Position numbers and translations under genes: made by a program. This document shows positions 1-62,565 of a stretch of 62,565 bases of DNA, one piece after another. The stretch is from assembly GCA_024762675.1 (NCBI GenBank), contig JANTGZ010000003.1, forward strand, positions 1 through 62,565. Reading direction: 5' to 3'. The number at the start of each line of letters is the position of its first letter. Position 1 is the stretch's first letter. The notes under the pieces were generated by a model that searched no databases, was not told the DNA's origin, and saw only the letters and a list, made by a program, of their open reading frames with translations. Source of the stretch: Thermodesulfobacteriota bacterium. Its GTDB lineage: Bacteria > Desulfobacterota > Anaeroferrophillalia > Anaeroferrophillales > Tharpellaceae.

Positions 1-27
1 GATATCTTCAGTTATGCTTAATGTCAT
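1..27 (-). CDS. 5' end of a gene running off the window edge (MTLSITEDI...), possibly a Phd/YefM-type antitoxin
   Basis: ATG at 27 on the minus strand preceded by a GAGGT RBS. Only 9 codons are visible and the family resemblance is from memory. Confidence 0.3.
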
Positions 28-126
28 CTGATTACCTCGTAATGTTTTATTAGCGCTTTATATGATGCTTTTAGTATGTAATATTTAGTGATTAAAATCA
101 AGATTATTCTACAGTTGCTTAAATTT

Positions 127-377
127 TTTGTAACTATTCAGCGTAGTTCTTCCGCCTCTTTTTGCGGAGGGGGCGGGGGGGTGGTTTTTCGGAGCGTCTC
201 GGAAAGATTTCGTCGTTTTTATCAGCGAGCGAGAGCCCATTAGCATTGCAACTGTTTGAGCGCAGCGAGTTTTGCAATGCGGGCGAAGCGAGCGCTGGAA
301 AAACAGAAATCTTAACGTCGAAGCGGAGAAAAGCCGCCCCTGACCCCGGAAATTCAATCTCGCTGAATAGTTACAAA
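127..377. mobile_element. MITE-like non-autonomous element with terminal inverted repeats and nested internal hairpins
   Basis: Perfect 17-bp IR TTTGTAACTATTCAGCG (127-143) / CGCTGAATAGTTACAAA (361-377). Internal IRs AAGATTTC/GAAATCTT and GCATTGCAA/TTGCAATGC. No transposase. Confidence 0.75.
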
Positions 378-649
378 CAATCATCTATCAAGCCAAATGT
401 TTTCCACCAACTTCGACGAAAAAAGCCGCTCGACCACCGGCAGAGGCCTCGGCTTAAGCCTGGAATACTTCGGCCGTCAAAACTTCAGCCTGAGCTTCCA
501 ATTCAAGTTTCATCCCTAAAGAGGTCACTCGCCCTAAAAGCTATCCGCGTTTGAAATTACAGCGACTGAGTTTCTCTCTTATGGCATCATTGCTCCAGGT
601 AAAAAGCGGCCATTTTTTTTCTTGCCAGGTGTAATGATTCATTAACGTC

Positions 650-682
650 CTCTTATCGCTTCATATTATGAAGCGATAAGAG
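650..682. repeat. 33-bp palindrome (operator or hairpin)
   Basis: CTCTTATCGCTTCATA-T-TATGAAGCGATAAGAG: 16-bp perfect arms with a 1-nt spacer. Confidence 0.8.
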
Positions 683-742
683 CCTATTTACACTTCATAA
701 GCAAAGATTTTCTCTCTCATCTTTCGTAAACTTTACCAAAAA

Positions 743-785
743 GTAAAGTTCCGGTCAAACTGCGGTAAATTTCATCGTGTATAAC
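743..785 (+). promoter_or_regulatory. Putative OmpR/PhoB-type activated promoter of the RND operon
   Basis: GTAAA (743), GTCAA (754) and GTAAA (765) at 11-bp period, followed by a -10-like TATAAC (780-785). Confidence 0.5.
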
Positions 786-865
786 AGAGTTGTAATCTGA
801 ACGACTCTTTTTACCGCACAAAAAAGAGCTTATGGTGAACATAGTGAAAAATCGAGGAGATTTAT

Positions 866-2305
866 ATGCGTAACTTTAGCAGAATTTTGCGGCATCCGGG
901 ATGGTTAATTTTGCTGCTGGTGGCCCTCACCGGTTGTGCCACTTATCAACCCGAGCATCTGACTCCGGAAAAAGTGGCGGCGGGATTAGAACCTCCAACT
1001 ATGCCGGCAGTTCGAACTCAGGCCGCAAGTTTTAAGCATCCTCTTTTACCGGAGGTGGCGTTTGATGACCGGGATGGCTTCGGGCCGGATGAAGTGGCGG
1101 TTTTGGCGGTGATTACTAATCCGCTTCTGCGGGCGGCCCGGGATCAGCGCGGCATCGCTTTAGCCCAGCTTCTGATTGCCGGGATTTTACCCAATTCGCA
1201 ACTCTCTTACGGTTTGGCAAGCCCGACCGGGAGTCATACCGGCGGCCTGGTTAACAGCTTTGATCTGGGTTTAAGCTGGAATTTCAGCTCTCTGATTTCA
1301 CGCCCGGCCCGGCTGGATGCGGCGCAGGCGCACGCAAAATCGATTGATCTTGAAATTGCCTGGCAGGAGTGGCAGGTGGCTGAAGCCGCCCGTTTGCATA
1401 CATTTCAGCTCTGTAATGCCAAAAAAGCTCTGGCAGTAGCCCGGCAAAGTACAACCGAACTCAATAAATTGAGAGATCAGGTTAAACTGGGGGTTGAGCT
1501 TAAAGTTAAAACCACGCTGGAACTGGCGACCGCTGAAAACCAGCTGCTGGAAGCGCGAAATCTACTTTTACAGGCACAAACCAAAGTCGAGCAGGAACGA
1601 CTGGCCCTGAATCGCAGCTTGGGCTGGCCCGCAGAAAAGGTAATTAATTTAGAGAAAAATATTACTCCCCGAATCGAATCGTCTTTAACGGTGCAAACTT
1701 TGACTCAGGAGGCGGCAAAACAACGGCTTGACCTGGTTGCCTTGAAACTTGGCTATGAAAGTCAGGAGGCCCGGGTTCGGGCGGCAATCCGCTCTCAATT
1801 TCCCCAGATAAGTTTAGGCTTAACCCGAGGCAAAGATACGGATGGGCTGAGGACAATCGGTTTCGGGGTTGATCTTGAGCTGCCGATTTTCGATCGTAAT
1901 CAAGGTGCTATTGCAAAAGAGCGGGCCAGCCGCAAACAGCTATTCGACGAATACCTGGCCCGTCTCTTTACCACACAATCCGATATTAACCAACTTGCCC
2001 GCACCATCAAGTCAACCCAGGCGCAAATTGCGGCCTACGACATCGCTTTAGCGGCGCAAAAGAAGTTATGCAAAAAATATCGCCAGGCAGCGGCCCTGGG
2101 GGAAATAGATATTTTCTCTTACTATCAAACGCAAAATGCTTTGTTACAAAAACAGACGCACAAAATTGCACTGGAACAACAGCTGATTGACTCCGGCATC
2201 GCTTTAGAGATCGCCTCAGGCCGTTACGGCCTTGTCGTTAGCAAAACTCCGCTGACAACCTTAAAATCGACAGACATGACAACCACAATGGAGGCCTCCA
2301 AATGA
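866..2305 (+). CDS. TolC-family outer membrane efflux lipoprotein
   Basis: Lipobox LTGC, OEP repeat motifs (P.I.LG...LELPIFDRNQG), GAGGAG RBS, upstream of MFP and RND genes. Confidence 0.9.
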   Translation: MRNFSRILRHPGWLILLLVALTGCATYQPEHLTPEKVAAGLEPPTMPAVRTQAASFKHPLLPEVAFDDRDGFGPDEVAVLAVITNPLLRAARDQRGIALAQLLIAGILPNSQLSYGLASPTGSHTGGLVNSFDLGLSWNFSSLISRPARLDAAQAHAKSIDLEIAWQEWQVAEAARLHTFQLCNAKKALAVARQSTTELNKLRDQVKLGVELKVKTTLELATAENQLLEARNLLLQAQTKVEQERLALNRSLGWPAEKVINLEKNITPRIESSLTVQTLTQEAAKQRLDLVALKLGYESQEARVRAAIRSQFPQISLGLTRGKDTDGLRTIGFGVDLELPIFDRNQGAIAKERASRKQLFDEYLARLFTTQSDINQLARTIKSTQAQIAAYDIALAAQKKLCKKYRQAAALGEIDIFSYYQTQNALLQKQTHKIALEQQLIDSGIALEIASGRYGLVVSKTPLTTLKSTDMTTTMEASK

Positions 2306-3402
2306 AACGTAAAACTAATGCTATTTTAATTGGTTTGGGAATTTTTTCTGCGCTGGCGTTCTTTAGTTTGAGTATCGATCCCGCCGGCTCGCAAGCTGCC
2401 AATCAAAAAACGGAAGAAAGTAAACTAAAAGAGTCTGACCTGATGCAAACCGCGCTGCCTCAACGCCGCAATTTCAACGCCACCAGAGCCTGGTTTGGTC
2501 AGGTCAAAAGCCTTAATAAAATATATCTTAAAACTTTGGCAGATGGCCGAATTGTCAGTATCAAACGGGAGGAGGGCGAGAAGGTTAAGGCCGGTGATGA
2601 GATTATGACCCTCGGCGGCCCAATGGTTGAAAATCGTTTACAGGTTTTACAACGTCAATCTAAAAACCTTAAGAAACAATTGCTCCGCGCCCGGAAGCTG
2701 CGCAACCTAAAACAGGCCGCAGCCAAACAGCAGATGGCAAGTATTGATGAATTGAATCAGGTTTTAGGGCTCTGTGACCGTTTGCAAAACGAGCTCGACA
2801 ATAACCGGCAGAACTTATTGCAGTTAGAGAGTGCGATTCACATAAAAGCCTTAGACAACGGTATCTTTACGTTACGCCGGGTCGCGGTCGGTCAGGATGT
2901 GGCGCAAGGTGAAATTCTGGCTGAGATTATCACTCCTGGACAGATATATATTGGCGCCACCTGTTTTCCGCCGGAGGGAACCACCCTTACCGGAAAAACG
3001 GTATTCATCAATCGCAATACTGAAAAACCTGTGCCCGCCACAATCACGACCGTTCTTCCACAACGAACTGCGGCCGGAGCCCAGGCGCTGCGGATTACCG
3101 CGGCCGCTCTGAATCAGTATCTGCAACCCGGAGAGACGGTTTCCGGTACCGTTATTCTGGCACAGCATCAAAAGGTTCTGGCCCTGCCGGAGAGTGCTAT
3201 CGTGCGCGACGAAAAAGATTCAACCTTTATCTTTACCCGGCAAAAATCGGGCTTTAAGAAAAGGAAAGTAACTACCGGTTTAAGCGACAAAGGCTGGGTC
3301 GAAATTGTCTCTGGAATTACGGCAACAGATGAGATCGTAATCTCCGGTGCATACGAACTTTTTTATCAGAATTTCAATAAAATTTATAAGGTAGTTGACT
3401 AA
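2302..3402 (+). CDS. RND efflux periplasmic adaptor (membrane fusion protein)
   Basis: N-terminal anchor, lipoyl-like half motifs (GEKVKAGD; VGQDVAQGE), coiled coil, C-terminal ALPESAIV...V.TGL...WVEIVSG. ATGA overlap with tolC. Confidence 0.9.
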   Translation: MKRKTNAILIGLGIFSALAFFSLSIDPAGSQAANQKTEESKLKESDLMQTALPQRRNFNATRAWFGQVKSLNKIYLKTLADGRIVSIKREEGEKVKAGDEIMTLGGPMVENRLQVLQRQSKNLKKQLLRARKLRNLKQAAAKQQMASIDELNQVLGLCDRLQNELDNNRQNLLQLESAIHIKALDNGIFTLRRVAVGQDVAQGEILAEIITPGQIYIGATCFPPEGTTLTGKTVFINRNTEKPVPATITTVLPQRTAAGAQALRITAAALNQYLQPGETVSGTVILAQHQKVLALPESAIVRDEKDSTFIFTRQKSGFKKRKVTTGLSDKGWVEIVSGITATDEIVISGAYELFYQNFNKIYKVVD

Positions 3403-6400
3403 TGCGAGCTTTACTGAAAATCTTTGTCAAAAAACCTCTGGCGACTCTCTTGATTGTAATCTTTATGGCCATTTCCGGGATCTACGCAGCCCGGCATATG
3501 CCGGTTGATCTTTTCCCCAATTTGGAGATTCCGGTCGTAAATATTATTACCCATTATCCTGGGGCCGGCCCGGCGGATATGGAAAGATTGGTAACCCGGC
3601 CGATTGAGGATGAAATCCGCACTATTCCCGGAGTTAAACGTGTGGCTTCGACTTCGGCCCAGGGTCTGGCACAGGTGACGGCGGAATTCAGCTGGGGGAC
3701 AACGGTACGGGATGCCCGGCAGTTGGTTCAGTCCCGACTGGCTCGGCTCAGTGGCCGGCTGCCGGCCGAAGCCGCGCCCCGGCTGGAGAATATTGGCACT
3801 ACTTTAGAAGAGGTTTGCGGTTATGTCATCTATGGCACCAATGACCCGGTAACCTTGCGTAATCGGGTACGGCACGATCTTGTCGGCCGCTTGATGAACG
3901 CTGCCGGAGTCTCTTCGGTCGAGGTTTTAGGCGGCGATAAACGCGCTTTCTATCTGGAAATTAAACCGCAGGCGTTGATCCATCTTAAGCTCACAATTGC
4001 CGATATTACGACCATTTTAGAGAAACACAATATCGCTGCGGTTACCGGCTATCTCGATCAATCCGGCAAAGAGTACCTGATTCGCGGCGATGCCCGGCTC
4101 AAGGATCTCGATGATCTTAAATCTCTGCCTCTGCGTCAGGATGGCGCAAATTCAATTCTCTTAGGTGATGTTGCGAAAATCTATGCCGGCACCGCGCCGC
4201 GCCACTATGTTGTTCACGGTGACTGCCGGCCGGCGGTGGCGATTATTGTCAGAAAACAGCCCGGAGCCAGCACCATTAAAGTAGTCAGCAGCGTCGATAA
4301 AGCGCTTGCCGATCTGGCCCGCCTGCTGCCGGGCAACGCCCATATCAAAAAATTCTATGATCAGTCCGAAATCATCAAAGCTTCCCGCGATGAAATTATC
4401 TACGATCTTTTAATCGGGGCCCTGCTTGCCGTTCTGGTTCTCTATTTCTTCCTGGGCTCACTAAAACCAACCCTGATTGTGGCGCTGACGATTCCGGTAA
4501 CTTTTCTCGCCACAATCGCCATTATGCAGGGTTTGGGGATGAGTCTTAATGTGATCACAATGACCGCCTTAACCTTGGCCATCGGGATGATTGTTGATGA
4601 TGCAATTGTGGTTTCCGAAAATATTTTTCGCCACGCCGAATTCAGCCCGGATGCGGCTCAAGCGAGCATTGATGGGGCTTTCGAGATTGCCGGCCCCGAT
4701 GCTTCCGGCACCTTGACAACGGTAGCCGCATTTTTGCCGCTCTTATTAATGACCGGCATCGCTGCAGTCTTTATGCGCCCGTTCGGCCTGACTATCAGTG
4801 CCGCTTTAATCATTTCGCTATTTCTCTCACTAACAATGGTGCCCACCCTTTTTGGCCGCCTTAAAAAACTAAAGGAGCGGCGCCAAAATTTTCTCGGGGC
4901 CCGGCTTTTAAACCGTCTCGATGCGGCCCTGCAAGCAACCCTAAAACACTCTTTTCAACATCGAAAAAGTGTCTTATGCCTGGCCGTACTCTCCTTAGGT
5001 ATTGCCGGACTGGCAGCATTCCTGGGTAAGGCCGCCGTGTTACCGCCGATTGACGAGGGCGCAATTCTTATTGAATATGTTATGCCGCCCGGAACCTCAC
5101 TCAAAGAGAGCAATCGCATCGGCGACCGCCTTGATCATATAGCTTTGGCTGACAAAGCGGTAGCTTGTGTCTATCGCCGCACCGGTTCACCCGGCGACGG
5201 TTATCAACTCGAAGGGGTTAATAAAGGTGAATTACTGATTAAACTCAAAGAGAAAAAGGTTCGCACCCGTGATGTTGAAGCGATAACCCGGAGCCTAAAG
5301 AGATCTTTTGCCAAAATTCAAGGCCCGGTTTTTCTTTACCATCAGCCGACGCAGGAGAAGATCGACGAAAGTTTTTCCGGCCTGCCGGCACTTTTTGGTG
5401 TAACCATTTACGGTACTGACGTTAATAAACTTATCACACTCGCCAACCAGGTCGAAGATATTCTGACAACTGAGACGGCGGTTGCCAACGTTGTCAACAA
5501 TACCAAAATCAAGGTGCCGCAGATCGATATCCGGATTAACTACCCGGCCCTGGCACAATTTGGCGTTGACGTTGCCAATGTTTTAAATACCTTGCAGGCG
5601 GCCCGCGCCGGAATGACGGCGACCCGGATTATCCGTCAGAAAGAGGAGGTTTCGGTGTTGGTTAAACTTAAAACCTCCGGTACGCCCGATTTGGAAAAAC
5701 TCGCCCAACTGCCGATAATCACGGCTGCAGGTGGGTGGGTGCCGTTGGCAAAAGTGGCAACTCTGAAATTAAGCCACGCTCCGGCCGCGATCACCCGGCT
5801 GAATGGTCAGCGTCAACTAACGCTCTTAGCTGAAGTTGACGGCAACATTCTCGATGTCGTTAAAAATCTTAAGGATAAATTTAAGGCCATCAATCTGCCG
5901 CCGGGCTACAGCATCGATTTCACCGGGCAATATCATGTAATGATTGAAACAGCGATTGAGATGATCTTTGCGGTGCTCGCAGCAATGGCCTTAATCTATC
6001 TGATTATGGCGATTCAGTTCAGCTCCTGGAAACAGCCTCTGATAATTCTCGCAACGGTGCCGCTCTCTCTGGTCGGCGCCCTGATCGGACTTTTCTTAAG
6101 CGGCCAGGGGCTCGATATCTCAGTCGGCATGGGTACGGTAACTCTGGTTGGCATTGCGGTCAATAACGCCATCGTCCTGATTGACTTTGCCAACCAGGAG
6201 GTCAAAGCGGGTAAAACCCGGGCCGCAGCCCTGCTTGCAGCCGCCTCAGTCCGCCTGCGTCCAATCCTTCTGACCACGTTGACGACAATTGCCGCCCTTT
6301 TGCCGACCGCAATCGGCACCACGATCGGCTCTAAAATTTTTCAACCCTTTGCCATCACGGTAATCGGCGGCCTTCTGGTCGGCATTCTCGCAACCTTGAT

Positions 6401-6431
6401 AGTCGTCCCGACGATTGCCTCAAGTTCGTAA
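3402..6431 (+). CDS. RND efflux permease (CusA/CzcA/AcrB superfamily)
   Basis: 1009 aa with PVDLFP, GMIVDDAIVVSENI (TM4), GIAVNNAIVL and RLRPILLTT motifs. Confidence 0.95.
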   Translation: MRALLKIFVKKPLATLLIVIFMAISGIYAARHMPVDLFPNLEIPVVNIITHYPGAGPADMERLVTRPIEDEIRTIPGVKRVASTSAQGLAQVTAEFSWGTTVRDARQLVQSRLARLSGRLPAEAAPRLENIGTTLEEVCGYVIYGTNDPVTLRNRVRHDLVGRLMNAAGVSSVEVLGGDKRAFYLEIKPQALIHLKLTIADITTILEKHNIAAVTGYLDQSGKEYLIRGDARLKDLDDLKSLPLRQDGANSILLGDVAKIYAGTAPRHYVVHGDCRPAVAIIVRKQPGASTIKVVSSVDKALADLARLLPGNAHIKKFYDQSEIIKASRDEIIYDLLIGALLAVLVLYFFLGSLKPTLIVALTIPVTFLATIAIMQGLGMSLNVITMTALTLAIGMIVDDAIVVSENIFRHAEFSPDAAQASIDGAFEIAGPDASGTLTTVAAFLPLLLMTGIAAVFMRPFGLTISAALIISLFLSLTMVPTLFGRLKKLKERRQNFLGARLLNRLDAALQATLKHSFQHRKSVLCLAVLSLGIAGLAAFLGKAAVLPPIDEGAILIEYVMPPGTSLKESNRIGDRLDHIALADKAVACVYRRTGSPGDGYQLEGVNKGELLIKLKEKKVRTRDVEAITRSLKRSFAKIQGPVFLYHQPTQEKIDESFSGLPALFGVTIYGTDVNKLITLANQVEDILTTETAVANVVNNTKIKVPQIDIRINYPALAQFGVDVANVLNTLQAARAGMTATRIIRQKEEVSVLVKLKTSGTPDLEKLAQLPIITAAGGWVPLAKVATLKLSHAPAAITRLNGQRQLTLLAEVDGNILDVVKNLKDKFKAINLPPGYSIDFTGQYHVMIETAIEMIFAVLAAMALIYLIMAIQFSSWKQPLIILATVPLSLVGALIGLFLSGQGLDISVGMGTVTLVGIAVNNAIVLIDFANQEVKAGKTRAAALLAAASVRLRPILLTTLTTIAALLPTAIGTTIGSKIFQPFAITVIGGLLVGILATLIVVPTIASSS

Positions 6432-6474
6432 GGTGTAAGTGACAGTGAACTTCAAACCAACCAGCTGATCTCTG

Positions 6475-6503
6475 CAAAGAAACCGCCCCCCCCGGTTTCT
6501 TTG
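6475..6503 (+). terminator. Rho-independent terminator of the RND operon
   Basis: CAAAGAAACCG / CGGTTTCTTTG stem 44 bp after the stop codon. Confidence 0.65.
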
Positions 6504-6519
6504 TCCCAAAATATCAAAT

Positions 6520-6553
6520 CTTCACAAACCCTTCACAATAGAAGCACTATAGA
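6520..6553 (+). promoter_or_regulatory. Direct-repeat box A (CTTCA, 11-bp period) with -10-like element
   Basis: CTTCACA at 6520 and 6531, TATAGA at 6548. The same motif occurs at 15225 and 17892. Confidence 0.55.
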
Positions 6554-6710
6554 CAACCCAAACCATAATGGATACACAACTTAGTCTTTTATGCCACAAT
6601 CGCGCCTCGGACAGACTATCACCCTTCAATTTTAAGTTTTCACGGCAAAGCTCTATCAAGTAGAGAAGCTTACCCCGATCTACGGGATCAAAAATGATAA
6701 TGTCTTAATC

Positions 6711-8398
6711 ATGTTTTCTTGCAGACCATCAAGGACTACCGGAGAAAAGAGCCATAAGCCAAGAATGTGGGGTTGTCCTCTGACCCCACTTCTACTACTG
6801 GCGACAGTTCTGCGCATAATCTCTCTATCCAGAGAACCTCTTATTAATCCAGATGGCATTGCCTATATCCTGCAAGCCAAAGCTTTCTACCTGCAACAAG
6901 CCGATCAGATCCTGACAGCTTACCCCTACCCGACCAATCTATCATTGATGATTGCCGGAATCTATCATTTTTTGGGAGACTGGATCCTGGCCGGACAATT
7001 GATATCCCTATTTTTCAGCCTGCTAACAATTATACCTCTCTATTCTCTTAGCCGAATTTTTTGGTCCCGCTGGATATCATTTTCAATCGTCACCCTTTAT
7101 GAGGTCTCACCCGTGTTCGTTGAACTTTCCCATGGGATTATCAGAGGCCCGCAATTCTGGTTCTTTCTAGTTCTCGGACTTTGGGGATTCTGCCGTTTTC
7201 TGGATCTAAAAGAACCGCCCCGCTACTACTTATTGATTACCTCTTTTGCCTTCATCATGGCGGCTTGGAGCCGCATTGAGGGGCCGCTCCCTCTACTGCT
7301 GGCAACCTGCTGGCTCCTCATTTTTTCTCATTATCGCAAAAGTCGTTGCCGGGTTACCTTTTTTTGCCTTTCTGCTTGATTCTGCTCTTTTCGGGATTGC
7401 TCGCTTATAGTCAGGACTGCCCTTCAATCTACGCCCTGAAAATTATAGCCCAAGGTTTAAACGATCGCCTGCTGGCCGCAATGAACCGTTTCATATGGCT
7501 TCTAAATGCCCTCCTAGACTTAAAATGCAACCCGCCACAAGGTGTCGCCCCCAACTTTTTTGATGAGCTCAGAAACCTGATTTGTTTTCTGGCCTTAGGG
7601 GTGACCAGCCATTCTCTACGTAAAACTTTTGGCATCATTTTTTTCTTGATTACTATTTTTGGACTTATAAAAAATAGAGTTTTAAAAGAAGAAGAAAATA
7701 AACAACACCCAAGATTTTTCCTCACAATTTTAGTTTTAAGCGGTACTTTCCTGATCTATATACAAATTTTGCTTAACTGGTGCAGCAGTTAAAGGTTTGT
7801 TGCACTAATCTACTTTCCCGCCTTGATCTTCTCCGGTTATGGCTTCAACAAGCTATTCTTTTATTTGCAAAAAATCAAACCCCTCCCCAACCGGACTTCA
7901 TATATCGTTATCTGCTTACTGCTTCTCTCTTGCTCGCTCCCATCTATTCTCAAGAAAAGTCACCTCAGTCGTGCCGTAGCTTTTAAAGAATTTGGGCAGG
8001 TTTTGGCCGAAACCCACAATGGCAACCAGACGCTCCGCTTGTGCAGTACTTCAAAAAAAGTTCTATTTACCCATTTCTATGCCCATTTAAACCAGCCCAC
8101 AATCTCCTCTTCCTGGAAACAGTGTGACATCTTAAAAGTTGACAACCTTGAGTTAAACTCACTTTATGACGCTAAATACGACTATCTACTGTTTTCGAAA
8201 CAGGATGGCGGCCGTCAACGTTTTCTCGAACTGACTGAAAAAGAGATCAATAAAAATGTTATCGTAATAATGGAAAAGAATACAAAAAAATTTGGGTTGC
8301 TAACTCTTTTTGCCTTACGGCCACGGAGAAGAGATGCACCCTGCCCTGAACCAACAAAAGAGACCATCAATCTCACATCAGACCAGAAGACGGCTTGA
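6711..8398 (+). pseudogene. ArnT/PMT-like (GT83/GT39) membrane glycosyltransferase pseudogene
   Basis: N-terminal PLINPDGIAYI motif and many TM segments, split into 3 ORFs. Frameshift near 7340-7350. In-frame TAA at 7790-7792 (WCSS*RFVALIYFPA continues in the frame of 7823..8398). Confidence 0.75.
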
Positions 8399-8454
8399 GC
8401 CAATAAAAGAAATTATAACATGAATCAGGCAATATCTTATTTGGAGGTCAATCT

Positions 8455-8918
8455 ATGAGAATTATTCTTGTTGAAGATGATCTACTAATTGGGGCCGCGG
8501 TACAGCAGGCGCTCCGTCGTCCGGCGCCGGCAGGGGATTGCCGGACCGATAATCAGCAATGGAATATTAACCCTCGATCCAGCCTCTCACGAAGTGAACC
8601 GCGACGACAACAGTCACAGGTTGAGAGCCCGTGAATTTTCTCTGCTCAGCGAAAATCTGACCCGGGCCCAAGATAACGAGGTTTTATCAAGGTTAAAGAT
8701 AGCGGTCCTGGCATCCCGGAAGATGAATTAGCCCAGATGTTTGAACCCTTCCGCCGGTCAAAGGATGCCAAGAGCCCAGCAACGGTCTCGGCCTGGCCAT
8801 CAGCCATGAAATAGCCACCCGGCTGGGCGGTCAAATCCAATTAAAGAAGCATTCCCAAGGTGGCCTGATATTCATTTACAACCAACCTTTTATATTTAGG
8901 ACAGTAACCCCTTTATGA
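8455..8918 (+). pseudogene. Collapsed QseB/PmrA-like response regulator plus sensor kinase remnant
   Basis: GGAGG then ATG 8455 gives MRIILVEDDLLIGAAVQQALR. A shifted frame gives RSVVRRRQG...LTLDPASHEV...REFSLL. Then HATPase pieces VKDSGPGIPEDELAQMFEPFRR and GLGLAISHEIATRLGG, ending TGA 8916-8918. Confidence 0.85.
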
Positions 8919-9082
8919 ACCCACGAACCAGCAAACAAACGCAGAAGACTTACTAATAAGTAAAGCTCCGGACAAGTTACGGAAAACCTGATCTGACATA
9001 AATACTCCTGCCCTTGAAAAAGCCACATGCCCCGACTGACAATCTGCTAAAAAATTTGCTCAAAATTATAAAGATTTTCACC

Positions 9083-9116
9083 TCCTAAGTTTATCCTAAG
9101 TTTCCGTAGATAGAAA
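9083..9116 (+). promoter_or_regulatory. Direct-repeat box B (CCTAAG-N5-CCTAAG, PmrA-box-like)
   Basis: TCCTAAGTTT at 9083 and 9094 (11-bp period), TAGAAA at 9111, upstream of arnT copy 1. Confidence 0.6.
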
Positions 9117-9223
9117 AACAAATCCTTCAGAAAAGCCGCAACAAGGCAATATAGCTATCGGTGTTTTTCACATTTTCCCAAAGCTGCCAAAAAACACTTC
9201 CCAATGACAAGGACTTCCAATCA

Positions 9224-10987
9224 ATGAATGCCTTAAACTCTAAACTGCCGTTTTACCTTAAGTATCGTTACAAACTTCTGCTTATCGCCTTATTCATAAC
9301 CGCTTACATCCTCCCTTTAGGAGCACGCCCCCTGATAATTCCCGACGAAACCCGTTATGCTGAAGTCCCCCGGGAAATGATTGCCTCAGGGGACTGGATA
9401 GCGCCCCACCTTAACGGCATGCGCTACTTTGAAAAACCGGTTCTCGGTTACTGGGTACATGCCATCTCCATTCGTCTGTTTGGAGAGAATAATTTTGCCG
9501 TACGCCTGCCATCACCATTGACGGTTGGCCTCTCAGCCATCTTGATCTTCTTTCTGATTTACCGTTCGCTCCATCATGAAGAGGAAAATTATGATGACGA
9601 TTATTACTACAATGAAGATGAAGAAAATCATCAAGACTCGATAAAACCAAATCATATCAGCTTTTTGGCTACATTTATATTCTTGGTCTGCTTTGAAGTC
9701 TTCGGGGTCGGCAATACAGCCGTTTTAGACAACCTACTGGCCCTTTTTCTGACGGCTACCATTGTCTTTTTTTATTTTGCCAGCGAATCAATCCCGGGCT
9801 CAAGATCAGAGACCATCTACCTTATATTCTCTGGTGTCGCCTGCGGCCTGGCCTTTTTGACGAAAGGTTTTCTCGCTTTTACCGTGCCCATTTTAACACT
9901 CGGCGCCTATCTGATCTGGGAGCGCCGCTACCGTGATCTCTTGCACATGAGTTGGCTACCCCTGCTGACTGCCGTGGTGGTCTCTTTGCCCTGGAGTATT
10001 ATGATTCATTTTCGTGAACCTGACTTCTGGAACTTCTTTTTCTGGAACGAGCATGTTCGCCGTTTACTGGGCGGAAACGCCCAACATAAAGAGACATTTT
10101 TCTATTATTTTATAATCGCACCAGGCGTGATAATGCCCTGGACATTTGTCACTCCGGTAGCCTTTTCCGGCATTAAGGAACGTTTCCGGGAACTGGGGGT
10201 CGAAGGCCGCCTGATTCGTCTGGCTCTCTGCTGGCTGATTCTGCCCTTCATATTATTCTCCTGCGCCAGTGGTAAATTACTCACCTATATCCTGCCTTGC
10301 TTCCCCCCCTTTGCTATACTGATGGCATTTGGCCTGTCACAGGGGCTGGAAAAAGTTCGGTGGAGGAAATCGTTCGACCGAGGCGCTCTCTTTACGGCAA
10401 TACTTTTCGGCCTAATTCTACTGGCTTTTGTCAGCGTTCAAATTGTCAACGCTTTTGGGCTTCGCCCTTATAGTCAACCCTGGAAATTATTATTGGGCAT
10501 CAATGCTTTAGTTGCTGCAATTATACTGTTTAATATCTCTGCTCAAAGCCGCAAGAAAATTTCCAAAATAATCCTCTTAGGCCTGGCCCCTTGGCTCCTG
10601 TTTATGTCCGTCCATTTCATCCTCCCCGATCTAACCATTGAAAAAAAAGCCCCAGGACCCTTGCTGGAGCATTTCCAGCAAGGGCTTGCACCGAAAACTA
10701 TTATTTTCACAGAAAAGAGATTAATCAGAGCAGTCTGCTGGTACCTGAAGAGGGATGACATCTATATTGTCGGACGAAGCGGTGAATTAGAATATGGTTT
10801 AACCTATAAAGAGGACGCCAACCGGCGTATGGATCTGGTGTCAGCAGCAGAGTTTATCAGAAAACATCCCGGACAAGCAGTATTAATTGCAAGAATGAAA
10901 AAACTCAGCGAATGGAGTAAATACCTGCCGCTACCAGTTAAAAAGGTTAATAATGGAGCTCAAGGCGTCGGCATATGGAAATTTTAA
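9224..10987 (+). CDS. arnT: 4-amino-4-deoxy-L-arabinose transferase, copy 1
   Basis: PDETRYAEVPREM, YFEKPVLGYW, FAVRLPS, FLTKGFLA and KLLTYILPCFPP motifs. ATG 9224 preferred over GTG 9161. Confidence 0.85.
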   Translation: MNALNSKLPFYLKYRYKLLLIALFITAYILPLGARPLIIPDETRYAEVPREMIASGDWIAPHLNGMRYFEKPVLGYWVHAISIRLFGENNFAVRLPSPLTVGLSAILIFFLIYRSLHHEEENYDDDYYYNEDEENHQDSIKPNHISFLATFIFLVCFEVFGVGNTAVLDNLLALFLTATIVFFYFASESIPGSRSETIYLIFSGVACGLAFLTKGFLAFTVPILTLGAYLIWERRYRDLLHMSWLPLLTAVVVSLPWSIMIHFREPDFWNFFFWNEHVRRLLGGNAQHKETFFYYFIIAPGVIMPWTFVTPVAFSGIKERFRELGVEGRLIRLALCWLILPFILFSCASGKLLTYILPCFPPFAILMAFGLSQGLEKVRWRKSFDRGALFTAILFGLILLAFVSVQIVNAFGLRPYSQPWKLLLGINALVAAIILFNISAQSRKKISKIILLGLAPWLLFMSVHFILPDLTIEKKAPGPLLEHFQQGLAPKTIIFTEKRLIRAVCWYLKRDDIYIVGRSGELEYGLTYKEDANRRMDLVSAAEFIRKHPGQAVLIARMKKLSEWSKYLPLPVKKVNNGAQGVGIWKF

Positions 10988-11068
10988 AGTAAGCCGTATA
11001 CTGCATTTATCAAGTAATATTCTCAGCAAATTTAATAGCTCTTTAAAAAATCATTTAAAACTTCATCT

Positions 11069-11101
11069 ACTAATTCTCTCCTAAGTTTGAACCTGTAAAC
11101 A
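11069..11101 (+). promoter_or_regulatory. Direct-repeat box B, second copy
   Basis: ACTAAT (11069)-N5-CCTAAGTTT (11080). TAAACA at 11096 has the same offset as in the 9083 copy. Confidence 0.45.
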
Positions 11102-11156
11102 TCTTCCAGATTCTCACAATAAAGTGAGCTTCATTAGACACTATGGAGGTTATATT

Positions 11157-11495
11157 ATGAAACATTTCAAGAAAGTAACTATCATCGTCACAATTTTTCT
11201 GGCAGTTGTCGGAATCTCTTTCACGACTTACGCCGAGTCACAGGATACCAATGACGCAACCGGAGTTATTGATGCCGCAATCACATTGGATCAGGCTGCG
11301 GCTGCGGCTTTGGAAGTTATCCCCGGTACAGTAGCAAAAATTGAATTCTCGGATGATGACGATATCGCCGTATGGGAGATAGAGGTTGTTGACAATCAAA
11401 GCATTACTCACGATATTGAGATTGATGCAAACTCAGGAACTATTATCAAAAATGAGATTGACCAAAACGACAACTCTGATGACCATGACGATTAA
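11157..11495 (+). CDS. PepSY-domain periplasmic protein
   Basis: GGAGG RBS, signal peptide, ITLDQAAAAAL...PG.V..IE....WEIEV....DIEIDANSG.II, acidic tail. Confidence 0.85.
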   Translation: MKHFKKVTIIVTIFLAVVGISFTTYAESQDTNDATGVIDAAITLDQAAAAALEVIPGTVAKIEFSDDDDIAVWEIEVVDNQSITHDIEIDANSGTIIKNEIDQNDNSDDHDD

Positions 11496-11504
11496 AGCAC
11501 TAAG

Positions 11505-13334
11505 GTGGTTAAGAATATGACTCACAGTAGGCTGCCAGAGAATAGAATTATCAGAGGAATAAGGTTGAAAACACTTATTCTTGCAGGTCTCATTATCAGT
11601 TTGTTCCAATTCATAGCCCCGCTCCAGGCCGCAACATCCTGGAATATCTTGACCAAGACCATTCAAAAACACCTGAACAGCGGCAATGAGGTTGTCGGCA
11701 ATATTGTCTTGGTGCAGGGTGCGACTGCCATCATAAAATTACAAGGACAGGACATTACAGTTGGTAACACTCTGGTGGTTAAAGGTAAAAGTCTCCCCGG
11801 AGTGCCACTCTCTCTCCAGAATAATATTGCCTGGATCCGCATAACTCAATTTATTGGCCAGCAGGCCCGGGGGACAATTCTACCAGGCTCGCAAAGCATT
11901 CCTCCACAATCACTACTTTTCCACAAGGGGCACAACCAGGTCTACCTCTACAGCAATCTGGCAGAACCTCAGCATCTGAAAGCCTACCAGGATTTAACGC
12001 GAGCATTACAAAACCACCATATCCCATACACGATCAAAACCTGGCCCCAACTTTGTACTCCTGATACACCCGGAATCACCCCTCTGATAATAATTTTCGA
12101 AACCGAGGGTAAGCAAGCTTTCTGTCGTTTAAGCGACCGTGACCAGAATATCTTTTTCCAAAATAGTTTTGCCCTTAACCTGACACCGGCAACCACCCGC
12201 AAAGCCGGAGGAAGTTTCTCTCAGACCAACTCTTTCAACAATGTTTCAACCCCGCCAATCAACAGAGAGCACTCATTTACTAAAGCCACAAGTGCGGCAC
12301 CCGGCACTCGGCCGTACGGCAAAGTCAAACTTAAAAATCCATATAATCGGCTGATTTTTGCTGACTTCGATAAAGAGACGGGACCGGAACTTATTCTTCT
12401 CAACAATCAATGGCTTGAGTTATATCATCTCATAAATCTTAAACTAATCCCGGTGACCCGCTATCATCTGCCGAAAAAAGACTTTATTCCACTCCATCTT
12501 CACGCCGGCGATTTCAATCATAATGGCCAGGACGAACTCTACCTGACTCTTGGTCGGCCAACTGTTGTGGATGGTAAAAAAGATACTTTTCTCAGTTCAA
12601 TAATCATCGAAAACCAGGGAAAGAGCCCAAAAGTTTTAGCAAAAAATCTACCCTACTATTTTCGCGTTCTTGAACAACGTGATGGTAAAAGAGTATTGCT
12701 GGCGCAAAAAATGGGTGAGTTCAAACAATATAGAACCCCGATCTGGTGGGCAAAACTCTCTGAGGGTAAATTTGAGGTGCGCAGCACCTTTCGTCAGGGT
12801 CGTGACATCTTCTCTCTCTACAATTTCAATTTAAGCCCTTTCAACAAAGAACATCTTCTGATTATTGATGAACATGGCAACCTCGCCGGATTTAATGCCA
12901 AAGATTCTGAACTGATAGTCAGTGCTGACAGCCAATATGGGGTCTTTGATGAAAGTCCATATAATCAAAAACTTAAAGAGATTGAATATGAGGGTGGTTT
13001 TTCCGTTACCAAAAGCTCTGACATTCGTTACACCGCCAGACGTTTTGTCAAACGTAAGCGCGACGGCCAACAAATCTTTATCATTAAGAAAGGCCGGGCC
13101 GTAAACCCCAGTTTAGGCGAAAAAGGAGTGGCTCTGGTCAGCAATGGGGAAACCCGACACGACCAGATTATAGGCCTGCAGTGGCGTAACGACGAAATCA
13201 TCGAAAGCTGGAAATCGCCAAAATTACCTCGTGATATTGTCGATTTTGCCTTCACAAAAGAGAGCGACAAAGAGCTGATGGTAGTCATGACCCGTAATCG
13301 TGATGGTAAATACGCCTTGGAGTTGTTGCATTAA
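11505..13334 (+). CDS. Secreted FG-GAP/VCBS-repeat protein
   Basis: Signal-like N-terminus, ADFDKETGPELILL and AGDFNHNGQDELYLT repeats. Start may be ATG 11517. Confidence 0.7.
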   Translation: MVKNMTHSRLPENRIIRGIRLKTLILAGLIISLFQFIAPLQAATSWNILTKTIQKHLNSGNEVVGNIVLVQGATAIIKLQGQDITVGNTLVVKGKSLPGVPLSLQNNIAWIRITQFIGQQARGTILPGSQSIPPQSLLFHKGHNQVYLYSNLAEPQHLKAYQDLTRALQNHHIPYTIKTWPQLCTPDTPGITPLIIIFETEGKQAFCRLSDRDQNIFFQNSFALNLTPATTRKAGGSFSQTNSFNNVSTPPINREHSFTKATSAAPGTRPYGKVKLKNPYNRLIFADFDKETGPELILLNNQWLELYHLINLKLIPVTRYHLPKKDFIPLHLHAGDFNHNGQDELYLTLGRPTVVDGKKDTFLSSIIIENQGKSPKVLAKNLPYYFRVLEQRDGKRVLLAQKMGEFKQYRTPIWWAKLSEGKFEVRSTFRQGRDIFSLYNFNLSPFNKEHLLIIDEHGNLAGFNAKDSELIVSADSQYGVFDESPYNQKLKEIEYEGGFSVTKSSDIRYTARRFVKRKRDGQQIFIIKKGRAVNPSLGEKGVALVSNGETRHDQIIGLQWRNDEIIESWKSPKLPRDIVDFAFTKESDKELMVVMTRNRDGKYALELLH

Positions 13335-13390
13335 GATTTCTACAGATTGACTTGTCGCCAGCAAATTTGATTTAAATATCGGGAGTTATT

Positions 13391-15133
13391 TTGCCAAATA
13401 GACGATTAAACATATGCAAACAATTGGTGTTTTTCGGCCTTCTAATAGTTGTTACGCAAATCATTGCGCCGCCAATTTTTGCCAGCGCACAGACGGCCCG
13501 ATTCAAGCCCTTATCCGGTTATCTGGTACAAGTTGATTCTGCGGGAATCGTGATTGATTGCGGTCAGCAAAAAGGTGTGGCCAGCGGCGATCTTTTCACC
13601 GTACTGGCCCCTGGAAAACCACTTATGCACCCGGTAACCGGCCAAGCATTGGGAACCAGGGAGAGACTCCTGGCCGTTTTAAAAGTAACCCGGGTCGCAG
13701 AAGATTATGCCATCTGCAGCCCCCTCAAACGTTATCTCAGGGTACCGATTAAAGCGGGCTCTCCAGTAAAGCGTTTCGCAAGCATGGCAGCACTTTTTAT
13801 TGATTTTAACGGCAATGGTATTGAAGTTTTCTCACATTTACGGGAAGCTCTCCCCCAACTCAACTGGGCTGATTACAAAACTGGTCTTAAACTTCAGCAG
13901 ACGTTGCACCAACCGGGAGGACCAGGAAGCTTGGGTTATGATCTTTATGTTGTAAATAAGGGGCATAATCTCACTATTTACAATAGCGACAATGAGCTGG
14001 TTCGGGCCATGAATGCAAGCTCGCTTTCCCCCTACAGCAATCTGGTGGACCAGCCGGGTAAAAGCAGCTCTCACAAAAACAAACAAGGCAAATACACTCT
14101 ATCTACTACCAACTCTGAGAAAGCAATACTTACCCGATATCGCCAGATTGCCAAATTAAACCTGGTCGTCAAGGGCATGTCGATCGGAGAGCTTGATAAT
14201 GATGGCAAGCCTGAAATAATTTTTACCGATGGCGAGCAAATCTATGTCTATCAGCTTAGCGAACTTGGCCTAAAATTTTGTTACAGATATCATTTTGACA
14301 AGTGGGGCAGTATTGTTAACCTTCAAGTCGGCGATATCACCGGTGACCACATTGATGAGATTATGGTCAACACCTTTAAGGAGAGTGAGGATGGTTTTTC
14401 ATCTTTTGTAATTGCTAAAGATAGAGGGAAATACCGGATTGTAGCCGATAATATCCCGTTCATAATGGGTTTGCTGGGAGGCCGATCGATAGCCGACAAA
14501 GGAGTCTATTTTGTGGGCCAGGGTTTTGCGGAGGGGGAGTTTTACGACCATTTGGTTTCTCGCCTGCAATTTAAACCCGGCAGCATCTCTTCGCACGGCA
14601 AATTTACCGTTCCCACAGGATTTACCTTGCCTGGAGCGGTTTATGATGACATCAATAATGACCGGATAAAAGAGCTCTGTTTTATCAACAAACAAAACTA
14701 TCTCGAAATATATCAAGGCAGTAAACGCCTGTGGGTCAGCGATGAGCGGGTGGCGGGTTCGCTGCAAAATGTCCAATACGAGGTTGGGACCCAGCGCGTA
14801 AGCTACACCGAAAAACGGCAGATAAATTCACCACTAATAGTCCATGACATCAATAACAACGGGATAAAAGAGTTACTTTTGATTGATAACAAATCCGACA
14901 TGTCAACCTCTCTAGGTGAATATGGTTTTCTTAGCCATGGGCATATCAAAATGCTTAGAAGCAACGGTGATAATTACATCATACAGAAGATGACTGGCCA
15001 TCTTAGCGGCCCGGTCCAAGGCCTGCAGATTGTCAATAATGAACTGATCTGTGCCATGGTCAAACGTGGTGATGATTTGATGAAACTTTCCGGATCTACC
15101 TATTTGCTGGCCTTTCCCTTAGCACAAAGGTAA
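13391..15133 (+). CDS. Secreted FG-GAP/VCBS-repeat protein with FlgT-C-like N-terminal beta domain
   Basis: IDCGQQKGVASGDLFTV...HPVTG..LG, plus several DxDxDG-like repeats (GELDNDGKPEI, GDITGDHIDEI, DDINNDRIKEL, HDINNNGIKEL). Confidence 0.75.
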   Translation: MPNRRLNICKQLVFFGLLIVVTQIIAPPIFASAQTARFKPLSGYLVQVDSAGIVIDCGQQKGVASGDLFTVLAPGKPLMHPVTGQALGTRERLLAVLKVTRVAEDYAICSPLKRYLRVPIKAGSPVKRFASMAALFIDFNGNGIEVFSHLREALPQLNWADYKTGLKLQQTLHQPGGPGSLGYDLYVVNKGHNLTIYNSDNELVRAMNASSLSPYSNLVDQPGKSSSHKNKQGKYTLSTTNSEKAILTRYRQIAKLNLVVKGMSIGELDNDGKPEIIFTDGEQIYVYQLSELGLKFCYRYHFDKWGSIVNLQVGDITGDHIDEIMVNTFKESEDGFSSFVIAKDRGKYRIVADNIPFIMGLLGGRSIADKGVYFVGQGFAEGEFYDHLVSRLQFKPGSISSHGKFTVPTGFTLPGAVYDDINNDRIKELCFINKQNYLEIYQGSKRLWVSDERVAGSLQNVQYEVGTQRVSYTEKRQINSPLIVHDINNNGIKELLLIDNKSDMSTSLGEYGFLSHGHIKMLRSNGDNYIIQKMTGHLSGPVQGLQIVNNELICAMVKRGDDLMKLSGSTYLLAFPLAQR

Positions 15134-15221
15134 AAACTGACTACATTCACACCCAAAGAGTACTTCCTTGCTAAGCTCACGGCAGTAGTCGAGGCAATTG
15201 GCGGGTTTGCTGCTGCCCGCT

Positions 15222-15259
15222 AAATCTTCATAAAATCTTCACTGTCAACCTGATAAACA
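15222..15259 (+). promoter_or_regulatory. Direct-repeat box A with -10-like element
   Basis: AAATCTTCA at 15222 and 15233 (11-bp period), TGnTAAACA at 15251-15259. Confidence 0.6.
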
Positions 15260-15326
15260 ACTCCCCCATCTACGCAAATCTCTGTAACGAACGCAAATCC
15301 ACGGCCAACACCTGGTATTTTCCTGT

Positions 15327-17243
15327 ATGAAAAAATTAAAACTTATTTTCGCAAGTCGTCACCAGATTATTTTACTTTTTGCGGGCATCGCTCTCGCAGG
15401 TTTTACCCTTTTGCGAGCCTTGCTAATGCTCTTGAACTGGTCCGACATTGACCATACATTAAGCTCTTTGCTCTATGTGTATGGTAGCGGATTTGTCTAT
15501 GATGTTGCTTTTATAATTTATTTCAGCCTCTTTTTTTCATTCATATTGCTGATCTTACCAAAGTGGTTTTTCAAGAGTCGCTTCAACACCATCATACTAA
15601 CCCCCGGGGTCACTTTCCTATTATTGTATGGCTACTATTTTACGCTTTTAGCTGAAGGGATATTCTGGGATGAGTTCCATACCAGATTTAACTTTATTGC
15701 CATCGACTACTTGATTTACAGCCATGAAGTGACACATAATATTTATGAATCATATCCTCTTTTCACCCTGTTGGCAGCGATTTTTGGAGCTGCTGGGATT
15801 AGTTTTTATTTTATCAGAAAACCTTTAAAAAAATTCCTGGCAACATCCGAACCGCTGGGTCGGCGAGCTGGTTTTACTGCGGTTCTGGTGATGGCCGCCG
15901 GTTTATCCTATTTGTTGCTTGGCCAACCCTTAAAAGAGTTATCTCAGAATAATTACTGCAATGAACTGGCCGCCAACGGCCCCTATCAATTTGTTGCCGC
16001 TTTCCGTAATAACAGACTTGACTACCGCTCTTTTTATGCCCTGGGAAACGACCAACAGCTTTCGGCAAGGTTGAAACAGATGGTTTTTCAGAAAAACTCA
16101 CAACCCTTACCTAAAGAGACGCTTTACAATCTTGAACGTATAAACACAAACCCGGCACCAGAAAAAAAATTAAACGTTTTTTTGATCACAGTTGAAAGTT
16201 TAAGTGCCATTTATTTAAGCAGATTCGGTAAAAGTCAAGATATCACACCATTTCTTGATCAGTGGTTTGGGCAGGGTTTACTTTTCACTAATTTTTATGC
16301 GACCGGCACACGCACCACCCGCGGTTTGGAGGCCATATCTTTATCCCTGCCGCCCACTCCAGGCCGCTCTCTGGTCAAACGGCCGGATGGGCCGAAACTA
16401 TTCTCCCTGGGAGAGGTTTTTAAAAAACATGGTTACGATGTTGCTTTCCTCTATGGCGGACGTGGTTTTTTCGAAAATATGAACTATTTTTTTTCAAATT
16501 ACGGTTATCGTTGCGTAGATCAGACTGATTTTTCCTCACCTGAAATCACATTCAGCAATGCCTGGGGCGTCTGTGACGGCGATCTCTATAATAAAGCGAT
16601 GACTGAAGCTGACCACAATTTTGCCAAAGGGCAGCCATTTTTCTTTCATTTGATGACCACCAGCAACCATCGTCCCTACACCTATCCCGAGGGTAAAATT
16701 GATATCCCATCCGGTCATGGCCGGTCGGGGGCTGTCAAGTACACCGATTACGCTTTCAAAGAATTTATCGCTCAAGCCAAACTCCGGCCCTGGTTTCGAA
16801 ATACTATCTTTGTCGTAGTCGCCGACCACTGCGCTCATAGTGCCGGAAAAACCGGACTACCCGTAAGCAAATACCACATCCCCTTATTTATCTATGCTCC
16901 TTTCCATATCAAAGCAGGAGAAAACAATAAACTTGCCAGCCAGATAGATATTGGACCAACTATTCTCGGTCTGCTCAATTTTTCTTACCAAAGTCCTTTT
17001 TTCGGTCAGGATATTCTCCGTCCTGACTTTAAACCGCGAGCCCTGATTGCCAATTACGTAAAATTAGGTCTGCTCAGAGATGATAAATTGTTGGTTTTGT
17101 CACCCCGGCAAAAGATTACATTGCAGAAAAAACCCTACGATACAAGTATAGAAATCGACCCCGTCAATGCCCTGGTCAGAGATTGTCAGGCATTTTATCA
17201 AGGTGCCGACCATATTATCACCCAGGCTAAAGCCTTAAAGTAA
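15327..17243 (+). CDS. LTA synthase / phosphoglycerol transferase-family membrane sulfatase
   Basis: N-terminal TM helices, then NVFLITVESLS, catalytic GTRTTRG, TTSNHRPY, VVADH and ASQIDI.PT. Confidence 0.9.
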   Translation: MKKLKLIFASRHQIILLFAGIALAGFTLLRALLMLLNWSDIDHTLSSLLYVYGSGFVYDVAFIIYFSLFFSFILLILPKWFFKSRFNTIILTPGVTFLLLYGYYFTLLAEGIFWDEFHTRFNFIAIDYLIYSHEVTHNIYESYPLFTLLAAIFGAAGISFYFIRKPLKKFLATSEPLGRRAGFTAVLVMAAGLSYLLLGQPLKELSQNNYCNELAANGPYQFVAAFRNNRLDYRSFYALGNDQQLSARLKQMVFQKNSQPLPKETLYNLERINTNPAPEKKLNVFLITVESLSAIYLSRFGKSQDITPFLDQWFGQGLLFTNFYATGTRTTRGLEAISLSLPPTPGRSLVKRPDGPKLFSLGEVFKKHGYDVAFLYGGRGFFENMNYFFSNYGYRCVDQTDFSSPEITFSNAWGVCDGDLYNKAMTEADHNFAKGQPFFFHLMTTSNHRPYTYPEGKIDIPSGHGRSGAVKYTDYAFKEFIAQAKLRPWFRNTIFVVVADHCAHSAGKTGLPVSKYHIPLFIYAPFHIKAGENNKLASQIDIGPTILGLLNFSYQSPFFGQDILRPDFKPRALIANYVKLGLLRDDKLLVLSPRQKITLQKKPYDTSIEIDPVNALVRDCQAFYQGADHIITQAKALK

Positions 17244-17273
17244 TTTCGCATAATTAAAAAAATGGGGGGATAG

Positions 17274-17891
17274 ATGTTTCACCAGTTAGTTACATGGATA
17301 GTCAGCACGGTTGGTCAATGGGGGTATCCGGGCATCATCATACTTATGGCCCTGGAATCCTCTTTTTTCCCATTCCCCAGTGAAGTCGTAATTCCGCCAG
17401 CCGCCTATCTTGCAGTCAGTGGCCAGATGAATATCGGCATGGTTATTCTCTGCGGCACTATGGGCAGTCTACTGGGGGCGATCTTCAACTATGTGATTGC
17501 CCTAAGATTTGGGAGACCGTTTTTTGCAAGATATGGACGCTATATTCTGGTCAGTCCTAAATCATTGGAAAAAGCGGACCTTTTTTTTAACCGCCACGGG
17601 CATATCAGCACATTTATCGGACGCCTGCTCCCCGGACTTCGCCAATATATTTCACTACCGGCCGGCCTGGCCCGGATGAATATTTTTACTTTTTGCATAG
17701 CTACGGCTCTCGGTGCGGGTATCTGGGTAGTGATATTGGCAGCTATGGGTTACTGGTTCGGCCGCAACGAACAACTGATTCTACAAAACCTGCACTGGGT
17801 CACTCTGGCTCTTCTGTCAGGTTGCGCCATCGCCGCAACCCTTTACTGGTGGCGCTGGAAAAACCGTACTGAAGATACTTCCAGAGATTAA
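17274..17891 (+). CDS. DedA-family membrane protein (candidate undecaprenyl-phosphate flippase)
   Basis: [13 protein letters not shown] and [16 protein letters not shown] motifs. Confidence 0.92.
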
Positions 17892-17925
17892 TCTTCACCA
17901 TTTCTTCATATTAAAATGGTATACT
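17892..17925 (+). promoter_or_regulatory. Direct-repeat box A and -10 of the arn operon promoter
   Basis: TCTTCA at 17892 and 17903 (11-bp period), extended -10 TGG-TATACT at 17917-17925. Confidence 0.65.
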
Positions 17926-17963
17926 TTAGCCCTTTTAATTGATATTATCAATCACATACCACC

Positions 17964-17988
17964 AACACTTAACACTTAACACTTAACA
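17964..17988 (+). repeat. Heptamer tandem repeat (AACACTT)x3.5 in the arnB leader
   Basis: AACACTT AACACTT AACACTT AACA. Confidence 0.85.
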
Positions 17989-18012
17989 GGAGTTTCAATC
18001 AAAGGCGCGAAC

Positions 18013-19161
18013 ATGAGAACAAACTTTCTACCGTTTTCCAAGCCATCCATCAGTGAACCGGAGATCGCAGAAGTCAGCAAAATTTTACGCTCGGGCTGGA
18101 TCACAACAGGTGCCAAGGCCACTGAGTTTGAAGAAGCTTTTCAGAAATATTGTACAGCTGATGGGGCGGTGGCACTAAATTCTGCTACTGCAGGCATGCA
18201 CCTATTATTGAGCGCCATGGATATTGGCCCGGGCGATGAGGTAATCACTCCCTCAATGACCTGGGTCTCCACGGTAAACCTGATTAAACTGGCTGGTGCC
18301 ACCCCGGTTTTTGCCGATATAGACCAGGATACACTAATGGTTTCGGCAAGAACCGTCGCTCCACTTATCAACGACCGTACCCGCCTGATTATTCCGGTTC
18401 ATTTTGCTGGAGCCGCACTGGATCTGAAACCTTTACAAAAACTGGCAGCCGAAAAGCAGATCAAACTGGTAGAAGATGCTGCTCATGCCGTCGGCACTGA
18501 ATACCATGGGGTTAAAATCGGTCAACAGGGAACCGCCATTTTTTCTTTTCACCCGATCAAAAATATGACCTGTGGTGAAGGCGGCATGTTCTGCTCAGAC
18601 GATGCCGAATTGCTGGCCCATATCCGGCGCCTGAAATTCCATGGCCTCGGAGTCGACGCTTACGACCGTAACGTTCAGGGTCGAGCGCCGCAGGCCGAAG
18701 TCATGGAACCAGGTTTCAAATACAATCTGACCGATATTGCCGCAAGTCTGGGATTAGGACAATTAGCTCGGTTAGACAGCTTTATTGAGAAACGCACCCT
18801 CCTGGCCCGGCGCTATCTGGAGCTTCTTGCTGACATTGAAGAAATTTCACCTTTAACTGTACCATCCTACCCAATGCGCCACGCCTGGCACCTTTTCATA
18901 ATTCGCCTTAAAAACAACCGTTCCGGCATAGATCGAGAAACCTTTATGATGGAGTTAAAGAGCCGTAATATCGGTAGCGGTATCCATTTCAAAGCCGTGC
19001 ACACACAAAAATTCTACCGGGAAACCCTGCCTCAGGCAAAAAATGCACTGCCGGTTACGGAGTGGAATTCAGAACGTATCTGCTCTTTGCCCCTGTTTCC
19101 CGATATGACTCTGGAAGATGTTGATGATGTAGTTGCAGCCATCAAGGAGGTACTGGCGTGA
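18013..19161 (+). CDS. arnB: UDP-4-amino-4-deoxy-L-arabinose aminotransferase
   Basis: [43 protein letters not shown]; operon context. Confidence 0.95.
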
Positions 19162-20126
19162 GCAAACCAGAAATTTCCATAGTCATCCCGGTTTTCAATG
19201 AGAAAGAGAACCTGCCGGAGCTAATTGATCGGACTTTGAGTGCGACCCGTAAATGCGAACTGGACTTTGAATTTATTATGGTTGACGATGGCAGTCGCGA
19301 CGGCTCTACAGAAATTATTTTAGAGGCTGCCGAGCGCTATCCCGAAATCATTGCCATAATTTTAAACCGCAATTACGGCCAGCATGCGGCGATTTTTGCG
19401 GGTTTCGAACAATGCCTGGGAGAGATTGTTATAACCCTGGATGCCGACCTCCAGAACCCTCCCGAAGAGATCCCGCAGCTGGTGCTGGCGATGGCCAACG
19501 GAGTTGATGTTGTCGGCACTGTCCGCCAGAACCGTCAGGACACATTTTTTCGACGCAGTGCTTCGGCACTGGTCAATCGCATGGTACAGAAAACCACCGG
19601 CGTCAGAATGCACGATTATGGCTGCATGCTCAGAGCCTACCGGCATTCAATCGTTACGGCCATGCTTGAGTGCCGGGAGCGCTCCACCTTCATCCCGATT
19701 TTGGCCAACAGTTTTGCCGGCAGCACGACAGAGATTCCGGTTCAACACGCTTCCCGGGAACACGGTGATTCAAAATACAGTGTTTTCAAACTGATCTCCC
19801 TACAGTTTGACCTGCTGACCTCAATGTCAACCTTCCCTTTACGTCTGCTCTCCTTTATGGGTACGATAATCGCCCTGTTCGGCATCGGTTTCGGCTCTCT
19901 GCTCATGTTCTTACGCTTTGTTTACGGGGCAATGTGGGCTGCCAATGGAGTTTTCACCCTATTTGCCGTCCTCTTCGTTTTTATCGGGGCCCAGTTTGTC
20001 GGTCTCGGCCTACTCGGCGAGTATATAGGTCGTATTTATCATGATGTCCGCTCCCGACCGCGGTTCTTCATTCAGGAAATTCGCGGGGCTGGTGGCAGCG
20101 CCCTTGAAACAGACCATAATCTCTAA
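19158..20126 (+). CDS. arnC: Undecaprenyl-phosphate Ara4FN transferase (GT2)
   Basis: [40 protein letters not shown], two C-terminal TM segments. Confidence 0.95.
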
Positions 20127-20141
20127 ATACAAGGAAAAACC

Positions 20142-22130
20142 ATGAAAGCAATCGTTTTTGCCTACCATAATATTGGCTGCGCCGGTCTTAGGGCACTTCT
20201 TGATCAGGGCTTTACTGTCCAGGTGGTCATTACCCATGAAGATGATCCCCAGGAAAACATCTGGTTTGATTCAGTCGCGGAACTTGCCGCAAGCCACAAC
20301 ATCCCGGTTTACGCCCCGGAAGATATCAATCACCCTTTATGGGTTGAACGCTTGCGGAATATGCAAGCAGACATCATCTTCTCTTTCTACTACAGGAATC
20401 TGATCAGCCAGGAGATTCTCGATTTGGTGCCGGCCGGCGGACTTAACCTGCACGGCTCTCTGCTACCGCGTTATCGGGGGCGTTGCCCAGTCAACTGGGT
20501 ACTGGTCAACGGTGAAGCCGAAACGGGTGTCACCCTGCATTACATGACGGCAAAACCCGACGATGGTGATATTATCGGACAAAAATCAATCGCCATCAAC
20601 AGGCAGGAGACAGCGTTAACTCTTCATAAAAAACTTACCGCGACAACGACCACATTACTGGTGGAAGAACTGCCAAAAATCATCACCGGAGAGGCCGCAC
20701 GTACCCCCCAGAATGGAGCCTCAGCAAGCTATTTTGGCGGCCGTAAAGCTGAAGATGGAGAAATTGACTGGAACCTGGAGGCCACAACAATAGACAATCT
20801 TGTCCGCGCCGTTACCCGGCCTTACCCCGGGGCCTTCTCTTTCATAGGCAAGCAAAAATGTATTTTCTGGCAAGTTAGAGTCATCGCGAACGATAAAACC
20901 GCGCCCCCGGGAACGATTCTTTCGACCACCCCGCTGACCGTTGCCTGCGCCGACGGGGCACTGGAGATTGAGTTTGCACAAACCGATAACGGCATCTTCA
21001 TTGGAGGTCAACAGTTGGCCCGGGAACTTAATCTTGCCTCCGGCATGCGCTTTGGTCGCCAGAGCACGCTGGTTTTAGCCCAACAACGCAAAAAACGAGT
21101 TTTAATCCTCGGCGTCAACGGTTTTATCGGCAACCATCTCAGCGAACGATTATTGGAAAGTGGCCACTACGAAGTTTACGGCATGGATCTCCGCTCCAAC
21201 ACCATCAGCCATCTCCTTGGTCATCCCGATTTCCACTTCAAAGAGGGTGATATCGCGATCATGCATGAGTGGATTGAGTATCATGTCCGCAAATGTGACA
21301 TTATTCTACCGCTCGTGGCTATCGCCACCCCCATAGAATATGTGCGCAATCCATTAAGGGTTTTTGAACTCGATTTTGAAGAAAATCTGCGTATCGTCCG
21401 CCACTGTGTTAAATATAATAAACGCCTGATCTTTCCCTCGACTTCGGAGGTTTACGGCATGTGCCAGGATGCCGAATTTGATGAACATAGTTCAAATCTG
21501 GTGCTCGGCCCCATCCACAAACAACGCTGGATTTACTCCTGCTGCAAACAGATGCTCGATCGGGTAATCTGGGCCTACGGCACCACCCGGGGCCTGAAAT
21601 TTTCTCTCTTTCGACCTTTTAACTGGGTCGGACCAAAACTTGACTCCCTGGATTCCGCCCGTATCGGCAGCTCCCGGGTCATCACTCAATTCATTCTCAA
21701 TCTGGTGGAAGGCACCCCGATCCGCCTGGTCGATGGTGGTCACCAGAAAAGATGTTTTACCGACATCAAGGACGGCATCGAATGTCTTTTCAGGATTATC
21801 GAGAACCGTAACGGCAACTGTGACAGTCAGATTTTCAATATCGGTAATCCTGACCATGAATTCAGCATGCGGGAATTAGCGGAAATCCTGCTGAGGGAAT
21901 TTGCCGACCATCCCTTGCGGGCTCATTTTCCACCGAATGGCGGTCTAAAAGATATTGAGGCTCGAACCTTTTATGGTTCCGGTTATCAAGATGTACAACA
22001 CCGCCACCCTTCTATAGAACAGGCGAGAAAACGTTTGGACTGGGAGCCCAAAGTCCCTTTTTCTACGTCAGTGGCTAAGACCCTTGACTATTTCCTGCAG
22101 GATCTGATCAACTCACAGGAGCAAAAGTAA
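20142..22130 (+). CDS. arnA: Bifunctional UDP-glucuronate decarboxylase / UDP-Ara4N formyltransferase
   Basis: N-terminal formyltransferase ([12 protein letters not shown]), C-terminal SDR ([29 protein letters not shown]). Confidence 0.97.
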
Positions 22131-23044
22131 TGCCGCAGGTAGGTCTGCGCATCGATGTTGACACCCTGCGCGGTACCCGGTGCGGGATACCGAATCTACT
22201 CAAACTTTTAGATTGTCATAACATCAAGGCAACTATTTTTTTCTCAGTCGGCCCGGACAATATGGGTCGCCACCTCTGGCGCCTGCTGCGTCCGGCATTC
22301 TTGTTGAAGATGCTGAGGACCCAGGCCACCAGTCTTTATGGCTGGGACATCCTCCTGCGGGGTACCTTATGGCCCGGACCATTGATCGGCAATATCTGCA
22401 GCGACATAATCCACAAGGCCGGTGAGGCCGGTCATGAGATTGGACTGCATGCCTGGGATCATCACCGCTGGCAGAGTCAGCTTGAAAACCTCGACCAGAA
22501 TGCCCTGAATCAAGATCTTACTCGCGGCTACAGACAGCTTACGAGGATACTGGGTATCCCTCCGTCCTGTTTTGCTGCCCCGGCCTGGCGTATCACACCG
22601 ACGGCCCTACAAACGCTTGCGCAATTTCCATTTAATTTCACCTCCGATTGCCGAGGCACTTCTATTTTCAGACCCCAAATAGATAGTACTTCTGAGAGTG
22701 TGAATGAACCCCAACTGCATATTCAGATCCCCAGCACACTGCCTACCTATGATGAGCTTATCGGCCAAAAGTGTACACCTGAAACTTACAACGACTACCT
22801 TCTCGACCTGATCAGACCCGAAAATCTAAATGTTTTAACTATCCATGCCGAGGTCGAAGGCATCTGTTGCCTGCAACTGTTTAGCGATTTTCTCGAGAAA
22901 GCCCGGTCGCGAAAGATTATATTTAAACCCTTAGGTAAGCTCCTCCCGCAAACTACAAAAATAGAAACCACCCCAATCCAACAAAAAAACCTGCCCGGAA
23001 GAGAGGGCTGGATTTCCTGCCAGGATGGAATAGTTGACTGCTAA
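22130..23044 (+). CDS. arnD: Undecaprenyl-phosphate-Ara4FN deformylase
   Basis: GLRIDVDTLRGT, SVGPDNMGRHLWR, HAWDH, TIHAEVEG. Confidence 0.95.
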   Translation: MPQVGLRIDVDTLRGTRCGIPNLLKLLDCHNIKATIFFSVGPDNMGRHLWRLLRPAFLLKMLRTQATSLYGWDILLRGTLWPGPLIGNICSDIIHKAGEAGHEIGLHAWDHHRWQSQLENLDQNALNQDLTRGYRQLTRILGIPPSCFAAPAWRITPTALQTLAQFPFNFTSDCRGTSIFRPQIDSTSESVNEPQLHIQIPSTLPTYDELIGQKCTPETYNDYLLDLIRPENLNVLTIHAEVEGICCLQLFSDFLEKARSRKIIFKPLGKLLPQTTKIETTPIQQKNLPGREGWISCQDGIVDC

Positions 23045-23049
23045 AGTAT

Positions 23050-24798
23050 TTGCATAAACAGGCAATAATGATGAAACAACTCAAAAGTAAGTACTCGTTC
23101 CTTTACAGGTATCGCTACGAAGTTCTGCTCCTGGCTCTTTTTTTGTGCATCTATATTATCCCCTTGGGGGCTCGCCCGCTAATGGTTCCAGACGAAACCC
23201 GTTATGCCGAGATTCCCCGTGAGATGCTGACTAGTGGCAACTGGGTATCTCCCCACCTTAACGGGCTCCGCTACTTCGAAAAACCTGCTCTTGGTTATTG
23301 GGTTCACGCAATATCTCTGAGATTATTTGGGGAAAATAATTTTGCCGTACGTCTACCTTCAGCCTTAGCGGTTGGACTCTCAGCTCTACTACTTTATATC
23401 CTCTTCCGGCACTTTTTATTTAAAGAGCCTGACGATTCGACAAAACTTCAAGCCCATCCAACCCCTTCAGCAACGCTTGCCCCACTCATCTTTTTGACCT
23501 GTGCCGAGGTTTTTGGGGTCGGCAATACGGCTGTTCTCGATAACCTCTTAGCTTTTTTTCTGACCGCAACCATCATAACTTTCTTTTTTGCGACTGAGGC
23601 CTCACCCGGGTCAATGCAGGAAAAAAAACTTCTCCTGCTCTCCGGAACCGCCTGTGGTCTGGCATTTCTAACCAAAGGATTTCTCGCTTTTGCGGTTCCA
23701 GTATTAAGCCTTGGTGCCTATCTGCTCTGGCAGCGCCGCTTTCGAGACCTATGGCGTATGAGCGGCTTACCCCTGCTGGCAGCCACACTAGTGGCACTGC
23801 CGTGGAGTATCTTAATCCATCTTAAAGAACCGGATTTCTGGAATTTCTTTTTCTGGAACGAGCACATTCGCCGCTTTCTGTCGGACAGTGCCCAACACAA
23901 AAAACCCTTCTACTTTTACATGATGGCCACGCCCGGCCTGATCATGCCCTGGTTCCCGGTAACCCCAACTGCAATTGCCGGCGTTAAAGCAATTTTTCGC
24001 AAACCCGATATATCCGGGCGCCTGATGCGACTGGCAATCTGTTGGCTGGTAATGCCTTTTCTCTTTTTTTCCTGTGCCGGTGGTAAAATATTAACCTACA
24101 TCCTCCCCTGCTTTCCACCTTTTGCCATCCTCATGGCCATGGGCCTTGTTAAAGGACTTGAGCAAAAGAAGTGGAATAAGTTTTTCAGGTGGGGAGCTTT
24201 CGCCAACCTGCTGTTTTTTGCACTTCTGTTACTGGGCTTTGTGGTTCTGCAATTTTTTTCTTTTAACGGCTTTCGACCCTACACTTCGAACAGACAGCTT
24301 CTGCTCGCCATTATAGCCCTGATTTTTGCAATTGGATTTGCCTGGGGATCCTTTGCGTGCCCGCAAAGAGAGCGTAAAATTGTTCTCTTCGCCTTAATTC
24401 CAAGCCTCATTTTTTTATCTGCGGGATTCCTGCTTCCTGATCTGACTATCGAAAAAAAAGCACCCGGCATTCTCCTGCAACGCCACCTCGAAGAGATCGA
24501 CCCAGATACCATAATAATCTCTGAGAAAAGAGCTGTCAGAGCCGTCTGCTGGTACCTGAAACGAAATAATGTCTATATACTGGGCAGCGGAGGTGAGCTT
24601 AAATATGGGCTGACCTATAAAAGTGCCAAGAGCCGACAATTAAACCTTGAAAACGCAACCGCTCTGATCCGCCAGAATCCGGGCAAGGTGTTACTGGTTG
24701 CCCGAAGCCGAATCATAAAAGAGTGGGAAATACAGTTACCCCAACCCGTTTTGCAGGATAGCAGTGGGCCTTCCGGCTACAGCCTATGGAGATTTTAA
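23050..24798 (+). CDS. arnT: 4-amino-4-deoxy-L-arabinose transferase, copy 2 (in operon)
   Basis: PDETRYAEIPREM, YFEKPALGYW, FLTKGFLA; directly after arnD. Start may be an ATG a few codons downstream. Confidence 0.9.
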   Translation: MHKQAIMMKQLKSKYSFLYRYRYEVLLLALFLCIYIIPLGARPLMVPDETRYAEIPREMLTSGNWVSPHLNGLRYFEKPALGYWVHAISLRLFGENNFAVRLPSALAVGLSALLLYILFRHFLFKEPDDSTKLQAHPTPSATLAPLIFLTCAEVFGVGNTAVLDNLLAFFLTATIITFFFATEASPGSMQEKKLLLLSGTACGLAFLTKGFLAFAVPVLSLGAYLLWQRRFRDLWRMSGLPLLAATLVALPWSILIHLKEPDFWNFFFWNEHIRRFLSDSAQHKKPFYFYMMATPGLIMPWFPVTPTAIAGVKAIFRKPDISGRLMRLAICWLVMPFLFFSCAGGKILTYILPCFPPFAILMAMGLVKGLEQKKWNKFFRWGAFANLLFFALLLLGFVVLQFFSFNGFRPYTSNRQLLLAIIALIFAIGFAWGSFACPQRERKIVLFALIPSLIFLSAGFLLPDLTIEKKAPGILLQRHLEEIDPDTIIISEKRAVRAVCWYLKRNNVYILGSGGELKYGLTYKSAKSRQLNLENATALIRQNPGKVLLVARSRIIKEWEIQLPQPVLQDSSGPSGYSLWRF

Positions 24799-24801
24799 GC
24801 T

Positions 24802-26538
24802 ATGGATGACAAACAAATGGTTGCTGAGACCGTTACATCAGATTTTCACAATGACCCGACAAAATCGTTATCTAGAACAGTCCTCATTCTGGCAGTTATT
24901 ATTATATGTTTCCTCGGAATATTTAATCGTGACCTGTGGACCCCTGATGAACCTCGAGTTGCGGCCATTTCTCTGGAAATGAGCCGCAACGGCAATCTGA
25001 TTATACCCCACCTTGCCGGAAGACCTTTTATTGAAAAACCGCCCCTCTATTTTGCCGTTGCTGCGGGCCTGATACATACCATAGGATCTATAGTCGGCAA
25101 TACCGGGGCCATACGTTTCACTTCAACCCTTTTTGCCCTGGCCACACTACTGGTCTCATTTCTATTGGCAAAACGTTTAAACGGAAAATCCTTCGCCTTT
25201 TTATCCTTAATTATCCTGGGCACCATGGCCGGCTTCGTTGAAAATTTTCACTGGATACGAGTCGACCCCGCCTTAAGTTTTTTCGTGGTTGCTGCCCTTT
25301 GGTGCTTTGCTGAGGGTTACCTTGGTGGGCGAGCCCGCTTCTTAACTTTAGCCGGCCTCTTTGGCGCCGGGGCATTTCTAAGCAAGGGTCTGATCGGACC
25401 GATACTGATCGCACTCCCCTGGACCGGGCTGTTTTTCATTTGGCTAAGAAAGAGAGGGAAAGCCGGTCAAAAAAAAGACTTTTTTATTACGGAACATTTG
25501 TTCGGCATCTTCATTTTCATTTTCATTACCGGACTCTGGATTATCTTGTTAAAAATGACCGGCAGCCCGGAGCTCTGGCATGAATGGTTCTGGGTTAATC
25601 AGGTAGGACGTTTGACCGGCACAGCTGATCTGGGCCATCTTCGCCCCGGCCAACCTTTTTATTACATAACTACATTAGCCCTCTACAGCACACCTTGGCT
25701 GCCTTTGGTGATTGTCTGGTTTGTTCGGGTATGTAAAAGTTCCTGGCGGAAACAAGCTGTTTCTTCAGAGAATCTCTTTTTCTTGCTTTGGGGCCTGGGA
25801 ACCATCCTTTTTTTATCCCTCTCGGTAACCAAACGCAGTATTTATCTCTATCCTGCGCTGCCGGTTTTTGCAATGATGGGAGCAATGGTTTTAAAACAGG
25901 GGTTAACTCGCTGGTTTAAAATTTATGTTACGGCATGGACATTAATATGCGCAGCTATAATGGCTCTTATCACAATCCTTCCGCTAGCTTCCGGACTCTT
26001 CCAGGCCTACGTTCCAGAACGCGTGTTCGGTTGCCTGAGCGCTTTCGGGGTCGACAATTTAATTGCCGGGATGGCTTTCATATATTGTCTCTATCTCATT
26101 TTGAAACGCCGGAAGATAGACCCGGTTTTCCGCTTTACGGCGGTAACGGTCATGATATACATAGTTGCCTTTACGGGCCCCCTGCTGGCCGTTGACCGCG
26201 CCAAGAGCATGCAAGCCGGAATGGAGGCATTTGCCGAACATATAGCAACAGGAAAAAGAGATCGGGTTGCGGGATGGAATTTCAGCGAAACAATGCTGGC
26301 TAATTTCTATTACTACTGCGACTGGTCAGTTCCACAGATCGAAAGTGAAGAACACCTGCAAACAATTTTACAACATAAAGATGACAAGTATGATACAATT
26401 ATCATCAACAAGACCCGTTCCCTTAAAAATCTGCTCAAGTCACCCTATCATGTCATCGCAGAGGGAAATCCACGACACTCCCGCAAAAGCAAAAGACACA
26501 TCTATTGGGTCGAAGGGATTGATTTTACAGGAAAATAA
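24802..26538 (+). CDS. Divergent ArnT-family (GT83) glycosyltransferase
   Basis: LWTPDEPRVAAISLEM, FIEKPPLYF, FLSKGLIG, KRSIYLYPALP. Confidence 0.85.
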   Translation: MDDKQMVAETVTSDFHNDPTKSLSRTVLILAVIIICFLGIFNRDLWTPDEPRVAAISLEMSRNGNLIIPHLAGRPFIEKPPLYFAVAAGLIHTIGSIVGNTGAIRFTSTLFALATLLVSFLLAKRLNGKSFAFLSLIILGTMAGFVENFHWIRVDPALSFFVVAALWCFAEGYLGGRARFLTLAGLFGAGAFLSKGLIGPILIALPWTGLFFIWLRKRGKAGQKKDFFITEHLFGIFIFIFITGLWIILLKMTGSPELWHEWFWVNQVGRLTGTADLGHLRPGQPFYYITTLALYSTPWLPLVIVWFVRVCKSSWRKQAVSSENLFFLLWGLGTILFLSLSVTKRSIYLYPALPVFAMMGAMVLKQGLTRWFKIYVTAWTLICAAIMALITILPLASGLFQAYVPERVFGCLSAFGVDNLIAGMAFIYCLYLILKRRKIDPVFRFTAVTVMIYIVAFTGPLLAVDRAKSMQAGMEAFAEHIATGKRDRVAGWNFSETMLANFYYYCDWSVPQIESEEHLQTILQHKDDKYDTIIINKTRSLKNLLKSPYHVIAEGNPRHSRKSKRHIYWVEGIDFTGK

Positions 26539-26541
26539 GTT

Positions 26542-26913
26542 ATGACCAAATACCTCCCATTGATAATTTCAGGAGTGATGCTGAATGCTGCAGCGCAACT
26601 GGCTCTTAAGCAAGGGATGCGTAATATCGGCTATTTTGAGTTCCGCCTCGAAAACTGCCAGCAGATTTTTTGGGCAATCGCGACCAGCCCCTCAATTATT
26701 ACCGGTTTATTCTGTTATGTCATTAGTGTCACCGTCTGGCTCCTGGTGCTCTCACGGGTAGAGGTCAGCTTCGCCTATCCCTTACTCTCCATTGGCTACA
26801 TCGTCACAGCAGTTGCCGGTTGGCGTTTCTTTGACGAGTCAATGAGCCTGACCCGCTGGGGAGGAATCATTGTTATTTGTATAGGAGTCTGGCTGATTAC
26901 CAGAACCGGATGA
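26542..26913 (+). CDS. EamA/SMR-type Ara4N-phosphoundecaprenol flippase (ArnE/ArnF-like)
   Basis: 123 aa, 4 TM segments, WLLVLSRVEVSFAYPLLSIGY; end of the arn operon. Confidence 0.85.
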   Translation: MTKYLPLIISGVMLNAAAQLALKQGMRNIGYFEFRLENCQQIFWAIATSPSIITGLFCYVISVTVWLLVLSRVEVSFAYPLLSIGYIVTAVAGWRFFDESMSLTRWGGIIVICIGVWLITRTG

Positions 26914-26993
26914 TACATGGCTAAAGTCAGTGGTACCCCGCTGGAAATCTATTTACATTTTCGCACTAAACCGTTTGTATCTGATTTACAACC

Positions 26994-28175
26994 ATGCCAA
27001 TTATTAACCGATATTTGCAGAGGGAGATATTACTCCCCTTTTTTTACACACTACTGGTAGTGGTGTTTATCCTTCTATTCGGGCAACTCTTTAAACTTGT
27101 TAATATGGTGGTTTCTGAGGGGATTCGGGTATGGGATATTACGCGAATGGTTATTGACATGATTCCCCAAATGATGACAATGGCTTTGCCCATATCGTTC
27201 TTTTTCGCGGTGTTGGTAGGAGTTGGGCGCTTGGTTGGTGATAGTGAAGTGGTTGCTCTAACGGCTGCAGGGGTATCACCGTTTAAAATTTTTATTCCAG
27301 TTTTGCAGATTGCGATTTTCTGTACCATAACAACTTTACTGATGAGCACCTGGCTGGCTCCTTTTGGGATACGCCATTTACGCAAAGTAACCTTTGATAT
27401 TCTTCGGGAAAAAGTCACGTTAGCGTTACACTCCCAAAGGCTTAATCTCGCATTCCCTAATATGGCCATATACCTGGGTGAGATAGATCGGGAAAGTGGC
27501 CGGGTGGCATCGGTTTTCATTGAGGATCGGCGGCGTAGTGAGCATCCGCAGACGATTACGGCTTTAAAAGGGATGATTGTCAGCGACCTTCAGACTTCGA
27601 CCCTGTTACTGCAACTTGAGAATGGCACAATTCATGAGTACGACCAGCAGGGCGAGAGTTATCAGGTGACTGATTTTTCTCAATATCGGATTAATTTTGC
27701 AATCTCTGCCCTCTTGGGCGCAAAGCTCCATGTCGGGCTTATGAACAAGGCCAGGTCTAACTCTGATTTAATACAGAAGATAGCTTTAGAAAAGAGTCAG
27801 GGGGAAGAAACGGCCAGGACTGTGGCAACACTATATGAGCGTTTTACTCAGCCTTTTTCCTGTCTTGCTTTTGCTCTGCTGGGGGTGGCACTGGCACTGG
27901 TACCAGTGCGCAGCGGAGCTCGCTTTCAAGGCTTTATTTTCGGGCTCCTGTTTCTATTAGCTTATTACTTAACTGGTATGATTGCCGAGCCCCTAACTAA
28001 ATGGCAACCTTCTCTGGCACCATTTTTTTTCTGTTTGCCGAATCTTATTTTTATCCTTTTAGGAACTTTGTTGTTGACAATAAAGCAGTACGAAATAGAG
28101 TTTTCTAATTTTTTTTGGAAAAGATTGATGAGCGTCTTGAAATACTCGGTTTACTTAAAAAGGAAAAGTTGGTAG
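26994..28175 (+). CDS. lptF: LptF/LptG-family LPS export permease (LptF-like)
   Basis: IINRYLQREI, GRLVGDSEVVALTAAGVS, periplasmic TITA..G...L.LENG, ERF..PFSCLAFALLGV.L. Confidence 0.8.
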   Translation: MPIINRYLQREILLPFFYTLLVVVFILLFGQLFKLVNMVVSEGIRVWDITRMVIDMIPQMMTMALPISFFFAVLVGVGRLVGDSEVVALTAAGVSPFKIFIPVLQIAIFCTITTLLMSTWLAPFGIRHLRKVTFDILREKVTLALHSQRLNLAFPNMAIYLGEIDRESGRVASVFIEDRRRSEHPQTITALKGMIVSDLQTSTLLLQLENGTIHEYDQQGESYQVTDFSQYRINFAISALLGAKLHVGLMNKARSNSDLIQKIALEKSQGEETARTVATLYERFTQPFSCLAFALLGVALALVPVRSGARFQGFIFGLLFLLAYYLTGMIAEPLTKWQPSLAPFFFCLPNLIFILLGTLLLTIKQYEIEFSNFFWKRLMSVLKYSVYLKRKSW

Positions 28176-28196
28176 TCTTACCACCGTCTGCTAAAA

Positions 28197-28428
28197 AAAC
28201 TTTGCCTTAATGAAATTCTATTCTCTCTACGGTTTTATGCGAGAGGGCAAGCTGGCAGTGCTCGAACCTAAAGCTGAACCTCAAACTTATAAGGTTGAGG
28301 GCGACAACCTGCAGCCTTTGCCCCATGACCTGGAACTCGAAAGCGACGCCCTGGCCCTGCTGACTACCGCCTCACATCTCTACCAGGAACAGCGCCATGA
28401 TCTGCCGATCTCTTTAGCCGGAAACTAA
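28197..28428 (+). pseudogene. Probable C-terminal remnant of a second LTA-synthase-family gene
   Basis: NFALMKFYSLYGFMREGKLAVLEPK...DALALLTTASHLY aligns by eye with the C-terminus of 15327..17243 (RALIANYVKLGLLRDDKLLVLSPR...DCQAFYQGADH). Confidence 0.5.
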
Positions 28429-28430
28429 CA

Positions 28431-29108
28431 ATGAAAATCCTGCTCGTCGAAGATGATCCTCAACTGCAAATACAGATACAAAACCTGCTCTCAGAACAGC
28501 GCTATCTGGTCGATACCGCCGCTGATGGAAATCGGGCTCTGGATAAAATCTTTGCCGAGAGTTACGACCTGATTCTCTTAGACATCATGCTGCCTCAAGT
28601 TGACGGACTAACCATTTTACAGGAGATGCGCCGCGCCCACATTATTACTCCGGTGCTCCTCTTGACTGCCAAAGGCTCGGTTGAAGATCGGGTCAAGGGG
28701 CTTGATTACGGAGCCGACGACTATCTTGCCAAGCCCTTTTCGATAGCAGAGCTGCTGGCTCGTATTAGAGCACTGCTACGCCGTCCGGGGCGTGAGTGTG
28801 ATAGTCTCCTGAAGGTTGGCGACATCACCCTCGACACCGTCAGTCGCAAAGTCACAAAGGCCAGGGAAAATCTCGATCTGACCCCCAAGGAGTTTTCCCT
28901 GCTGGAATTCCTCCTCTACAACAAAAATCAGCCGGCTTCCCGCATCACCCTGGCCGAACATGTCTGGGGGGATGATTTCGATCCCTTTACGATGTCTAAC
29001 ACCATTGATGTCCACATTAAAAACCTGCGTCGGAAAATTGATCCTGAATGTGCAAATAGTTCATTAATAAAAACCGTTCGCGGGATCGGCTTCGTGATTG
29101 AAGAGTAA
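28431..29108 (+). CDS. OmpR-family response regulator
   Basis: LLVEDD, LLDIMLP, LLLTAK, GADDYLAKPF, winged helix DVHIKNLRRKI...TVRGIGF. Confidence 0.95.
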   Translation: MKILLVEDDPQLQIQIQNLLSEQRYLVDTAADGNRALDKIFAESYDLILLDIMLPQVDGLTILQEMRRAHIITPVLLLTAKGSVEDRVKGLDYGADDYLAKPFSIAELLARIRALLRRPGRECDSLLKVGDITLDTVSRKVTKARENLDLTPKEFSLLEFLLYNKNQPASRITLAEHVWGDDFDPFTMSNTIDVHIKNLRRKIDPECANSSLIKTVRGIGFVIEE

Positions 29109-29114
29109 TTTTTC

Positions 29115-30524
29115 ATGAAAATTCGCACAAAAATCAGCCTTTGGATTACCAGTGCCGGAATCATCGTCAGCATGGTGTTCTCCCTGATTGTTTTCTATGA
29201 GATGGCTGAGCAGACCTACGAACAGTTAGACGACGAGCTCAAAGCAACCGTTAACAACGTTTTTAAGATAATCAAAAAGAACGAGTTCGAAAACAGTGAC
29301 CAGACCTCTCTGTCAGCGCAAGTTCTTCTCAACAACCAACGCTACTGGATTCGTGCCTTCCGGGCAGGCACGCCGATCTATTCGTCCAGTCTGGCACAAA
29401 TCATTGACCTGCCGCTTAATCCCCGAAAGAAAAGATATTCCGTCAGCGTCAAGATCCCACGAGAAAAGATCGACCTTGATCAAGATCGCTATAATGAGGT
29501 GACATTTCGGGTTCGATCTATAAAGGTTTCCGCCCTGCATGCCCCTCCGGGCTATCACATCTATGCCGCACTGCCCATGGAAGAACTTGAAGAAGAGATC
29601 ATCGAGCTAATCATATTCATCTCTCTGGGACTATTCTTTTCAACCATACTGCTGATTCTTATCAGCTATTTTCTGGCTGGCCATATCCTCCGACCAGTTC
29701 GGAAAATCACCAACCTTGCCCAGGAAATCAATGAAAACGATCTGACCCGCCGCATCCTCTTAAACTCCAGTCAAGATGAACTCTATGATCTCTCTTTTGC
29801 CTTAAACCAGATGCTTGATCGCCTGCAGCGCTCTTTTACTCGCCAGAAACAGTTTCTCGCTGACGCAGCCCATGAGCTCAACACCCCGATGACCAGTGTC
29901 CAGCTCTTTATGGAACAGGGCCTGCTTAACCGCGAACTGCCGGCCCCTTTTTACAAAGGTCTACAGCAACAGCAGCAGGTTTTGATGCGTATAAGACGTC
30001 TCCTGCACGACCTTATGACCCTCTCATGGCTGGAACTCGGACGTAAACTCAAACCCGAAACCTTTGACCTGAAAGCCGCAACCGCATCCGTGATTGAAGA
30101 TTTCAAACCCTTGCTAGAGTTAAAAAATATTGACTTGGCCAGTTCTCTGCCGGAAAGCCTGAACTACTTAGGAGACCCCGATCAACTCCATCGGGTTCTG
30201 GTCAATATTATCGACAATGCCATCAAATATAATTTACAATCAGGAAAACTTATTGTCAGACTGGAAAAATTACCGGAAACGATTCGGCTTACGGTAAGCA
30301 ACACCGCACTGCCGATTGCGGAAGCGGATCTGGAGCAGGTTTTTGAGCAGTTTTATCGAGTCGAAAAATCACGTTCTAAAGAGTTTGGCGGCTGTGGCCT
30401 GGGTCTGACCATCGTCAGGGAGGTTGTCAGACTGCACGGCGGCCAGGTATCTCTTACAAACGAGCCGCCGGATATGATCAACTTGCGCATTACCCTTCCC
30501 CTAGCTTTCAAAAAACCAGCATAA
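29115..30524 (+). CDS. HAMP sensor histidine kinase
   Basis: Two TM segments, HAMP, H-box ADAAHELNTP, N-box NIIDNAIKYN, FEQFYR, GCGLGL. Confidence 0.95.
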   Translation: MKIRTKISLWITSAGIIVSMVFSLIVFYEMAEQTYEQLDDELKATVNNVFKIIKKNEFENSDQTSLSAQVLLNNQRYWIRAFRAGTPIYSSSLAQIIDLPLNPRKKRYSVSVKIPREKIDLDQDRYNEVTFRVRSIKVSALHAPPGYHIYAALPMEELEEEIIELIIFISLGLFFSTILLILISYFLAGHILRPVRKITNLAQEINENDLTRRILLNSSQDELYDLSFALNQMLDRLQRSFTRQKQFLADAAHELNTPMTSVQLFMEQGLLNRELPAPFYKGLQQQQQVLMRIRRLLHDLMTLSWLELGRKLKPETFDLKAATASVIEDFKPLLELKNIDLASSLPESLNYLGDPDQLHRVLVNIIDNAIKYNLQSGKLIVRLEKLPETIRLTVSNTALPIAEADLEQVFEQFYRVEKSRSKEFGGCGLGLTIVREVVRLHGGQVSLTNEPPDMINLRITLPLAFKKPA

Positions 30525-30894
30525 ACCAGGTCAAAGCAGCCAGGGCGAGGGCCACCATGACCGCCGCCGAGGCAATATCTTTGGCCCGACCGGAGAGTTC
30601 ATGCTCTTCGCTGCCGATACGATCAACCACCGCCTCAACCGCCGAATTCAGCAACTCGGCCAACATGACAATCAGCCAGCTGCCAATCAATAGTACCTTT
30701 TCAACCCCGGTGTCACCCACCCACAAACCCAAAGGCACCACGAAAAACAGCATATAGACCTCCTGGCGAAAGGCCTGTTCATGCTGAAAAGCCGCCTGCA
30801 GACCTGCCAGTGAATAACCGGTCGCTCGCCAGAGGCGGGTAGCAGCCTTTTCCAGATCCTGCTTGAACTGTTCTCGATCCATCACAAAAGCCAC
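30508..30894 (-). CDS. dgkA: Diacylglycerol kinase
   Basis: YSLAGL.AAF.HE.AFRQE, ELLNSAVEAVVD, SGRAKDIASAAV. Overlaps the kinase 3' end by 17 nt (convergent). Confidence 0.93.
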   Translation of the reverse strand: MAFVMDREQFKQDLEKAATRLWRATGYSLAGLQAAFQHEQAFRQEVYMLFFVVPLGLWVGDTGVEKVLLIGSWLIVMLAELLNSAVEAVVDRIGSEEHELSGRAKDIASAAVMVALALAALTWFMLVF

Positions 30895-30896
30895 CT

Positions 30897-31559
30897 CTAT
30901 AATGTAAAATTATCGATTTGGCCGCGATGGGCGATAACCATTAAAACATCACCAACCGATAGTATCTGGTTTGAATCCGGGATGAAACGAAGTTCCCCAG
31001 CAACCCCAAAACGCACTGCAATAACCTGAATTTTATAGCGATTGGTCAAATCAAGCTGGCGCAATGTTTGACCGGCACTTTGCTCGATCGCAACCTCATG
31101 AATAACCAAATCATGGTCAAAAGGTAGATAATCTATAAAACCTGAATGGGAAAGTCGATCAGCTAGCTGCCTGGCGGCCAAATCCTCCGGGATAACCACC
31201 CGGTCTACACCAATCTTTTTCAACAATTTTCGATGGTCTGAATTACTGGCTTTGACCCAGACATTGGCGACCTTGAGCTCCTTGAGATACATTGAGATCA
31301 TGGCACTGGCGGAAATCGAATCACCGACAGTAACCATAACATATTCAAGTTCAGCCATCCCAACCTGCTCTAAAACCTCTTTTTCCCGGGCATCAGCCTG
31401 AAAAACCTGGGTCAAACATGCCTGAGCCTGCTTGATGTGAGCAGGATCTATATCGAGACCTAAAACATCATGCCCAAGCTCAACCAGGTGCATGGCAAAA
31501 CGTAACCCGAATTTGCCCAACCCGATAACCCCAACCTGCAGTCTCTCCTTCGCCATCAC
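30897..31559 (-). CDS. trkA: TrkA/KtrA potassium uptake regulatory subunit
   Basis: RCK_N motif VIGLGKFG and C-terminal RCK_C; adjacent to trkH. Confidence 0.88.
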   Translation of the reverse strand: MMAKERLQVGVIGLGKFGLRFAMHLVELGHDVLGLDIDPAHIKQAQACLTQVFQADAREKEVLEQVGMAELEYVMVTVGDSISASAMISMYLKELKVANVWVKASNSDHRKLLKKIGVDRVVIPEDLAARQLADRLSHSGFIDYLPFDHDLVIHEVAIEQSAGQTLRQLDLTNRYKIQVIAVRFGVAGELRFIPDSNQILSVGDVLMVIAHRGQIDNFTL

Positions 31560-31578
31560 TTACCCCTTTTTAAAAACA

Positions 31579-32967
31579 TCAGCCAATCAACAAACGCTCT
31601 TCCGGCCACTGAAAAAGCTCTTTCTGCCGATAACTCTGGACCGCGGCAATAATAATAATCGGGCCGAGTCTTCCGGTAAACATCAACAATATTATAATGA
31701 TTTTACCGAGCGCACTAAGTTTTGCCGTCAAACCCAGACTTAGACCAACCGTGGCAAAAGCGGAAACCGTCTCAAAAAGAATTTTCAACTCCAGGTCACG
31801 GCTTTGCGGATGCGGAACCAACCCTCCTTCCGTAATATTGAGCAGAAAAGCCGCCGAGAGGATGATAACCACCGAGAAAAAAAGCAGCACCAGAGCCTCA
31901 TGCAGAACTCTTTTTTCAACCGCAAAACGACCGATTACAGCCTGCGATCGACCTTTGATCTGGGCCATTAAAAAAGCCGCCAAAACCCTGAAAGTACCAA
32001 CTTTAAGACCGCCGGCACAAGACCCCGACCCGCCACCAATAAACATCAGAATAATCATAAGGTAGAGCGATACATTTGTCATTATATTAAGGTTAATGGT
32101 ATTAAACCCGGCCGTACGACAGGTTACCGACTGAAAAAGACCGGCTAACATGGTGACGGCTCGGCCAGTACCTGGCTGAGAGGCGCAATATTCAAAGAAA
32201 GAGATCCCAATACCACCTGCGATAATCAGAAAAAAAGTCGTAAAAATAACAATCTTACCATACCAACTCAGACAATATTGACTAGGGTTTGCTACCCCCT
32301 TAAAAAACCCTGAACCCCAGCGTTTAAAAAGAGCCACGATACAGCCATTAAGCTCAACCACAACCGCAAACCCGATTCCGCCGGTAATAATCAACAACAT
32401 CACCACCAGATTAACGCCCCAGTCGGCATGCCAATGTGACAAACTGTCCCGATAAAGCGAAAAACCGGCATTACAAAAAGCTGAGACCGAGTGAAAAAGA
32501 GCACTGAAAAAGGTAAAATCCCGGGGTGCGGCCGCATACAACAAGAAAGTTCCAATAATCTCTATAATCAAGGTCCAAAGCACAATTTTCACCAGGAGTT
32601 TGGCAAAAGGCTGACTCTGCTTATGTTGCAGCCCCTGACCCACAACAAAGCGATCATTCAAAGCGATTCGTTGCTTGATCAGGTAGTAGATAAGTGCGGT
32701 ATAGGTCATAATCCCGATACCGCCCAGCTGAATCAAGAGCAAAATAACACTTTGCCCAAACAGAGAGTAGGTGGTGCCGGTATCAAGGGTTGCCAAACCG
32801 GTCACACAAACGGCTGAGGTAGCGGTAAAAAGCGCATCAAGCCAGGAGATTGCGGCGCCCTCCAGGGCAAATCGGCTATGGAGCAAAAAAGTACCGAAAG
32901 TAATCGTCCCGGCAAAAAGGATGATCGGCAGGGTGATTGGAGTTATTCTTTGATTGATTCTTCGCAT
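31579..32967 (-). CDS. trkH: TrkH/KtrB potassium uptake permease
   Basis: Pore motifs SAVCVTGL, SAFCNAGF, CRTAGF, SAFATVGLS. Confidence 0.92.
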   Translation of the reverse strand: MRRINQRITPITLPIILFAGTITFGTFLLHSRFALEGAAISWLDALFTATSAVCVTGLATLDTGTTYSLFGQSVILLLIQLGGIGIMTYTALIYYLIKQRIALNDRFVVGQGLQHKQSQPFAKLLVKIVLWTLIIEIIGTFLLYAAAPRDFTFFSALFHSVSAFCNAGFSLYRDSLSHWHADWGVNLVVMLLIITGGIGFAVVVELNGCIVALFKRWGSGFFKGVANPSQYCLSWYGKIVIFTTFFLIIAGGIGISFFEYCASQPGTGRAVTMLAGLFQSVTCRTAGFNTINLNIMTNVSLYLMIILMFIGGGSGSCAGGLKVGTFRVLAAFLMAQIKGRSQAVIGRFAVEKRVLHEALVLLFFSVVIILSAAFLLNITEGGLVPHPQSRDLELKILFETVSAFATVGLSLGLTAKLSALGKIIIILLMFTGRLGPIIIIAAVQSYRQKELFQWPEERLLIG

Positions 32968-33245
32968 AAAGATAATTCTCAGGTAGGTTTAGACAAAGCA
33001 CCATAATCTTATTTTTTGATATTGTCAAAATGGTTCTCTAACCATGCAAAGACAGAATTTAGAATAGAACCAGCATTTTAATTGACTTTAAATAATGCAG
33101 AGAGAAGTAGGCTTCGCCCGCCGCCTGTTTACGTTATTAAGGGAAATAAAAAGCACGCTTTTTTACTGTCAAAAAAATGGTTTTCGTATATATTCTAAGT
33201 TTGTTCGTAAAGTTTGCAACCAACATCTTTAAAGGTTTTAAAAAA

Positions 33246-35609
33246 ATGGCCAGACACTCGTTGAAAAAATATTTTTACAGCTCAATATTGCTGATCTCAC
33301 TGGTTTTTGTTCTCGCGCTGGATTGCGTTGCACAACTCCCCCCTGAAGTCAACACCCCACTCGAAAATAGCTTGTATCAGGGCAGCACCGAAGAGATCAC
33401 CGCTTTCATCACACAACGACAGGAACAGATCTCTAATATCATTATTAACATAGACAAAAATGTCGTCATTGAAACCGACAAAAACATCGAAAACAGTGCC
33501 ACCGCGGTCAAAGATCTTTTCCTGGGACTCTCTCTACAATACAAAAGCCTGCTGAAAGAGCTTTCCCGAACAACCGCTACCGGACTGAACAAACCCTCGG
33601 TCTCGGGACCACCCTACGATATCGAAGGTTTTGACAAAATCATCTCTTTCCAGCGCCAGACCAGCCTGCAGTTGGCTGACAGCAGCAAAAAGTTCTCCCT
33701 TCTGCAAAGCCGCCTAACAAGCCTTAAAGAGAGCGCCATCGGCCAGCTCTCCGAATATGCCAAGCTCTTGAAAACCGATTTTGGAAAGCACCTCATACTC
33801 TACGAGAAATACGGCAAACTCCTAACTCTACAGGGTGAGTATGCGCTTTTACAGATCAAAAAACCAAAGCTCGAAGTACAGCTCGCAAACCTTCATGAAA
33901 ACAAAAAATTTGCCGCGGCATGGGTCAAGGAGGCCTTTGCTGAACTTAAGATAACCCCAGAAGATATAAAAAAGGCTCAAAAATTAAGGGCTGAGCGCCA
34001 AACCCTTTTCAAGGAAGCTACCGACGCAACCAGCGCCGAATATCAGGACCTTAATCGCCGAGTTCTAATCTACGAGGCCCAACTCAACGAAGCCCTGTCA
34101 AAACTTGAAGCAAGCGCTGCCGAAAACACCCCTGAACGAGAGGAAGCGACTATAGAGAAGGAACGCATTGAATTGATCCTGGACGCCCTCAAACTACGCA
34201 TCCACCTAATCAACCAGAAACGCCTTAATTGTGAAATCAAGACCTTAAAAAGCAATTTCCGTTTGCAGTGGCTGAACAATTATGAACTTGAAGGTGAAAA
34301 AAACCGCCTCAGCGACTTTATCAAAAAGTGGAGTCAGGAGACTGATAAGCTGACCCGAAAACAGGAGGCCACCACCACTTCAATATCGGAGGTGACCCTG
34401 GCTCGGGCTACCCTGACCCAGAAGCTGGTAAACATTCTTAATAAAAAAACCGCTGCCGAAACCAGCCAACTCCGGAAAACCCTCGATTCCCTCGCCCGCC
34501 AGGCTGACAAAGTCAATGAAAACATTGACAAACTTATCATGGCTTTGTCAGAAAATGACCAGGCCTTAAAAAATGCAAAGAGGGAGATTGAGCAGATTCT
34601 CGACCTGACCCGTTTCACCATCAGTCTCAGCGAAAGAATTCGGACCTGGAGCGCCCTGAACCTTGCCGGTTTACATGACCACGCCCTGAACATCCTCTAT
34701 TATCCACTCTTTTCGATCGGCACGTCAACCGTAAATCTGCTGATTATCCTTAAAGTCTTTTTCCTGCTTTTTTTAGGAATCTTTTTCTTGCGTCTGCTAC
34801 GCCACAAGATTGCTGTCCTGCTTGAAAAAAAGGTCGGCATGTCGCGCGGAGCCATCAATTCGATTACTACTCTGGGCTACTACGCCAGCCTGATCATCGG
34901 CGTCCTGATCATCCTCTCCACTGCCGGCCTTGATCTGAGCCAGCTCAGTATTATTCTTGGAGCTCTCGGCGTCGGTATCGGTTTCGGACTCCAGACCATC
35001 ACCAACAATTTCATCAGCGGCATTATTCTGCTGACTGAACAGACCGTAAAAGTGGGCGATCTTGTCAATCTCGAGTCTGGCCTGGTAGGCGAAGTAAAAA
35101 AATTGGCCATCCGGGCTACGGTCGTCCGCACAGCCGAAGGCGAGGATATCATCGTCCCCAATTCCGAATTTATCTCAGGCCGAGTCAACACCTGGACCTA
35201 TGGCGACGACTGGCGACGACTCGATATCCCCTTTGGGGTCTCTTATGACTCCGACCCCGACGAGATCGTCCAGTTAGCCGAAGCCGCAGCCCGGGAGGTC
35301 GCTATTACCCGCGAAGACTTTATGCACCCCTTACGTATATTCTTTGAAGGTTTTGGCGACAACAGCCTCGATTTTTCAATCCGCGTCTGGTGTCGCATGA
35401 CCAACCTCAAGGCCCCTTCCGGCCTCAAAAGTGACTATTACTTTGCCCTTTTTCGAAAATTTAAAGATGCGGGCGTCACCATTCCCTTCCCCCAACGGGA
35501 CCTGCACCTGCAGTCGGCTTCTCCCGAATTGGCGGAAAAGCTGCACGCCCTGGTTGCCCCAGAAAAACAAACTCCAGGCGACAGGATTGGTAATGAACTC
35601 TCAAAGTGA
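33246..35609 (+). CDS. Mechanosensitive channel of the MscS family with a long periplasmic coiled coil (MscK-like)
   Basis: GALGVGIGFGLQ..NNFISGIILL, IIVPNSEFI, FGDNSLDF, IPFPQRDLH. ATG 33246 gives a signal-like N-terminus. Confidence 0.9.
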   Translation: MARHSLKKYFYSSILLISLVFVLALDCVAQLPPEVNTPLENSLYQGSTEEITAFITQRQEQISNIIINIDKNVVIETDKNIENSATAVKDLFLGLSLQYKSLLKELSRTTATGLNKPSVSGPPYDIEGFDKIISFQRQTSLQLADSSKKFSLLQSRLTSLKESAIGQLSEYAKLLKTDFGKHLILYEKYGKLLTLQGEYALLQIKKPKLEVQLANLHENKKFAAAWVKEAFAELKITPEDIKKAQKLRAERQTLFKEATDATSAEYQDLNRRVLIYEAQLNEALSKLEASAAENTPEREEATIEKERIELILDALKLRIHLINQKRLNCEIKTLKSNFRLQWLNNYELEGEKNRLSDFIKKWSQETDKLTRKQEATTTSISEVTLARATLTQKLVNILNKKTAAETSQLRKTLDSLARQADKVNENIDKLIMALSENDQALKNAKREIEQILDLTRFTISLSERIRTWSALNLAGLHDHALNILYYPLFSIGTSTVNLLIILKVFFLLFLGIFFLRLLRHKIAVLLEKKVGMSRGAINSITTLGYYASLIIGVLIILSTAGLDLSQLSIILGALGVGIGFGLQTITNNFISGIILLTEQTVKVGDLVNLESGLVGEVKKLAIRATVVRTAEGEDIIVPNSEFISGRVNTWTYGDDWRRLDIPFGVSYDSDPDEIVQLAEAAAREVAITREDFMHPLRIFFEGFGDNSLDFSIRVWCRMTNLKAPSGLKSDYYFALFRKFKDAGVTIPFPQRDLHLQSASPELAEKLHALVAPEKQTPGDRIGNELSK

Positions 35610-37854
35610 CAACCTCCAGCCCCAGACAGACACTCCAACTCCGGTAAACAGTGAGAAAAAACCGAATCTGGGGGCCTTTGTCGGCGTCTTCACGCCGACC
35701 ATCCTGACCATCCTCGGAGTCATCATGTACCTGCGTTTTGGCTGGGTTGTCGGGCAGATGGGCCTCTATAAAACTTTGCTGATCGTGATTATCGCCAGCA
35801 GCATCACCTTGGTCACCTCGTTCTCCCTCTCCGCCATCGCCACTAACAGCCGAGTCGGGGTCGGCGGCGCCTATTTTATGATCTCGCGTAGTTTAGGGTT
35901 AGATTTCGGCGGTGCCATCGGCCTGCCACTCTTTCTTTCCCAGGCCCTCTCGGTCACCCTCTACGCTTTTGGCCTGGCCGAATCTTTACGCTTTGTCTGG
36001 CCCGCAACCCCTCTGCTGCCAACGACCTTCGTCATCATTCTTGCAGTTGCAGCCCTGGCCTGGCGCGGGGCTGATATAGCTTTAAAAGCCCAGCTCCCGA
36101 TCATGGTTATGATCGGCCTCTCTCTTCTGGCTCTAACCGGCGGAGCACTCAGCCACGGCAATAGTGCCAACATTGCCAATCAACTGGCCCCGGAATACGG
36201 TTTCTGGGTGGTTTTTGCCGTGTTTTTCCCGGCTGTTACCGGCATCATGGCAGGCTTAAGCCTCTCCGGCGATCTCAAAGATCCCAAAACTGCGATTTCA
36301 CGCGGCACCCTCGGGGCAATCCTCTGCGGCGTAGTCATCTATCTTATCGTGCCCATACTCCTGGCCTACTCAGGTTCACCAGCAGAACTAAAAGCCGATC
36401 CCATGTTCTGGACCAAGGTCTCTTTCCTAGGCCCCTGGCTTATCCTGCCGGGTCTCTGGGGCGCAATTTTCTCATCCGCAGTCGGCTCTATGCTGGGTGC
36501 ACCCCGAACCCTGCAGGCCCTGGCCCGCGACCATCTGGCCCCAACCTTGTTCGATAAAGTCGACCCTGACAGCGGAGAACCGCTTTGGGGAATTGCTTTG
36601 ACCTTAGGCATCGCCTTAACCGCTGTTTTTCTCGGAGGTCTCAACAGTGTCGCCCAGGTCGTAACGATGTTCTTTTTAACCGTTTACGGCACCACCAATC
36701 TCGTCGCCACCCTGGAAAAAGTCTCCCGCAACCCCGCCTGGCGGCCGACTATCGATATCCCCTGGCATTTAAGTCTCGCAGGCGCCTTCAGCTGTTTTGC
36801 GGTCATGGCTCTGATAAATGCCACGGCAAGCCTTGTGGCTATCACCGTAGAGGTGGCCATCTGGTTATACCTTAAACATAAAATCAACCGTGAAACCTGG
36901 GGAGATGTCTGGCGTGATGTCTATGTCGCCCTGATTCGATGGGCTCTGGTAAAGCTTGTTCAAAGACCCATGACGGCACGCAACTGGCGCCCCCATCTTC
37001 TGGTTTTTGTCAGCGACATCAACAAACGTCTGGATCTGGTCCGTTTCGGTACCTGGTTTACCGAAAATCGCGGGATCGTGACTGCCTGCGAACTGATTGT
37101 CGGCGATGTTCTTGATGTCGAGATTGATACTGAAGCCCGACAAGAGCAGATCCGCCTGATTTTGCAGGATGCTGACATCTCAGCCTTCTCCGAAGTCAAT
37201 GTCGTTCACGATATCGAACGAGGGGTCATTGCCGTAACCCAGGCCAGCGGCATCGCCGGCATCCCGAACAATACCATCCTCCTCGGCATGCCCGACGACC
37301 TGCAACGCCTGACTGCTTTTTTGAAACTTATCCAACGCCTTGAGATCATCAACCGCTCTATGATTATCGGCAGCCTGGTGCCGCGTCTACCGGGCTGGGA
37401 AAAGAGCCGTAAAAACATCCATATCTGGTGGGGCGGCCTGCAGCGTAATGGGGATCTGATGCTGCTCTTAGCTTACCTTCTGAGCCAAAATCCCGAATGG
37501 CATGATACCACCATCCGGGTCTTAAGCATCGCCTCCAATAAACTGATGCACGATAAGACCGAGAAGATACTCAACCACCTGATACCTGAAATCCGAATTA
37601 AAGCCGAGATCGAGATTATGATTCGTGATGATGAGTTCAGCATAAAAGAGTTGATGATGTTAAAAAGCAGCGAAGCCGATATTGTCTTTCTCGGCCTGGC
37701 AACGCCGGAGGAGGGGGAGGAAGAGGAACACGCCAAACGCCTGTTGGCTATGGCCGAGGGTCTGCCAACCTGTTTTTTCGTCCACAACGGCAGTCTCTTT
37801 ATTGGTGATCTGCTATCCTCGGAAAACGAATCACAGGCAACAAAAAAAATCTGA
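35593..37854 (+). CDS. Cation-chloride cotransporter (SLC12/CCC-like APC permease)
   Basis: GVFTPTILTILGVIMYLRFGWVVG, GGAYFMISRSLG, FAVFFPAVTGIMAG...SGDLKDP, NWRPHLLV, IHIWWGG. ATG 35593 overlaps the mscS stop. Confidence 0.88.
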   Translation: MNSQSDNLQPQTDTPTPVNSEKKPNLGAFVGVFTPTILTILGVIMYLRFGWVVGQMGLYKTLLIVIIASSITLVTSFSLSAIATNSRVGVGGAYFMISRSLGLDFGGAIGLPLFLSQALSVTLYAFGLAESLRFVWPATPLLPTTFVIILAVAALAWRGADIALKAQLPIMVMIGLSLLALTGGALSHGNSANIANQLAPEYGFWVVFAVFFPAVTGIMAGLSLSGDLKDPKTAISRGTLGAILCGVVIYLIVPILLAYSGSPAELKADPMFWTKVSFLGPWLILPGLWGAIFSSAVGSMLGAPRTLQALARDHLAPTLFDKVDPDSGEPLWGIALTLGIALTAVFLGGLNSVAQVVTMFFLTVYGTTNLVATLEKVSRNPAWRPTIDIPWHLSLAGAFSCFAVMALINATASLVAITVEVAIWLYLKHKINRETWGDVWRDVYVALIRWALVKLVQRPMTARNWRPHLLVFVSDINKRLDLVRFGTWFTENRGIVTACELIVGDVLDVEIDTEARQEQIRLILQDADISAFSEVNVVHDIERGVIAVTQASGIAGIPNNTILLGMPDDLQRLTAFLKLIQRLEIINRSMIIGSLVPRLPGWEKSRKNIHIWWGGLQRNGDLMLLLAYLLSQNPEWHDTTIRVLSIASNKLMHDKTEKILNHLIPEIRIKAEIEIMIRDDEFSIKELMMLKSSEADIVFLGLATPEEGEEEEHAKRLLAMAEGLPTCFFVHNGSLFIGDLLSSENESQATKKI

Positions 37855-37923
37855 CTGTTGCAGTCTGGTGAATTTTAATGTAAATGGAGACTGCCGAAAG
37901 CAAACCATCTGAAATTCACATAA

Positions 37924-38712
37924 ATGTCGCAGCAGATAAAAATAACCACAAACCACCTGCCTCCTCCCTGGTCGGAACTCTCATACACAGAGATCATGGC
38001 CCGCCCTAACGGTCAGCTGATAAATGGTGGCCGGTCATCCTGGGTCTATCGCTTTGTTGACGGGGAGAACATCTGTTTTCTCAAACGCTATACCTATCAG
38101 AAAATTCACTGGCGCTACTGCTGGCAGAAATCGCAGGTTCGACGTGAATTTGAAAACCTGGAGAAGATCAAGCGGGCTCAACTAGGATGCAAGACGATCG
38201 AAATTCTAGCTTATGGGGAGCAGCGTCGATGCCGCATCCTGACCGATGCCTTCCTCTTGAGTCGTGAGGTGGCTGACAATGAACGACTCTCACTCTTTCT
38301 TTGTTCAAACAGAGATCATCCGCAACGACAGTTGGTAGTCAAGAACGTAATCCAACTTGGACAAAAGATTATCGAGAGTGATCTGGCGATCACCGACCTC
38401 TTTTTCCGGAATCTTGTCGTGGTTCCGAAAAATGCCGATCTCCATCTACTTGATGTTCAATATTGCGACCGCAACCGACAGCGGGCCGAGATAAAAACTT
38501 ACCCCCAACTCTGGTCCAACATCTTGCTTTTCTTTACCCTGGAAGAGCAGAACCAGGCGGCCAAGATGCTGACCCCTCATCTACCATACAACCTCGATGA
38601 ACTGAACAAAAGAGCTCAACAATTTATTTATAAAGAGAAAAAACGCAAAGCGGCTGAACTGGCCTTCATAGAAAATTATCAATTTTCATCAGACCTCAAG
38701 GAGTCAAACTAA
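37924..38712 (+). CDS. Lipopolysaccharide kinase-like protein (Kdo/WaaP/InaA family)
   Basis: FLKRY, RREFENL, AYGE.R, DLFFRNL, LLDVQ. Confidence 0.65.
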   Translation: MSQQIKITTNHLPPPWSELSYTEIMARPNGQLINGGRSSWVYRFVDGENICFLKRYTYQKIHWRYCWQKSQVRREFENLEKIKRAQLGCKTIEILAYGEQRRCRILTDAFLLSREVADNERLSLFLCSNRDHPQRQLVVKNVIQLGQKIIESDLAITDLFFRNLVVVPKNADLHLLDVQYCDRNRQRAEIKTYPQLWSNILLFFTLEEQNQAAKMLTPHLPYNLDELNKRAQQFIYKEKKRKAAELAFIENYQFSSDLKESN

Positions 38713-39282
38713 ATGGAAACCATCGAAAAAATCAACAACCTCTTTAACGATCCCGAACTCCGCGGCAAGCTGCTCACCTACCGCTGGCCCCTAGCGATTG
38801 CCGCACTGATCATTCTCATCCTCTTAATGGAACCGCAATACTTCTGGATTGGGTTACTGATCTCGCTGGCCGGTGAAGCCCTCCAAGTCTGGTGTTTTGC
38901 GTCCTTAAACAAGAAAAAAGAGCTCGCCGCCAATGGTCCCTACGTCGCCGTCAGAAACCCAATGTATATTGGCCGCTACTTTCTCATCCTGGGAGCGGTT
39001 GCGATTACGGGAAGTCTCTTCCTGATGATCCTTTTCAGTATTGTCTACTATTTTTATATGACCAACCGGGTGGAAAGAGAGGAAGTCGTTTTAGCGGAAA
39101 TTTTCGGCGACGCCTACCAGGAATACTGCAGCCAAACCAATCGTTTTTTTCCCGCCTGGCAGAAAATTGACAAAGAGGCTATCCGCTATTTCAGATGGGA
39201 TCTGTTTTTTAAGAACAATGCCCACTTGAACCTTATCGCCGTACTGGTCGGATACCTGATTGTCTATAGCTGGCTTTATTAA
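38713..39282 (+). CDS. ICMT/PEMT-family membrane methyltransferase
   Basis: LAANGPYVAVRNPMYIG and REE..L...FGDAYQEYC....RFFP. Confidence 0.85.
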   Translation: METIEKINNLFNDPELRGKLLTYRWPLAIAALIILILLMEPQYFWIGLLISLAGEALQVWCFASLNKKKELAANGPYVAVRNPMYIGRYFLILGAVAITGSLFLMILFSIVYYFYMTNRVEREEVVLAEIFGDAYQEYCSQTNRFFPAWQKIDKEAIRYFRWDLFFKNNAHLNLIAVLVGYLIVYSWLY

Positions 39283-39297
39283 GAGAGGAGTTCTCCG

Positions 39298-40656
39298 ATT
39301 AAGCGACGACTGGAGATATTCGCTAGGGCCCCGCGGCGGGCCCTTTTTCGTCTGGCCTGGCCGACCCTGATGGCGACCATGGTTCAGACCATGTACAATC
39401 TCGTCGACACCGCCTACATCGGGCGCCTCGGAACCGCACCGCTGGCGGCCCTGACTTTCTCCTTTCCTCTATTTTTCACGTTGGTCTCATTTAATATCGG
39501 TATGGGGGTGGGCCTCAACTCCACGGTTTCCCGTCTCCTCGGTGCCGGCGATGAAAGGGCGGCAGCCAACACAGCCATGCACGGAATTGCCTGCTCTCTA
39601 CTGTGCGCCATCCCGCTCTTTCTGATCGCCGAGATCTTTCTCGACCCTTTACTGACAATTCTCGGAGCCGAGATGGAAGTCCACAAACTGGCCGGCGACT
39701 ATATGCGGATAATCGCCGGTGGGATTTTCCTGATGTTTCCGATGTACGCCATCTCCAGCATCTTTACGGCCCAGGGCGATACCGTCACGCCAATGAAGAT
39801 CCAGTTTTTCACCCTATTTCTCAACTTAGGCCTTGACCCGCTTTTTATCTTCACGTTTAAAATGGGCATCAAGGGGGCCGCTATAGCCACAAATATCGCC
39901 CTGCTGGCTGGATTGATCCAGGCACTCTTCTACCTTAAACGCCGTTCCGCACTGAATCTTGGTCGCCGAACCTGGCATCTTTCCTTTGCCACCATCAGAG
40001 AGATCTTTGCCATCGGCCTGCCGGCCAGCCTGGCGATGCTCATGATGGCAATTTACATGATGGGCGTCAACCGACTGATTGCAGTATATGGCACCGATAC
40101 GGTTGCAGCATTAGGCCTGGTAACTCGGATAGATAGCGCCGTCATTATCCCGATGGTCGCTTTCTCAGTTGCCCTGTTGACCCTGAGTGCCCTTTTTTAC
40201 GGCGCCGGGCGGCTTCAACTACTGCGCGAGATTATCCAATTTGCCATCTTTGTTAATGTCAGCTTTGCCTTAAGTTGCTCTCTTTTGATGTTTATCTGGC
40301 CCCATTTTTTTATTCGTTTCTTTACCGATAAGGCCGAACCTCTACGCCTGGCGGCCACCTATCTGCGCCTTGAGATCTTAAGTTTTCCCTTTATGGCGAT
40401 TACGATTGCAGTCAACCGTACCCTTCAAGGGCTAGGTCTAAGTCTACCCAGCCTGGTAATTAACGGTACCCGCCTCTTTATCGTCGCCCTGCCGTTGGCC
40501 GCTATTTTCGTTATCTATTTCAAATACGACTTTCGCATGGTTGCCATCGCCGCCCTCTGCGGAAACCTGACTTCAGCCACCATTGCCGGCCTCTGGCTAA
40601 AAAGAACGCTAACTCGAATCGAAAATACTCGACCACTGCAAAGACCGCTCTCCTGA
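39298..40656 (+). CDS. MATE-family efflux transporter (probable ATT start)
   Basis: LFRLAWP..., YNLVDTAYIGRLG, GDTVTPM, NLGLDPLFIF. GAGGAG ends 7 nt before an in-frame ATT at 39298; first ATG is 39370. Confidence 0.88.
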   Translation: MKRRLEIFARAPRRALFRLAWPTLMATMVQTMYNLVDTAYIGRLGTAPLAALTFSFPLFFTLVSFNIGMGVGLNSTVSRLLGAGDERAAANTAMHGIACSLLCAIPLFLIAEIFLDPLLTILGAEMEVHKLAGDYMRIIAGGIFLMFPMYAISSIFTAQGDTVTPMKIQFFTLFLNLGLDPLFIFTFKMGIKGAAIATNIALLAGLIQALFYLKRRSALNLGRRTWHLSFATIREIFAIGLPASLAMLMMAIYMMGVNRLIAVYGTDTVAALGLVTRIDSAVIIPMVAFSVALLTLSALFYGAGRLQLLREIIQFAIFVNVSFALSCSLLMFIWPHFFIRFFTDKAEPLRLAATYLRLEILSFPFMAITIAVNRTLQGLGLSLPSLVINGTRLFIVALPLAAIFVIYFKYDFRMVAIAALCGNLTSATIAGLWLKRTLTRIENTRPLQRPLS

Positions 40657-40777
40657 AAAACAACACCCCCAACCGCTTCATAGAAAAATACTTTTTCCAT
40701 TCTTCGAGAAATATGCTAAGCAGGTTTCCCGTTTAAACAAGAACAACTAACATCAGAGCTTCTGGAGAACCTAAACA

Positions 40778-41110
40778 GTGGAGATAAAAGAGTTGAAAAG
40801 TGAGGGTGAAGCCCTGGTCGCAACCCTCTCAGGTCGTATGGACGCGATGACAGGCGGTGAGTTTACGGATCAGATGGGTATCTGGATAGAGGCCGGCCTG
40901 GAAAACTTCATAATTGACTGCAGCAAACTTGACTATATCAGCAGCGCCGGATTACGAGCCATCCTGATGGCTGCAAAAAGAATCAAAAGCCTGAATGGTT
41001 CTCTGCAACTTGCAGCCTTACAGGAGAGTGTAAACAACGTCTTCAGTATCTCCGGTTTTGACAAAATTATCCCGATTAAAGAAACCCTGGAAGATGCCCT
41101 CAACCAATAG
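40778..41110 (+). CDS. STAS-domain anti-sigma factor antagonist (RsbV/SpoIIAA-like)
   Basis: LSGRMDA, IDCSKLDYISSAGLR (phospho-Ser motif), VFSISGF. Confidence 0.93.
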   Translation: MEIKELKSEGEALVATLSGRMDAMTGGEFTDQMGIWIEAGLENFIIDCSKLDYISSAGLRAILMAAKRIKSLNGSLQLAALQESVNNVFSISGFDKIIPIKETLEDALNQ

Positions 41111-41537
41111 CGAACAGATTGCGAACGATTATCTTGAGCTGGCGGCCACGCTGAAAAACCTACCTCTTTTCATGGCCTTCGTCACCGATCGCGCCCGACA
41201 ATCTGGGTTCAGCTCGAAACGGATAGCGGAGGTCGAACTGGTTATCGAAGAGGCTCTAGTCAATATCATTGACTACGCCTATCCCGACCGGGAGGGCTGG
41301 CTGAGACTGAACTTAAAGACCGGAGCGGAGGGCGGACTCAAGCTTGAGATCAAGGACCGGGGGGTCGCTTTTAATCCTTTAGAGATTGAAGATCCCGACC
41401 TTAGAGCCGAACTCATGGAGCGACCGGTCGGCGGCCTCGGGGTTTTCCTGATTAAGAAGTTTAGCGACAATCTCTTCTGGAAACAACAGGGTGACGAAAA
41501 CTGCCTGACAATCATTTTTAAAAAACGCCATGCCTAG
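41094..41537 (+). CDS. RsbW/SpoIIAB-like anti-sigma Ser kinase (HATPase_c_2)
   Basis: ELVIEEALVNIIDYAY, IKDRGVAFNP, RPVGGLGVFLI. Confidence 0.92.
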   Translation: MPSTNSEQIANDYLELAATLKNLPLFMAFVTDRARQSGFSSKRIAEVELVIEEALVNIIDYAYPDREGWLRLNLKTGAEGGLKLEIKDRGVAFNPLEIEDPDLRAELMERPVGGLGVFLIKKFSDNLFWKQQGDENCLTIIFKKRHA

Positions 41538-42084
41538 AAACAGACCTCTAACAAGAATTTTATTCTTTATCGGCCTGTTCTCCCTGTTGCTAGGCTCGGG
41601 CCACTTTAAAGCCGAGGCCGCCCCTTTACAAAAAGTAACTTTTATTCCTCTCTGGCTTCCCCAGGCCCAATTTGCCGGCTATTACGTTGCCCAAGAGAGC
41701 GGTATCTACAAAGAACACGGCCTCAACTATCCCGAAGATGGCATCTATGCCTTAAAAGAGACTTGGTTACAAAAACCGGATCTCTGCCAGGCTTTTGTTA
41801 AAGCCTCACTGAAAGGCTGGCAACGGGCCTTTGCTGAACCTGAACTAGCTCTCGACATCACCATGCGCAACCTTAAAAGAGAGCATATTATCTCCAACCG
41901 CATTCATCAAAAGTGGATGCTTGAGCGCATGCGCGACATCATCCAGCCAGCGGCTGAAAAAAACCGTATCGGGCAGTTAAAAGAGGATGATTTTCAGCGC
42001 CTGGTAACTGGTTTAAAGAGACAGAGTCTCATCGAAAAAATTCCCAACTTTAACGATTTCTATCAACCTGTGGCGGGAGAGTAA
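41530..42084 (+). pseudogene. NMT1/THI5-like periplasmic binding protein with a large in-frame internal deletion
   Basis: Signal peptide and W.PQAQFAGYYVA..GIY..HGL are fused directly to the C-terminal segment NYPEDGIY...AFVKASLKGW..A. Only 184 aa, against roughly 300 or more for the family. Confidence 0.7.
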
Positions 42085-42085
42085 G

Positions 42086-44035
42086 ATGATTTTTTTACGC
42101 CACCAGGGAATTGCCTTCAAATTGAGCCTTTGGGTCTTAAGCGGGGTGACTCTGGTCATCGCCGCCATTTTGACCTTAAACTACCATAGCACCCGACGTT
42201 TGATGGTCGAAAAGATCGAAGATAACGCCTTGAATCTGGCCCAGTCGACGGCCAATCGGATCAACACCCTTTTAAAAGCAGCAGAAAAGATCCCCGCCGG
42301 AGTCGCCCTGACTATTGCCGAACTCGAACCCGACGATACCGAACTTAAGAGCCTGCTGGCAAACCTACTTGAGCAGAACCCGGAACTCTTCGGGATCGCG
42401 GCCGCCTTCGCCCCCAAACCTGATAGCGCTGCCAATAACCTTAAGCTCTACTCCCGCTACTTCATCCGCTCTTATGACCGCATCAAAGAGAGCCCAATCA
42501 ACTACGATTACCGCTCTCACGACTGGTACCAGATCCCCAAAGTACTCGATCAACCAATCTGGAGCGAACCCTACTTCGGCGAGAGCGGCGGCATCGTCAT
42601 GGCCAGCTATTCGCACCCTTTTTACCGGGAAAAAGAGGGGAGTAAAAAGTTTGCCGGTATCGTCTGTGTCGATCTAAGCCTGAACTGGCTGCGCAATGTC
42701 GTCTCCTCTCTGAAAATCGGCGACACCGGCTACGCCTTTCTCATTACCCGCAACGGTACTTTTGTTACCCACCCCAATCTCGATCTGATCATGAATGAGA
42801 CTATCTTCAGTATCGCCGAAGCCCGCAACAATCCCGAAATCCGTAAGATCGGTCGCCATATGATCGCCGGTGAAAAAGGTTTTACCGCTTTTACCGGCCT
42901 GACCAACAACCAAAAATACTGGATGGTCTACACCCCACTACCGGCAAATGGCTGGTCACTAGGCGTGCTTTTCCCTCAAAACGAGCTGATGGCCGACATC
43001 CATGACTTAACTAAGATCATGCTCGGCTTAGGCCTTGGCGGTTTTTTCCTGATTATGCTGGTCATCCTGCTGATCTCAGGTAAGATCACCAAACCTCTGC
43101 GGGCTCTGGCCGAAAGTGCTGATGAGATCGCTACAGGAGACCTGGAAGGCGCAATTCCAATACTCAAAAGTGAAGATGAAGTCGGCCGCCTGGCTCTCTC
43201 ATTTGCCGGAATGCAGCAATCTCTCAAAGAGTACATCAAAAATCTGACCGAAACCACGGCCGTCAAAGAGCGCATTGAAAGTGAGTTAAATATCGCCAGA
43301 GATATCCAGATGGGCATCCTTCCCAAAATATTCCCAGCCTTTCCGTATTTGCCTGAATTCGACCTCTACGCTACCATAAAACCGGCCCGCGAGGTCGGTG
43401 GCGACCTCTACGACTTCTTTATGATCGACGATCAACATCTCTGCTTTACGGTCGGCGACGTCTCCGGCAAAGGGGTGCCGGCGGCCCTCTTCATGGCGAT
43501 CACACAAACCTTGATCAAAACTCAAGTTAAAGCCCAGCCCAAACGCTCCTCCACCGCCACACTGCATCAGGTCAATAACGATCTCGCCCGAGACAACCCG
43601 TCAATGATGTTTGTCACCCTCTTTATAGGGATTTTCAATATCGTCACCGGTGAGTTGGAGTACTGTAACGGCGGCCACAACCCGCCTTACCGACTCTCAC
43701 CCCATAAAACCGACCCGGTACAAGTGCTGCCGACAACCGACGGCATCGCCTTAGGGGTTATGGAGGATTTTACTTTTACCGCCAAACGCATAACCCTGAC
43801 CCCAGGCGAAGCCCTTTTTGTCTTTACCGACGGCGTTACCGAAGCCATGAACAAGCGCGATGAGCTCTTCACCGAAGAGCGCCTCGAAAAAATTCTGGCC
43901 CCTTTAACAAAACAACCGGTACAAGAGATCACTGATCAGTTAATACAGGAGATCGAAATCTTTGCCGACGGCGCCCCCCAAGCCGATGACATCACCATGC
44001 TGGTGCTGCGCTATTCAGGTAAGGAGGCGAAGTAA
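42086..44035 (+). CDS. Membrane Cache-HAMP-PP2C (SpoIIE/RsbU-type) phosphatase
   Basis: Two TM segments around a dCache region (WYQIPK..., WSEPY), HAMP, EVGGDLYD, VGDVSGKGVPAA, FTDGVTEA, DDITML. Confidence 0.93.
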   Translation: MIFLRHQGIAFKLSLWVLSGVTLVIAAILTLNYHSTRRLMVEKIEDNALNLAQSTANRINTLLKAAEKIPAGVALTIAELEPDDTELKSLLANLLEQNPELFGIAAAFAPKPDSAANNLKLYSRYFIRSYDRIKESPINYDYRSHDWYQIPKVLDQPIWSEPYFGESGGIVMASYSHPFYREKEGSKKFAGIVCVDLSLNWLRNVVSSLKIGDTGYAFLITRNGTFVTHPNLDLIMNETIFSIAEARNNPEIRKIGRHMIAGEKGFTAFTGLTNNQKYWMVYTPLPANGWSLGVLFPQNELMADIHDLTKIMLGLGLGGFFLIMLVILLISGKITKPLRALAESADEIATGDLEGAIPILKSEDEVGRLALSFAGMQQSLKEYIKNLTETTAVKERIESELNIARDIQMGILPKIFPAFPYLPEFDLYATIKPAREVGGDLYDFFMIDDQHLCFTVGDVSGKGVPAALFMAITQTLIKTQVKAQPKRSSTATLHQVNNDLARDNPSMMFVTLFIGIFNIVTGELEYCNGGHNPPYRLSPHKTDPVQVLPTTDGIALGVMEDFTFTAKRITLTPGEALFVFTDGVTEAMNKRDELFTEERLEKILAPLTKQPVQEITDQLIQEIEIFADGAPQADDITMLVLRYSGKEAK

Positions 44036-44061
44036 AAATGGTTTCTAAGTAAACCTAAATC

Positions 44062-44099
44062 CCTTTGCGCCCCTGCACCTTGGCGCCTTTGCGTTTAAA
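44062..44099. repeat. 8-bp tandem repeat, half of a REP-like element
   Basis: CCTTTGCG CCCCTGCA CCTTGGCG CCTTTGCG TTTAAA. Confidence 0.5.
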
Positions 44100-44112
44100 T
44101 AAGGATACCGAG

Positions 44113-45459
44113 ATGAACCTTCAACAACGACGAAATGCAAAACTCACCATAAGAGATGACCTGAACTTTCTCTCCACGGTTCAGGATTTTATCGAAAATA
44201 CGGCACTCACATTCGGCCTCGGCCAGAACGAGGCCCTGGCCCTGACTCTGGCCGGCGAGGAGATCTTCAACTACCTCTGCACAAGCGTCAAACCCATGGC
44301 TGAGATTGAAATCAGCTGTTATGAGGGTGGCTACTATGCGGCTCTCAACTTCAATCTGCCAATTCAAAATTTTGCCCTGCGGGCTTTCAATCTGACCGCA
44401 ACTATCAACATAGACGACGACAAAAGTCTTGACGAAATGGGCTTGGTCATCGCCTCCCGCATGGTCGATCACCTACAGATAAGCCAAAGCGACAGCGGCC
44501 GACTACAACTCTCTCTGCGCAAAGAAAAAAAATATCCGAAAGCGGCTGAAAACAACCGGACAGCTAGCACTCCACTGACGGAAGAATTCTCAATCGTCAC
44601 GCCCGATGCTGAGGAACTGAAATTTTTCATCAGCGAAAGTCGCCACTGCACAGCACCGGATCTTCTACCTCAGGAGTTTTGTTATCCCGGCAAAATTGTC
44701 GACATGGTCAACGCCGGCGACTACCGAGCCGCAATCGTTCGTGATGCCGGCGGCCGTATCGGCGGCGGCATCATCTGGTTCTGGAGTTCAAGTAAAATGG
44801 TGGAGTGCAACGGTCCCTACATTCTGGCCGAGGATGCAAGCCCTGCGATTTCTCAGAATCTTCGCCAAAGCATGGCTGAAGCCCTGCTTGAACATTGTCT
44901 TAATGCAATTGCCAAGAGTTCGGCAGTCGGCCTCCTCAATCGTTCACCGGGATCAGATCTGCCACGGCACCATTTTGAATCTCTGGGCAGCGCTTTGGAG
45001 TTTCACAACACCACCGCACCCACCGAGATAGAAGCTCTTTTTCGCCAAATGCAGGAAGACCCCGGGGCTATCGCCTGGGCCCATCCCGATCTCGAACCCT
45101 TTTTACGCCGTGAATACCAACGCCTCACCCTGCCCCGCGAGATTCGTTTAATCAGTGACAGTGGCGAAAGCCCGGCTGATTTTTCGGTTCTCGCCAGCGA
45201 ATTTGACCGTTCCCGTCAAAAGGTAACGCTACAACCTCTATGGGCTGGTAACGATATGGAAAAGAGTATCGCTGATCACTTAGCCCTCTTTGCCAATGAA
45301 GAACTCAACAACATCTTCTTTGTCGTGGATCTCGGTAAAAGCTGGCAGGCCGCCTCCTTTCCAGGCCTCTCTAAAAACGGTTTCACTCCGCGCCTGCTAT
45401 TGCCCTATGGCGGTAAAGGTGATCTTTTACTCCTGCAGAAGATCGGGGCTTCATCATGA
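44113..45459 (+). CDS. Uncharacterised protein: degenerate RsbW-like N-terminus plus putative GNAT-like C-terminal region
   Basis: N-terminus L.TVQDFIE..A..FGL....LTLAGEEIF..., EMGLVIASRMVD resembles HATPase_c_2 without the N/G boxes. The C-terminal GNAT-like call is tentative. Confidence 0.5.
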   Translation: MNLQQRRNAKLTIRDDLNFLSTVQDFIENTALTFGLGQNEALALTLAGEEIFNYLCTSVKPMAEIEISCYEGGYYAALNFNLPIQNFALRAFNLTATINIDDDKSLDEMGLVIASRMVDHLQISQSDSGRLQLSLRKEKKYPKAAENNRTASTPLTEEFSIVTPDAEELKFFISESRHCTAPDLLPQEFCYPGKIVDMVNAGDYRAAIVRDAGGRIGGGIIWFWSSSKMVECNGPYILAEDASPAISQNLRQSMAEALLEHCLNAIAKSSAVGLLNRSPGSDLPRHHFESLGSALEFHNTTAPTEIEALFRQMQEDPGAIAWAHPDLEPFLRREYQRLTLPREIRLISDSGESPADFSVLASEFDRSRQKVTLQPLWAGNDMEKSIADHLALFANEELNNIFFVVDLGKSWQAASFPGLSKNGFTPRLLLPYGGKGDLLLLQKIGASS

Positions 45460-46580
45460 ACCCGATCGCCGCCCCTTTAGAAGATCTGGTTCCGGAATAT
45501 ATCAGGCACTTTGAAGCCTATATACCGAGTAAACCCGATGACGAGTTAAAAAAACTCTACGGCTGCGACCCACTCTATCGCCTCAACAACAACGAAAACC
45601 CGCTCGGTCCACCTGCTGCCGCCCGACCTATAATTGAACATTTTGCTGCGCCCGGGGCCGCAATCTACCCCAGCGGTGACGCTTACCATCTGCGCCGGGC
45701 CCTGGGTGAAAAATTCTCTATGAATCCCGATCAGTTTCTGGTCGGCAACGGCGCCAACGAAGTAATCGCCTTCGTCATCAAAGCTTTCTGCCAGGAGGGT
45801 GACAATATCGTTACCGCCGACAAGACCTTTGCCGTCTATGAATGGATCGCTGAATTTTCCGGTTTCAGCGCCCACCTGACCCCACTGCTCGATTTTGGTT
45901 TCGATGCCGAAGCCATGCTAAATGCAATCGACAAACGCACCAAGATCCTCTTTATCTGCAACCCCAATAATCCGACCGGCACCTATTGGAACCGGGAACA
46001 ACTGATCAACTTTATGGATCGGGTCAACGGTCGCCAAATCGTCGTCATTGACGAAGCTTATTGCGAATTCGTCGAACAGGAGGATTTTCCCGATGCGATG
46101 GAACTAATACGCCAATATCCCAATCTGGTCGTCTTTCGTACCTTCTCAAAGATGTACGCGTTAGCCGGACTGCGCATCGGATATCTGGCCGGTTCTCTGG
46201 AAGTAGTCGACATCATCCGCCGCACCTGCGTCGTCTACTCCGTCAACACCCTGGCCCAGAGAGCGGCGCTCAAAGCTTTAAATGATGATCAACACATCAT
46301 TGACACCCGCAACCACATCAGAAAAGAGAAAGCCCGGCTTCTGCCCTTACTCAAAAAATTGGGCCTGAAATACCAATCCGGTGAAGGCTGTTTCGTCATG
46401 ATCCACCTGCCGATGAGTGACACTCTGGCCTATCGCAAGCTGATGGCCAGAGGTGTCATGATCCGCAGCATGACCGGTTTTCGTTTCCCCAACTGGATCC
46501 GAGTCAGCATCGGATCCAGTCAAGCGATGACGGCTTTTGTTAAAGCCTTAACGGAACTGATCGAACAAACATCACAATAA
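45456..46580 (+). CDS. HisC/CobD-like fold-type-I PLP enzyme (aminotransferase or decarboxylase)
   Basis: LNNNENPLGP, GNGANE, NPNNPTG, DEAY, RTFSK.Y.LAGLRIGY. ATGA overlap with the previous gene. Confidence 0.88.
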   Translation: MNPIAAPLEDLVPEYIRHFEAYIPSKPDDELKKLYGCDPLYRLNNNENPLGPPAAARPIIEHFAAPGAAIYPSGDAYHLRRALGEKFSMNPDQFLVGNGANEVIAFVIKAFCQEGDNIVTADKTFAVYEWIAEFSGFSAHLTPLLDFGFDAEAMLNAIDKRTKILFICNPNNPTGTYWNREQLINFMDRVNGRQIVVIDEAYCEFVEQEDFPDAMELIRQYPNLVVFRTFSKMYALAGLRIGYLAGSLEVVDIIRRTCVVYSVNTLAQRAALKALNDDQHIIDTRNHIRKEKARLLPLLKKLGLKYQSGEGCFVMIHLPMSDTLAYRKLMARGVMIRSMTGFRFPNWIRVSIGSSQAMTAFVKALTELIEQTSQ

Positions 46581-46662
46581 TATTATGCCAAAAATCTCTT
46601 GTAAATCATTGTGGTTAACTATAGGCTTAGAGCTTGTCTTTCTTTCGGAAACGGTTGTGAGC

Positions 46663-46907
46663 AGGCCGAGTTCCTCATAATTCTGCCGGAAACCGATGTT
46701 GATGGAACTAGCAACCTGGCTGAAAAACTGCGGCTAAAACTAGAGAACTCTACCCTCGAACACAAATCCGGAACGCTCGGCATTACCATGTCAATCGGGG
46801 TCAGCCAATATCTCCCGAATGTGGATATTGATAACTCTATTAAAGCGGCCGATGATGCACTCTATCGGGCTAAGAAAGCTGGGAGAAACAGAGTAGCCTG
46901 TGCGTAA
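46663..46907 (+). pseudogene. C-terminal fragment of a GGDEF diguanylate cyclase
   Basis: Starts at EFLIILPET, cut inside the GG(D/E)EF motif; TMSIGVS, ADDALYRAKKAGRNRV. Confidence 0.85.
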
Positions 46908-46967
46908 ACCGGGCTTAAAGATTTTTTTATTGTGGCCCCAATGATTTCAAGAAAAAGTTTAATTTAA

Positions 46968-48350
46968 ATGACAGACAGCCGCATAAACATGGGTGAAGGG
47001 AGGGTCTTTACTGTCCTTTTGCGCCTCGGTGCGCCGGCCATGGTCTCGATGTTTTTTTCGACCCTCTATGCCCTGGTCGATACAATTTTCGTCGCCAAAC
47101 TCGGAACCATTCCCTTGGCAGCCATGTCTTTGGCCGTGCCGTTATTCTTTGTCGCCATGTCTCTAAGCAAAGGTGTGGCGGTCGGGACTCTGACAACAAT
47201 GAGTCACGCCCGAGGCCACGGGGATCACGAACAGGCCCAAAAAATCGCCAAGGCGGCTTACCCGCTTACCTTTCTCTTAATCAGCGTTTTATTATTACTG
47301 ACTTTCCGAACCTTCAACCAACCACTTTTTGCCCTCTTTGATAAAGATCCAAAACTTCTAAGCGAAGCCGCCGTCTATACCCGCTGGCTGGCCTTTAGTT
47401 TCCCTTTCATCGGTTTTGCGATGCTCTGCGAAGCCATCTTTTTCAGCTATGGCGACACCAAAACCCCGATGCTGGCGATGATCGCCGGCAATCTTCTCAA
47501 TATGGTTCTTGATCCGCTCCTGATTTTCAGCTGTGGACTGGGAGTGGAAGGAGCTTCACTGGCCTCACTGCTAGGCTGGGCTTTGTCGGGCGCTATTATG
47601 TGGCGCGCTCTCACGAATAAGGGCTTCGACTGTCCCGGTCTGAAATTTTCTCGTAAGCATTTTAAAACCTGGTCCCAAATCGCTATATTGGGAGCCCCGG
47701 TCACCTTATCGATGCTGATTATCCCGATTTCAACTGCGGCTCTCAATTACCTCCTTGCGGATTTTGGTCCAGCCTATGTCGGGGCCTGGAATTTGAGTTA
47801 CAGAATCGAGCAAATGGTGGTTTTGCCACTATATGGTCTCTCCGGTGCCTTGATCACATTTACCGGATTCAATCTCGGCTTTCAACGTTTAGACCGTATC
47901 ATCGACGGATGTAAAGCAGCGCTGCTCGGCTGTTACATCCTCGTCATTCCAACCATCATTATTTTCTGGTTTCAAGCCGATGAACTGATTGAGATTTTCA
48001 AACCCTCCCCGGAGGTGTTGGAGCATGCCATCTTCGCGCTCAAAATCGCCGGTCTCGGCTATCTCTTTGCTCCTTTTGAACTGATCATGACAAGTCTGTC
48101 ACAAGGAATCAAACAACCGAAATACTCGCTCCTGATCAATTGTCTACGCCTATTGGTTCTAAGGGTTCCATTGGCTCTGTTTTTTTCAAAAATTTGGGAC
48201 GGCCACGGAATCTACATAAGCCATCCCGTCTCTTTAACCATCTCCGGTTTGGTCAGCTTCATAATCTTGCGCCATCTTTTAAGGCAATGGCCTGAAAAAG
48301 AGGAAATACTAGACAAAAAGCCACAATCAGAACTTATTCAGGAAGTATAA
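46968..48350 (+). CDS. MATE-family efflux transporter
   Basis: LYALVDTIFVAKLG, GDTKTPM, NMVLDPLLIF...GVEGASLA. Confidence 0.92.
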   Translation: MTDSRINMGEGRVFTVLLRLGAPAMVSMFFSTLYALVDTIFVAKLGTIPLAAMSLAVPLFFVAMSLSKGVAVGTLTTMSHARGHGDHEQAQKIAKAAYPLTFLLISVLLLLTFRTFNQPLFALFDKDPKLLSEAAVYTRWLAFSFPFIGFAMLCEAIFFSYGDTKTPMLAMIAGNLLNMVLDPLLIFSCGLGVEGASLASLLGWALSGAIMWRALTNKGFDCPGLKFSRKHFKTWSQIAILGAPVTLSMLIIPISTAALNYLLADFGPAYVGAWNLSYRIEQMVVLPLYGLSGALITFTGFNLGFQRLDRIIDGCKAALLGCYILVIPTIIIFWFQADELIEIFKPSPEVLEHAIFALKIAGLGYLFAPFELIMTSLSQGIKQPKYSLLINCLRLLVLRVPLALFFSKIWDGHGIYISHPVSLTISGLVSFIILRHLLRQWPEKEEILDKKPQSELIQEV

Positions 48351-48360
48351 ATTAGCCATT

Positions 48361-49401
48361 ATGACTACAGGAGATAATCAACAAAAAAATGATCTCATTG
48401 AGCCGGAACAGGATTGGAAAATAGATCTTTTTAAACCCGAAGATGCCGAAGGTGTCGCTCTCCTGTTTCGCTCGGTCTACGGTGCCGGATATCCGATTAG
48501 GGCCTATGTCGAAGCCGATCTTCTTAGAGCTGAAAATGCTGCCGGCCGTATCATCTCCAGCGTCGCCAGAACCACGAATGGTGATATCGTCGGTCATAAC
48601 GCCCTTTATCAGAGTGCTCCTTACAAAAAGATCTATGAAGCCGGTGCCGGTCTTGTTCATAAAGAGTATCGCGGCGGACACGGTATTTTCAGCGAAATGG
48701 TCGCCCATAACATTGAGGTTGGAAAAACCCGTTTCGGGGTAGAACTGGTCTACGGCGAAGCTGTCTGCAACCATGTTTTCTCTCAAAGACTCGGTCATAA
48801 TCTTGGCTTGATAACCCAAGCAATCGAAATCGACCTGATGCCGGCGGCGGCTTACGACAAGGAGCAGAGCGCCCGGGGACGGGTTTCAACAACGCTTAAT
48901 TTCAAAACCCTGAAACCACATCCTCATACGGTTTTTCTGCCCCCGCTTTATGAACAACAGTTACGATTTATCTATGATTCAATGGATGATCAACGAAACC
49001 TCACCCTTGCCGATCAGGCCCTGCCTCTTAAAATAAAGACTCAACTTAAAACCGAGGTTTTCAGTTTTGCCGGGATCGCGAGAATCGCCGTCATCGTATC
49101 CGGCAGTGATCTCGTTGAAACCTTAAAAAATGAAGAACAACGCCTGCAAAAAGAGGGAGTTGAAATTCTTCAGGTCTGGCTCAAACTGGCTTCCCCCGAT
49201 GTCGGTGCTGCCATCGTCTGCTTAAAAGAGTCAGGTTATTTCCTGGGCGGCGTCCTGCCCCGCTGGTTCGATGAGGACGGTCTACTGATGCAGAAGATCA
49301 AAGGAGAACCCAACTGGGAGGGGATGCAGATTCATTTTGATAACGACCGCAAGCTCGTTGAGCTGGTTCGAGACGACTGGCAAAACTCTAAAAAAAATTA
49401 A
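48361..49401 (+). CDS. GNAT-like acyltransferase-fold protein (probably tandem GNAT)
   Basis: F.PEDAEGVA.LF..VYG, IVGH.AL, acyl-CoA-binding-like LVHKEYRGGHGI, C-terminal GYFLGGVLP. Confidence 0.65.
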   Translation: MTTGDNQQKNDLIEPEQDWKIDLFKPEDAEGVALLFRSVYGAGYPIRAYVEADLLRAENAAGRIISSVARTTNGDIVGHNALYQSAPYKKIYEAGAGLVHKEYRGGHGIFSEMVAHNIEVGKTRFGVELVYGEAVCNHVFSQRLGHNLGLITQAIEIDLMPAAAYDKEQSARGRVSTTLNFKTLKPHPHTVFLPPLYEQQLRFIYDSMDDQRNLTLADQALPLKIKTQLKTEVFSFAGIARIAVIVSGSDLVETLKNEEQRLQKEGVEILQVWLKLASPDVGAAIVCLKESGYFLGGVLPRWFDEDGLLMQKIKGEPNWEGMQIHFDNDRKLVELVRDDWQNSKKN

Positions 49402-49413
49402 CGGAAACTCAAC

Positions 49414-50511
49414 ATGACCACAGAAACCATTGACACCCTGATTATCGGAGGTGGCCTCAGCGGTATCTATGCCGCCTATCTTCTGGCTCAAAGAGATGAA
49501 TCTTTTGTCCTTCTCGAAGCCCGGGAACGTCTCGGCGGCAGGGTTTTGAGCCCCGAATATGAGAATTTTTTTTCTGATCTCGGCCCTTCGTGGTACTGGC
49601 CTGATATTCACCCGAAAATGGCACAGCTTATTGAGGAGCTCGACCTTAAAGGTTTTCGCCAGTATGAAGAAGGTTACGGCCGTTTTCAACGCCCCAACGG
49701 GGAGGTCCAGACAGTCAGTGGCTACGCGACAGAACCCCTCTCCTGGCGCCTGCAAGGCGGCATGATGGCCCTGATCACAAAACTCTGCAAAAAGATCCCT
49801 GAAAATGCCACCAAACTCAACCACCCGGTCTGCCACATCGAAAAAACGGGTAGTGAAGCTTTTGTCAGCGTCGGCGAGCTGGAAAGAGAACCCTGGACCC
49901 GATTCAGAGCCAAAAAAATAATTCTCGCCCTGCCCCCGCGGCTTGCCGCCTCAACTATTCTCTTTACCCCCGACCTGCCTGACAACCTGACTCAGGCGAT
50001 GCTTAAAATCGGCACCTGGATGGCAGGCCAGGCTAAATTTACCGCCCTCTATGAAAAACCTTTCTGGCGCCAGGCAAAACTCTCGGGACAGGCCTTCAGC
50101 CAGCGCGGGCCCATGGGCGAACTCCACGATGCCTCAAACAACGGACAAGGCCCCTTCGGGCTGACCGGTTTTGTCGGTATCCCGGCAGCCCAACGCAGCC
50201 ATCAACAACAGCTCATAAAGGCAATCCTCTTCCAGCTTGAACTCATCTACGGTAAACCAGCAGGCCAGCCAACAACCCTTTTCTATAGAGATTGGGCTCA
50301 CGAACAGTTTACCGCCACCAAACTCGACCAACCCCCAATGTATGAACACCCAATCTATTCCCCCCCGGCCCGGCAAACCTCATTCTGGGACGGCATCATC
50401 CATTTCGCCGGCACTGAAACGGCCACCAAAAACGGCGGCTACCTCGAAGGTGCCCTGGGCGCCGCCGAACGAGCCGTGGTACTACAAACAACCAAGTTAA
50501 CTCGCATTTAA
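49414..50511 (+). CDS. Flavin monoamine oxidase-family protein
   Basis: IIGGGLSG, LLEARERLGGR, DLGPSWYWP, HFAGTETA...GGYLEGAL. Confidence 0.9.
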   Translation: MTTETIDTLIIGGGLSGIYAAYLLAQRDESFVLLEARERLGGRVLSPEYENFFSDLGPSWYWPDIHPKMAQLIEELDLKGFRQYEEGYGRFQRPNGEVQTVSGYATEPLSWRLQGGMMALITKLCKKIPENATKLNHPVCHIEKTGSEAFVSVGELEREPWTRFRAKKIILALPPRLAASTILFTPDLPDNLTQAMLKIGTWMAGQAKFTALYEKPFWRQAKLSGQAFSQRGPMGELHDASNNGQGPFGLTGFVGIPAAQRSHQQQLIKAILFQLELIYGKPAGQPTTLFYRDWAHEQFTATKLDQPPMYEHPIYSPPARQTSFWDGIIHFAGTETATKNGGYLEGALGAAERAVVLQTTKLTRI

Positions 50512-50541
50512 TTGCGAATTAACACAATAAAAAAGCATTTT

Positions 50542-50648
50542 TCGTCAATTTTGTCGACTTATAACGTCACAAGCAATATAAAACTTGCAAATCGCAATGA
50601 ATGTCGATATAGTCGACTTATAAGCATACAACTCGACAAAAGAAACGA
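50542..50648. promoter_or_regulatory. Three TCG-N10-CGA palindromic operators upstream of hipB
   Basis: Sites at 50542-50557, 50592-50607 and 50633-50648. Direct repeat GTCGACTTATAA at 50553 and 50612. Confidence 0.6.
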
Positions 50649-50650
50649 CT

Positions 50651-51001
50651 ATGGATATTTCAAACACATTGACAGATGGTGCTATTCTTGCCGAAACCGG
50701 AAAACGGATTGCGCAGCGTCGACTTGAACTTCAGTTGACCCAGGCGGAGATGGCAAAAGAGGCCGGCATCTCCAAGCGTACGGTTGAGCGAATTGAAGCC
50801 GGAGGCTCGGCCCAGATGTCGACGATTATCCGGATATTACGAGTCCTTGATCTTTTGCCGGGTCTTGACCACCTGATCCCCGAACCCGGCCCCAGGCCTA
50901 TAGATCTGCTTAAACTAAAAGGTAAAGTGCGGCAACGGGCCTCGTCAAGCCGAAAGCCTGATCAAGCCAACAAAAAATGGTCCTGGGGTGACGACAAATG
51001 A
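50651..51001 (+). CDS. hipB: XRE/HTH antitoxin (HipB-like)
   Basis: RR...LTQAEMAKEAGISKRTVERIEAG; overlaps the hipA start. Confidence 0.8.
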   Translation: MDISNTLTDGAILAETGKRIAQRRLELQLTQAEMAKEAGISKRTVERIEAGGSAQMSTIIRILRVLDLLPGLDHLIPEPGPRPIDLLKLKGKVRQRASSSRKPDQANKKWSWGDDK

Positions 51002-52317
51002 GCACGGTTGCCGAGGTTAGACTCTGGGGCCGCACCATTGGCGCAGTTTCCATTGTTGAGGGTGCTGATCTTGCCGCCTTTGAGTACGATCCGAGCTTTG
51101 CCAAAAGCGGCATTGAGATCTCGCCCATCATGATGCCGCTCTCCAACAGGGTCTACTCCTTCCCTGAACTATCACAAAAAACCTTCCACGGCCTGCCTGG
51201 ACTACTGGCGGACTCGCTCCCCGACAAGTTCGGAAATGCTCTTATTGACGCCTGGCTCGCGACCCAGGGACGGAGTCCGGAATCGTTTAATGCCGTCGAA
51301 CGCCTATGCTATACCGGCACACGCGGTATGGGGGCGCTGGAGTTTGCTCCGGCAACCGGGCCTAAAGTCCGGCAGGCCACCAGCATTCACATTGATAAGC
51401 TGGTCGATCTCGCAGCGGAGGTCCTAACCCAGCGCCACAATCTGAAGGCTTCATTTGCAGACAAAAACCGAGAGCGGGCTCTAAAGGATATTCTCAAAGT
51501 CGGCACTTCAGCCGGCGGAGCTCGGGCAAAAGCAGTAATTGCCTGGAATAGATCGACCAATGAAGTTCGCTCAGGGCAACTTCCGGCGGATAAGGGGTTT
51601 GAACACTGGCTGATCAAATTTGATGGCGTCAGCGGTAATCGTGACAAGGAACTCGATGACCCAAAAGGTTACGGCCTCATCGAATATGCCTACGCAAAAA
51701 TGGCAAGCGACGCCGGAATAACTATGAGCGAATGCCGAATTTTCACAGAAAATGATAGAGATCACTTTATGACACGGCGTTTTGACCGCCTTGCCGGCGG
51801 AGAAAAACTCCACATGCAGTCACTTTGCGCAATGGCCCACTACGATTATAATCTCGCCGGGGCTTACGCTTACGAACAGGCACTTCTCATTATCAGAGAA
51901 CTCGGCCTGCCAATGAGTGCGATTGAAGAGATGTTTAGGCGTATGGTCTTTAATATCAGCGCCCGCAATCAGGATGATCATGTCAAAAATATCGCCTTCT
52001 TAATGGACAAAACCGGCGCCTGGTCTCTTGCACCTGCTTTTGACATGACTTACAGCTTTAATCCTGCCGGAGCCTGGACGGCCAACCATCAGATGTCAAT
52101 GAACGGTAAACGTGACGGTTTCAAACTGGAAGATTTCAAAGCTTGCGCAAAAGCCGCCTCAATGAAACGCGGACGTGCACAAACAATTGTCAACGAAGTG
52201 CTCGAAACGGTCTCACGCTGGCAAGAATATGCTGACGAAGCAGGAGTTTCCGGAAATTTACGTGACCGGATTCAGAAGACTCTACGGATGAGAGAATTAG
52301 GAATGAAAAATTCTTAA
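50998..52317 (+). CDS. hipA: HipA-family toxin kinase
   Basis: N-terminal couple domain (AFEY...LADSLPDKFG), GTSAGGARAKA, NQDDHVKN, LAPAFD. Confidence 0.92.
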   Translation: MSTVAEVRLWGRTIGAVSIVEGADLAAFEYDPSFAKSGIEISPIMMPLSNRVYSFPELSQKTFHGLPGLLADSLPDKFGNALIDAWLATQGRSPESFNAVERLCYTGTRGMGALEFAPATGPKVRQATSIHIDKLVDLAAEVLTQRHNLKASFADKNRERALKDILKVGTSAGGARAKAVIAWNRSTNEVRSGQLPADKGFEHWLIKFDGVSGNRDKELDDPKGYGLIEYAYAKMASDAGITMSECRIFTENDRDHFMTRRFDRLAGGEKLHMQSLCAMAHYDYNLAGAYAYEQALLIIRELGLPMSAIEEMFRRMVFNISARNQDDHVKNIAFLMDKTGAWSLAPAFDMTYSFNPAGAWTANHQMSMNGKRDGFKLEDFKACAKAASMKRGRAQTIVNEVLETVSRWQEYADEAGVSGNLRDRIQKTLRMRELGMKNS

Positions 52318-52342
52318 TTACATAATTTAGGGAGGATGGCTG

Positions 52343-53209
52343 ATGTCTGATAACGGTAAGGTTAAAACCCTGGAGTGGATTGAGAAAAAGATTGTCGATT
52401 TTGTTAAAAATTCGCCGGAAAACTCTCTAAAAAACGATGAAAACAGACCGGCTTGGGGCACTCCTTTAGTCGCTTTTGCCCGTGGTGATGACGCTCTCTT
52501 TAGCGAACAGAAAAAAGATATCGGGCCATTTTACTGGACGCCACCGGAACTATTCGAGCTGGCTTACCCTGAACTTACAATTGCCGACGATGAACTCGCG
52601 GTAATCTCCTGGATACTGCCACAAACCCGCTTAACCCGGCAGGCCCATCGCCACGAGAAGTCTCTCCCGGCTGAAGCCTGGAGTCGAGCCCGGCTTTATG
52701 GCGAACAGTTTAATGAACTTTTGCGCTCAAAAATTGTTGAGTGGCTCCGAGAGGCTGATATTCCAGCGGTTGCGCCATTACAGCTTCCGCAGTGGCAGTG
52801 GCAGGAATCCAAACGTTACGGGTTCGCTTCAAACTGGTCTGAGCGTCATACCGCTTATATCGCCGGCCTCGGCACCTTCGGCCTCAGTGACGGCCTGATT
52901 ACACCAGCCGGTAAAGCGATGCGCTGCGGTTCGGTGGTTGCCCGTCTGCCGGTAGCCCCGGCAGAGCGACCTTACACCAAATATAACGCCTACTGTCTCT
53001 TCTACAGCCAAGGTACCTGCGGCAAGTGCATTGAACGTTGCCCGGCCGAAGCAATCAACCATTCGGGCCACGACAAAAAACGTTGCGCTGCCTATATCGG
53101 TGAAATAACCTCACCCTATGTAGAAAAGAGCCTGGGTGAACCGGTCAGCAGCTGCGGCCTCTGTCAGGTCGCCATCCCCTGTGAAGCCGGCATTCCGCAA
53201 CAAAAATAG
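52343..53209 (+). CDS. QueG / reductive-dehalogenase-like 4Fe-4S protein
   Basis: SERHTAYIAGLGTFG, C..C...CP (CGKCIERCP), CGLCQVAIPC. Confidence 0.75.
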   Translation: MSDNGKVKTLEWIEKKIVDFVKNSPENSLKNDENRPAWGTPLVAFARGDDALFSEQKKDIGPFYWTPPELFELAYPELTIADDELAVISWILPQTRLTRQAHRHEKSLPAEAWSRARLYGEQFNELLRSKIVEWLREADIPAVAPLQLPQWQWQESKRYGFASNWSERHTAYIAGLGTFGLSDGLITPAGKAMRCGSVVARLPVAPAERPYTKYNAYCLFYSQGTCGKCIERCPAEAINHSGHDKKRCAAYIGEITSPYVEKSLGEPVSSCGLCQVAIPCEAGIPQQK

Positions 53210-53471
53210 TGCAAAAGCAAGAACTGATCGTTGGAATACCGGCCCTTGGAATGTTTTAAACTTTGTGCCTTTGTGCCTTGATAGCTTTACAAAGTAAAGC
53301 CGGATATTTACGGAGCCTACTTAAATGAAGATCTATTACTTGATCTATGGCATCTTTTACATGAAATATTCTGCCTTAAAATTGCGGCTTTTGATGGCTC
53401 GGTCGCGGAGTTTTTCCAAGAGCAAAGCGCCCGGGGTTTACTTGAAAGTTTAATGTCGAAAATCAACATCT

Positions 53472-54329
53472 TCAAGGCAGATAGATTTGACTAGGTACAC
53501 CTTCTCGGGCGGCCTCGGCCCGCTGTCTGACGCGATCATATATAGCCGTCAAGTCCGCCTCGATAGCATTCTCGGGACAGAGGCGCATACAGTTAAAACA
53601 GAGGATGCAGTGCTCCGCAAAAACCGGCCAGGGGGTCAGTGTCAATGCCGCAACCGGACATTGGGCGACGCACTCGCCGCATTGCGTACAAACATCTTCG
53701 TTCACAGTTCGTTGCGGAAGAATTCCTTTAGCAATCTGAAGATTGAGTTTAAGCATATCCTCCACCATGGGGCGTGGTTGATATTCGAGGATTGCGGGAA
53801 GCAGTAGCAGAGGTTCCGGTAAACCCAGATTTTTCTCCACCCCATCCACCAATTCCTCAAGCAGACGGTCATCTGCTGCATTTGGATGACCTAAGCCCAC
53901 CGGATTTTCCAGTTGCCACATCAACGAATGGACCGCCAAGATCTTGGCTGCTGCAATCACGCCATAACCCCGCGCTGCCAGAGCAGCCCCCATCTCTTCC
54001 AGAGCCAACCCACTGGTTGCGCCACCCCAGGTTGCAAAGGGCACTGCGTAGCTTTGATTTTTTGCCGGCAAACGCTCTATAAGATCCACAATCAACGGCA
54101 GTGCATGGGATGCGTAAACCGGTGAACCGATAAAAACAGATACTTTTCCTTCGGTCTCAGCCAAGTTACGCAGTACCTGAGTCAGCTGTTTCTCATCTTT
54201 GCCGATTTCACAAACCGTCACTTCCCGTTTGCCCAGTTTAAGTTTGCTCTCGATAACTTTAGCTGCATGCCGAGTCGTTCCGGCCGGAGAGCAGTAGAAG
54301 ATAAAACTTTTGAACGTTGTTTCAGCCAT
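53472..54329 (-). CDS. EFR1-family flavodoxin-ferredoxin fusion
   Basis: Y.SPAGTT, GSPVY, CTQCGECVAQCP, CILCFNCMRLCP. Confidence 0.85.
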   Translation of the reverse strand: MAETTFKSFIFYCSPAGTTRHAAKVIESKLKLGKREVTVCEIGKDEKQLTQVLRNLAETEGKVSVFIGSPVYASHALPLIVDLIERLPAKNQSYAVPFATWGGATSGLALEEMGAALAARGYGVIAAAKILAVHSLMWQLENPVGLGHPNAADDRLLEELVDGVEKNLGLPEPLLLLPAILEYQPRPMVEDMLKLNLQIAKGILPQRTVNEDVCTQCGECVAQCPVAALTLTPWPVFAEHCILCFNCMRLCPENAIEADLTAIYDRVRQRAEAAREGVPSQIYLP

Positions 54330-54384
54330 TTTCCGGAAACCTCATGAGCGTCTAAGTTAATAAAAAATATTTCGGTGACAATAC

Positions 54385-54425
54385 CAAGAAAAGGGGTTGC
54401 AAACTTATTGCGACCCCTTTTCTTG
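54385..54425 (-). terminator. Rho-independent (possibly bidirectional) terminator after the small peptide gene
   Basis: CAAGAAAAGGGGTTGCAA / TTGCGACCCCTTTTCTTG. Confidence 0.8.
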
Positions 54426-54497
54426 CCTAATGATTTTAAAACCGTTTCAATAGTCGAAAGACATGCTGAGAAAAGATAACAAAAAGACCGCCCTTAA

Positions 54498-54659
54498 TCA
54501 CTTCCAAAACGGATTTTCGTCATCCCATTGCCACATGTGAGCATCGCCTTTAGCTTTTTCACCACGAACCTTGTGGGTGCACTGGCCGCCGCCGGCGAAA
54601 GCCAGAGAAGTAACAGCCAGCATTGCCATAACCAGCATAAGTACTAAAACTTTTTTCAT
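54498..54659 (-). CDS. 53-aa secreted peptide (22-aa signal plus 31-aa mature part)
   Basis: GGGAGG RBS; MKKVLVLMLVMAMLAVTSLAFA / GGGQCTHKVRGEKAKGDAHMWQWDDENPFWK; own promoter and terminator. Confidence 0.75.
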   Translation of the reverse strand: MKKVLVLMLVMAMLAVTSLAFAGGGQCTHKVRGEKAKGDAHMWQWDDENPFWK

Positions 54660-54719
54660 CTTGAACCCTCCCCATCTAGATCTAAAGGTTATGTTACCAG
54701 GTGTCGAGTCCAAATAATC

Positions 54720-54734
54720 GCAATAATTGTGCCA
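54720..54734 (-). promoter_or_regulatory. Sigma54 -24/-12 promoter of the peptide gene
   Basis: Minus strand TGGCAC-AATTA-TTGC. Confidence 0.75.
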
Positions 54735-54801
54735 CGACCCAGCTAGCACAATATCCTGAATTATAGCCCAAGTTCTAAAAAAAGCCTTCGACGAAAGTGT
54801 T

Positions 54802-54827
54802 TTTTATCGACAATTTTGTCGATAAAA
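54802..54827. promoter_or_regulatory. Palindromic upstream activator or operator site
   Basis: TTTTATCGACAA-TT-TTGTCGATAAAA, about 70-95 bp upstream of the sigma54 element. Confidence 0.65.
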
Positions 54828-54862
54828 TTGTTAGGCTGGGATAACCGAAAATATTAAAACTA

Positions 54863-56494
54863 CTACGCCTCTTTGCGCTTCTCTTCATCTCTGATTTCGC
54901 GGCGCAGGAGTTTACCGACTTTTGATTTAGGCAGCATATCGCGAAACTCGATGTAGTGGGGAATCTTGTAGGGGGCCATCCGTTTGCGGCACCAGCCCGT
55001 TAAGGTTTCGCCATCAACCCCTTTGGCATCCTCTTTGAGAACGACGATGGCTTTGATGCGCTCGCCGCAACTGGCATCCGGGATACCAACCGCACAAGCT
55101 CCCATAACCGTGGGGTGATCTTGAAGAACAGCTTCAATTTCAGAGGCAGAAATACGGTAGGCCTTATATTTTATGGTATCTGCAGTTCTTTCGACAAACC
55201 GGATCTCACCATTTTCATCAATGCAGACATAGTCACCCATACGATAGAAGACCTCATCACCGATCTTGACATAGGAAGCTTTAGTCTCCTCCGGTTTATT
55301 CCAGTAATTTTTAATTGTATAGACCGAGCTTACCAACAGCTCTCCGGTAGCCCCGACCTCAACCTCCTTTAGAGTTTCAGGGTCGACCACCAGACAGCGC
55401 CGTGAGGGCAGGATACTGCCGACCGTCCGAGGGTCGGGGTCCTGATCAAGACAGCTGTAGGTCAGATGACCGACCTCGGTCGAGCCGTAAACCTGATAGA
55501 GAGGGTCGCCGGTTAACTCCAACCAGCGTTTAAATATTTCACCCGGCAATACGTCCCCCCCACAATAGCAGTACTTTAGTGATGAAATATCGTAGCCGGA
55601 TAAACGGTCATTTTCAAGAATCATACGGTAGAGAGCCGGCACTCCAAGCATCCAACGGACATTGAAACGTTCTATTTCGCGCAGAGTTGCATCAACCTCC
55701 GGAATCGGCATCAGCACCGTTGTGATACCGAAATTGAGGCCCGCAGCCAGCAAAAAACCTTTGGCCATAATGTGAAAAAGCGGATTCACCATGATCATGG
55801 TATCGTTGCCTTCATTGATATAACCACGAAAAAGATCCATGACATCACTGACATACGAAACCTCGCCGGCATGACTGCCGGGCACGCCTTTGGGAAAGCC
55901 GGTGGTCCCGCCGGTGTACATAATATAGGCGAGATCTTCGTCGGCATCAATATCGACGGCTGGAGGCTGAGGCGGGGCTTTGCGCAGAAGTTCATTGAAA
56001 CGGTAGATATTTTCTCCGCGAACGGTGCTACCCTTAGGGATTTTATCGACCAGATTACCGAAAACCTTCTGCCAGGTATAGAGCATATCAGTCAAGTTAG
56101 TAATAATTATCCGCTTTAAAGGGTGCCGGCGATCAACCTCCTTAACATAACCAAAATTGGTGTCCATGCAGAGAACCGTCTCAACCTCGGCATCTTCGAC
56201 CATGTAGAGTAGTTCATGCGAAGTGTAAATCGGCGACACCGGCACAACCACGGCGCCAATTTTCTGGATAGCGAAGTTAGCTATGACCCATTGCGGAGAG
56301 TTACCCATATAGATCATGACCTTGTCCTGATGCTCAACGCCTAAATGATGCAGAGCGGTAGCGAACTGGTCGATCATCTGCTTAAGAAATCGGTATGAGA
56401 ATTTCCGCCCCAGGTAGATCAGAGCGTTGCTCTCTGGATATTTCAGGCTGGCCTCTTCAAAAGCTGAAAAAGTATAGACTTGACTTTGATCCAT
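54863..56494 (-). CDS. AMP-forming acyl-CoA ligase (FadD-like)
   Basis: YTGGTTGFPKG, YGSTE, YRMGD, LPKSKVGKLLRR. Confidence 0.93.
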   Translation of the reverse strand: MDQSQVYTFSAFEEASLKYPESNALIYLGRKFSYRFLKQMIDQFATALHHLGVEHQDKVMIYMGNSPQWVIANFAIQKIGAVVVPVSPIYTSHELLYMVEDAEVETVLCMDTNFGYVKEVDRRHPLKRIIITNLTDMLYTWQKVFGNLVDKIPKGSTVRGENIYRFNELLRKAPPQPPAVDIDADEDLAYIMYTGGTTGFPKGVPGSHAGEVSYVSDVMDLFRGYINEGNDTMIMVNPLFHIMAKGFLLAAGLNFGITTVLMPIPEVDATLREIERFNVRWMLGVPALYRMILENDRLSGYDISSLKYCYCGGDVLPGEIFKRWLELTGDPLYQVYGSTEVGHLTYSCLDQDPDPRTVGSILPSRRCLVVDPETLKEVEVGATGELLVSSVYTIKNYWNKPEETKASYVKIGDEVFYRMGDYVCIDENGEIRFVERTADTIKYKAYRISASEIEAVLQDHPTVMGACAVGIPDASCGERIKAIVVLKEDAKGVDGETLTGWCRKRMAPYKIPHYIEFRDMLPKSKVGKLLRREIRDEEKRKEA

Positions 56495-56557
56495 ATCATA
56501 CCCTAATCCGGCCTGGCCGGAGCCAAACAGGTTATCTAAAAAATTCGTTCTTCACTA

Positions 56558-56625
56558 TTTAGCCACGAAATTGCACGAAAAAAGCACGAACTTTTTGTGT
56601 AATTTCGTGTATTTTCGTGGCTAAA
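56558..56625. repeat. REP-like palindrome built from CACGAA units
   Basis: TTTAGCCACGAAA / TTTCGTGGCTAAA ends, 3+3 units at 10-11-bp period. Confidence 0.8.
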
Positions 56626-56672
56626 AAATTGGCTGCTTCATGTTAAATTTCATTGGAAAGGTACTGATTTAG

Positions 56673-57419
56673 TCAGACTCCAAAATAGGCCGCTTTGACA
56701 TCGGGATTATCGAGCAGTTCCTGACCGGAACCGGACATAACTCGAGAGCCGTTCTCCATGATGTAGGCGTAGTCAACAACCGGAATAACCGGCCGCGCAA
56801 ACTGTTCAGTGATTATAATCGAAATTTCTTTCATCTCCCGAATACGTTTGACCGATTCCATGACAACCTGCTGATAGGCCGGGCTTAAGCCAAGCAGTGG
56901 CTCGTCAAGTAAAAGCAGTTTCGGTTGAGCCATCAGGGCCCGGCCGATGGCTGCCATCTGCTGTTCCCCACCACTCAAAAAACCGGCCGAACGACTCAGT
57001 AGTTTTTTTAAAGGTGAAAAGATCTCCAGAACATAATCAAGGGTCTCTTTGGCCTCTTTGCGGGTCGCCAGATAAGCGCCGATCTTCAGATTTTCAAGAA
57101 CACTGCTTTCAGGGAAAAGACGCCGCCTTTCAGGACAGAGAACGACTCCCATACGAGCCCTGAGATGGGGTTTAGTCTGACTGATATCCTGACCAAGAAG
57201 AGTAACTTTACCCATAACGGTTATCTGCTCACCACCCCGCATCTTCTCCTTCTTCATCTGATCAAGAATAATCCCCGACAAGGTATACATTAAAGTTGAT
57301 TTCCCGGCGCTGTTGGCTCCAAAAACCCCGATAATCTGGTTTTCACCACACTTTATAGAGATATTGTTTAAAGCCAGCATGTTTTCATAGAAAACCATCA
57401 AGCCTTCTGCGACCAGCAT
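56673..57419 (-). CDS. Branched-chain-type ABC transporter ATPase (LivF-like)
   Basis: GANSAGKST, LSGGEQQM, LLLDEP, VKAAYFG. Confidence 0.9.
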   Translation of the reverse strand: MLVAEGLMVFYENMLALNNISIKCGENQIIGVFGANSAGKSTLMYTLSGIILDQMKKEKMRGGEQITVMGKVTLLGQDISQTKPHLRARMGVVLCPERRRLFPESSVLENLKIGAYLATRKEAKETLDYVLEIFSPLKKLLSRSAGFLSGGEQQMAAIGRALMAQPKLLLLDEPLLGLSPAYQQVVMESVKRIREMKEISIIITEQFARPVIPVVDYAYIMENGSRVMSGSGQELLDNPDVKAAYFGV

Positions 57420-57420
57420 A

Positions 57421-58188
57421 TCAGACCCCCTCATCAGCCCCGAGATAGGCTTCTTTGACCTTCTCATTGGCCATCACCTCGGCCGGTAAGCCTTCGATAA
57501 TTTTATCACCATAACTGATGGCCATAACCCGTTTGGCAACCTTAAAGAGCTCTTTCAACCGATGCTCAATCATAATAATCGTCACTCCGGACTTATTGAG
57601 TTTTTCAATCAGAGGTACCATCGAGGCAATTTCACTCATACTTAAACCGGAAAAAACCTCGTCACAAATCAAAAGGTCCGGATTAAGGGCCAGGCAGCGG
57701 GCCAGCTCCAGGCGTTTCAAATAGCCGGTCGGCAAGGTCCCGGCAAGTTTGTAAGGAACCTTCGATTCACGTTCAAAACCAACCTCTTCCAAAAGATCCA
57801 GAGCAATAATATTGCGGTCACCATGGCGACCACCACCTCGCCAGCCACCGGTTTTACGAGCTCTCGGCCCATAGAGGGGAATGATCAGATTTTTATAGGC
57901 CGGCATACTGCTGTAAGGGCGCATTATCTGAAACGTGCGACAGATCCCCAAATTGACAATATTATGCGGTTGCATACCCTTAATATTACGGCCGTTGAAA
58001 ACAATCTCGCCGGCTGAAGCTTTGATAAAACCGGTAATACAATTTATGAGCGTGGTCTTACCTGAACCATTGGGCCCGATAACCCCTAAGATCTCGCCTT
58101 TGGAGATCGCAAAGTTGATATCATTTAAGGCCGTAACCCCGCCAAAATTTTTACTCAAATTCCTAACTGTCAACATTGCCATACTCAT
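57421..58188 (-). CDS. Branched-chain-type ABC transporter ATPase (LivG-like)
   Basis: FGGVTAL, GPNGSGKTT, RTFQ, KRLELAR, V.EAYLG. Confidence 0.9.
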   Translation of the reverse strand: MSMAMLTVRNLSKNFGGVTALNDINFAISKGEILGVIGPNGSGKTTLINCITGFIKASAGEIVFNGRNIKGMQPHNIVNLGICRTFQIMRPYSSMPAYKNLIIPLYGPRARKTGGWRGGGRHGDRNIIALDLLEEVGFERESKVPYKLAGTLPTGYLKRLELARCLALNPDLLICDEVFSGLSMSEIASMVPLIEKLNKSGVTIIMIEHRLKELFKVAKRVMAISYGDKIIEGLPAEVMANEKVKEAYLGADEGV

Positions 58189-58205
58189 AAAAAATTAAAA
58201 AATTG

Positions 58206-58330
58206 GACGGCAAAGTAAAATGTTCAGATGCGAGGCACGCAAATCTTGAGGAACGAGGCGTACATACAGTACGTCGCAGTGACGAAGGCTTTGCGTAACG
58301 ACGCAGGTGGACTTTTTACGAAGCCGCGTC
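58206..58330. mobile_element. MITE-like repeat of about 125 bp with imperfect terminal IRs
   Basis: CGGCAAAGTAAAATGTTCA vs reverse complement CGGCTTCGTAAAAAGTCCA (14/19 match), internal GGCGTAC/GTACGTC hairpin. Resembles intergenic repeats recalled from deltaproteobacteria. Confidence 0.7.
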
Positions 58331-58331
58331 A

Positions 58332-59345
58332 TTAGATCTCTACCCAGCGTTCAAACTGACTATACTTACGGGACAGGTAATTAAGTAAGCCCTCGCCCTT
58401 GATAACGATCACGACCGTCAAGATCAATGAATAAGAGACAATTCGCAAAGGCCCGAAGGCGCGTAAGGCCTCGGAGAGCGGCACCAAAAGAATCGCCCCG
58501 ACCACGGCGCCAAGCAGACTTCCCCCGCCGCCGACCACGGTCGCAGCAATCGGGATAATCGAAAAATCTAAAGCAAACATAGAGAGCCCGGCCCACATAT
58601 AAGTATGAGCCAGATAAGCCCCGGCAAAACAACCTAAGAAAGAGGCATAAAACAAGGCTTGAGCTTTAACAACCGTTATATTGATGCCCGAAGCTCTAAC
58701 CGATTGGTCGTTATCCTTAATGCCCTTGATCACCAGGCCGATATCTTCAACCGCGAGACGGCGCAGAGCAAAGAGAAAGACCAAAGTGGAGATAATCAAA
58801 AAATACTGTTCGACCCAAGGATTAGCAAAGCCCGAAATATCCATCATCCCGTTGGTGCCACCGAAGAGTTCAAAAGCCTCTATAATTCGGGTCATCATCA
58901 ACGGGTACATTAAGGTGATAATGGCAAAATAGACCCCGCGCAAAGGCAGACAGGGAAGCAAAAAAAATGTACAAAAAGCAGCCCCACCCAAGGCCGCCAC
59001 GGGGATTGAAAGGAATGGAGAAAAGTGCAGATATTTATTCAGCAGGGCTGCCCCATAACCCCCGACCCCGACAAAGAACGAGCCCCCGAGACAGACCAGA
59101 CCGACATAGTTGGCAAGAAAATCAAAGGCCATCGACAAGAGGGCATAGATACAGACAATCAAAAGTACCTTCTGCCAATAGGGGAAAAAATAGAGGATTA
59201 ACGGAGCTAACAGAAAGCCCCCAACCAGTAACGCCCGCGGGGCCATAAGATAAGATATTTCACGCCATGAAGATAAAGCATAAATGCTGTCGGAACGTAC
59301 CTTTATCCCGCGATCAATCCTCTCCTTACGCATTCCTGTTTTCAT
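58332..59345 (-). CDS. Branched-chain-type ABC permease (LivM-like)
   Basis: LRGVYFAIITL, GGTNG, IKDND..V.ASGIN, VVGGGGSLLGAVVG. Confidence 0.9.
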   Translation of the reverse strand: MKTGMRKERIDRGIKVRSDSIYALSSWREISYLMAPRALLVGGFLLAPLILYFFPYWQKVLLIVCIYALLSMAFDFLANYVGLVCLGGSFFVGVGGYGAALLNKYLHFSPFLSIPVAALGGAAFCTFFLLPCLPLRGVYFAIITLMYPLMMTRIIEAFELFGGTNGMMDISGFANPWVEQYFLIISTLVFLFALRRLAVEDIGLVIKGIKDNDQSVRASGINITVVKAQALFYASFLGCFAGAYLAHTYMWAGLSMFALDFSIIPIAATVVGGGGSLLGAVVGAILLVPLSEALRAFGPLRIVSYSLILTVVIVIKGEGLLNYLSRKYSQFERWVEI

Positions 59346-59349
59346 TTTT

Positions 59350-60216
59350 TTAAACTCTCTCTTCAAGCTCTTTATGTTTACCGAAAAAGCCTGACGGCTT
59401 TATAATCAGGGTCGCAATGATAGCGCCTAAGGTAACCACCATCTGAAAATGGGTAGCCAGATAAGTAACCGTAATGACCTGAAGGAACCCGAGAACAAAA
59501 GCAGCCAGAACAGTACCACCCCAACTCCCGATGCCGCCGACCATGCAGACCGCCAGAGCAAAAATCAGGGTATTGTAGCCGGCCTCGACAACAATACTAC
59601 CAAGCGGAAAAATCATCAGGGCGGCCAGACCGGACATGGCCGAACCTAAGGCCATAGCCAATGTGGCGGTCATATCAGAATCGATGCCGAGCATCATCGC
59701 GGCCCGCTCATCCTGAGCAATCCCGCGCAAGGCGAGACCGGTTCTCGTAAACTTGGTAAAAATCCAAACCGCAACCAACATCACCAGACCAACCGTAACC
59801 ACCATCAAACGCTGGTAATCGATCGGCACATCACCAATAAAAAGCATCCCTTCAAAAAGCACCGGTAGGGTGAAAGTGGTTCCTTTGAAACCGAGCCAGC
59901 GAAAGGTTTCAATCATAGCCACACCGATAGCATAAGTGGCAATAATCTCGTTCATGTTCATGCCCCGGATACGCTTCAAAATGACCTGATATATGAGAAC
60001 CCCGACCAGGGCAGCACCGGCTAAAGATAGTAACGCCGCCGGGAGCAAAGGCAAGTTGAGCTTATGCATCATGATCCAGGCGATGAAACCGGTAAAGACA
60101 AAGATAGCGCCATGAGCAAAATTGGGTAAGCGACTGACACCGTAAACCAGGGTGAAACCAAAAGCAATCAGGATCAGCTTAAAGCTGTTGACAGTCCCGT
60201 AAATTAAAATTTCCAC
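59350..60216 (-). CDS. Branched-chain-type ABC permease (LivH-like)
   Basis: GFTLVYGV....NFAHG, TRTGLALRGIAQD..AA..LGI, KPSGFFG. Confidence 0.9.
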   Translation of the reverse strand: MEILIYGTVNSFKLILIAFGFTLVYGVSRLPNFAHGAIFVFTGFIAWIMMHKLNLPLLPAALLSLAGAALVGVLIYQVILKRIRGMNMNEIIATYAIGVAMIETFRWLGFKGTTFTLPVLFEGMLFIGDVPIDYQRLMVVTVGLVMLVAVWIFTKFTRTGLALRGIAQDERAAMMLGIDSDMTATLAMALGSAMSGLAALMIFPLGSIVVEAGYNTLIFALAVCMVGGIGSWGGTVLAAFVLGFLQVITVTYLATHFQMVVTLGAIIATLIIKPSGFFGKHKELEERV

Positions 60217-60330
60217 CAGTAACCACCATAAAGTTACAATTAATAATAACGAACTTTGCTTCGCCCCCCATATCCAAAGACAGAATTAAATTCTGTCCCA
60301 GCATCGAGGGCGGAACTAGGTTTAGTATTC

Positions 60331-60405
60331 ACCACAGAGAGCACCAGAGTTCACAGAGAAAAGCCTTCCGGCCCTGACCTCTGTGATCTATGTGTACTCT
60401 GTGGT
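60331..60405. repeat. REP-like palindrome built from CACAGAG units
   Basis: ACCACAGAG / CTCTGTGGT ends, 3+3 degenerate units. Confidence 0.75.
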
Positions 60406-60428
60406 TTAAAAACTCTGGTCAAACCAAA

Positions 60429-61028
60429 TTATACTGGCTCATAGTCTGTGCCATAACTATCAGCGTAGATCACCGGAGCCCGGCGGCGGCTGGCCGGCAC
60501 TCCACCAACTGCTTTGCCGACGTAGAGAAGGCCTATAATTTCTAAATTTTCGGGCACTGCAATAATCGGCCGCACGTCATCAGGATTGAAGAAGGTAAAC
60601 CAAAGGGTACCAAAACCCAACGCCGTTGCCGCCAGCATCATGTTCTGAAGACAGGCCGAACCGGCCTGAATGCTGCCAACGGGTTGATTAAAATAATCCC
60701 CGAGACCACCTTTGCTCGGATCAACCAAAACCGCAATGACAAGCGGGGCTTCCTCCATAAAATCGATACTGAAACCACCAACCCAACCAGGACCACCTTT
60801 GTCAAGTACCGTCTGCTTGGCCTTTTCGCCGGCCTGTCGCAACTTTTTCTTGGTATCATCTGTGGTAATGATAACAAATGACCAAGGCTGCTGGTTGAGT
60901 GGATTAGGCGCCTGTTGGCCAGCCTTTATTATCATTTTTATCTCTTCCGGCTTAAGGGGTAGTTCCGGTTGAAAAGATCGACAACTCTTACGCGCCTCAA
61001 GCAGGGAAAAAAGATCTGCAAAATCCAT
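60429..61028 (-). CDS. Nitroreductase-family protein
   Basis: RKSCRSF, APNPLNQQPWSFVII, QNMMLAATALGFGT.W. Confidence 0.9.
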   Translation of the reverse strand: MDFADLFSLLEARKSCRSFQPELPLKPEEIKMIIKAGQQAPNPLNQQPWSFVIITTDDTKKKLRQAGEKAKQTVLDKGGPGWVGGFSIDFMEEAPLVIAVLVDPSKGGLGDYFNQPVGSIQAGSACLQNMMLAATALGFGTLWFTFFNPDDVRPIIAVPENLEIIGLLYVGKAVGGVPASRRRAPVIYADSYGTDYEPV

Positions 61029-61043
61029 AACCTTTAACCCCCT

Positions 61044-62315
61044 TTATTTCATCCAGGGCGGCAGGATGATGTCCCCGGTGGCCCCGGCTTTGGGAAAAAA
61101 TTGCACACGTTTGCCATCCTGCCACTGAAACATACAACCGGTAGCTCCTTTTTCCGGATCGTCGGATGGAATAATCTGGTGGTTCTTGGCGAATTTCATG
61201 CGCCCGTAAACCCCCATCAAATCCTGAGCTTCGAGAGCCTTGATAACCGCATCAGAGTCAAGGCTGCCGGCTGCTTCGATGGCCTCTTTAAGTTGGTAGA
61301 CTGCCATATAACTGGATGATGTGCCATAGCCTTCCGGCTCCAGGCCCCATTTTTTCTTATAGGCGTCGACAAACTTCATCGTCCATGGAGTCATGGTTGA
61401 CGGTACATTACCACCATTTACAGCATCAACAATCGTAAATTCACAGTTACCCTTAGTGGCATCCCAGAAATTAGGTTGTTCGGCTGCCGACATAAAACCC
61501 ATCGGCACACACTTCATCTTCATATTCTTCCACTGTTTAAGCAAAATTGCCGATTCCGGCATATCCATCCAGATAAAAAGAACTTCAGCTTTAAGGCGAC
61601 GGGCTTTCAAAAGACCCATGGAGAAATCGGTGGCCCCGGTGGGATAAATCTCCTCGCCAAGAACTTCCCATTTGCCGGTACCCTTGAGCAATTTTGCAAT
61701 GAAGCCACCAGCTTTGCGAGCATGGGCGACATCTTGAACCATAATAAAAGCTTTTTTAAGTCCGTGCTCACTGTTTAATTGATTAAAAACCTTGATCATA
61801 TCTTTACCAATCGTGATAATCTCGGAAGAGTTGCGAAAACAGTACTTAAATTTATCGTAATCAGCGGCAATCCTCTTATGGTAACCAGGGCTTAAAACCC
61901 CGGTCGTAACGATTGAGACTTTTTTATGCTTATTTAGAAGATCCATAACCGCCATCGCAGCTTCCGAACGAACCGGTCCGCCGACAATAAAATCAGCCTT
62001 TTTTTCAAGAATAAGTTTTTCAACTCCGAGCAGGGCCTCACTGACCGGAACCCCGGGTTCAAGCGACCTGGTATCAATCACCTCAACTTTAAAAGGATGA
62101 CTGGCCCCTTTAAAAGTAACCCCACCAGCCTGATTAATCTCTTCAACCGCCAACTTGATGCCTCTTTCCGCATCCCAACCATAGAGAAAAGCGGTTGACA
62201 ACGGAGCTCCTAAAACGATTGGTTTTCCGGTAGCGCTGGCCCCAGCTACACTTGCAGTACAGACAACAAACAAAGCGACCATTAACCAGATAAAGCTCTT
62301 ACAAACTCTCATCAC
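61044..62315 (-). CDS. Branched-chain-type ABC substrate-binding protein (LivK-like)
   Basis: Signal peptide, LAVEEINQAGGV, YCFR, G.YG...F; head of the liv-like operon. Confidence 0.9.
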   Translation of the reverse strand: MMRVCKSFIWLMVALFVVCTASVAGASATGKPIVLGAPLSTAFLYGWDAERGIKLAVEEINQAGGVTFKGASHPFKVEVIDTRSLEPGVPVSEALLGVEKLILEKKADFIVGGPVRSEAAMAVMDLLNKHKKVSIVTTGVLSPGYHKRIAADYDKFKYCFRNSSEIITIGKDMIKVFNQLNSEHGLKKAFIMVQDVAHARKAGGFIAKLLKGTGKWEVLGEEIYPTGATDFSMGLLKARRLKAEVLFIWMDMPESAILLKQWKNMKMKCVPMGFMSAAEQPNFWDATKGNCEFTIVDAVNGGNVPSTMTPWTMKFVDAYKKKWGLEPEGYGTSSSYMAVYQLKEAIEAAGSLDSDAVIKALEAQDLMGVYGRMKFAKNHQIIPSDDPEKGATGCMFQWQDGKRVQFFPKAGATGDIILPPWMK

Positions 62316-62377
62316 AACACCTCCGCCATAAGTTATGCATTATCCTGCCTTCATGAAAATAAATCTCGAACTGAAAG

Positions 62378-62393
62378 AGCAAACAATATGCCA
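62378..62393 (-). promoter_or_regulatory. Sigma54 -24/-12 promoter of the liv-like / CoA-ligase operon
   Basis: Minus strand TGGCAT-ATTGT-TTGCT, about 63 bp upstream of the start. Confidence 0.7.
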
Positions 62394-62565
62394 TAAAATG
62401 ATATTTTATAAAATCTACACGATAAGAAAATCACGGCCACATAACTCACACATATACCATACGATGAATACAATATCACTATTCATAAAAACGTTTTATC
62501 TAAAAATGAATGAGAGGGGATAAAAACGGATAACAACTGTATAATAACTTTCCCAGGTGGAAAGT

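Follow-up and report, generated by a model that had tools for sequence, protein, structure and literature searches.

A putative kinase-dead RsbW-like domain joined to a GNAT-like module is a candidate output of a sigma-less partner switch in Desulfobacterota

Genes of the locus

The window, the whole stretch of 62,565 nucleotides that was analysed, carries on its forward strand a gene cluster that includes the STAS protein, kinase and phosphatase of a partner switch (Table 1). Positions Y53, S55, S56, G58, L59 and R60 of the STAS protein are invariant in all 35 sequences compared. The RsbW-type kinase probably has its true start downstream of the TTG at 41058, and the EE..N, DxG and GGLG signatures of its counterparts in related clusters are invariant in 19 sequences. 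The phosphatase is RsbU-like and matches the SiaA model weakly (74 bits, where the cut-off is 700). Its gene ends 77 bp before the start of the gene at the centre of this report (hereafter the target gene), and a scan of the forward strand of this gap for promoters and terminators found no such site, which is at most a weak hint that phosphatase and target are co-transcribed. A scan of 51 window proteins (13 + 38) detected no sigma-factor Pfam family.

There are 80 related loci in which the target gene has been found, and 34 of them are fully flanked, meaning that at least 7.5 kb is available on both sides of the target. The usual cluster comprises the target, a xanthine-dehydrogenase-type Mo enzyme, a transporter, a 346 amino acid paralogue of the C-terminal part of the target, and the STAS/RsbW/PP2C switch. 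The place of the window's MATE exporter is taken by an MFS transporter in most related clusters (MFS in 27 of the 34 fully flanked loci). The flavin amine oxidase belongs to the window's version of the cluster and recurs in only one of the 80 related loci (L001). Between kinase and phosphatase lies a remnant of an NMT1/THI5-like protein whose match is confined to the final 41 positions of the profile (175-215 of 216), and relatives of this remnant are present in 11 of the 80 loci. The xanthine-dehydrogenase-type enzyme of the related clusters falls below every NCBIfam equivalog cut-off (the best is pucD, at 536 bits against 784), and therefore no substrate can be assigned to it.

Table 1. Features of the target gene and its cluster, with the evidence for each
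Feature	Position	Strand	Evidence
STAS protein, single-domain, anti-sigma antagonist type, phospho-acceptor motif DYISSAGLR	40778..41110	+	STAS E 1.4e-19; TIGR00377 74.6 bits
RsbW-type serine kinase, N, G1 and G2 boxes intact	41058..41537	+	HATPase_c_2 E 3.5e-23
NMT1/THI5-like remnant, 184 aa, between kinase and phosphatase	41530..42084	+	PF09084 E 9.5e-9
Membrane sensor phosphatase (dCache, HAMP, PP2C/SpoIIE), RsbU-like	42086..44035	+	SpoIIE E 2.4e-48; dCache_1 E 5e-22; HAMP E 4.8e-14
Target gene	44113..45459	+	ATG 44113, stop 45459, 448 aa
Target, RsbW/SpoIIAB-like GHKL domain, degenerate N, G1 and G2 boxes	residues 1-145, 44113..44547	+	fold, hhalign, motif counts
Target, lobe 1, predicted GNAT fold without Q/RxxGxG/A-type loop	residues 157-318, 44581..45066	+	Foldseek, Z 9.7-11.0
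Target, second lobe, GNAT-like strand/helix order	residues 319-446, 45067..45450	+	DSSP of model; homology to lobe 2 of paralogue
HisC-family aminotransferase paralogue	45456..46580	+	Aminotran_1_2 E 3.9e-59; TIGR01141 300.5 bits
MATE exporter	46968..48350	+	MatE E 3.7e-50
346-aa tandem GNAT paralogue ('GNAT2'), Y-R-G-G-x-G loop kept	48361..49401	+	AF2 model, GNAT matches, loop counts
Flavin amine oxidase	49414..50511	+	Amino_oxidase E 3e-41

The target gene and its family

The target gene is real: it starts with ATG, has an AAGGA sequence 8 nucleotides upstream of this codon, and encodes a protein whose homologues align from residue 1. Its product belongs to a conserved, uncharacterised family of proteins of about 440 amino acids, with 366 representatives at 50% identity; 150 homologues were found at E <= 0.001 among 7999 scored candidates. 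There is one copy in its own genome, and the family is present in 22 of 201 Desulfobacterota genomes sampled. The target is a three-part protein that consists of an RsbW-like domain, a GNAT lobe (lobe 1) and a second lobe, and its AF2 model has a pLDDT of 86.6.

Neither NCBIfam nor PADLOC assigns a family to the target or to the 346 amino acid paralogue, and therefore a defence system is not indicated. The likeness of the target to RsbW is visible by Pfam, by profile-profile comparison and by fold, and not by a sequence search of the PDB; the best match of the family profile to all PDB chains, ATP synthase subunit c (E 0.83), was rejected as a chance match. Some sources name relatives of the target 'anti-sigma regulatory factor (Ser/Thr protein kinase)' or 'ATP-binding protein'. 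A literature search whose coverage left out most subscription journals did not find an RsbW-like domain fused to a GNAT.

An invariant aminotransferase partner

The start codon of the aminotransferase gene overlaps the stop codon of the target gene (ATGA). This pairing is found in every related locus, wherein the aminotransferase lies directly 3' of the target on the same strand (80/80), with a gap within 12 bp in 77 of them. The housekeeping hisC was considered as the identity of this downstream gene and rejected, since a higher-scoring hisC is located elsewhere in the same genome (328 bits) and in all five other genomes checked. The invariant gene pair with its overlapping stop and start codons indicates that the target is produced together with the aminotransferase. 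One representative of 813 amino acids is a seamless fusion of target and aminotransferase, although a one-base error at the ATGA overlap could account for this lone case. A word-based search through the 7999 candidates for longer proteins with such a fusion had no match at E <= 0.001, which is weak evidence. The tightest partner of the target is a HisC-like aminotransferase and not the switch, and what is controlled is therefore probably the pair of GNAT-like protein and aminotransferase.

An RsbW-like domain that has lost its ATP-binding motifs

Residues 5-142 of the target model superpose on SpoIIAB, RsbW and UsfX structures with Z 14.6-15.8 and an rmsd of 1.7-3.4 A over 104-136 aligned residues, among them 1l0o, 1til, 6m37 and 8ih8, and Foldseek returns RsbW-type structures at E 2.6e-7 to 4e-5. 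The Pfam profile HATPase_c_2 covers target residues 16-135 (profile positions 4-125 of 127) at E 0.0087, although the 16.5 bits of this match fall below the curated cut-off of 27.4 bits. The same profile is matched at E <= 0.01 by 25 of 35 family members, the best at 4e-8. Alignment of the 19 cluster RsbW kinases with the target family profile by hhalign gives a probability of 96.8% and E 2.8e-10 over 129 columns, and an RsbW profile built from the loci also matches the target open reading frame in four of them (E 3e-6 to 5e-5). The N-domain profile matches in 80/80 loci, and thus the RsbW fold is kept throughout.

The nucleotide-binding motifs have fared differently. The N box reads EEALVNII in the window's RsbW and EEIFNYLC in the target. 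In the hhalign register the N-box Asn corresponds to target position 54, where 161 of 251 family members have Y, 61 have H and 12 have F (234/251 together), and Asn is absent from the six commonest residues at this position. At the G1 box (DxG), 13 of the 251 sequences retain the Gly and 73 retain the Asp. The GGLG lid carries a 5-residue deletion followed by MG, such that M-G-L remains. In the true cluster RsbW proteins, E49, E50, N54, D85, G87 and G110-G113 are invariant (19/19). What the target family does keep, across 251 sequences, is the helix carrying E49 and E50, which is nearly invariant, and the pair G110-L111.

The initial annotation had described the N-terminus as parallel to RsbW with these three motifs altered, and had proposed a catalytically dead domain. 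Pfam, hhalign and fold comparison bear out the parallel, with the GHKL (Bergerat) fold of about 140 residues present in the model, and the readings of the three boxes are correct when 251 family members are set against 19 RsbW proteins. Judged from fold, homology and residues, the domain is a kinase-dead RsbW/SpoIIAB-type domain that has lost all three ATP-binding signatures.

The C-terminal GNAT-like module

The C-terminal 300 amino acids form two lobes. Lobe 1 (residues 157-320) is predicted to have a GNAT fold, for which the order of elements is beta1-alpha1-alpha2-beta2-4-alpha3-beta5-alpha4-beta6, as its model superposes on many GNATs over residues 156-322 with 131-153 residues aligned and is matched to them by Foldseek at E 1e-4 to 1e-3. 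The pyrophosphate-binding loop of GNATs has the form Q/R-x-x-G-x-G/A and lies between beta4 and alpha3. The corresponding positions of lobe 1 (239-251) are variable or gapped and show no conserved Gly in 251 sequences. Close relatives of the window protein have an insertion in the beta4-alpha3 loop of lobe 1. The second lobe has a conserved G379-x-D381 loop (G in 248 and D in 242 of 251 sequences) that is shared with the 346 amino acid paralogue, and in both families this G-x-D is all that lobe 2 shows of the loop motif.

Pfam acetyltransferase families are matched at E <= 0.01 by none of 35 target family members, and NCBIfam offers no such match. Because lobe 1 lacks the CoA-loop signature and the Pfam matches are 0/35, the status of the target as an enzyme is in doubt, and the GNAT-like module may not be one. 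It may carry out acyl transfer, or may just bind a ligand or a partner.

The AF2 model of the 346 amino acid paralogue (pLDDT 86.9) matches GNAT structures, with a best E of 1.7e-8 and the others weaker, and the protein has 1058 homologues. Its Y-R-G-G-x-G loop is nearly invariant, with Y103 (148), R104 (154), G106 (128) and G108 (153 of 156 sequences), and weak Pfam matches occur in 3 of 21 members to Acetyltransf_3 and in 2 of 21 to Acetyltransf_1.

Kinship between this protein and the C-terminus of the target emerged only with deeper alignments. A BLASTP comparison of the two is not significant (E 0.38), and small profiles give E 0.028 and a probability of 1.8%, though they are collinear over 275 columns. 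Deep profiles (251 against 156 sequences) give a probability of 92.9% and E 3.7e-7 over 273 columns, against E 0.43 over 37 columns for the reversed control. Lobe by lobe, the match is strongest for lobe 2 (probability 94%, E 1.5e-7), followed by lobe 1 (E 5e-4), and cross-lobe pairs give E 0.13-0.57. Both proteins also end in the motif G(F/Y)x5LP, which reads GFTPRLLLP in the target and GYFLGGVLP in the paralogue. These comparisons indicate that the whole C-terminal module of the target is a remote paralogue of the 346 amino acid protein. Thus, of the initial claims for this half of the protein, the GNAT fold is recovered in the model of lobe 1 (Z 9.7-11.0), and the features said to be shared with the neighbouring gene product reflect a likeness that is real but remote. 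Protein-atlas look-alikes of target residues 150-448 are hypothetical proteins of 347-348 amino acids from Thermodesulfobacteriota, with a score of 0.90, and are a lead only.

Linkage of the target to the switch genes

A STAS gene is located within 8 kb of the target in 37 of the 80 loci and in 22 of the 34 that are fully flanked. RsbW genes are found in the cluster in 22 of the 80, a count that is limited by the 8-kb flank, and flanks of this size understate the linkage of the target to STAS, RsbW and PP2C alike. All three are absent within 8 kb in 12 of the 34 fully flanked loci, and in the genome of one such locus the three STAS genes are at least 145 kb away from the target. Carrier genomes have only 2-3 STAS genes of this kind each, in 4.6-7.1 Mb of DNA, and in 4 of 5 genomes the cluster contains the best-scoring one. 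The PP2C gene adjoins STAS-RsbW in 4 of the 5 other genomes checked.

The switch lies upstream of the target in the window and in four related loci (L001, L005, L008 and L012); most other loci have it about 7 kb downstream. The linkage between switch and target therefore survives rearrangement. Of the 26 loci with both the 346 amino acid paralogue and STAS, 21 have the paralogue gene immediately upstream of STAS.

Predicted docking of STAS on the RsbW-like domain

Complex models of target residues 1-150 with the STAS protein score 0.77, 0.77 and 0.78, and the best of three controls scores 0.09. The three runs have at least 96% of their contacts in common, with a partner pLDDT of at least 90. 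In calibration, the mark for this tool was reached by 116 of 157 solved complexes and by 2 of 215 mismatched pairs, a calibration that holds only roughly here because custom alignments were supplied. The predicted interface on the target comprises residues 17-24, 39-53 and 106-117, wherein S55 and S56 of STAS are modelled against E49/E50, F52-N53 and G110-I113. The conserved residues E49, E50, G110, L111 and R116 are on the face predicted to meet STAS. The predicted contact residues as a set have a mean top-residue frequency of 0.68, against 0.60 for the rest of the domain, which is not a significant difference (one-sided p = 0.12).

The modelled complex resembles the solved SpoIIAA-SpoIIAB and RsbV-RsbW complexes, and for this reason the docking score may reflect mere likeness to them and not binding by the target. 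The model is support, not proof, for a STAS protein on the dead kinase domain. STAS binding, which the initial annotation had proposed, is thus favoured by the complex model (0.77 against 0.09) and by gene linkage (22/34), and is to be read as a prediction.

Comparison with known systems

Among the closest known systems are SpoIIAB and RsbW of Bacillus with their partners SpoIIAA and RsbV (1l0o, 1til, 1th8, 6m36 and 6m37), which the target resembles in fold and by sequence homology. The phospho-serine loop of STAS is predicted to dock on the same face, and the target gene is likewise found beside genes for STAS, kinase and PP2C phosphatase. In contrast to SpoIIAB and RsbW, the target lacks the N-box Asn, the G1 Gly and the GGLG lid, and adds the 300 amino acid GNAT-like module. 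Its cluster also differs from the Bacillus switch in that no sigma factor is encoded nearby and a separate, intact RsbW kinase is present.

Precedents for RsbW folds without kinase activity come from mycobacteria. UsfX/RsbW1 and RsbW3 (8ih8, 8jzt) are reported to lack this activity and still take part in partner switching (PMC7693655), and the target N-domain has some of its best fold matches in UsfX structures (Z 14.6-15.1). The same report describes, for Mycobacterium smegmatis, that RsbW3 binds RsbW1 by yeast two-hybrid and co-purification and has no kinase activity, that a heterodimer is assumed, and that RsbW3 is proposed to blunt RsbW1 (PMC7693655). Unlike the target, these homologues consist of a single domain and act either on a sigma factor or on a second RsbW protein, with neither a GNAT fusion nor an aminotransferase partner. 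The RsbW-type domain of Rv1364c from Mycobacterium tuberculosis (3ke6; fold match Z 13.0) is part of a multidomain protein, as it is in the target. However, Rv1364c fuses parts of the switch (RsbU and RsbW) to each other, whereas the target fuses an RsbW-like domain to a GNAT-like module that is not part of a switch.

The SiaABCD system of Pseudomonas aeruginosa comprises the PP2C phosphatase SiaA, the kinase SiaB, SiaC and the diguanylate cyclase SiaD (6kko). It is reported to be a switch of phosphatase, kinase and small partner that has an enzyme, not a sigma factor, as its output (PMC8457831, PMC7647112). SiaB is a fold match of the target N-domain (Z 11.3). In Sia it is the enzyme itself that the small partner binds, whereas a dead kinase domain carried on a GNAT-like body is the proposed receiver in the target, and the output is a cyclase in one case and a proposed GNAT-like/aminotransferase pair in the other.

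Single-domain amino-acid N-acetyltransferases (PAT/BAR, ArsN, YncA and SpeG) and the bleomycin N-acetyltransferase BlmB (2zw6) superpose on lobe 1 with Z of about 10-11, and the 346 amino acid paralogue matches the same set of GNAT structures. BlmB is a tandem GNAT that can be aligned with the target over 290 columns, but the superposition is poor (rmsd 11.6). Compared with known GNATs, the target has 6-13% identity, no Q/RxxGxG/A-type loop in lobe 1 and no Pfam acetyltransferase match.

Proposed function and alternatives

We consider the chances about even that the target serves as a receptor for STAS and thereby places a GNAT-like/aminotransferase unit under a sigma-less partner switch. The dCache-HAMP-PP2C phosphatase and the RsbW kinase would set the phosphorylation state of STAS. 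Perhaps STAS, when unphosphorylated, docks on the dead kinase domain of the target through its phospho-serine loop, as SpoIIAA does on SpoIIAB, and the dead domain would be unable to phosphorylate and so release the docked protein. Both the attached GNAT-like module and the partner aminotransferase would then change state upon docking. The output would be a metabolic step of an accessory pathway, in place of a sigma factor, and this pathway would include the aminotransferase, the xanthine-dehydrogenase-type Mo enzyme or (in the window) the amine oxidase, an exporter and the 346 amino acid GNAT. The arrangement suggests that a switch best known for sigma-factor control here controls a metabolic step. 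An enzyme in place of a sigma factor had been the initial proposal for the output; the lack of a sigma-factor family among the 51 window proteins agrees with one half of this proposal, and the enzyme status itself is unsupported, with the loop of lobe 1 lost.

Other readings turn on what the RsbW-like domain does. RsbW and SpoIIAB proteins are dimers, and the dead domain might pair with the true RsbW and not with STAS, such that a heterodimer would either anchor the kinase at the GNAT-like/aminotransferase unit or dampen kinase activity. Homology between the domain and the cluster's own RsbW would allow such pairing, as would the co-occurrence of RsbW genes (22/80 loci, within the limit of the 8-kb flank) and the reported RsbW3-RsbW1 precedent of M. 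smegmatis (PMC7693655). However, the STAS docking model stands far above its controls (0.77 against 0.09), and E49, E50, G110, L111 and R116 are conserved on the predicted STAS face; we judge pairing with RsbW to be decidedly unlikely. It is highly improbable that the domain, with its unusual motifs, has stayed active as a serine kinase or ATPase and phosphorylates STAS or another substrate. Such activity would fit the retained GHKL fold, the conserved E49/E50 and G110-L111, and the kinase or ATP-binding names that some sources give to relatives, but the Mg-binding Asn is Y, H or F in 234/251 members, the G1 Gly is kept in 13/251, the GGLG lid is shorter by five residues, and the lost positions are all invariant in the 19 true cluster RsbW kinases.

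A further possibility, unlikely in our estimate, is that the N-domain only serves structure or oligomerisation, or binds the aminotransferase, and that the target is a constitutive pathway subunit or enzyme. The switch would then act elsewhere, on the 346 amino acid GNAT, a distant sigma factor or transcription. The invariant partner is indeed the aminotransferase (80/80), the switch is missing near 12 of the 34 fully flanked loci, the direct neighbour of STAS is the paralogue and not the target (21/26), and conservation of the predicted interface is not significant (p = 0.12). Against this, STAS is strongly enriched beside the target family despite its low number of 2-3 such genes per genome, all 80 loci retain the RsbW fold with a nearly invariant E49/E50 helix, and the docking model scored 0.77 where its best control scored 0.09. 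The switch might also operate in cis, with the GNAT in the place of a sigma factor, which we regard as unlikely. Sigma B is held by RsbW, and this serves as the model for the off state, in which the dead RsbW domain would hold its own GNAT-like module and, by way of this module, the aminotransferase off until dephosphorylated STAS prises the domain away. By Rosetta-stone logic, the free RsbW of the cluster would then bind the free 346 amino acid GNAT in trans.

Significance

Partner-switching modules abound outside Firmicutes, and the output of many of them is unassigned for lack of a nearby sigma-factor gene. The target family provides a concrete candidate for the output of such sigma-less switches, in the form of a dead-kinase receiver, a GNAT-like body and an aminotransferase. 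If the STAS-receptor reading is true, metabolism could be gated directly by partner switches, a bacterial example would be added of a pseudo-kinase that serves as a docking module, and a way would open into a gene cluster that is conserved but entirely uncharacterised in sulfate-reducing and syntrophic Desulfobacterota. Were the GNAT-like module inactive too, the target would be a double pseudo-enzyme that serves as an adaptor. Should the switch operate in cis, a whole metabolic pathway of Desulfobacterota (aminotransferase, Mo-hydroxylase or amine oxidase, exporter and two GNAT-type proteins) would be gated post-translationally by a periplasmic dCache sensor, and the family would be the first instance of a partner-switch pseudo-kinase receiver domain fused to its own target.

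An RsbW-like domain with altered ATP motifs

The ORF under study (44113-45459, + strand) runs from an ATG at 44113 to a stop codon ending at 45459, encodes 448 amino acids, and has an AAGGA ribosome-binding site 8 nt ahead of its start. The frame can also be extended back to a TTG at 44065, but alignments with homologues begin at residue 1 of the ATG form. There are 150 homologous proteins at E <= 0.001 (7999 candidates scored), and the 120 that are listed are 402-514 aa long, with query coverage of 63-100% and identity of 40-82%. They are named 'hypothetical protein', 'anti-sigma regulatory factor (Ser/Thr protein kinase)' or 'ATP-binding protein', and eight of the 120 have a precomputed PF13581 assignment. 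An exhaustive HMMER search of 1.84 billion cluster representatives yields 366 members at E <= 0.001, 317 at <= 1e-10 and 226 at <= 1e-30. Within an even sample of the window's phylum, the family is found in 22 of 201 genomes (15 of 144 genera), one copy each, and is absent from a 96%-complete genome of the window's genus. The window's own genome also has a single copy. One member from this sample (G044:C79:8966-10255) has a single in-frame TGA, which could mean that the copy is broken, that the site is recoded or that the sequence contains an error.

The match of Pfam family HATPase_c_2 to residues 16-135 spans almost the full profile (positions 4-125 of 127). It has a weak score (E 0.0087; 16.5 bits versus a cut-off of 27.4), and is found at E <= 0.01 in 25 of 35 aligned family members (best 4e-8). 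An alignment of 19 RsbW-type kinases drawn from related clusters matches the target family over 129 columns by hhalign (probability 96.8%, E 2.8e-10). The AlphaFold2 model built on the family alignment (mean pLDDT 86.6, pTM 0.85) has SpoIIAB, RsbW and UsfX as its top Foldseek matches (E 2.6e-7 to 4e-5). VIA-align places residues 5-142 on these three at Z 14.6-15.8, with lower values for the Rv1364c RsbW domain (Z 13.0) and SiaB (Z 11.3). A sequence-only search recovered no relative in the PDB.

The 19 true kinases show no variation at E49, E50, N54, D85, G87 and G110-G113. The hhalign match sets the N-box Asn on target position 54; among 251 family members, this position has Y 161 times, H 61 times and F 12 times, and 13 members keep Gly at the G1 Gly position. 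Where the kinases have GGLG, the target shows a deletion of 5 residues and then M-G-L. Conserved instead are A47, E49/E50, F92-N93-x-T95, G110-L111, A114 and R116. The initial annotation had read the N box, DxG and GGLG motifs as lost, and on these counts all three readings are correct. A domain altered in this way almost certainly cannot bind Mg-ATP in the manner of RsbW, given the established roles of these GHKL motifs.

A divergent copy of a two-lobe GNAT-like protein

Residues 157-320 superpose on many GNAT acetyltransferases, including PAT/BAR, ArsN, YncA, RimI, Ard1 and SpeG (Z 9.7-11.0; 131-153 aligned residues, 6-13% identity), and in the predicted model the strands and helices of residues 319-446 are ordered as in a second GNAT-like lobe. 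An alignment with the tandem GNAT BlmB spans 290 columns, though its rmsd is 11.6. No Pfam acetyltransferase family matches among 35 target-family members.

The 346-aa neighbour (48361-49401, +) has more than 1000 homologues, none of them named, and its model (pLDDT 86.9) matches the same GNAT structures. No similarity between the two proteins is seen at the depth of BLASTP (E 0.38) or small profiles (E 0.028). Deep profiles of 251 target-family and 156 neighbour sequences are collinear over 273 columns (probability 92.9%, E 3.7e-7), and the reversed control gives E 0.43. By lobe, lobe 2 matches lobe 2 (E 1.5e-7) and lobe 1 matches lobe 1 (E 5e-4), with all cross-lobe pairs at E 0.13-0.57. The target thus combines a dead RsbW domain with a diverged version of the complete two-lobe body of its neighbour.

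In lobe 1 of the neighbour, the beta4-alpha3 loop occupies the position of the GNAT pyrophosphate loop and has the sequence Y-R-G-G-x-G; of 156 sequences, 148 have the Y, 154 the R, 128 G106 and 153 G108. The target's loop is variable, and carries an insertion in the window's close relatives. A lobe 2 G-x-D loop is common to both families (G in 248 and D in 242 of 251 target sequences; 155 and 152 of 156 for the neighbour). The target's module may or may not still transfer acyl groups.

A dedicated aminotransferase partner

A pattern scan of one genome per species gave 184 confirmed relatives, and the best 80 loci were kept, each with at most 8 kb of flank to either side. In all 80 of these best loci, the gene after the target on the same strand encodes a HisC-family aminotransferase with 62-89% identity to that of the window (45456-46580, +). 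The gap, taken from stop-to-stop frames, is at most 12 bp in 77 loci and 124-171 bp in the other three; in the window, stop and start overlap as ATGA at 45456-45459.

The window aminotransferase clears the TIGR01141 cut-off (300.5 versus 276.55 bits). It was nevertheless rejected as the best hisC, being outscored by a copy on another contig of its own genome (328 bits), and in 5 of 5 other genomes a hisC-like copy elsewhere scores 334-353 bits versus 295-303 for the linked copy. The linked enzyme is a dedicated paralogue. At G000:C82:7367-9204 (locus L081), the 328-bit hisC directly precedes a second, partial aminotransferase match (89.6 bits), forming a tandem pair without relation to the target cluster.

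In one 813-aa HMMER representative (P0175), a target-family protein runs to about residue 436 and continues without a break into a HisC-like aminotransferase, beginning at residue 6 of the latter. The fusion may be genuine, or an error of one base where stop and start overlap could have produced it; no further long forms emerged from a word-based search.

Linkage to a partner switch

The window holds a complete partner switch, comprising a STAS protein (40778-41110, +) with invariant Y53, S55, S56, G58, L59 and R60, an RsbW kinase (41058-41537, +) with intact motifs, and a dCache-HAMP-PP2C membrane phosphatase (42086-44035, +). No sigma-factor family is found among the 51 window proteins scanned.

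In most loci, the target-aminotransferase pair is followed by the large, Fe-S and FAD subunits of a xanthine-dehydrogenase-family Mo enzyme, and then by an MFS transporter, the 346-aa GNAT, STAS and RsbW. The Mo enzyme of the related clusters falls under every equivalog cut-off. In the 34 loci that have 7.5 kb or more to either side, the Mo large subunit is present in 29 cases, MFS in 27, the 346-aa GNAT in 25, STAS in 22, RsbW in 12 and PP2C in 4, the last two counts being curtailed by flank length because STAS sits ~7.1-7.5 kb downstream. A PP2C gene adjoins STAS-RsbW in 4 of 5 genomes checked past the flank (contigs confirmed for three and assumed for one), and the 346-aa GNAT directly adjoins STAS in 21 of 26 loci having both. 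Since there are only 2-3 STAS genes of this type per genome of 4.6-7.1 Mb, we estimate the chance of one within 8 kb at about 1%; the top-scoring one is the cluster's in 4 of 5 genomes. The window and the related loci L001, L005, L008 and L012 have the order STAS-RsbW-(NMT1 remnant)-PP2C-target, and the linkage of target to switch survives rearrangement.

Complex models of target residues 1-150 with the STAS family score 0.77, 0.77 and 0.78, versus 0.01, 0.09 and 0.00 for three controls, with at least 96% of contacts common to the runs and partner pLDDT of at least 90. In calibration, 116 of 157 solved complexes reached the score mark, as did 2 of 215 mismatched pairs, figures that hold only roughly with our own alignments. 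The predicted interface joins STAS residues 22-24, 52-60 (the phospho-serine loop) and 84-92 to target residues 17-24, 39-53 and 106-117, the face with the N- and G2-box remnants. This is the geometry expected from SpoIIAA-SpoIIAB, and therefore the result may partly be memory of solved complexes. The model supports STAS binding by the N-terminal domain, short of proving it.

Other features of the window and related loci

Additional features (window coordinates, except the last row)
Feature	Position	Strand	Evidence
RND efflux system: outer membrane factor, HlyD-type adaptor, AcrB-type pump	866-6428	+	
Genes resembling the lipid A aminoarabinose (Arn) pathway	18013-26535, with 28431-30521	+	Protein-family scan
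262-aa protein	37924-38712	+	No Pfam family; faint RfaP (LPS heptose kinase) likeness, E 0.051
184-aa ORF, NMT1/THI5 periplasmic-binding profile	41530-42084	+	Last 41 profile positions only; hydrophobic N-terminus
98-aa ORF, partial GGDEF	46611-46907	+	Profile positions 82-161 of 161 (last half only), E 6e-13
HipB-like HTH protein and HipA-like kinase, toxin-antitoxin-type pair	50651-52317	+	HipA_C E 2.1e-51
Genes ahead of the target in locus L044 (complete chromosome): NRPS, amino-acid permease, 4'-phosphopantetheinyl transferase	13-7750 (L044)	+	

The NMT1/THI5 ORF lies between the RsbW kinase and the dCache phosphatase, as it does in L001, L005, L008 and L012, and has relatives in 11 of the best 80 of 184 loci; it represents either a truncated form of a binding protein or a small protein accessory to the sensor. 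The GGDEF ORF, located between the aminotransferase and the MATE exporter, appears to be what remains of a diguanylate cyclase gene, and has a relative in L001 (73% identity). Just upstream of the switch, the 262-aa protein is followed by a PEMT-type methyltransferase and a MATE exporter, and the latter two are upstream in L008 as well. The Arn-like run includes a DegT-type aminotransferase, a GT2 glycosyltransferase, a formyltransferase-epimerase fusion, a polysaccharide deacetylase and two PMT_2 transferases, followed by LptF/G and an OmpR-type response regulator with a HAMP histidine kinase. The HipB/HipA-like pair comes directly after the target cluster.

The L044 NRPS is 1906 aa long, with two adenylation regions, a condensation domain, carrier domains and a terminal reductase. 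The L044 arrangement is a hint of a link, in some genomes, between the cluster and a small non-ribosomal product.

Possible functions

In the reading that we favour, unphosphorylated STAS would dock onto the dead kinase domain and so alter the state of the attached GNAT-like module together with its partner aminotransferase. A metabolic step would thereby come under the control of the periplasmic dCache phosphatase. We regard this reading as evenly poised between right and wrong. It is rather unlikely, though conceivable, that the N-terminal domain is purely structural or binds the aminotransferase while the switch acts elsewhere: the aminotransferase pairing is invariant, no switch part lies near the target in 12 of 34 fully flanked loci (8-kb flanks), one genome of this kind has its STAS genes at least 145 kb away, and the predicted interface residues are not significantly more conserved than the rest of the domain (p = 0.12), set beside a docking model that scores well above its controls.

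Heterodimer formation between the dead domain and a true RsbW is doubtful, with a precedent in RsbW3-RsbW1 of M. smegmatis (PMC7693655). Residual kinase activity, in a domain with this degree of motif loss, is highly improbable. A bolder proposal treats the fusion as a Rosetta stone: free RsbW would hold the unfused 346-aa GNAT in the way that it holds a sigma factor, with the target doing likewise in cis. We consider this unlikely.

A literature search, its coverage leaving most subscription journals outside, found no account of an RsbW-like domain that is joined to a GNAT module or works together with an aminotransferase. There are records of kinase-negative RsbW homologues (PMC7693655), of partner switches with enzyme outputs such as SiaABCD (PMC8457831, PMC7647112), and of STAS proteins with unknown non-sigma targets, such as SypA and BtrV (PMC8256260). 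The target family is uncharacterised, and kinase-dead RsbW proteins and enzyme-output switches are already known.
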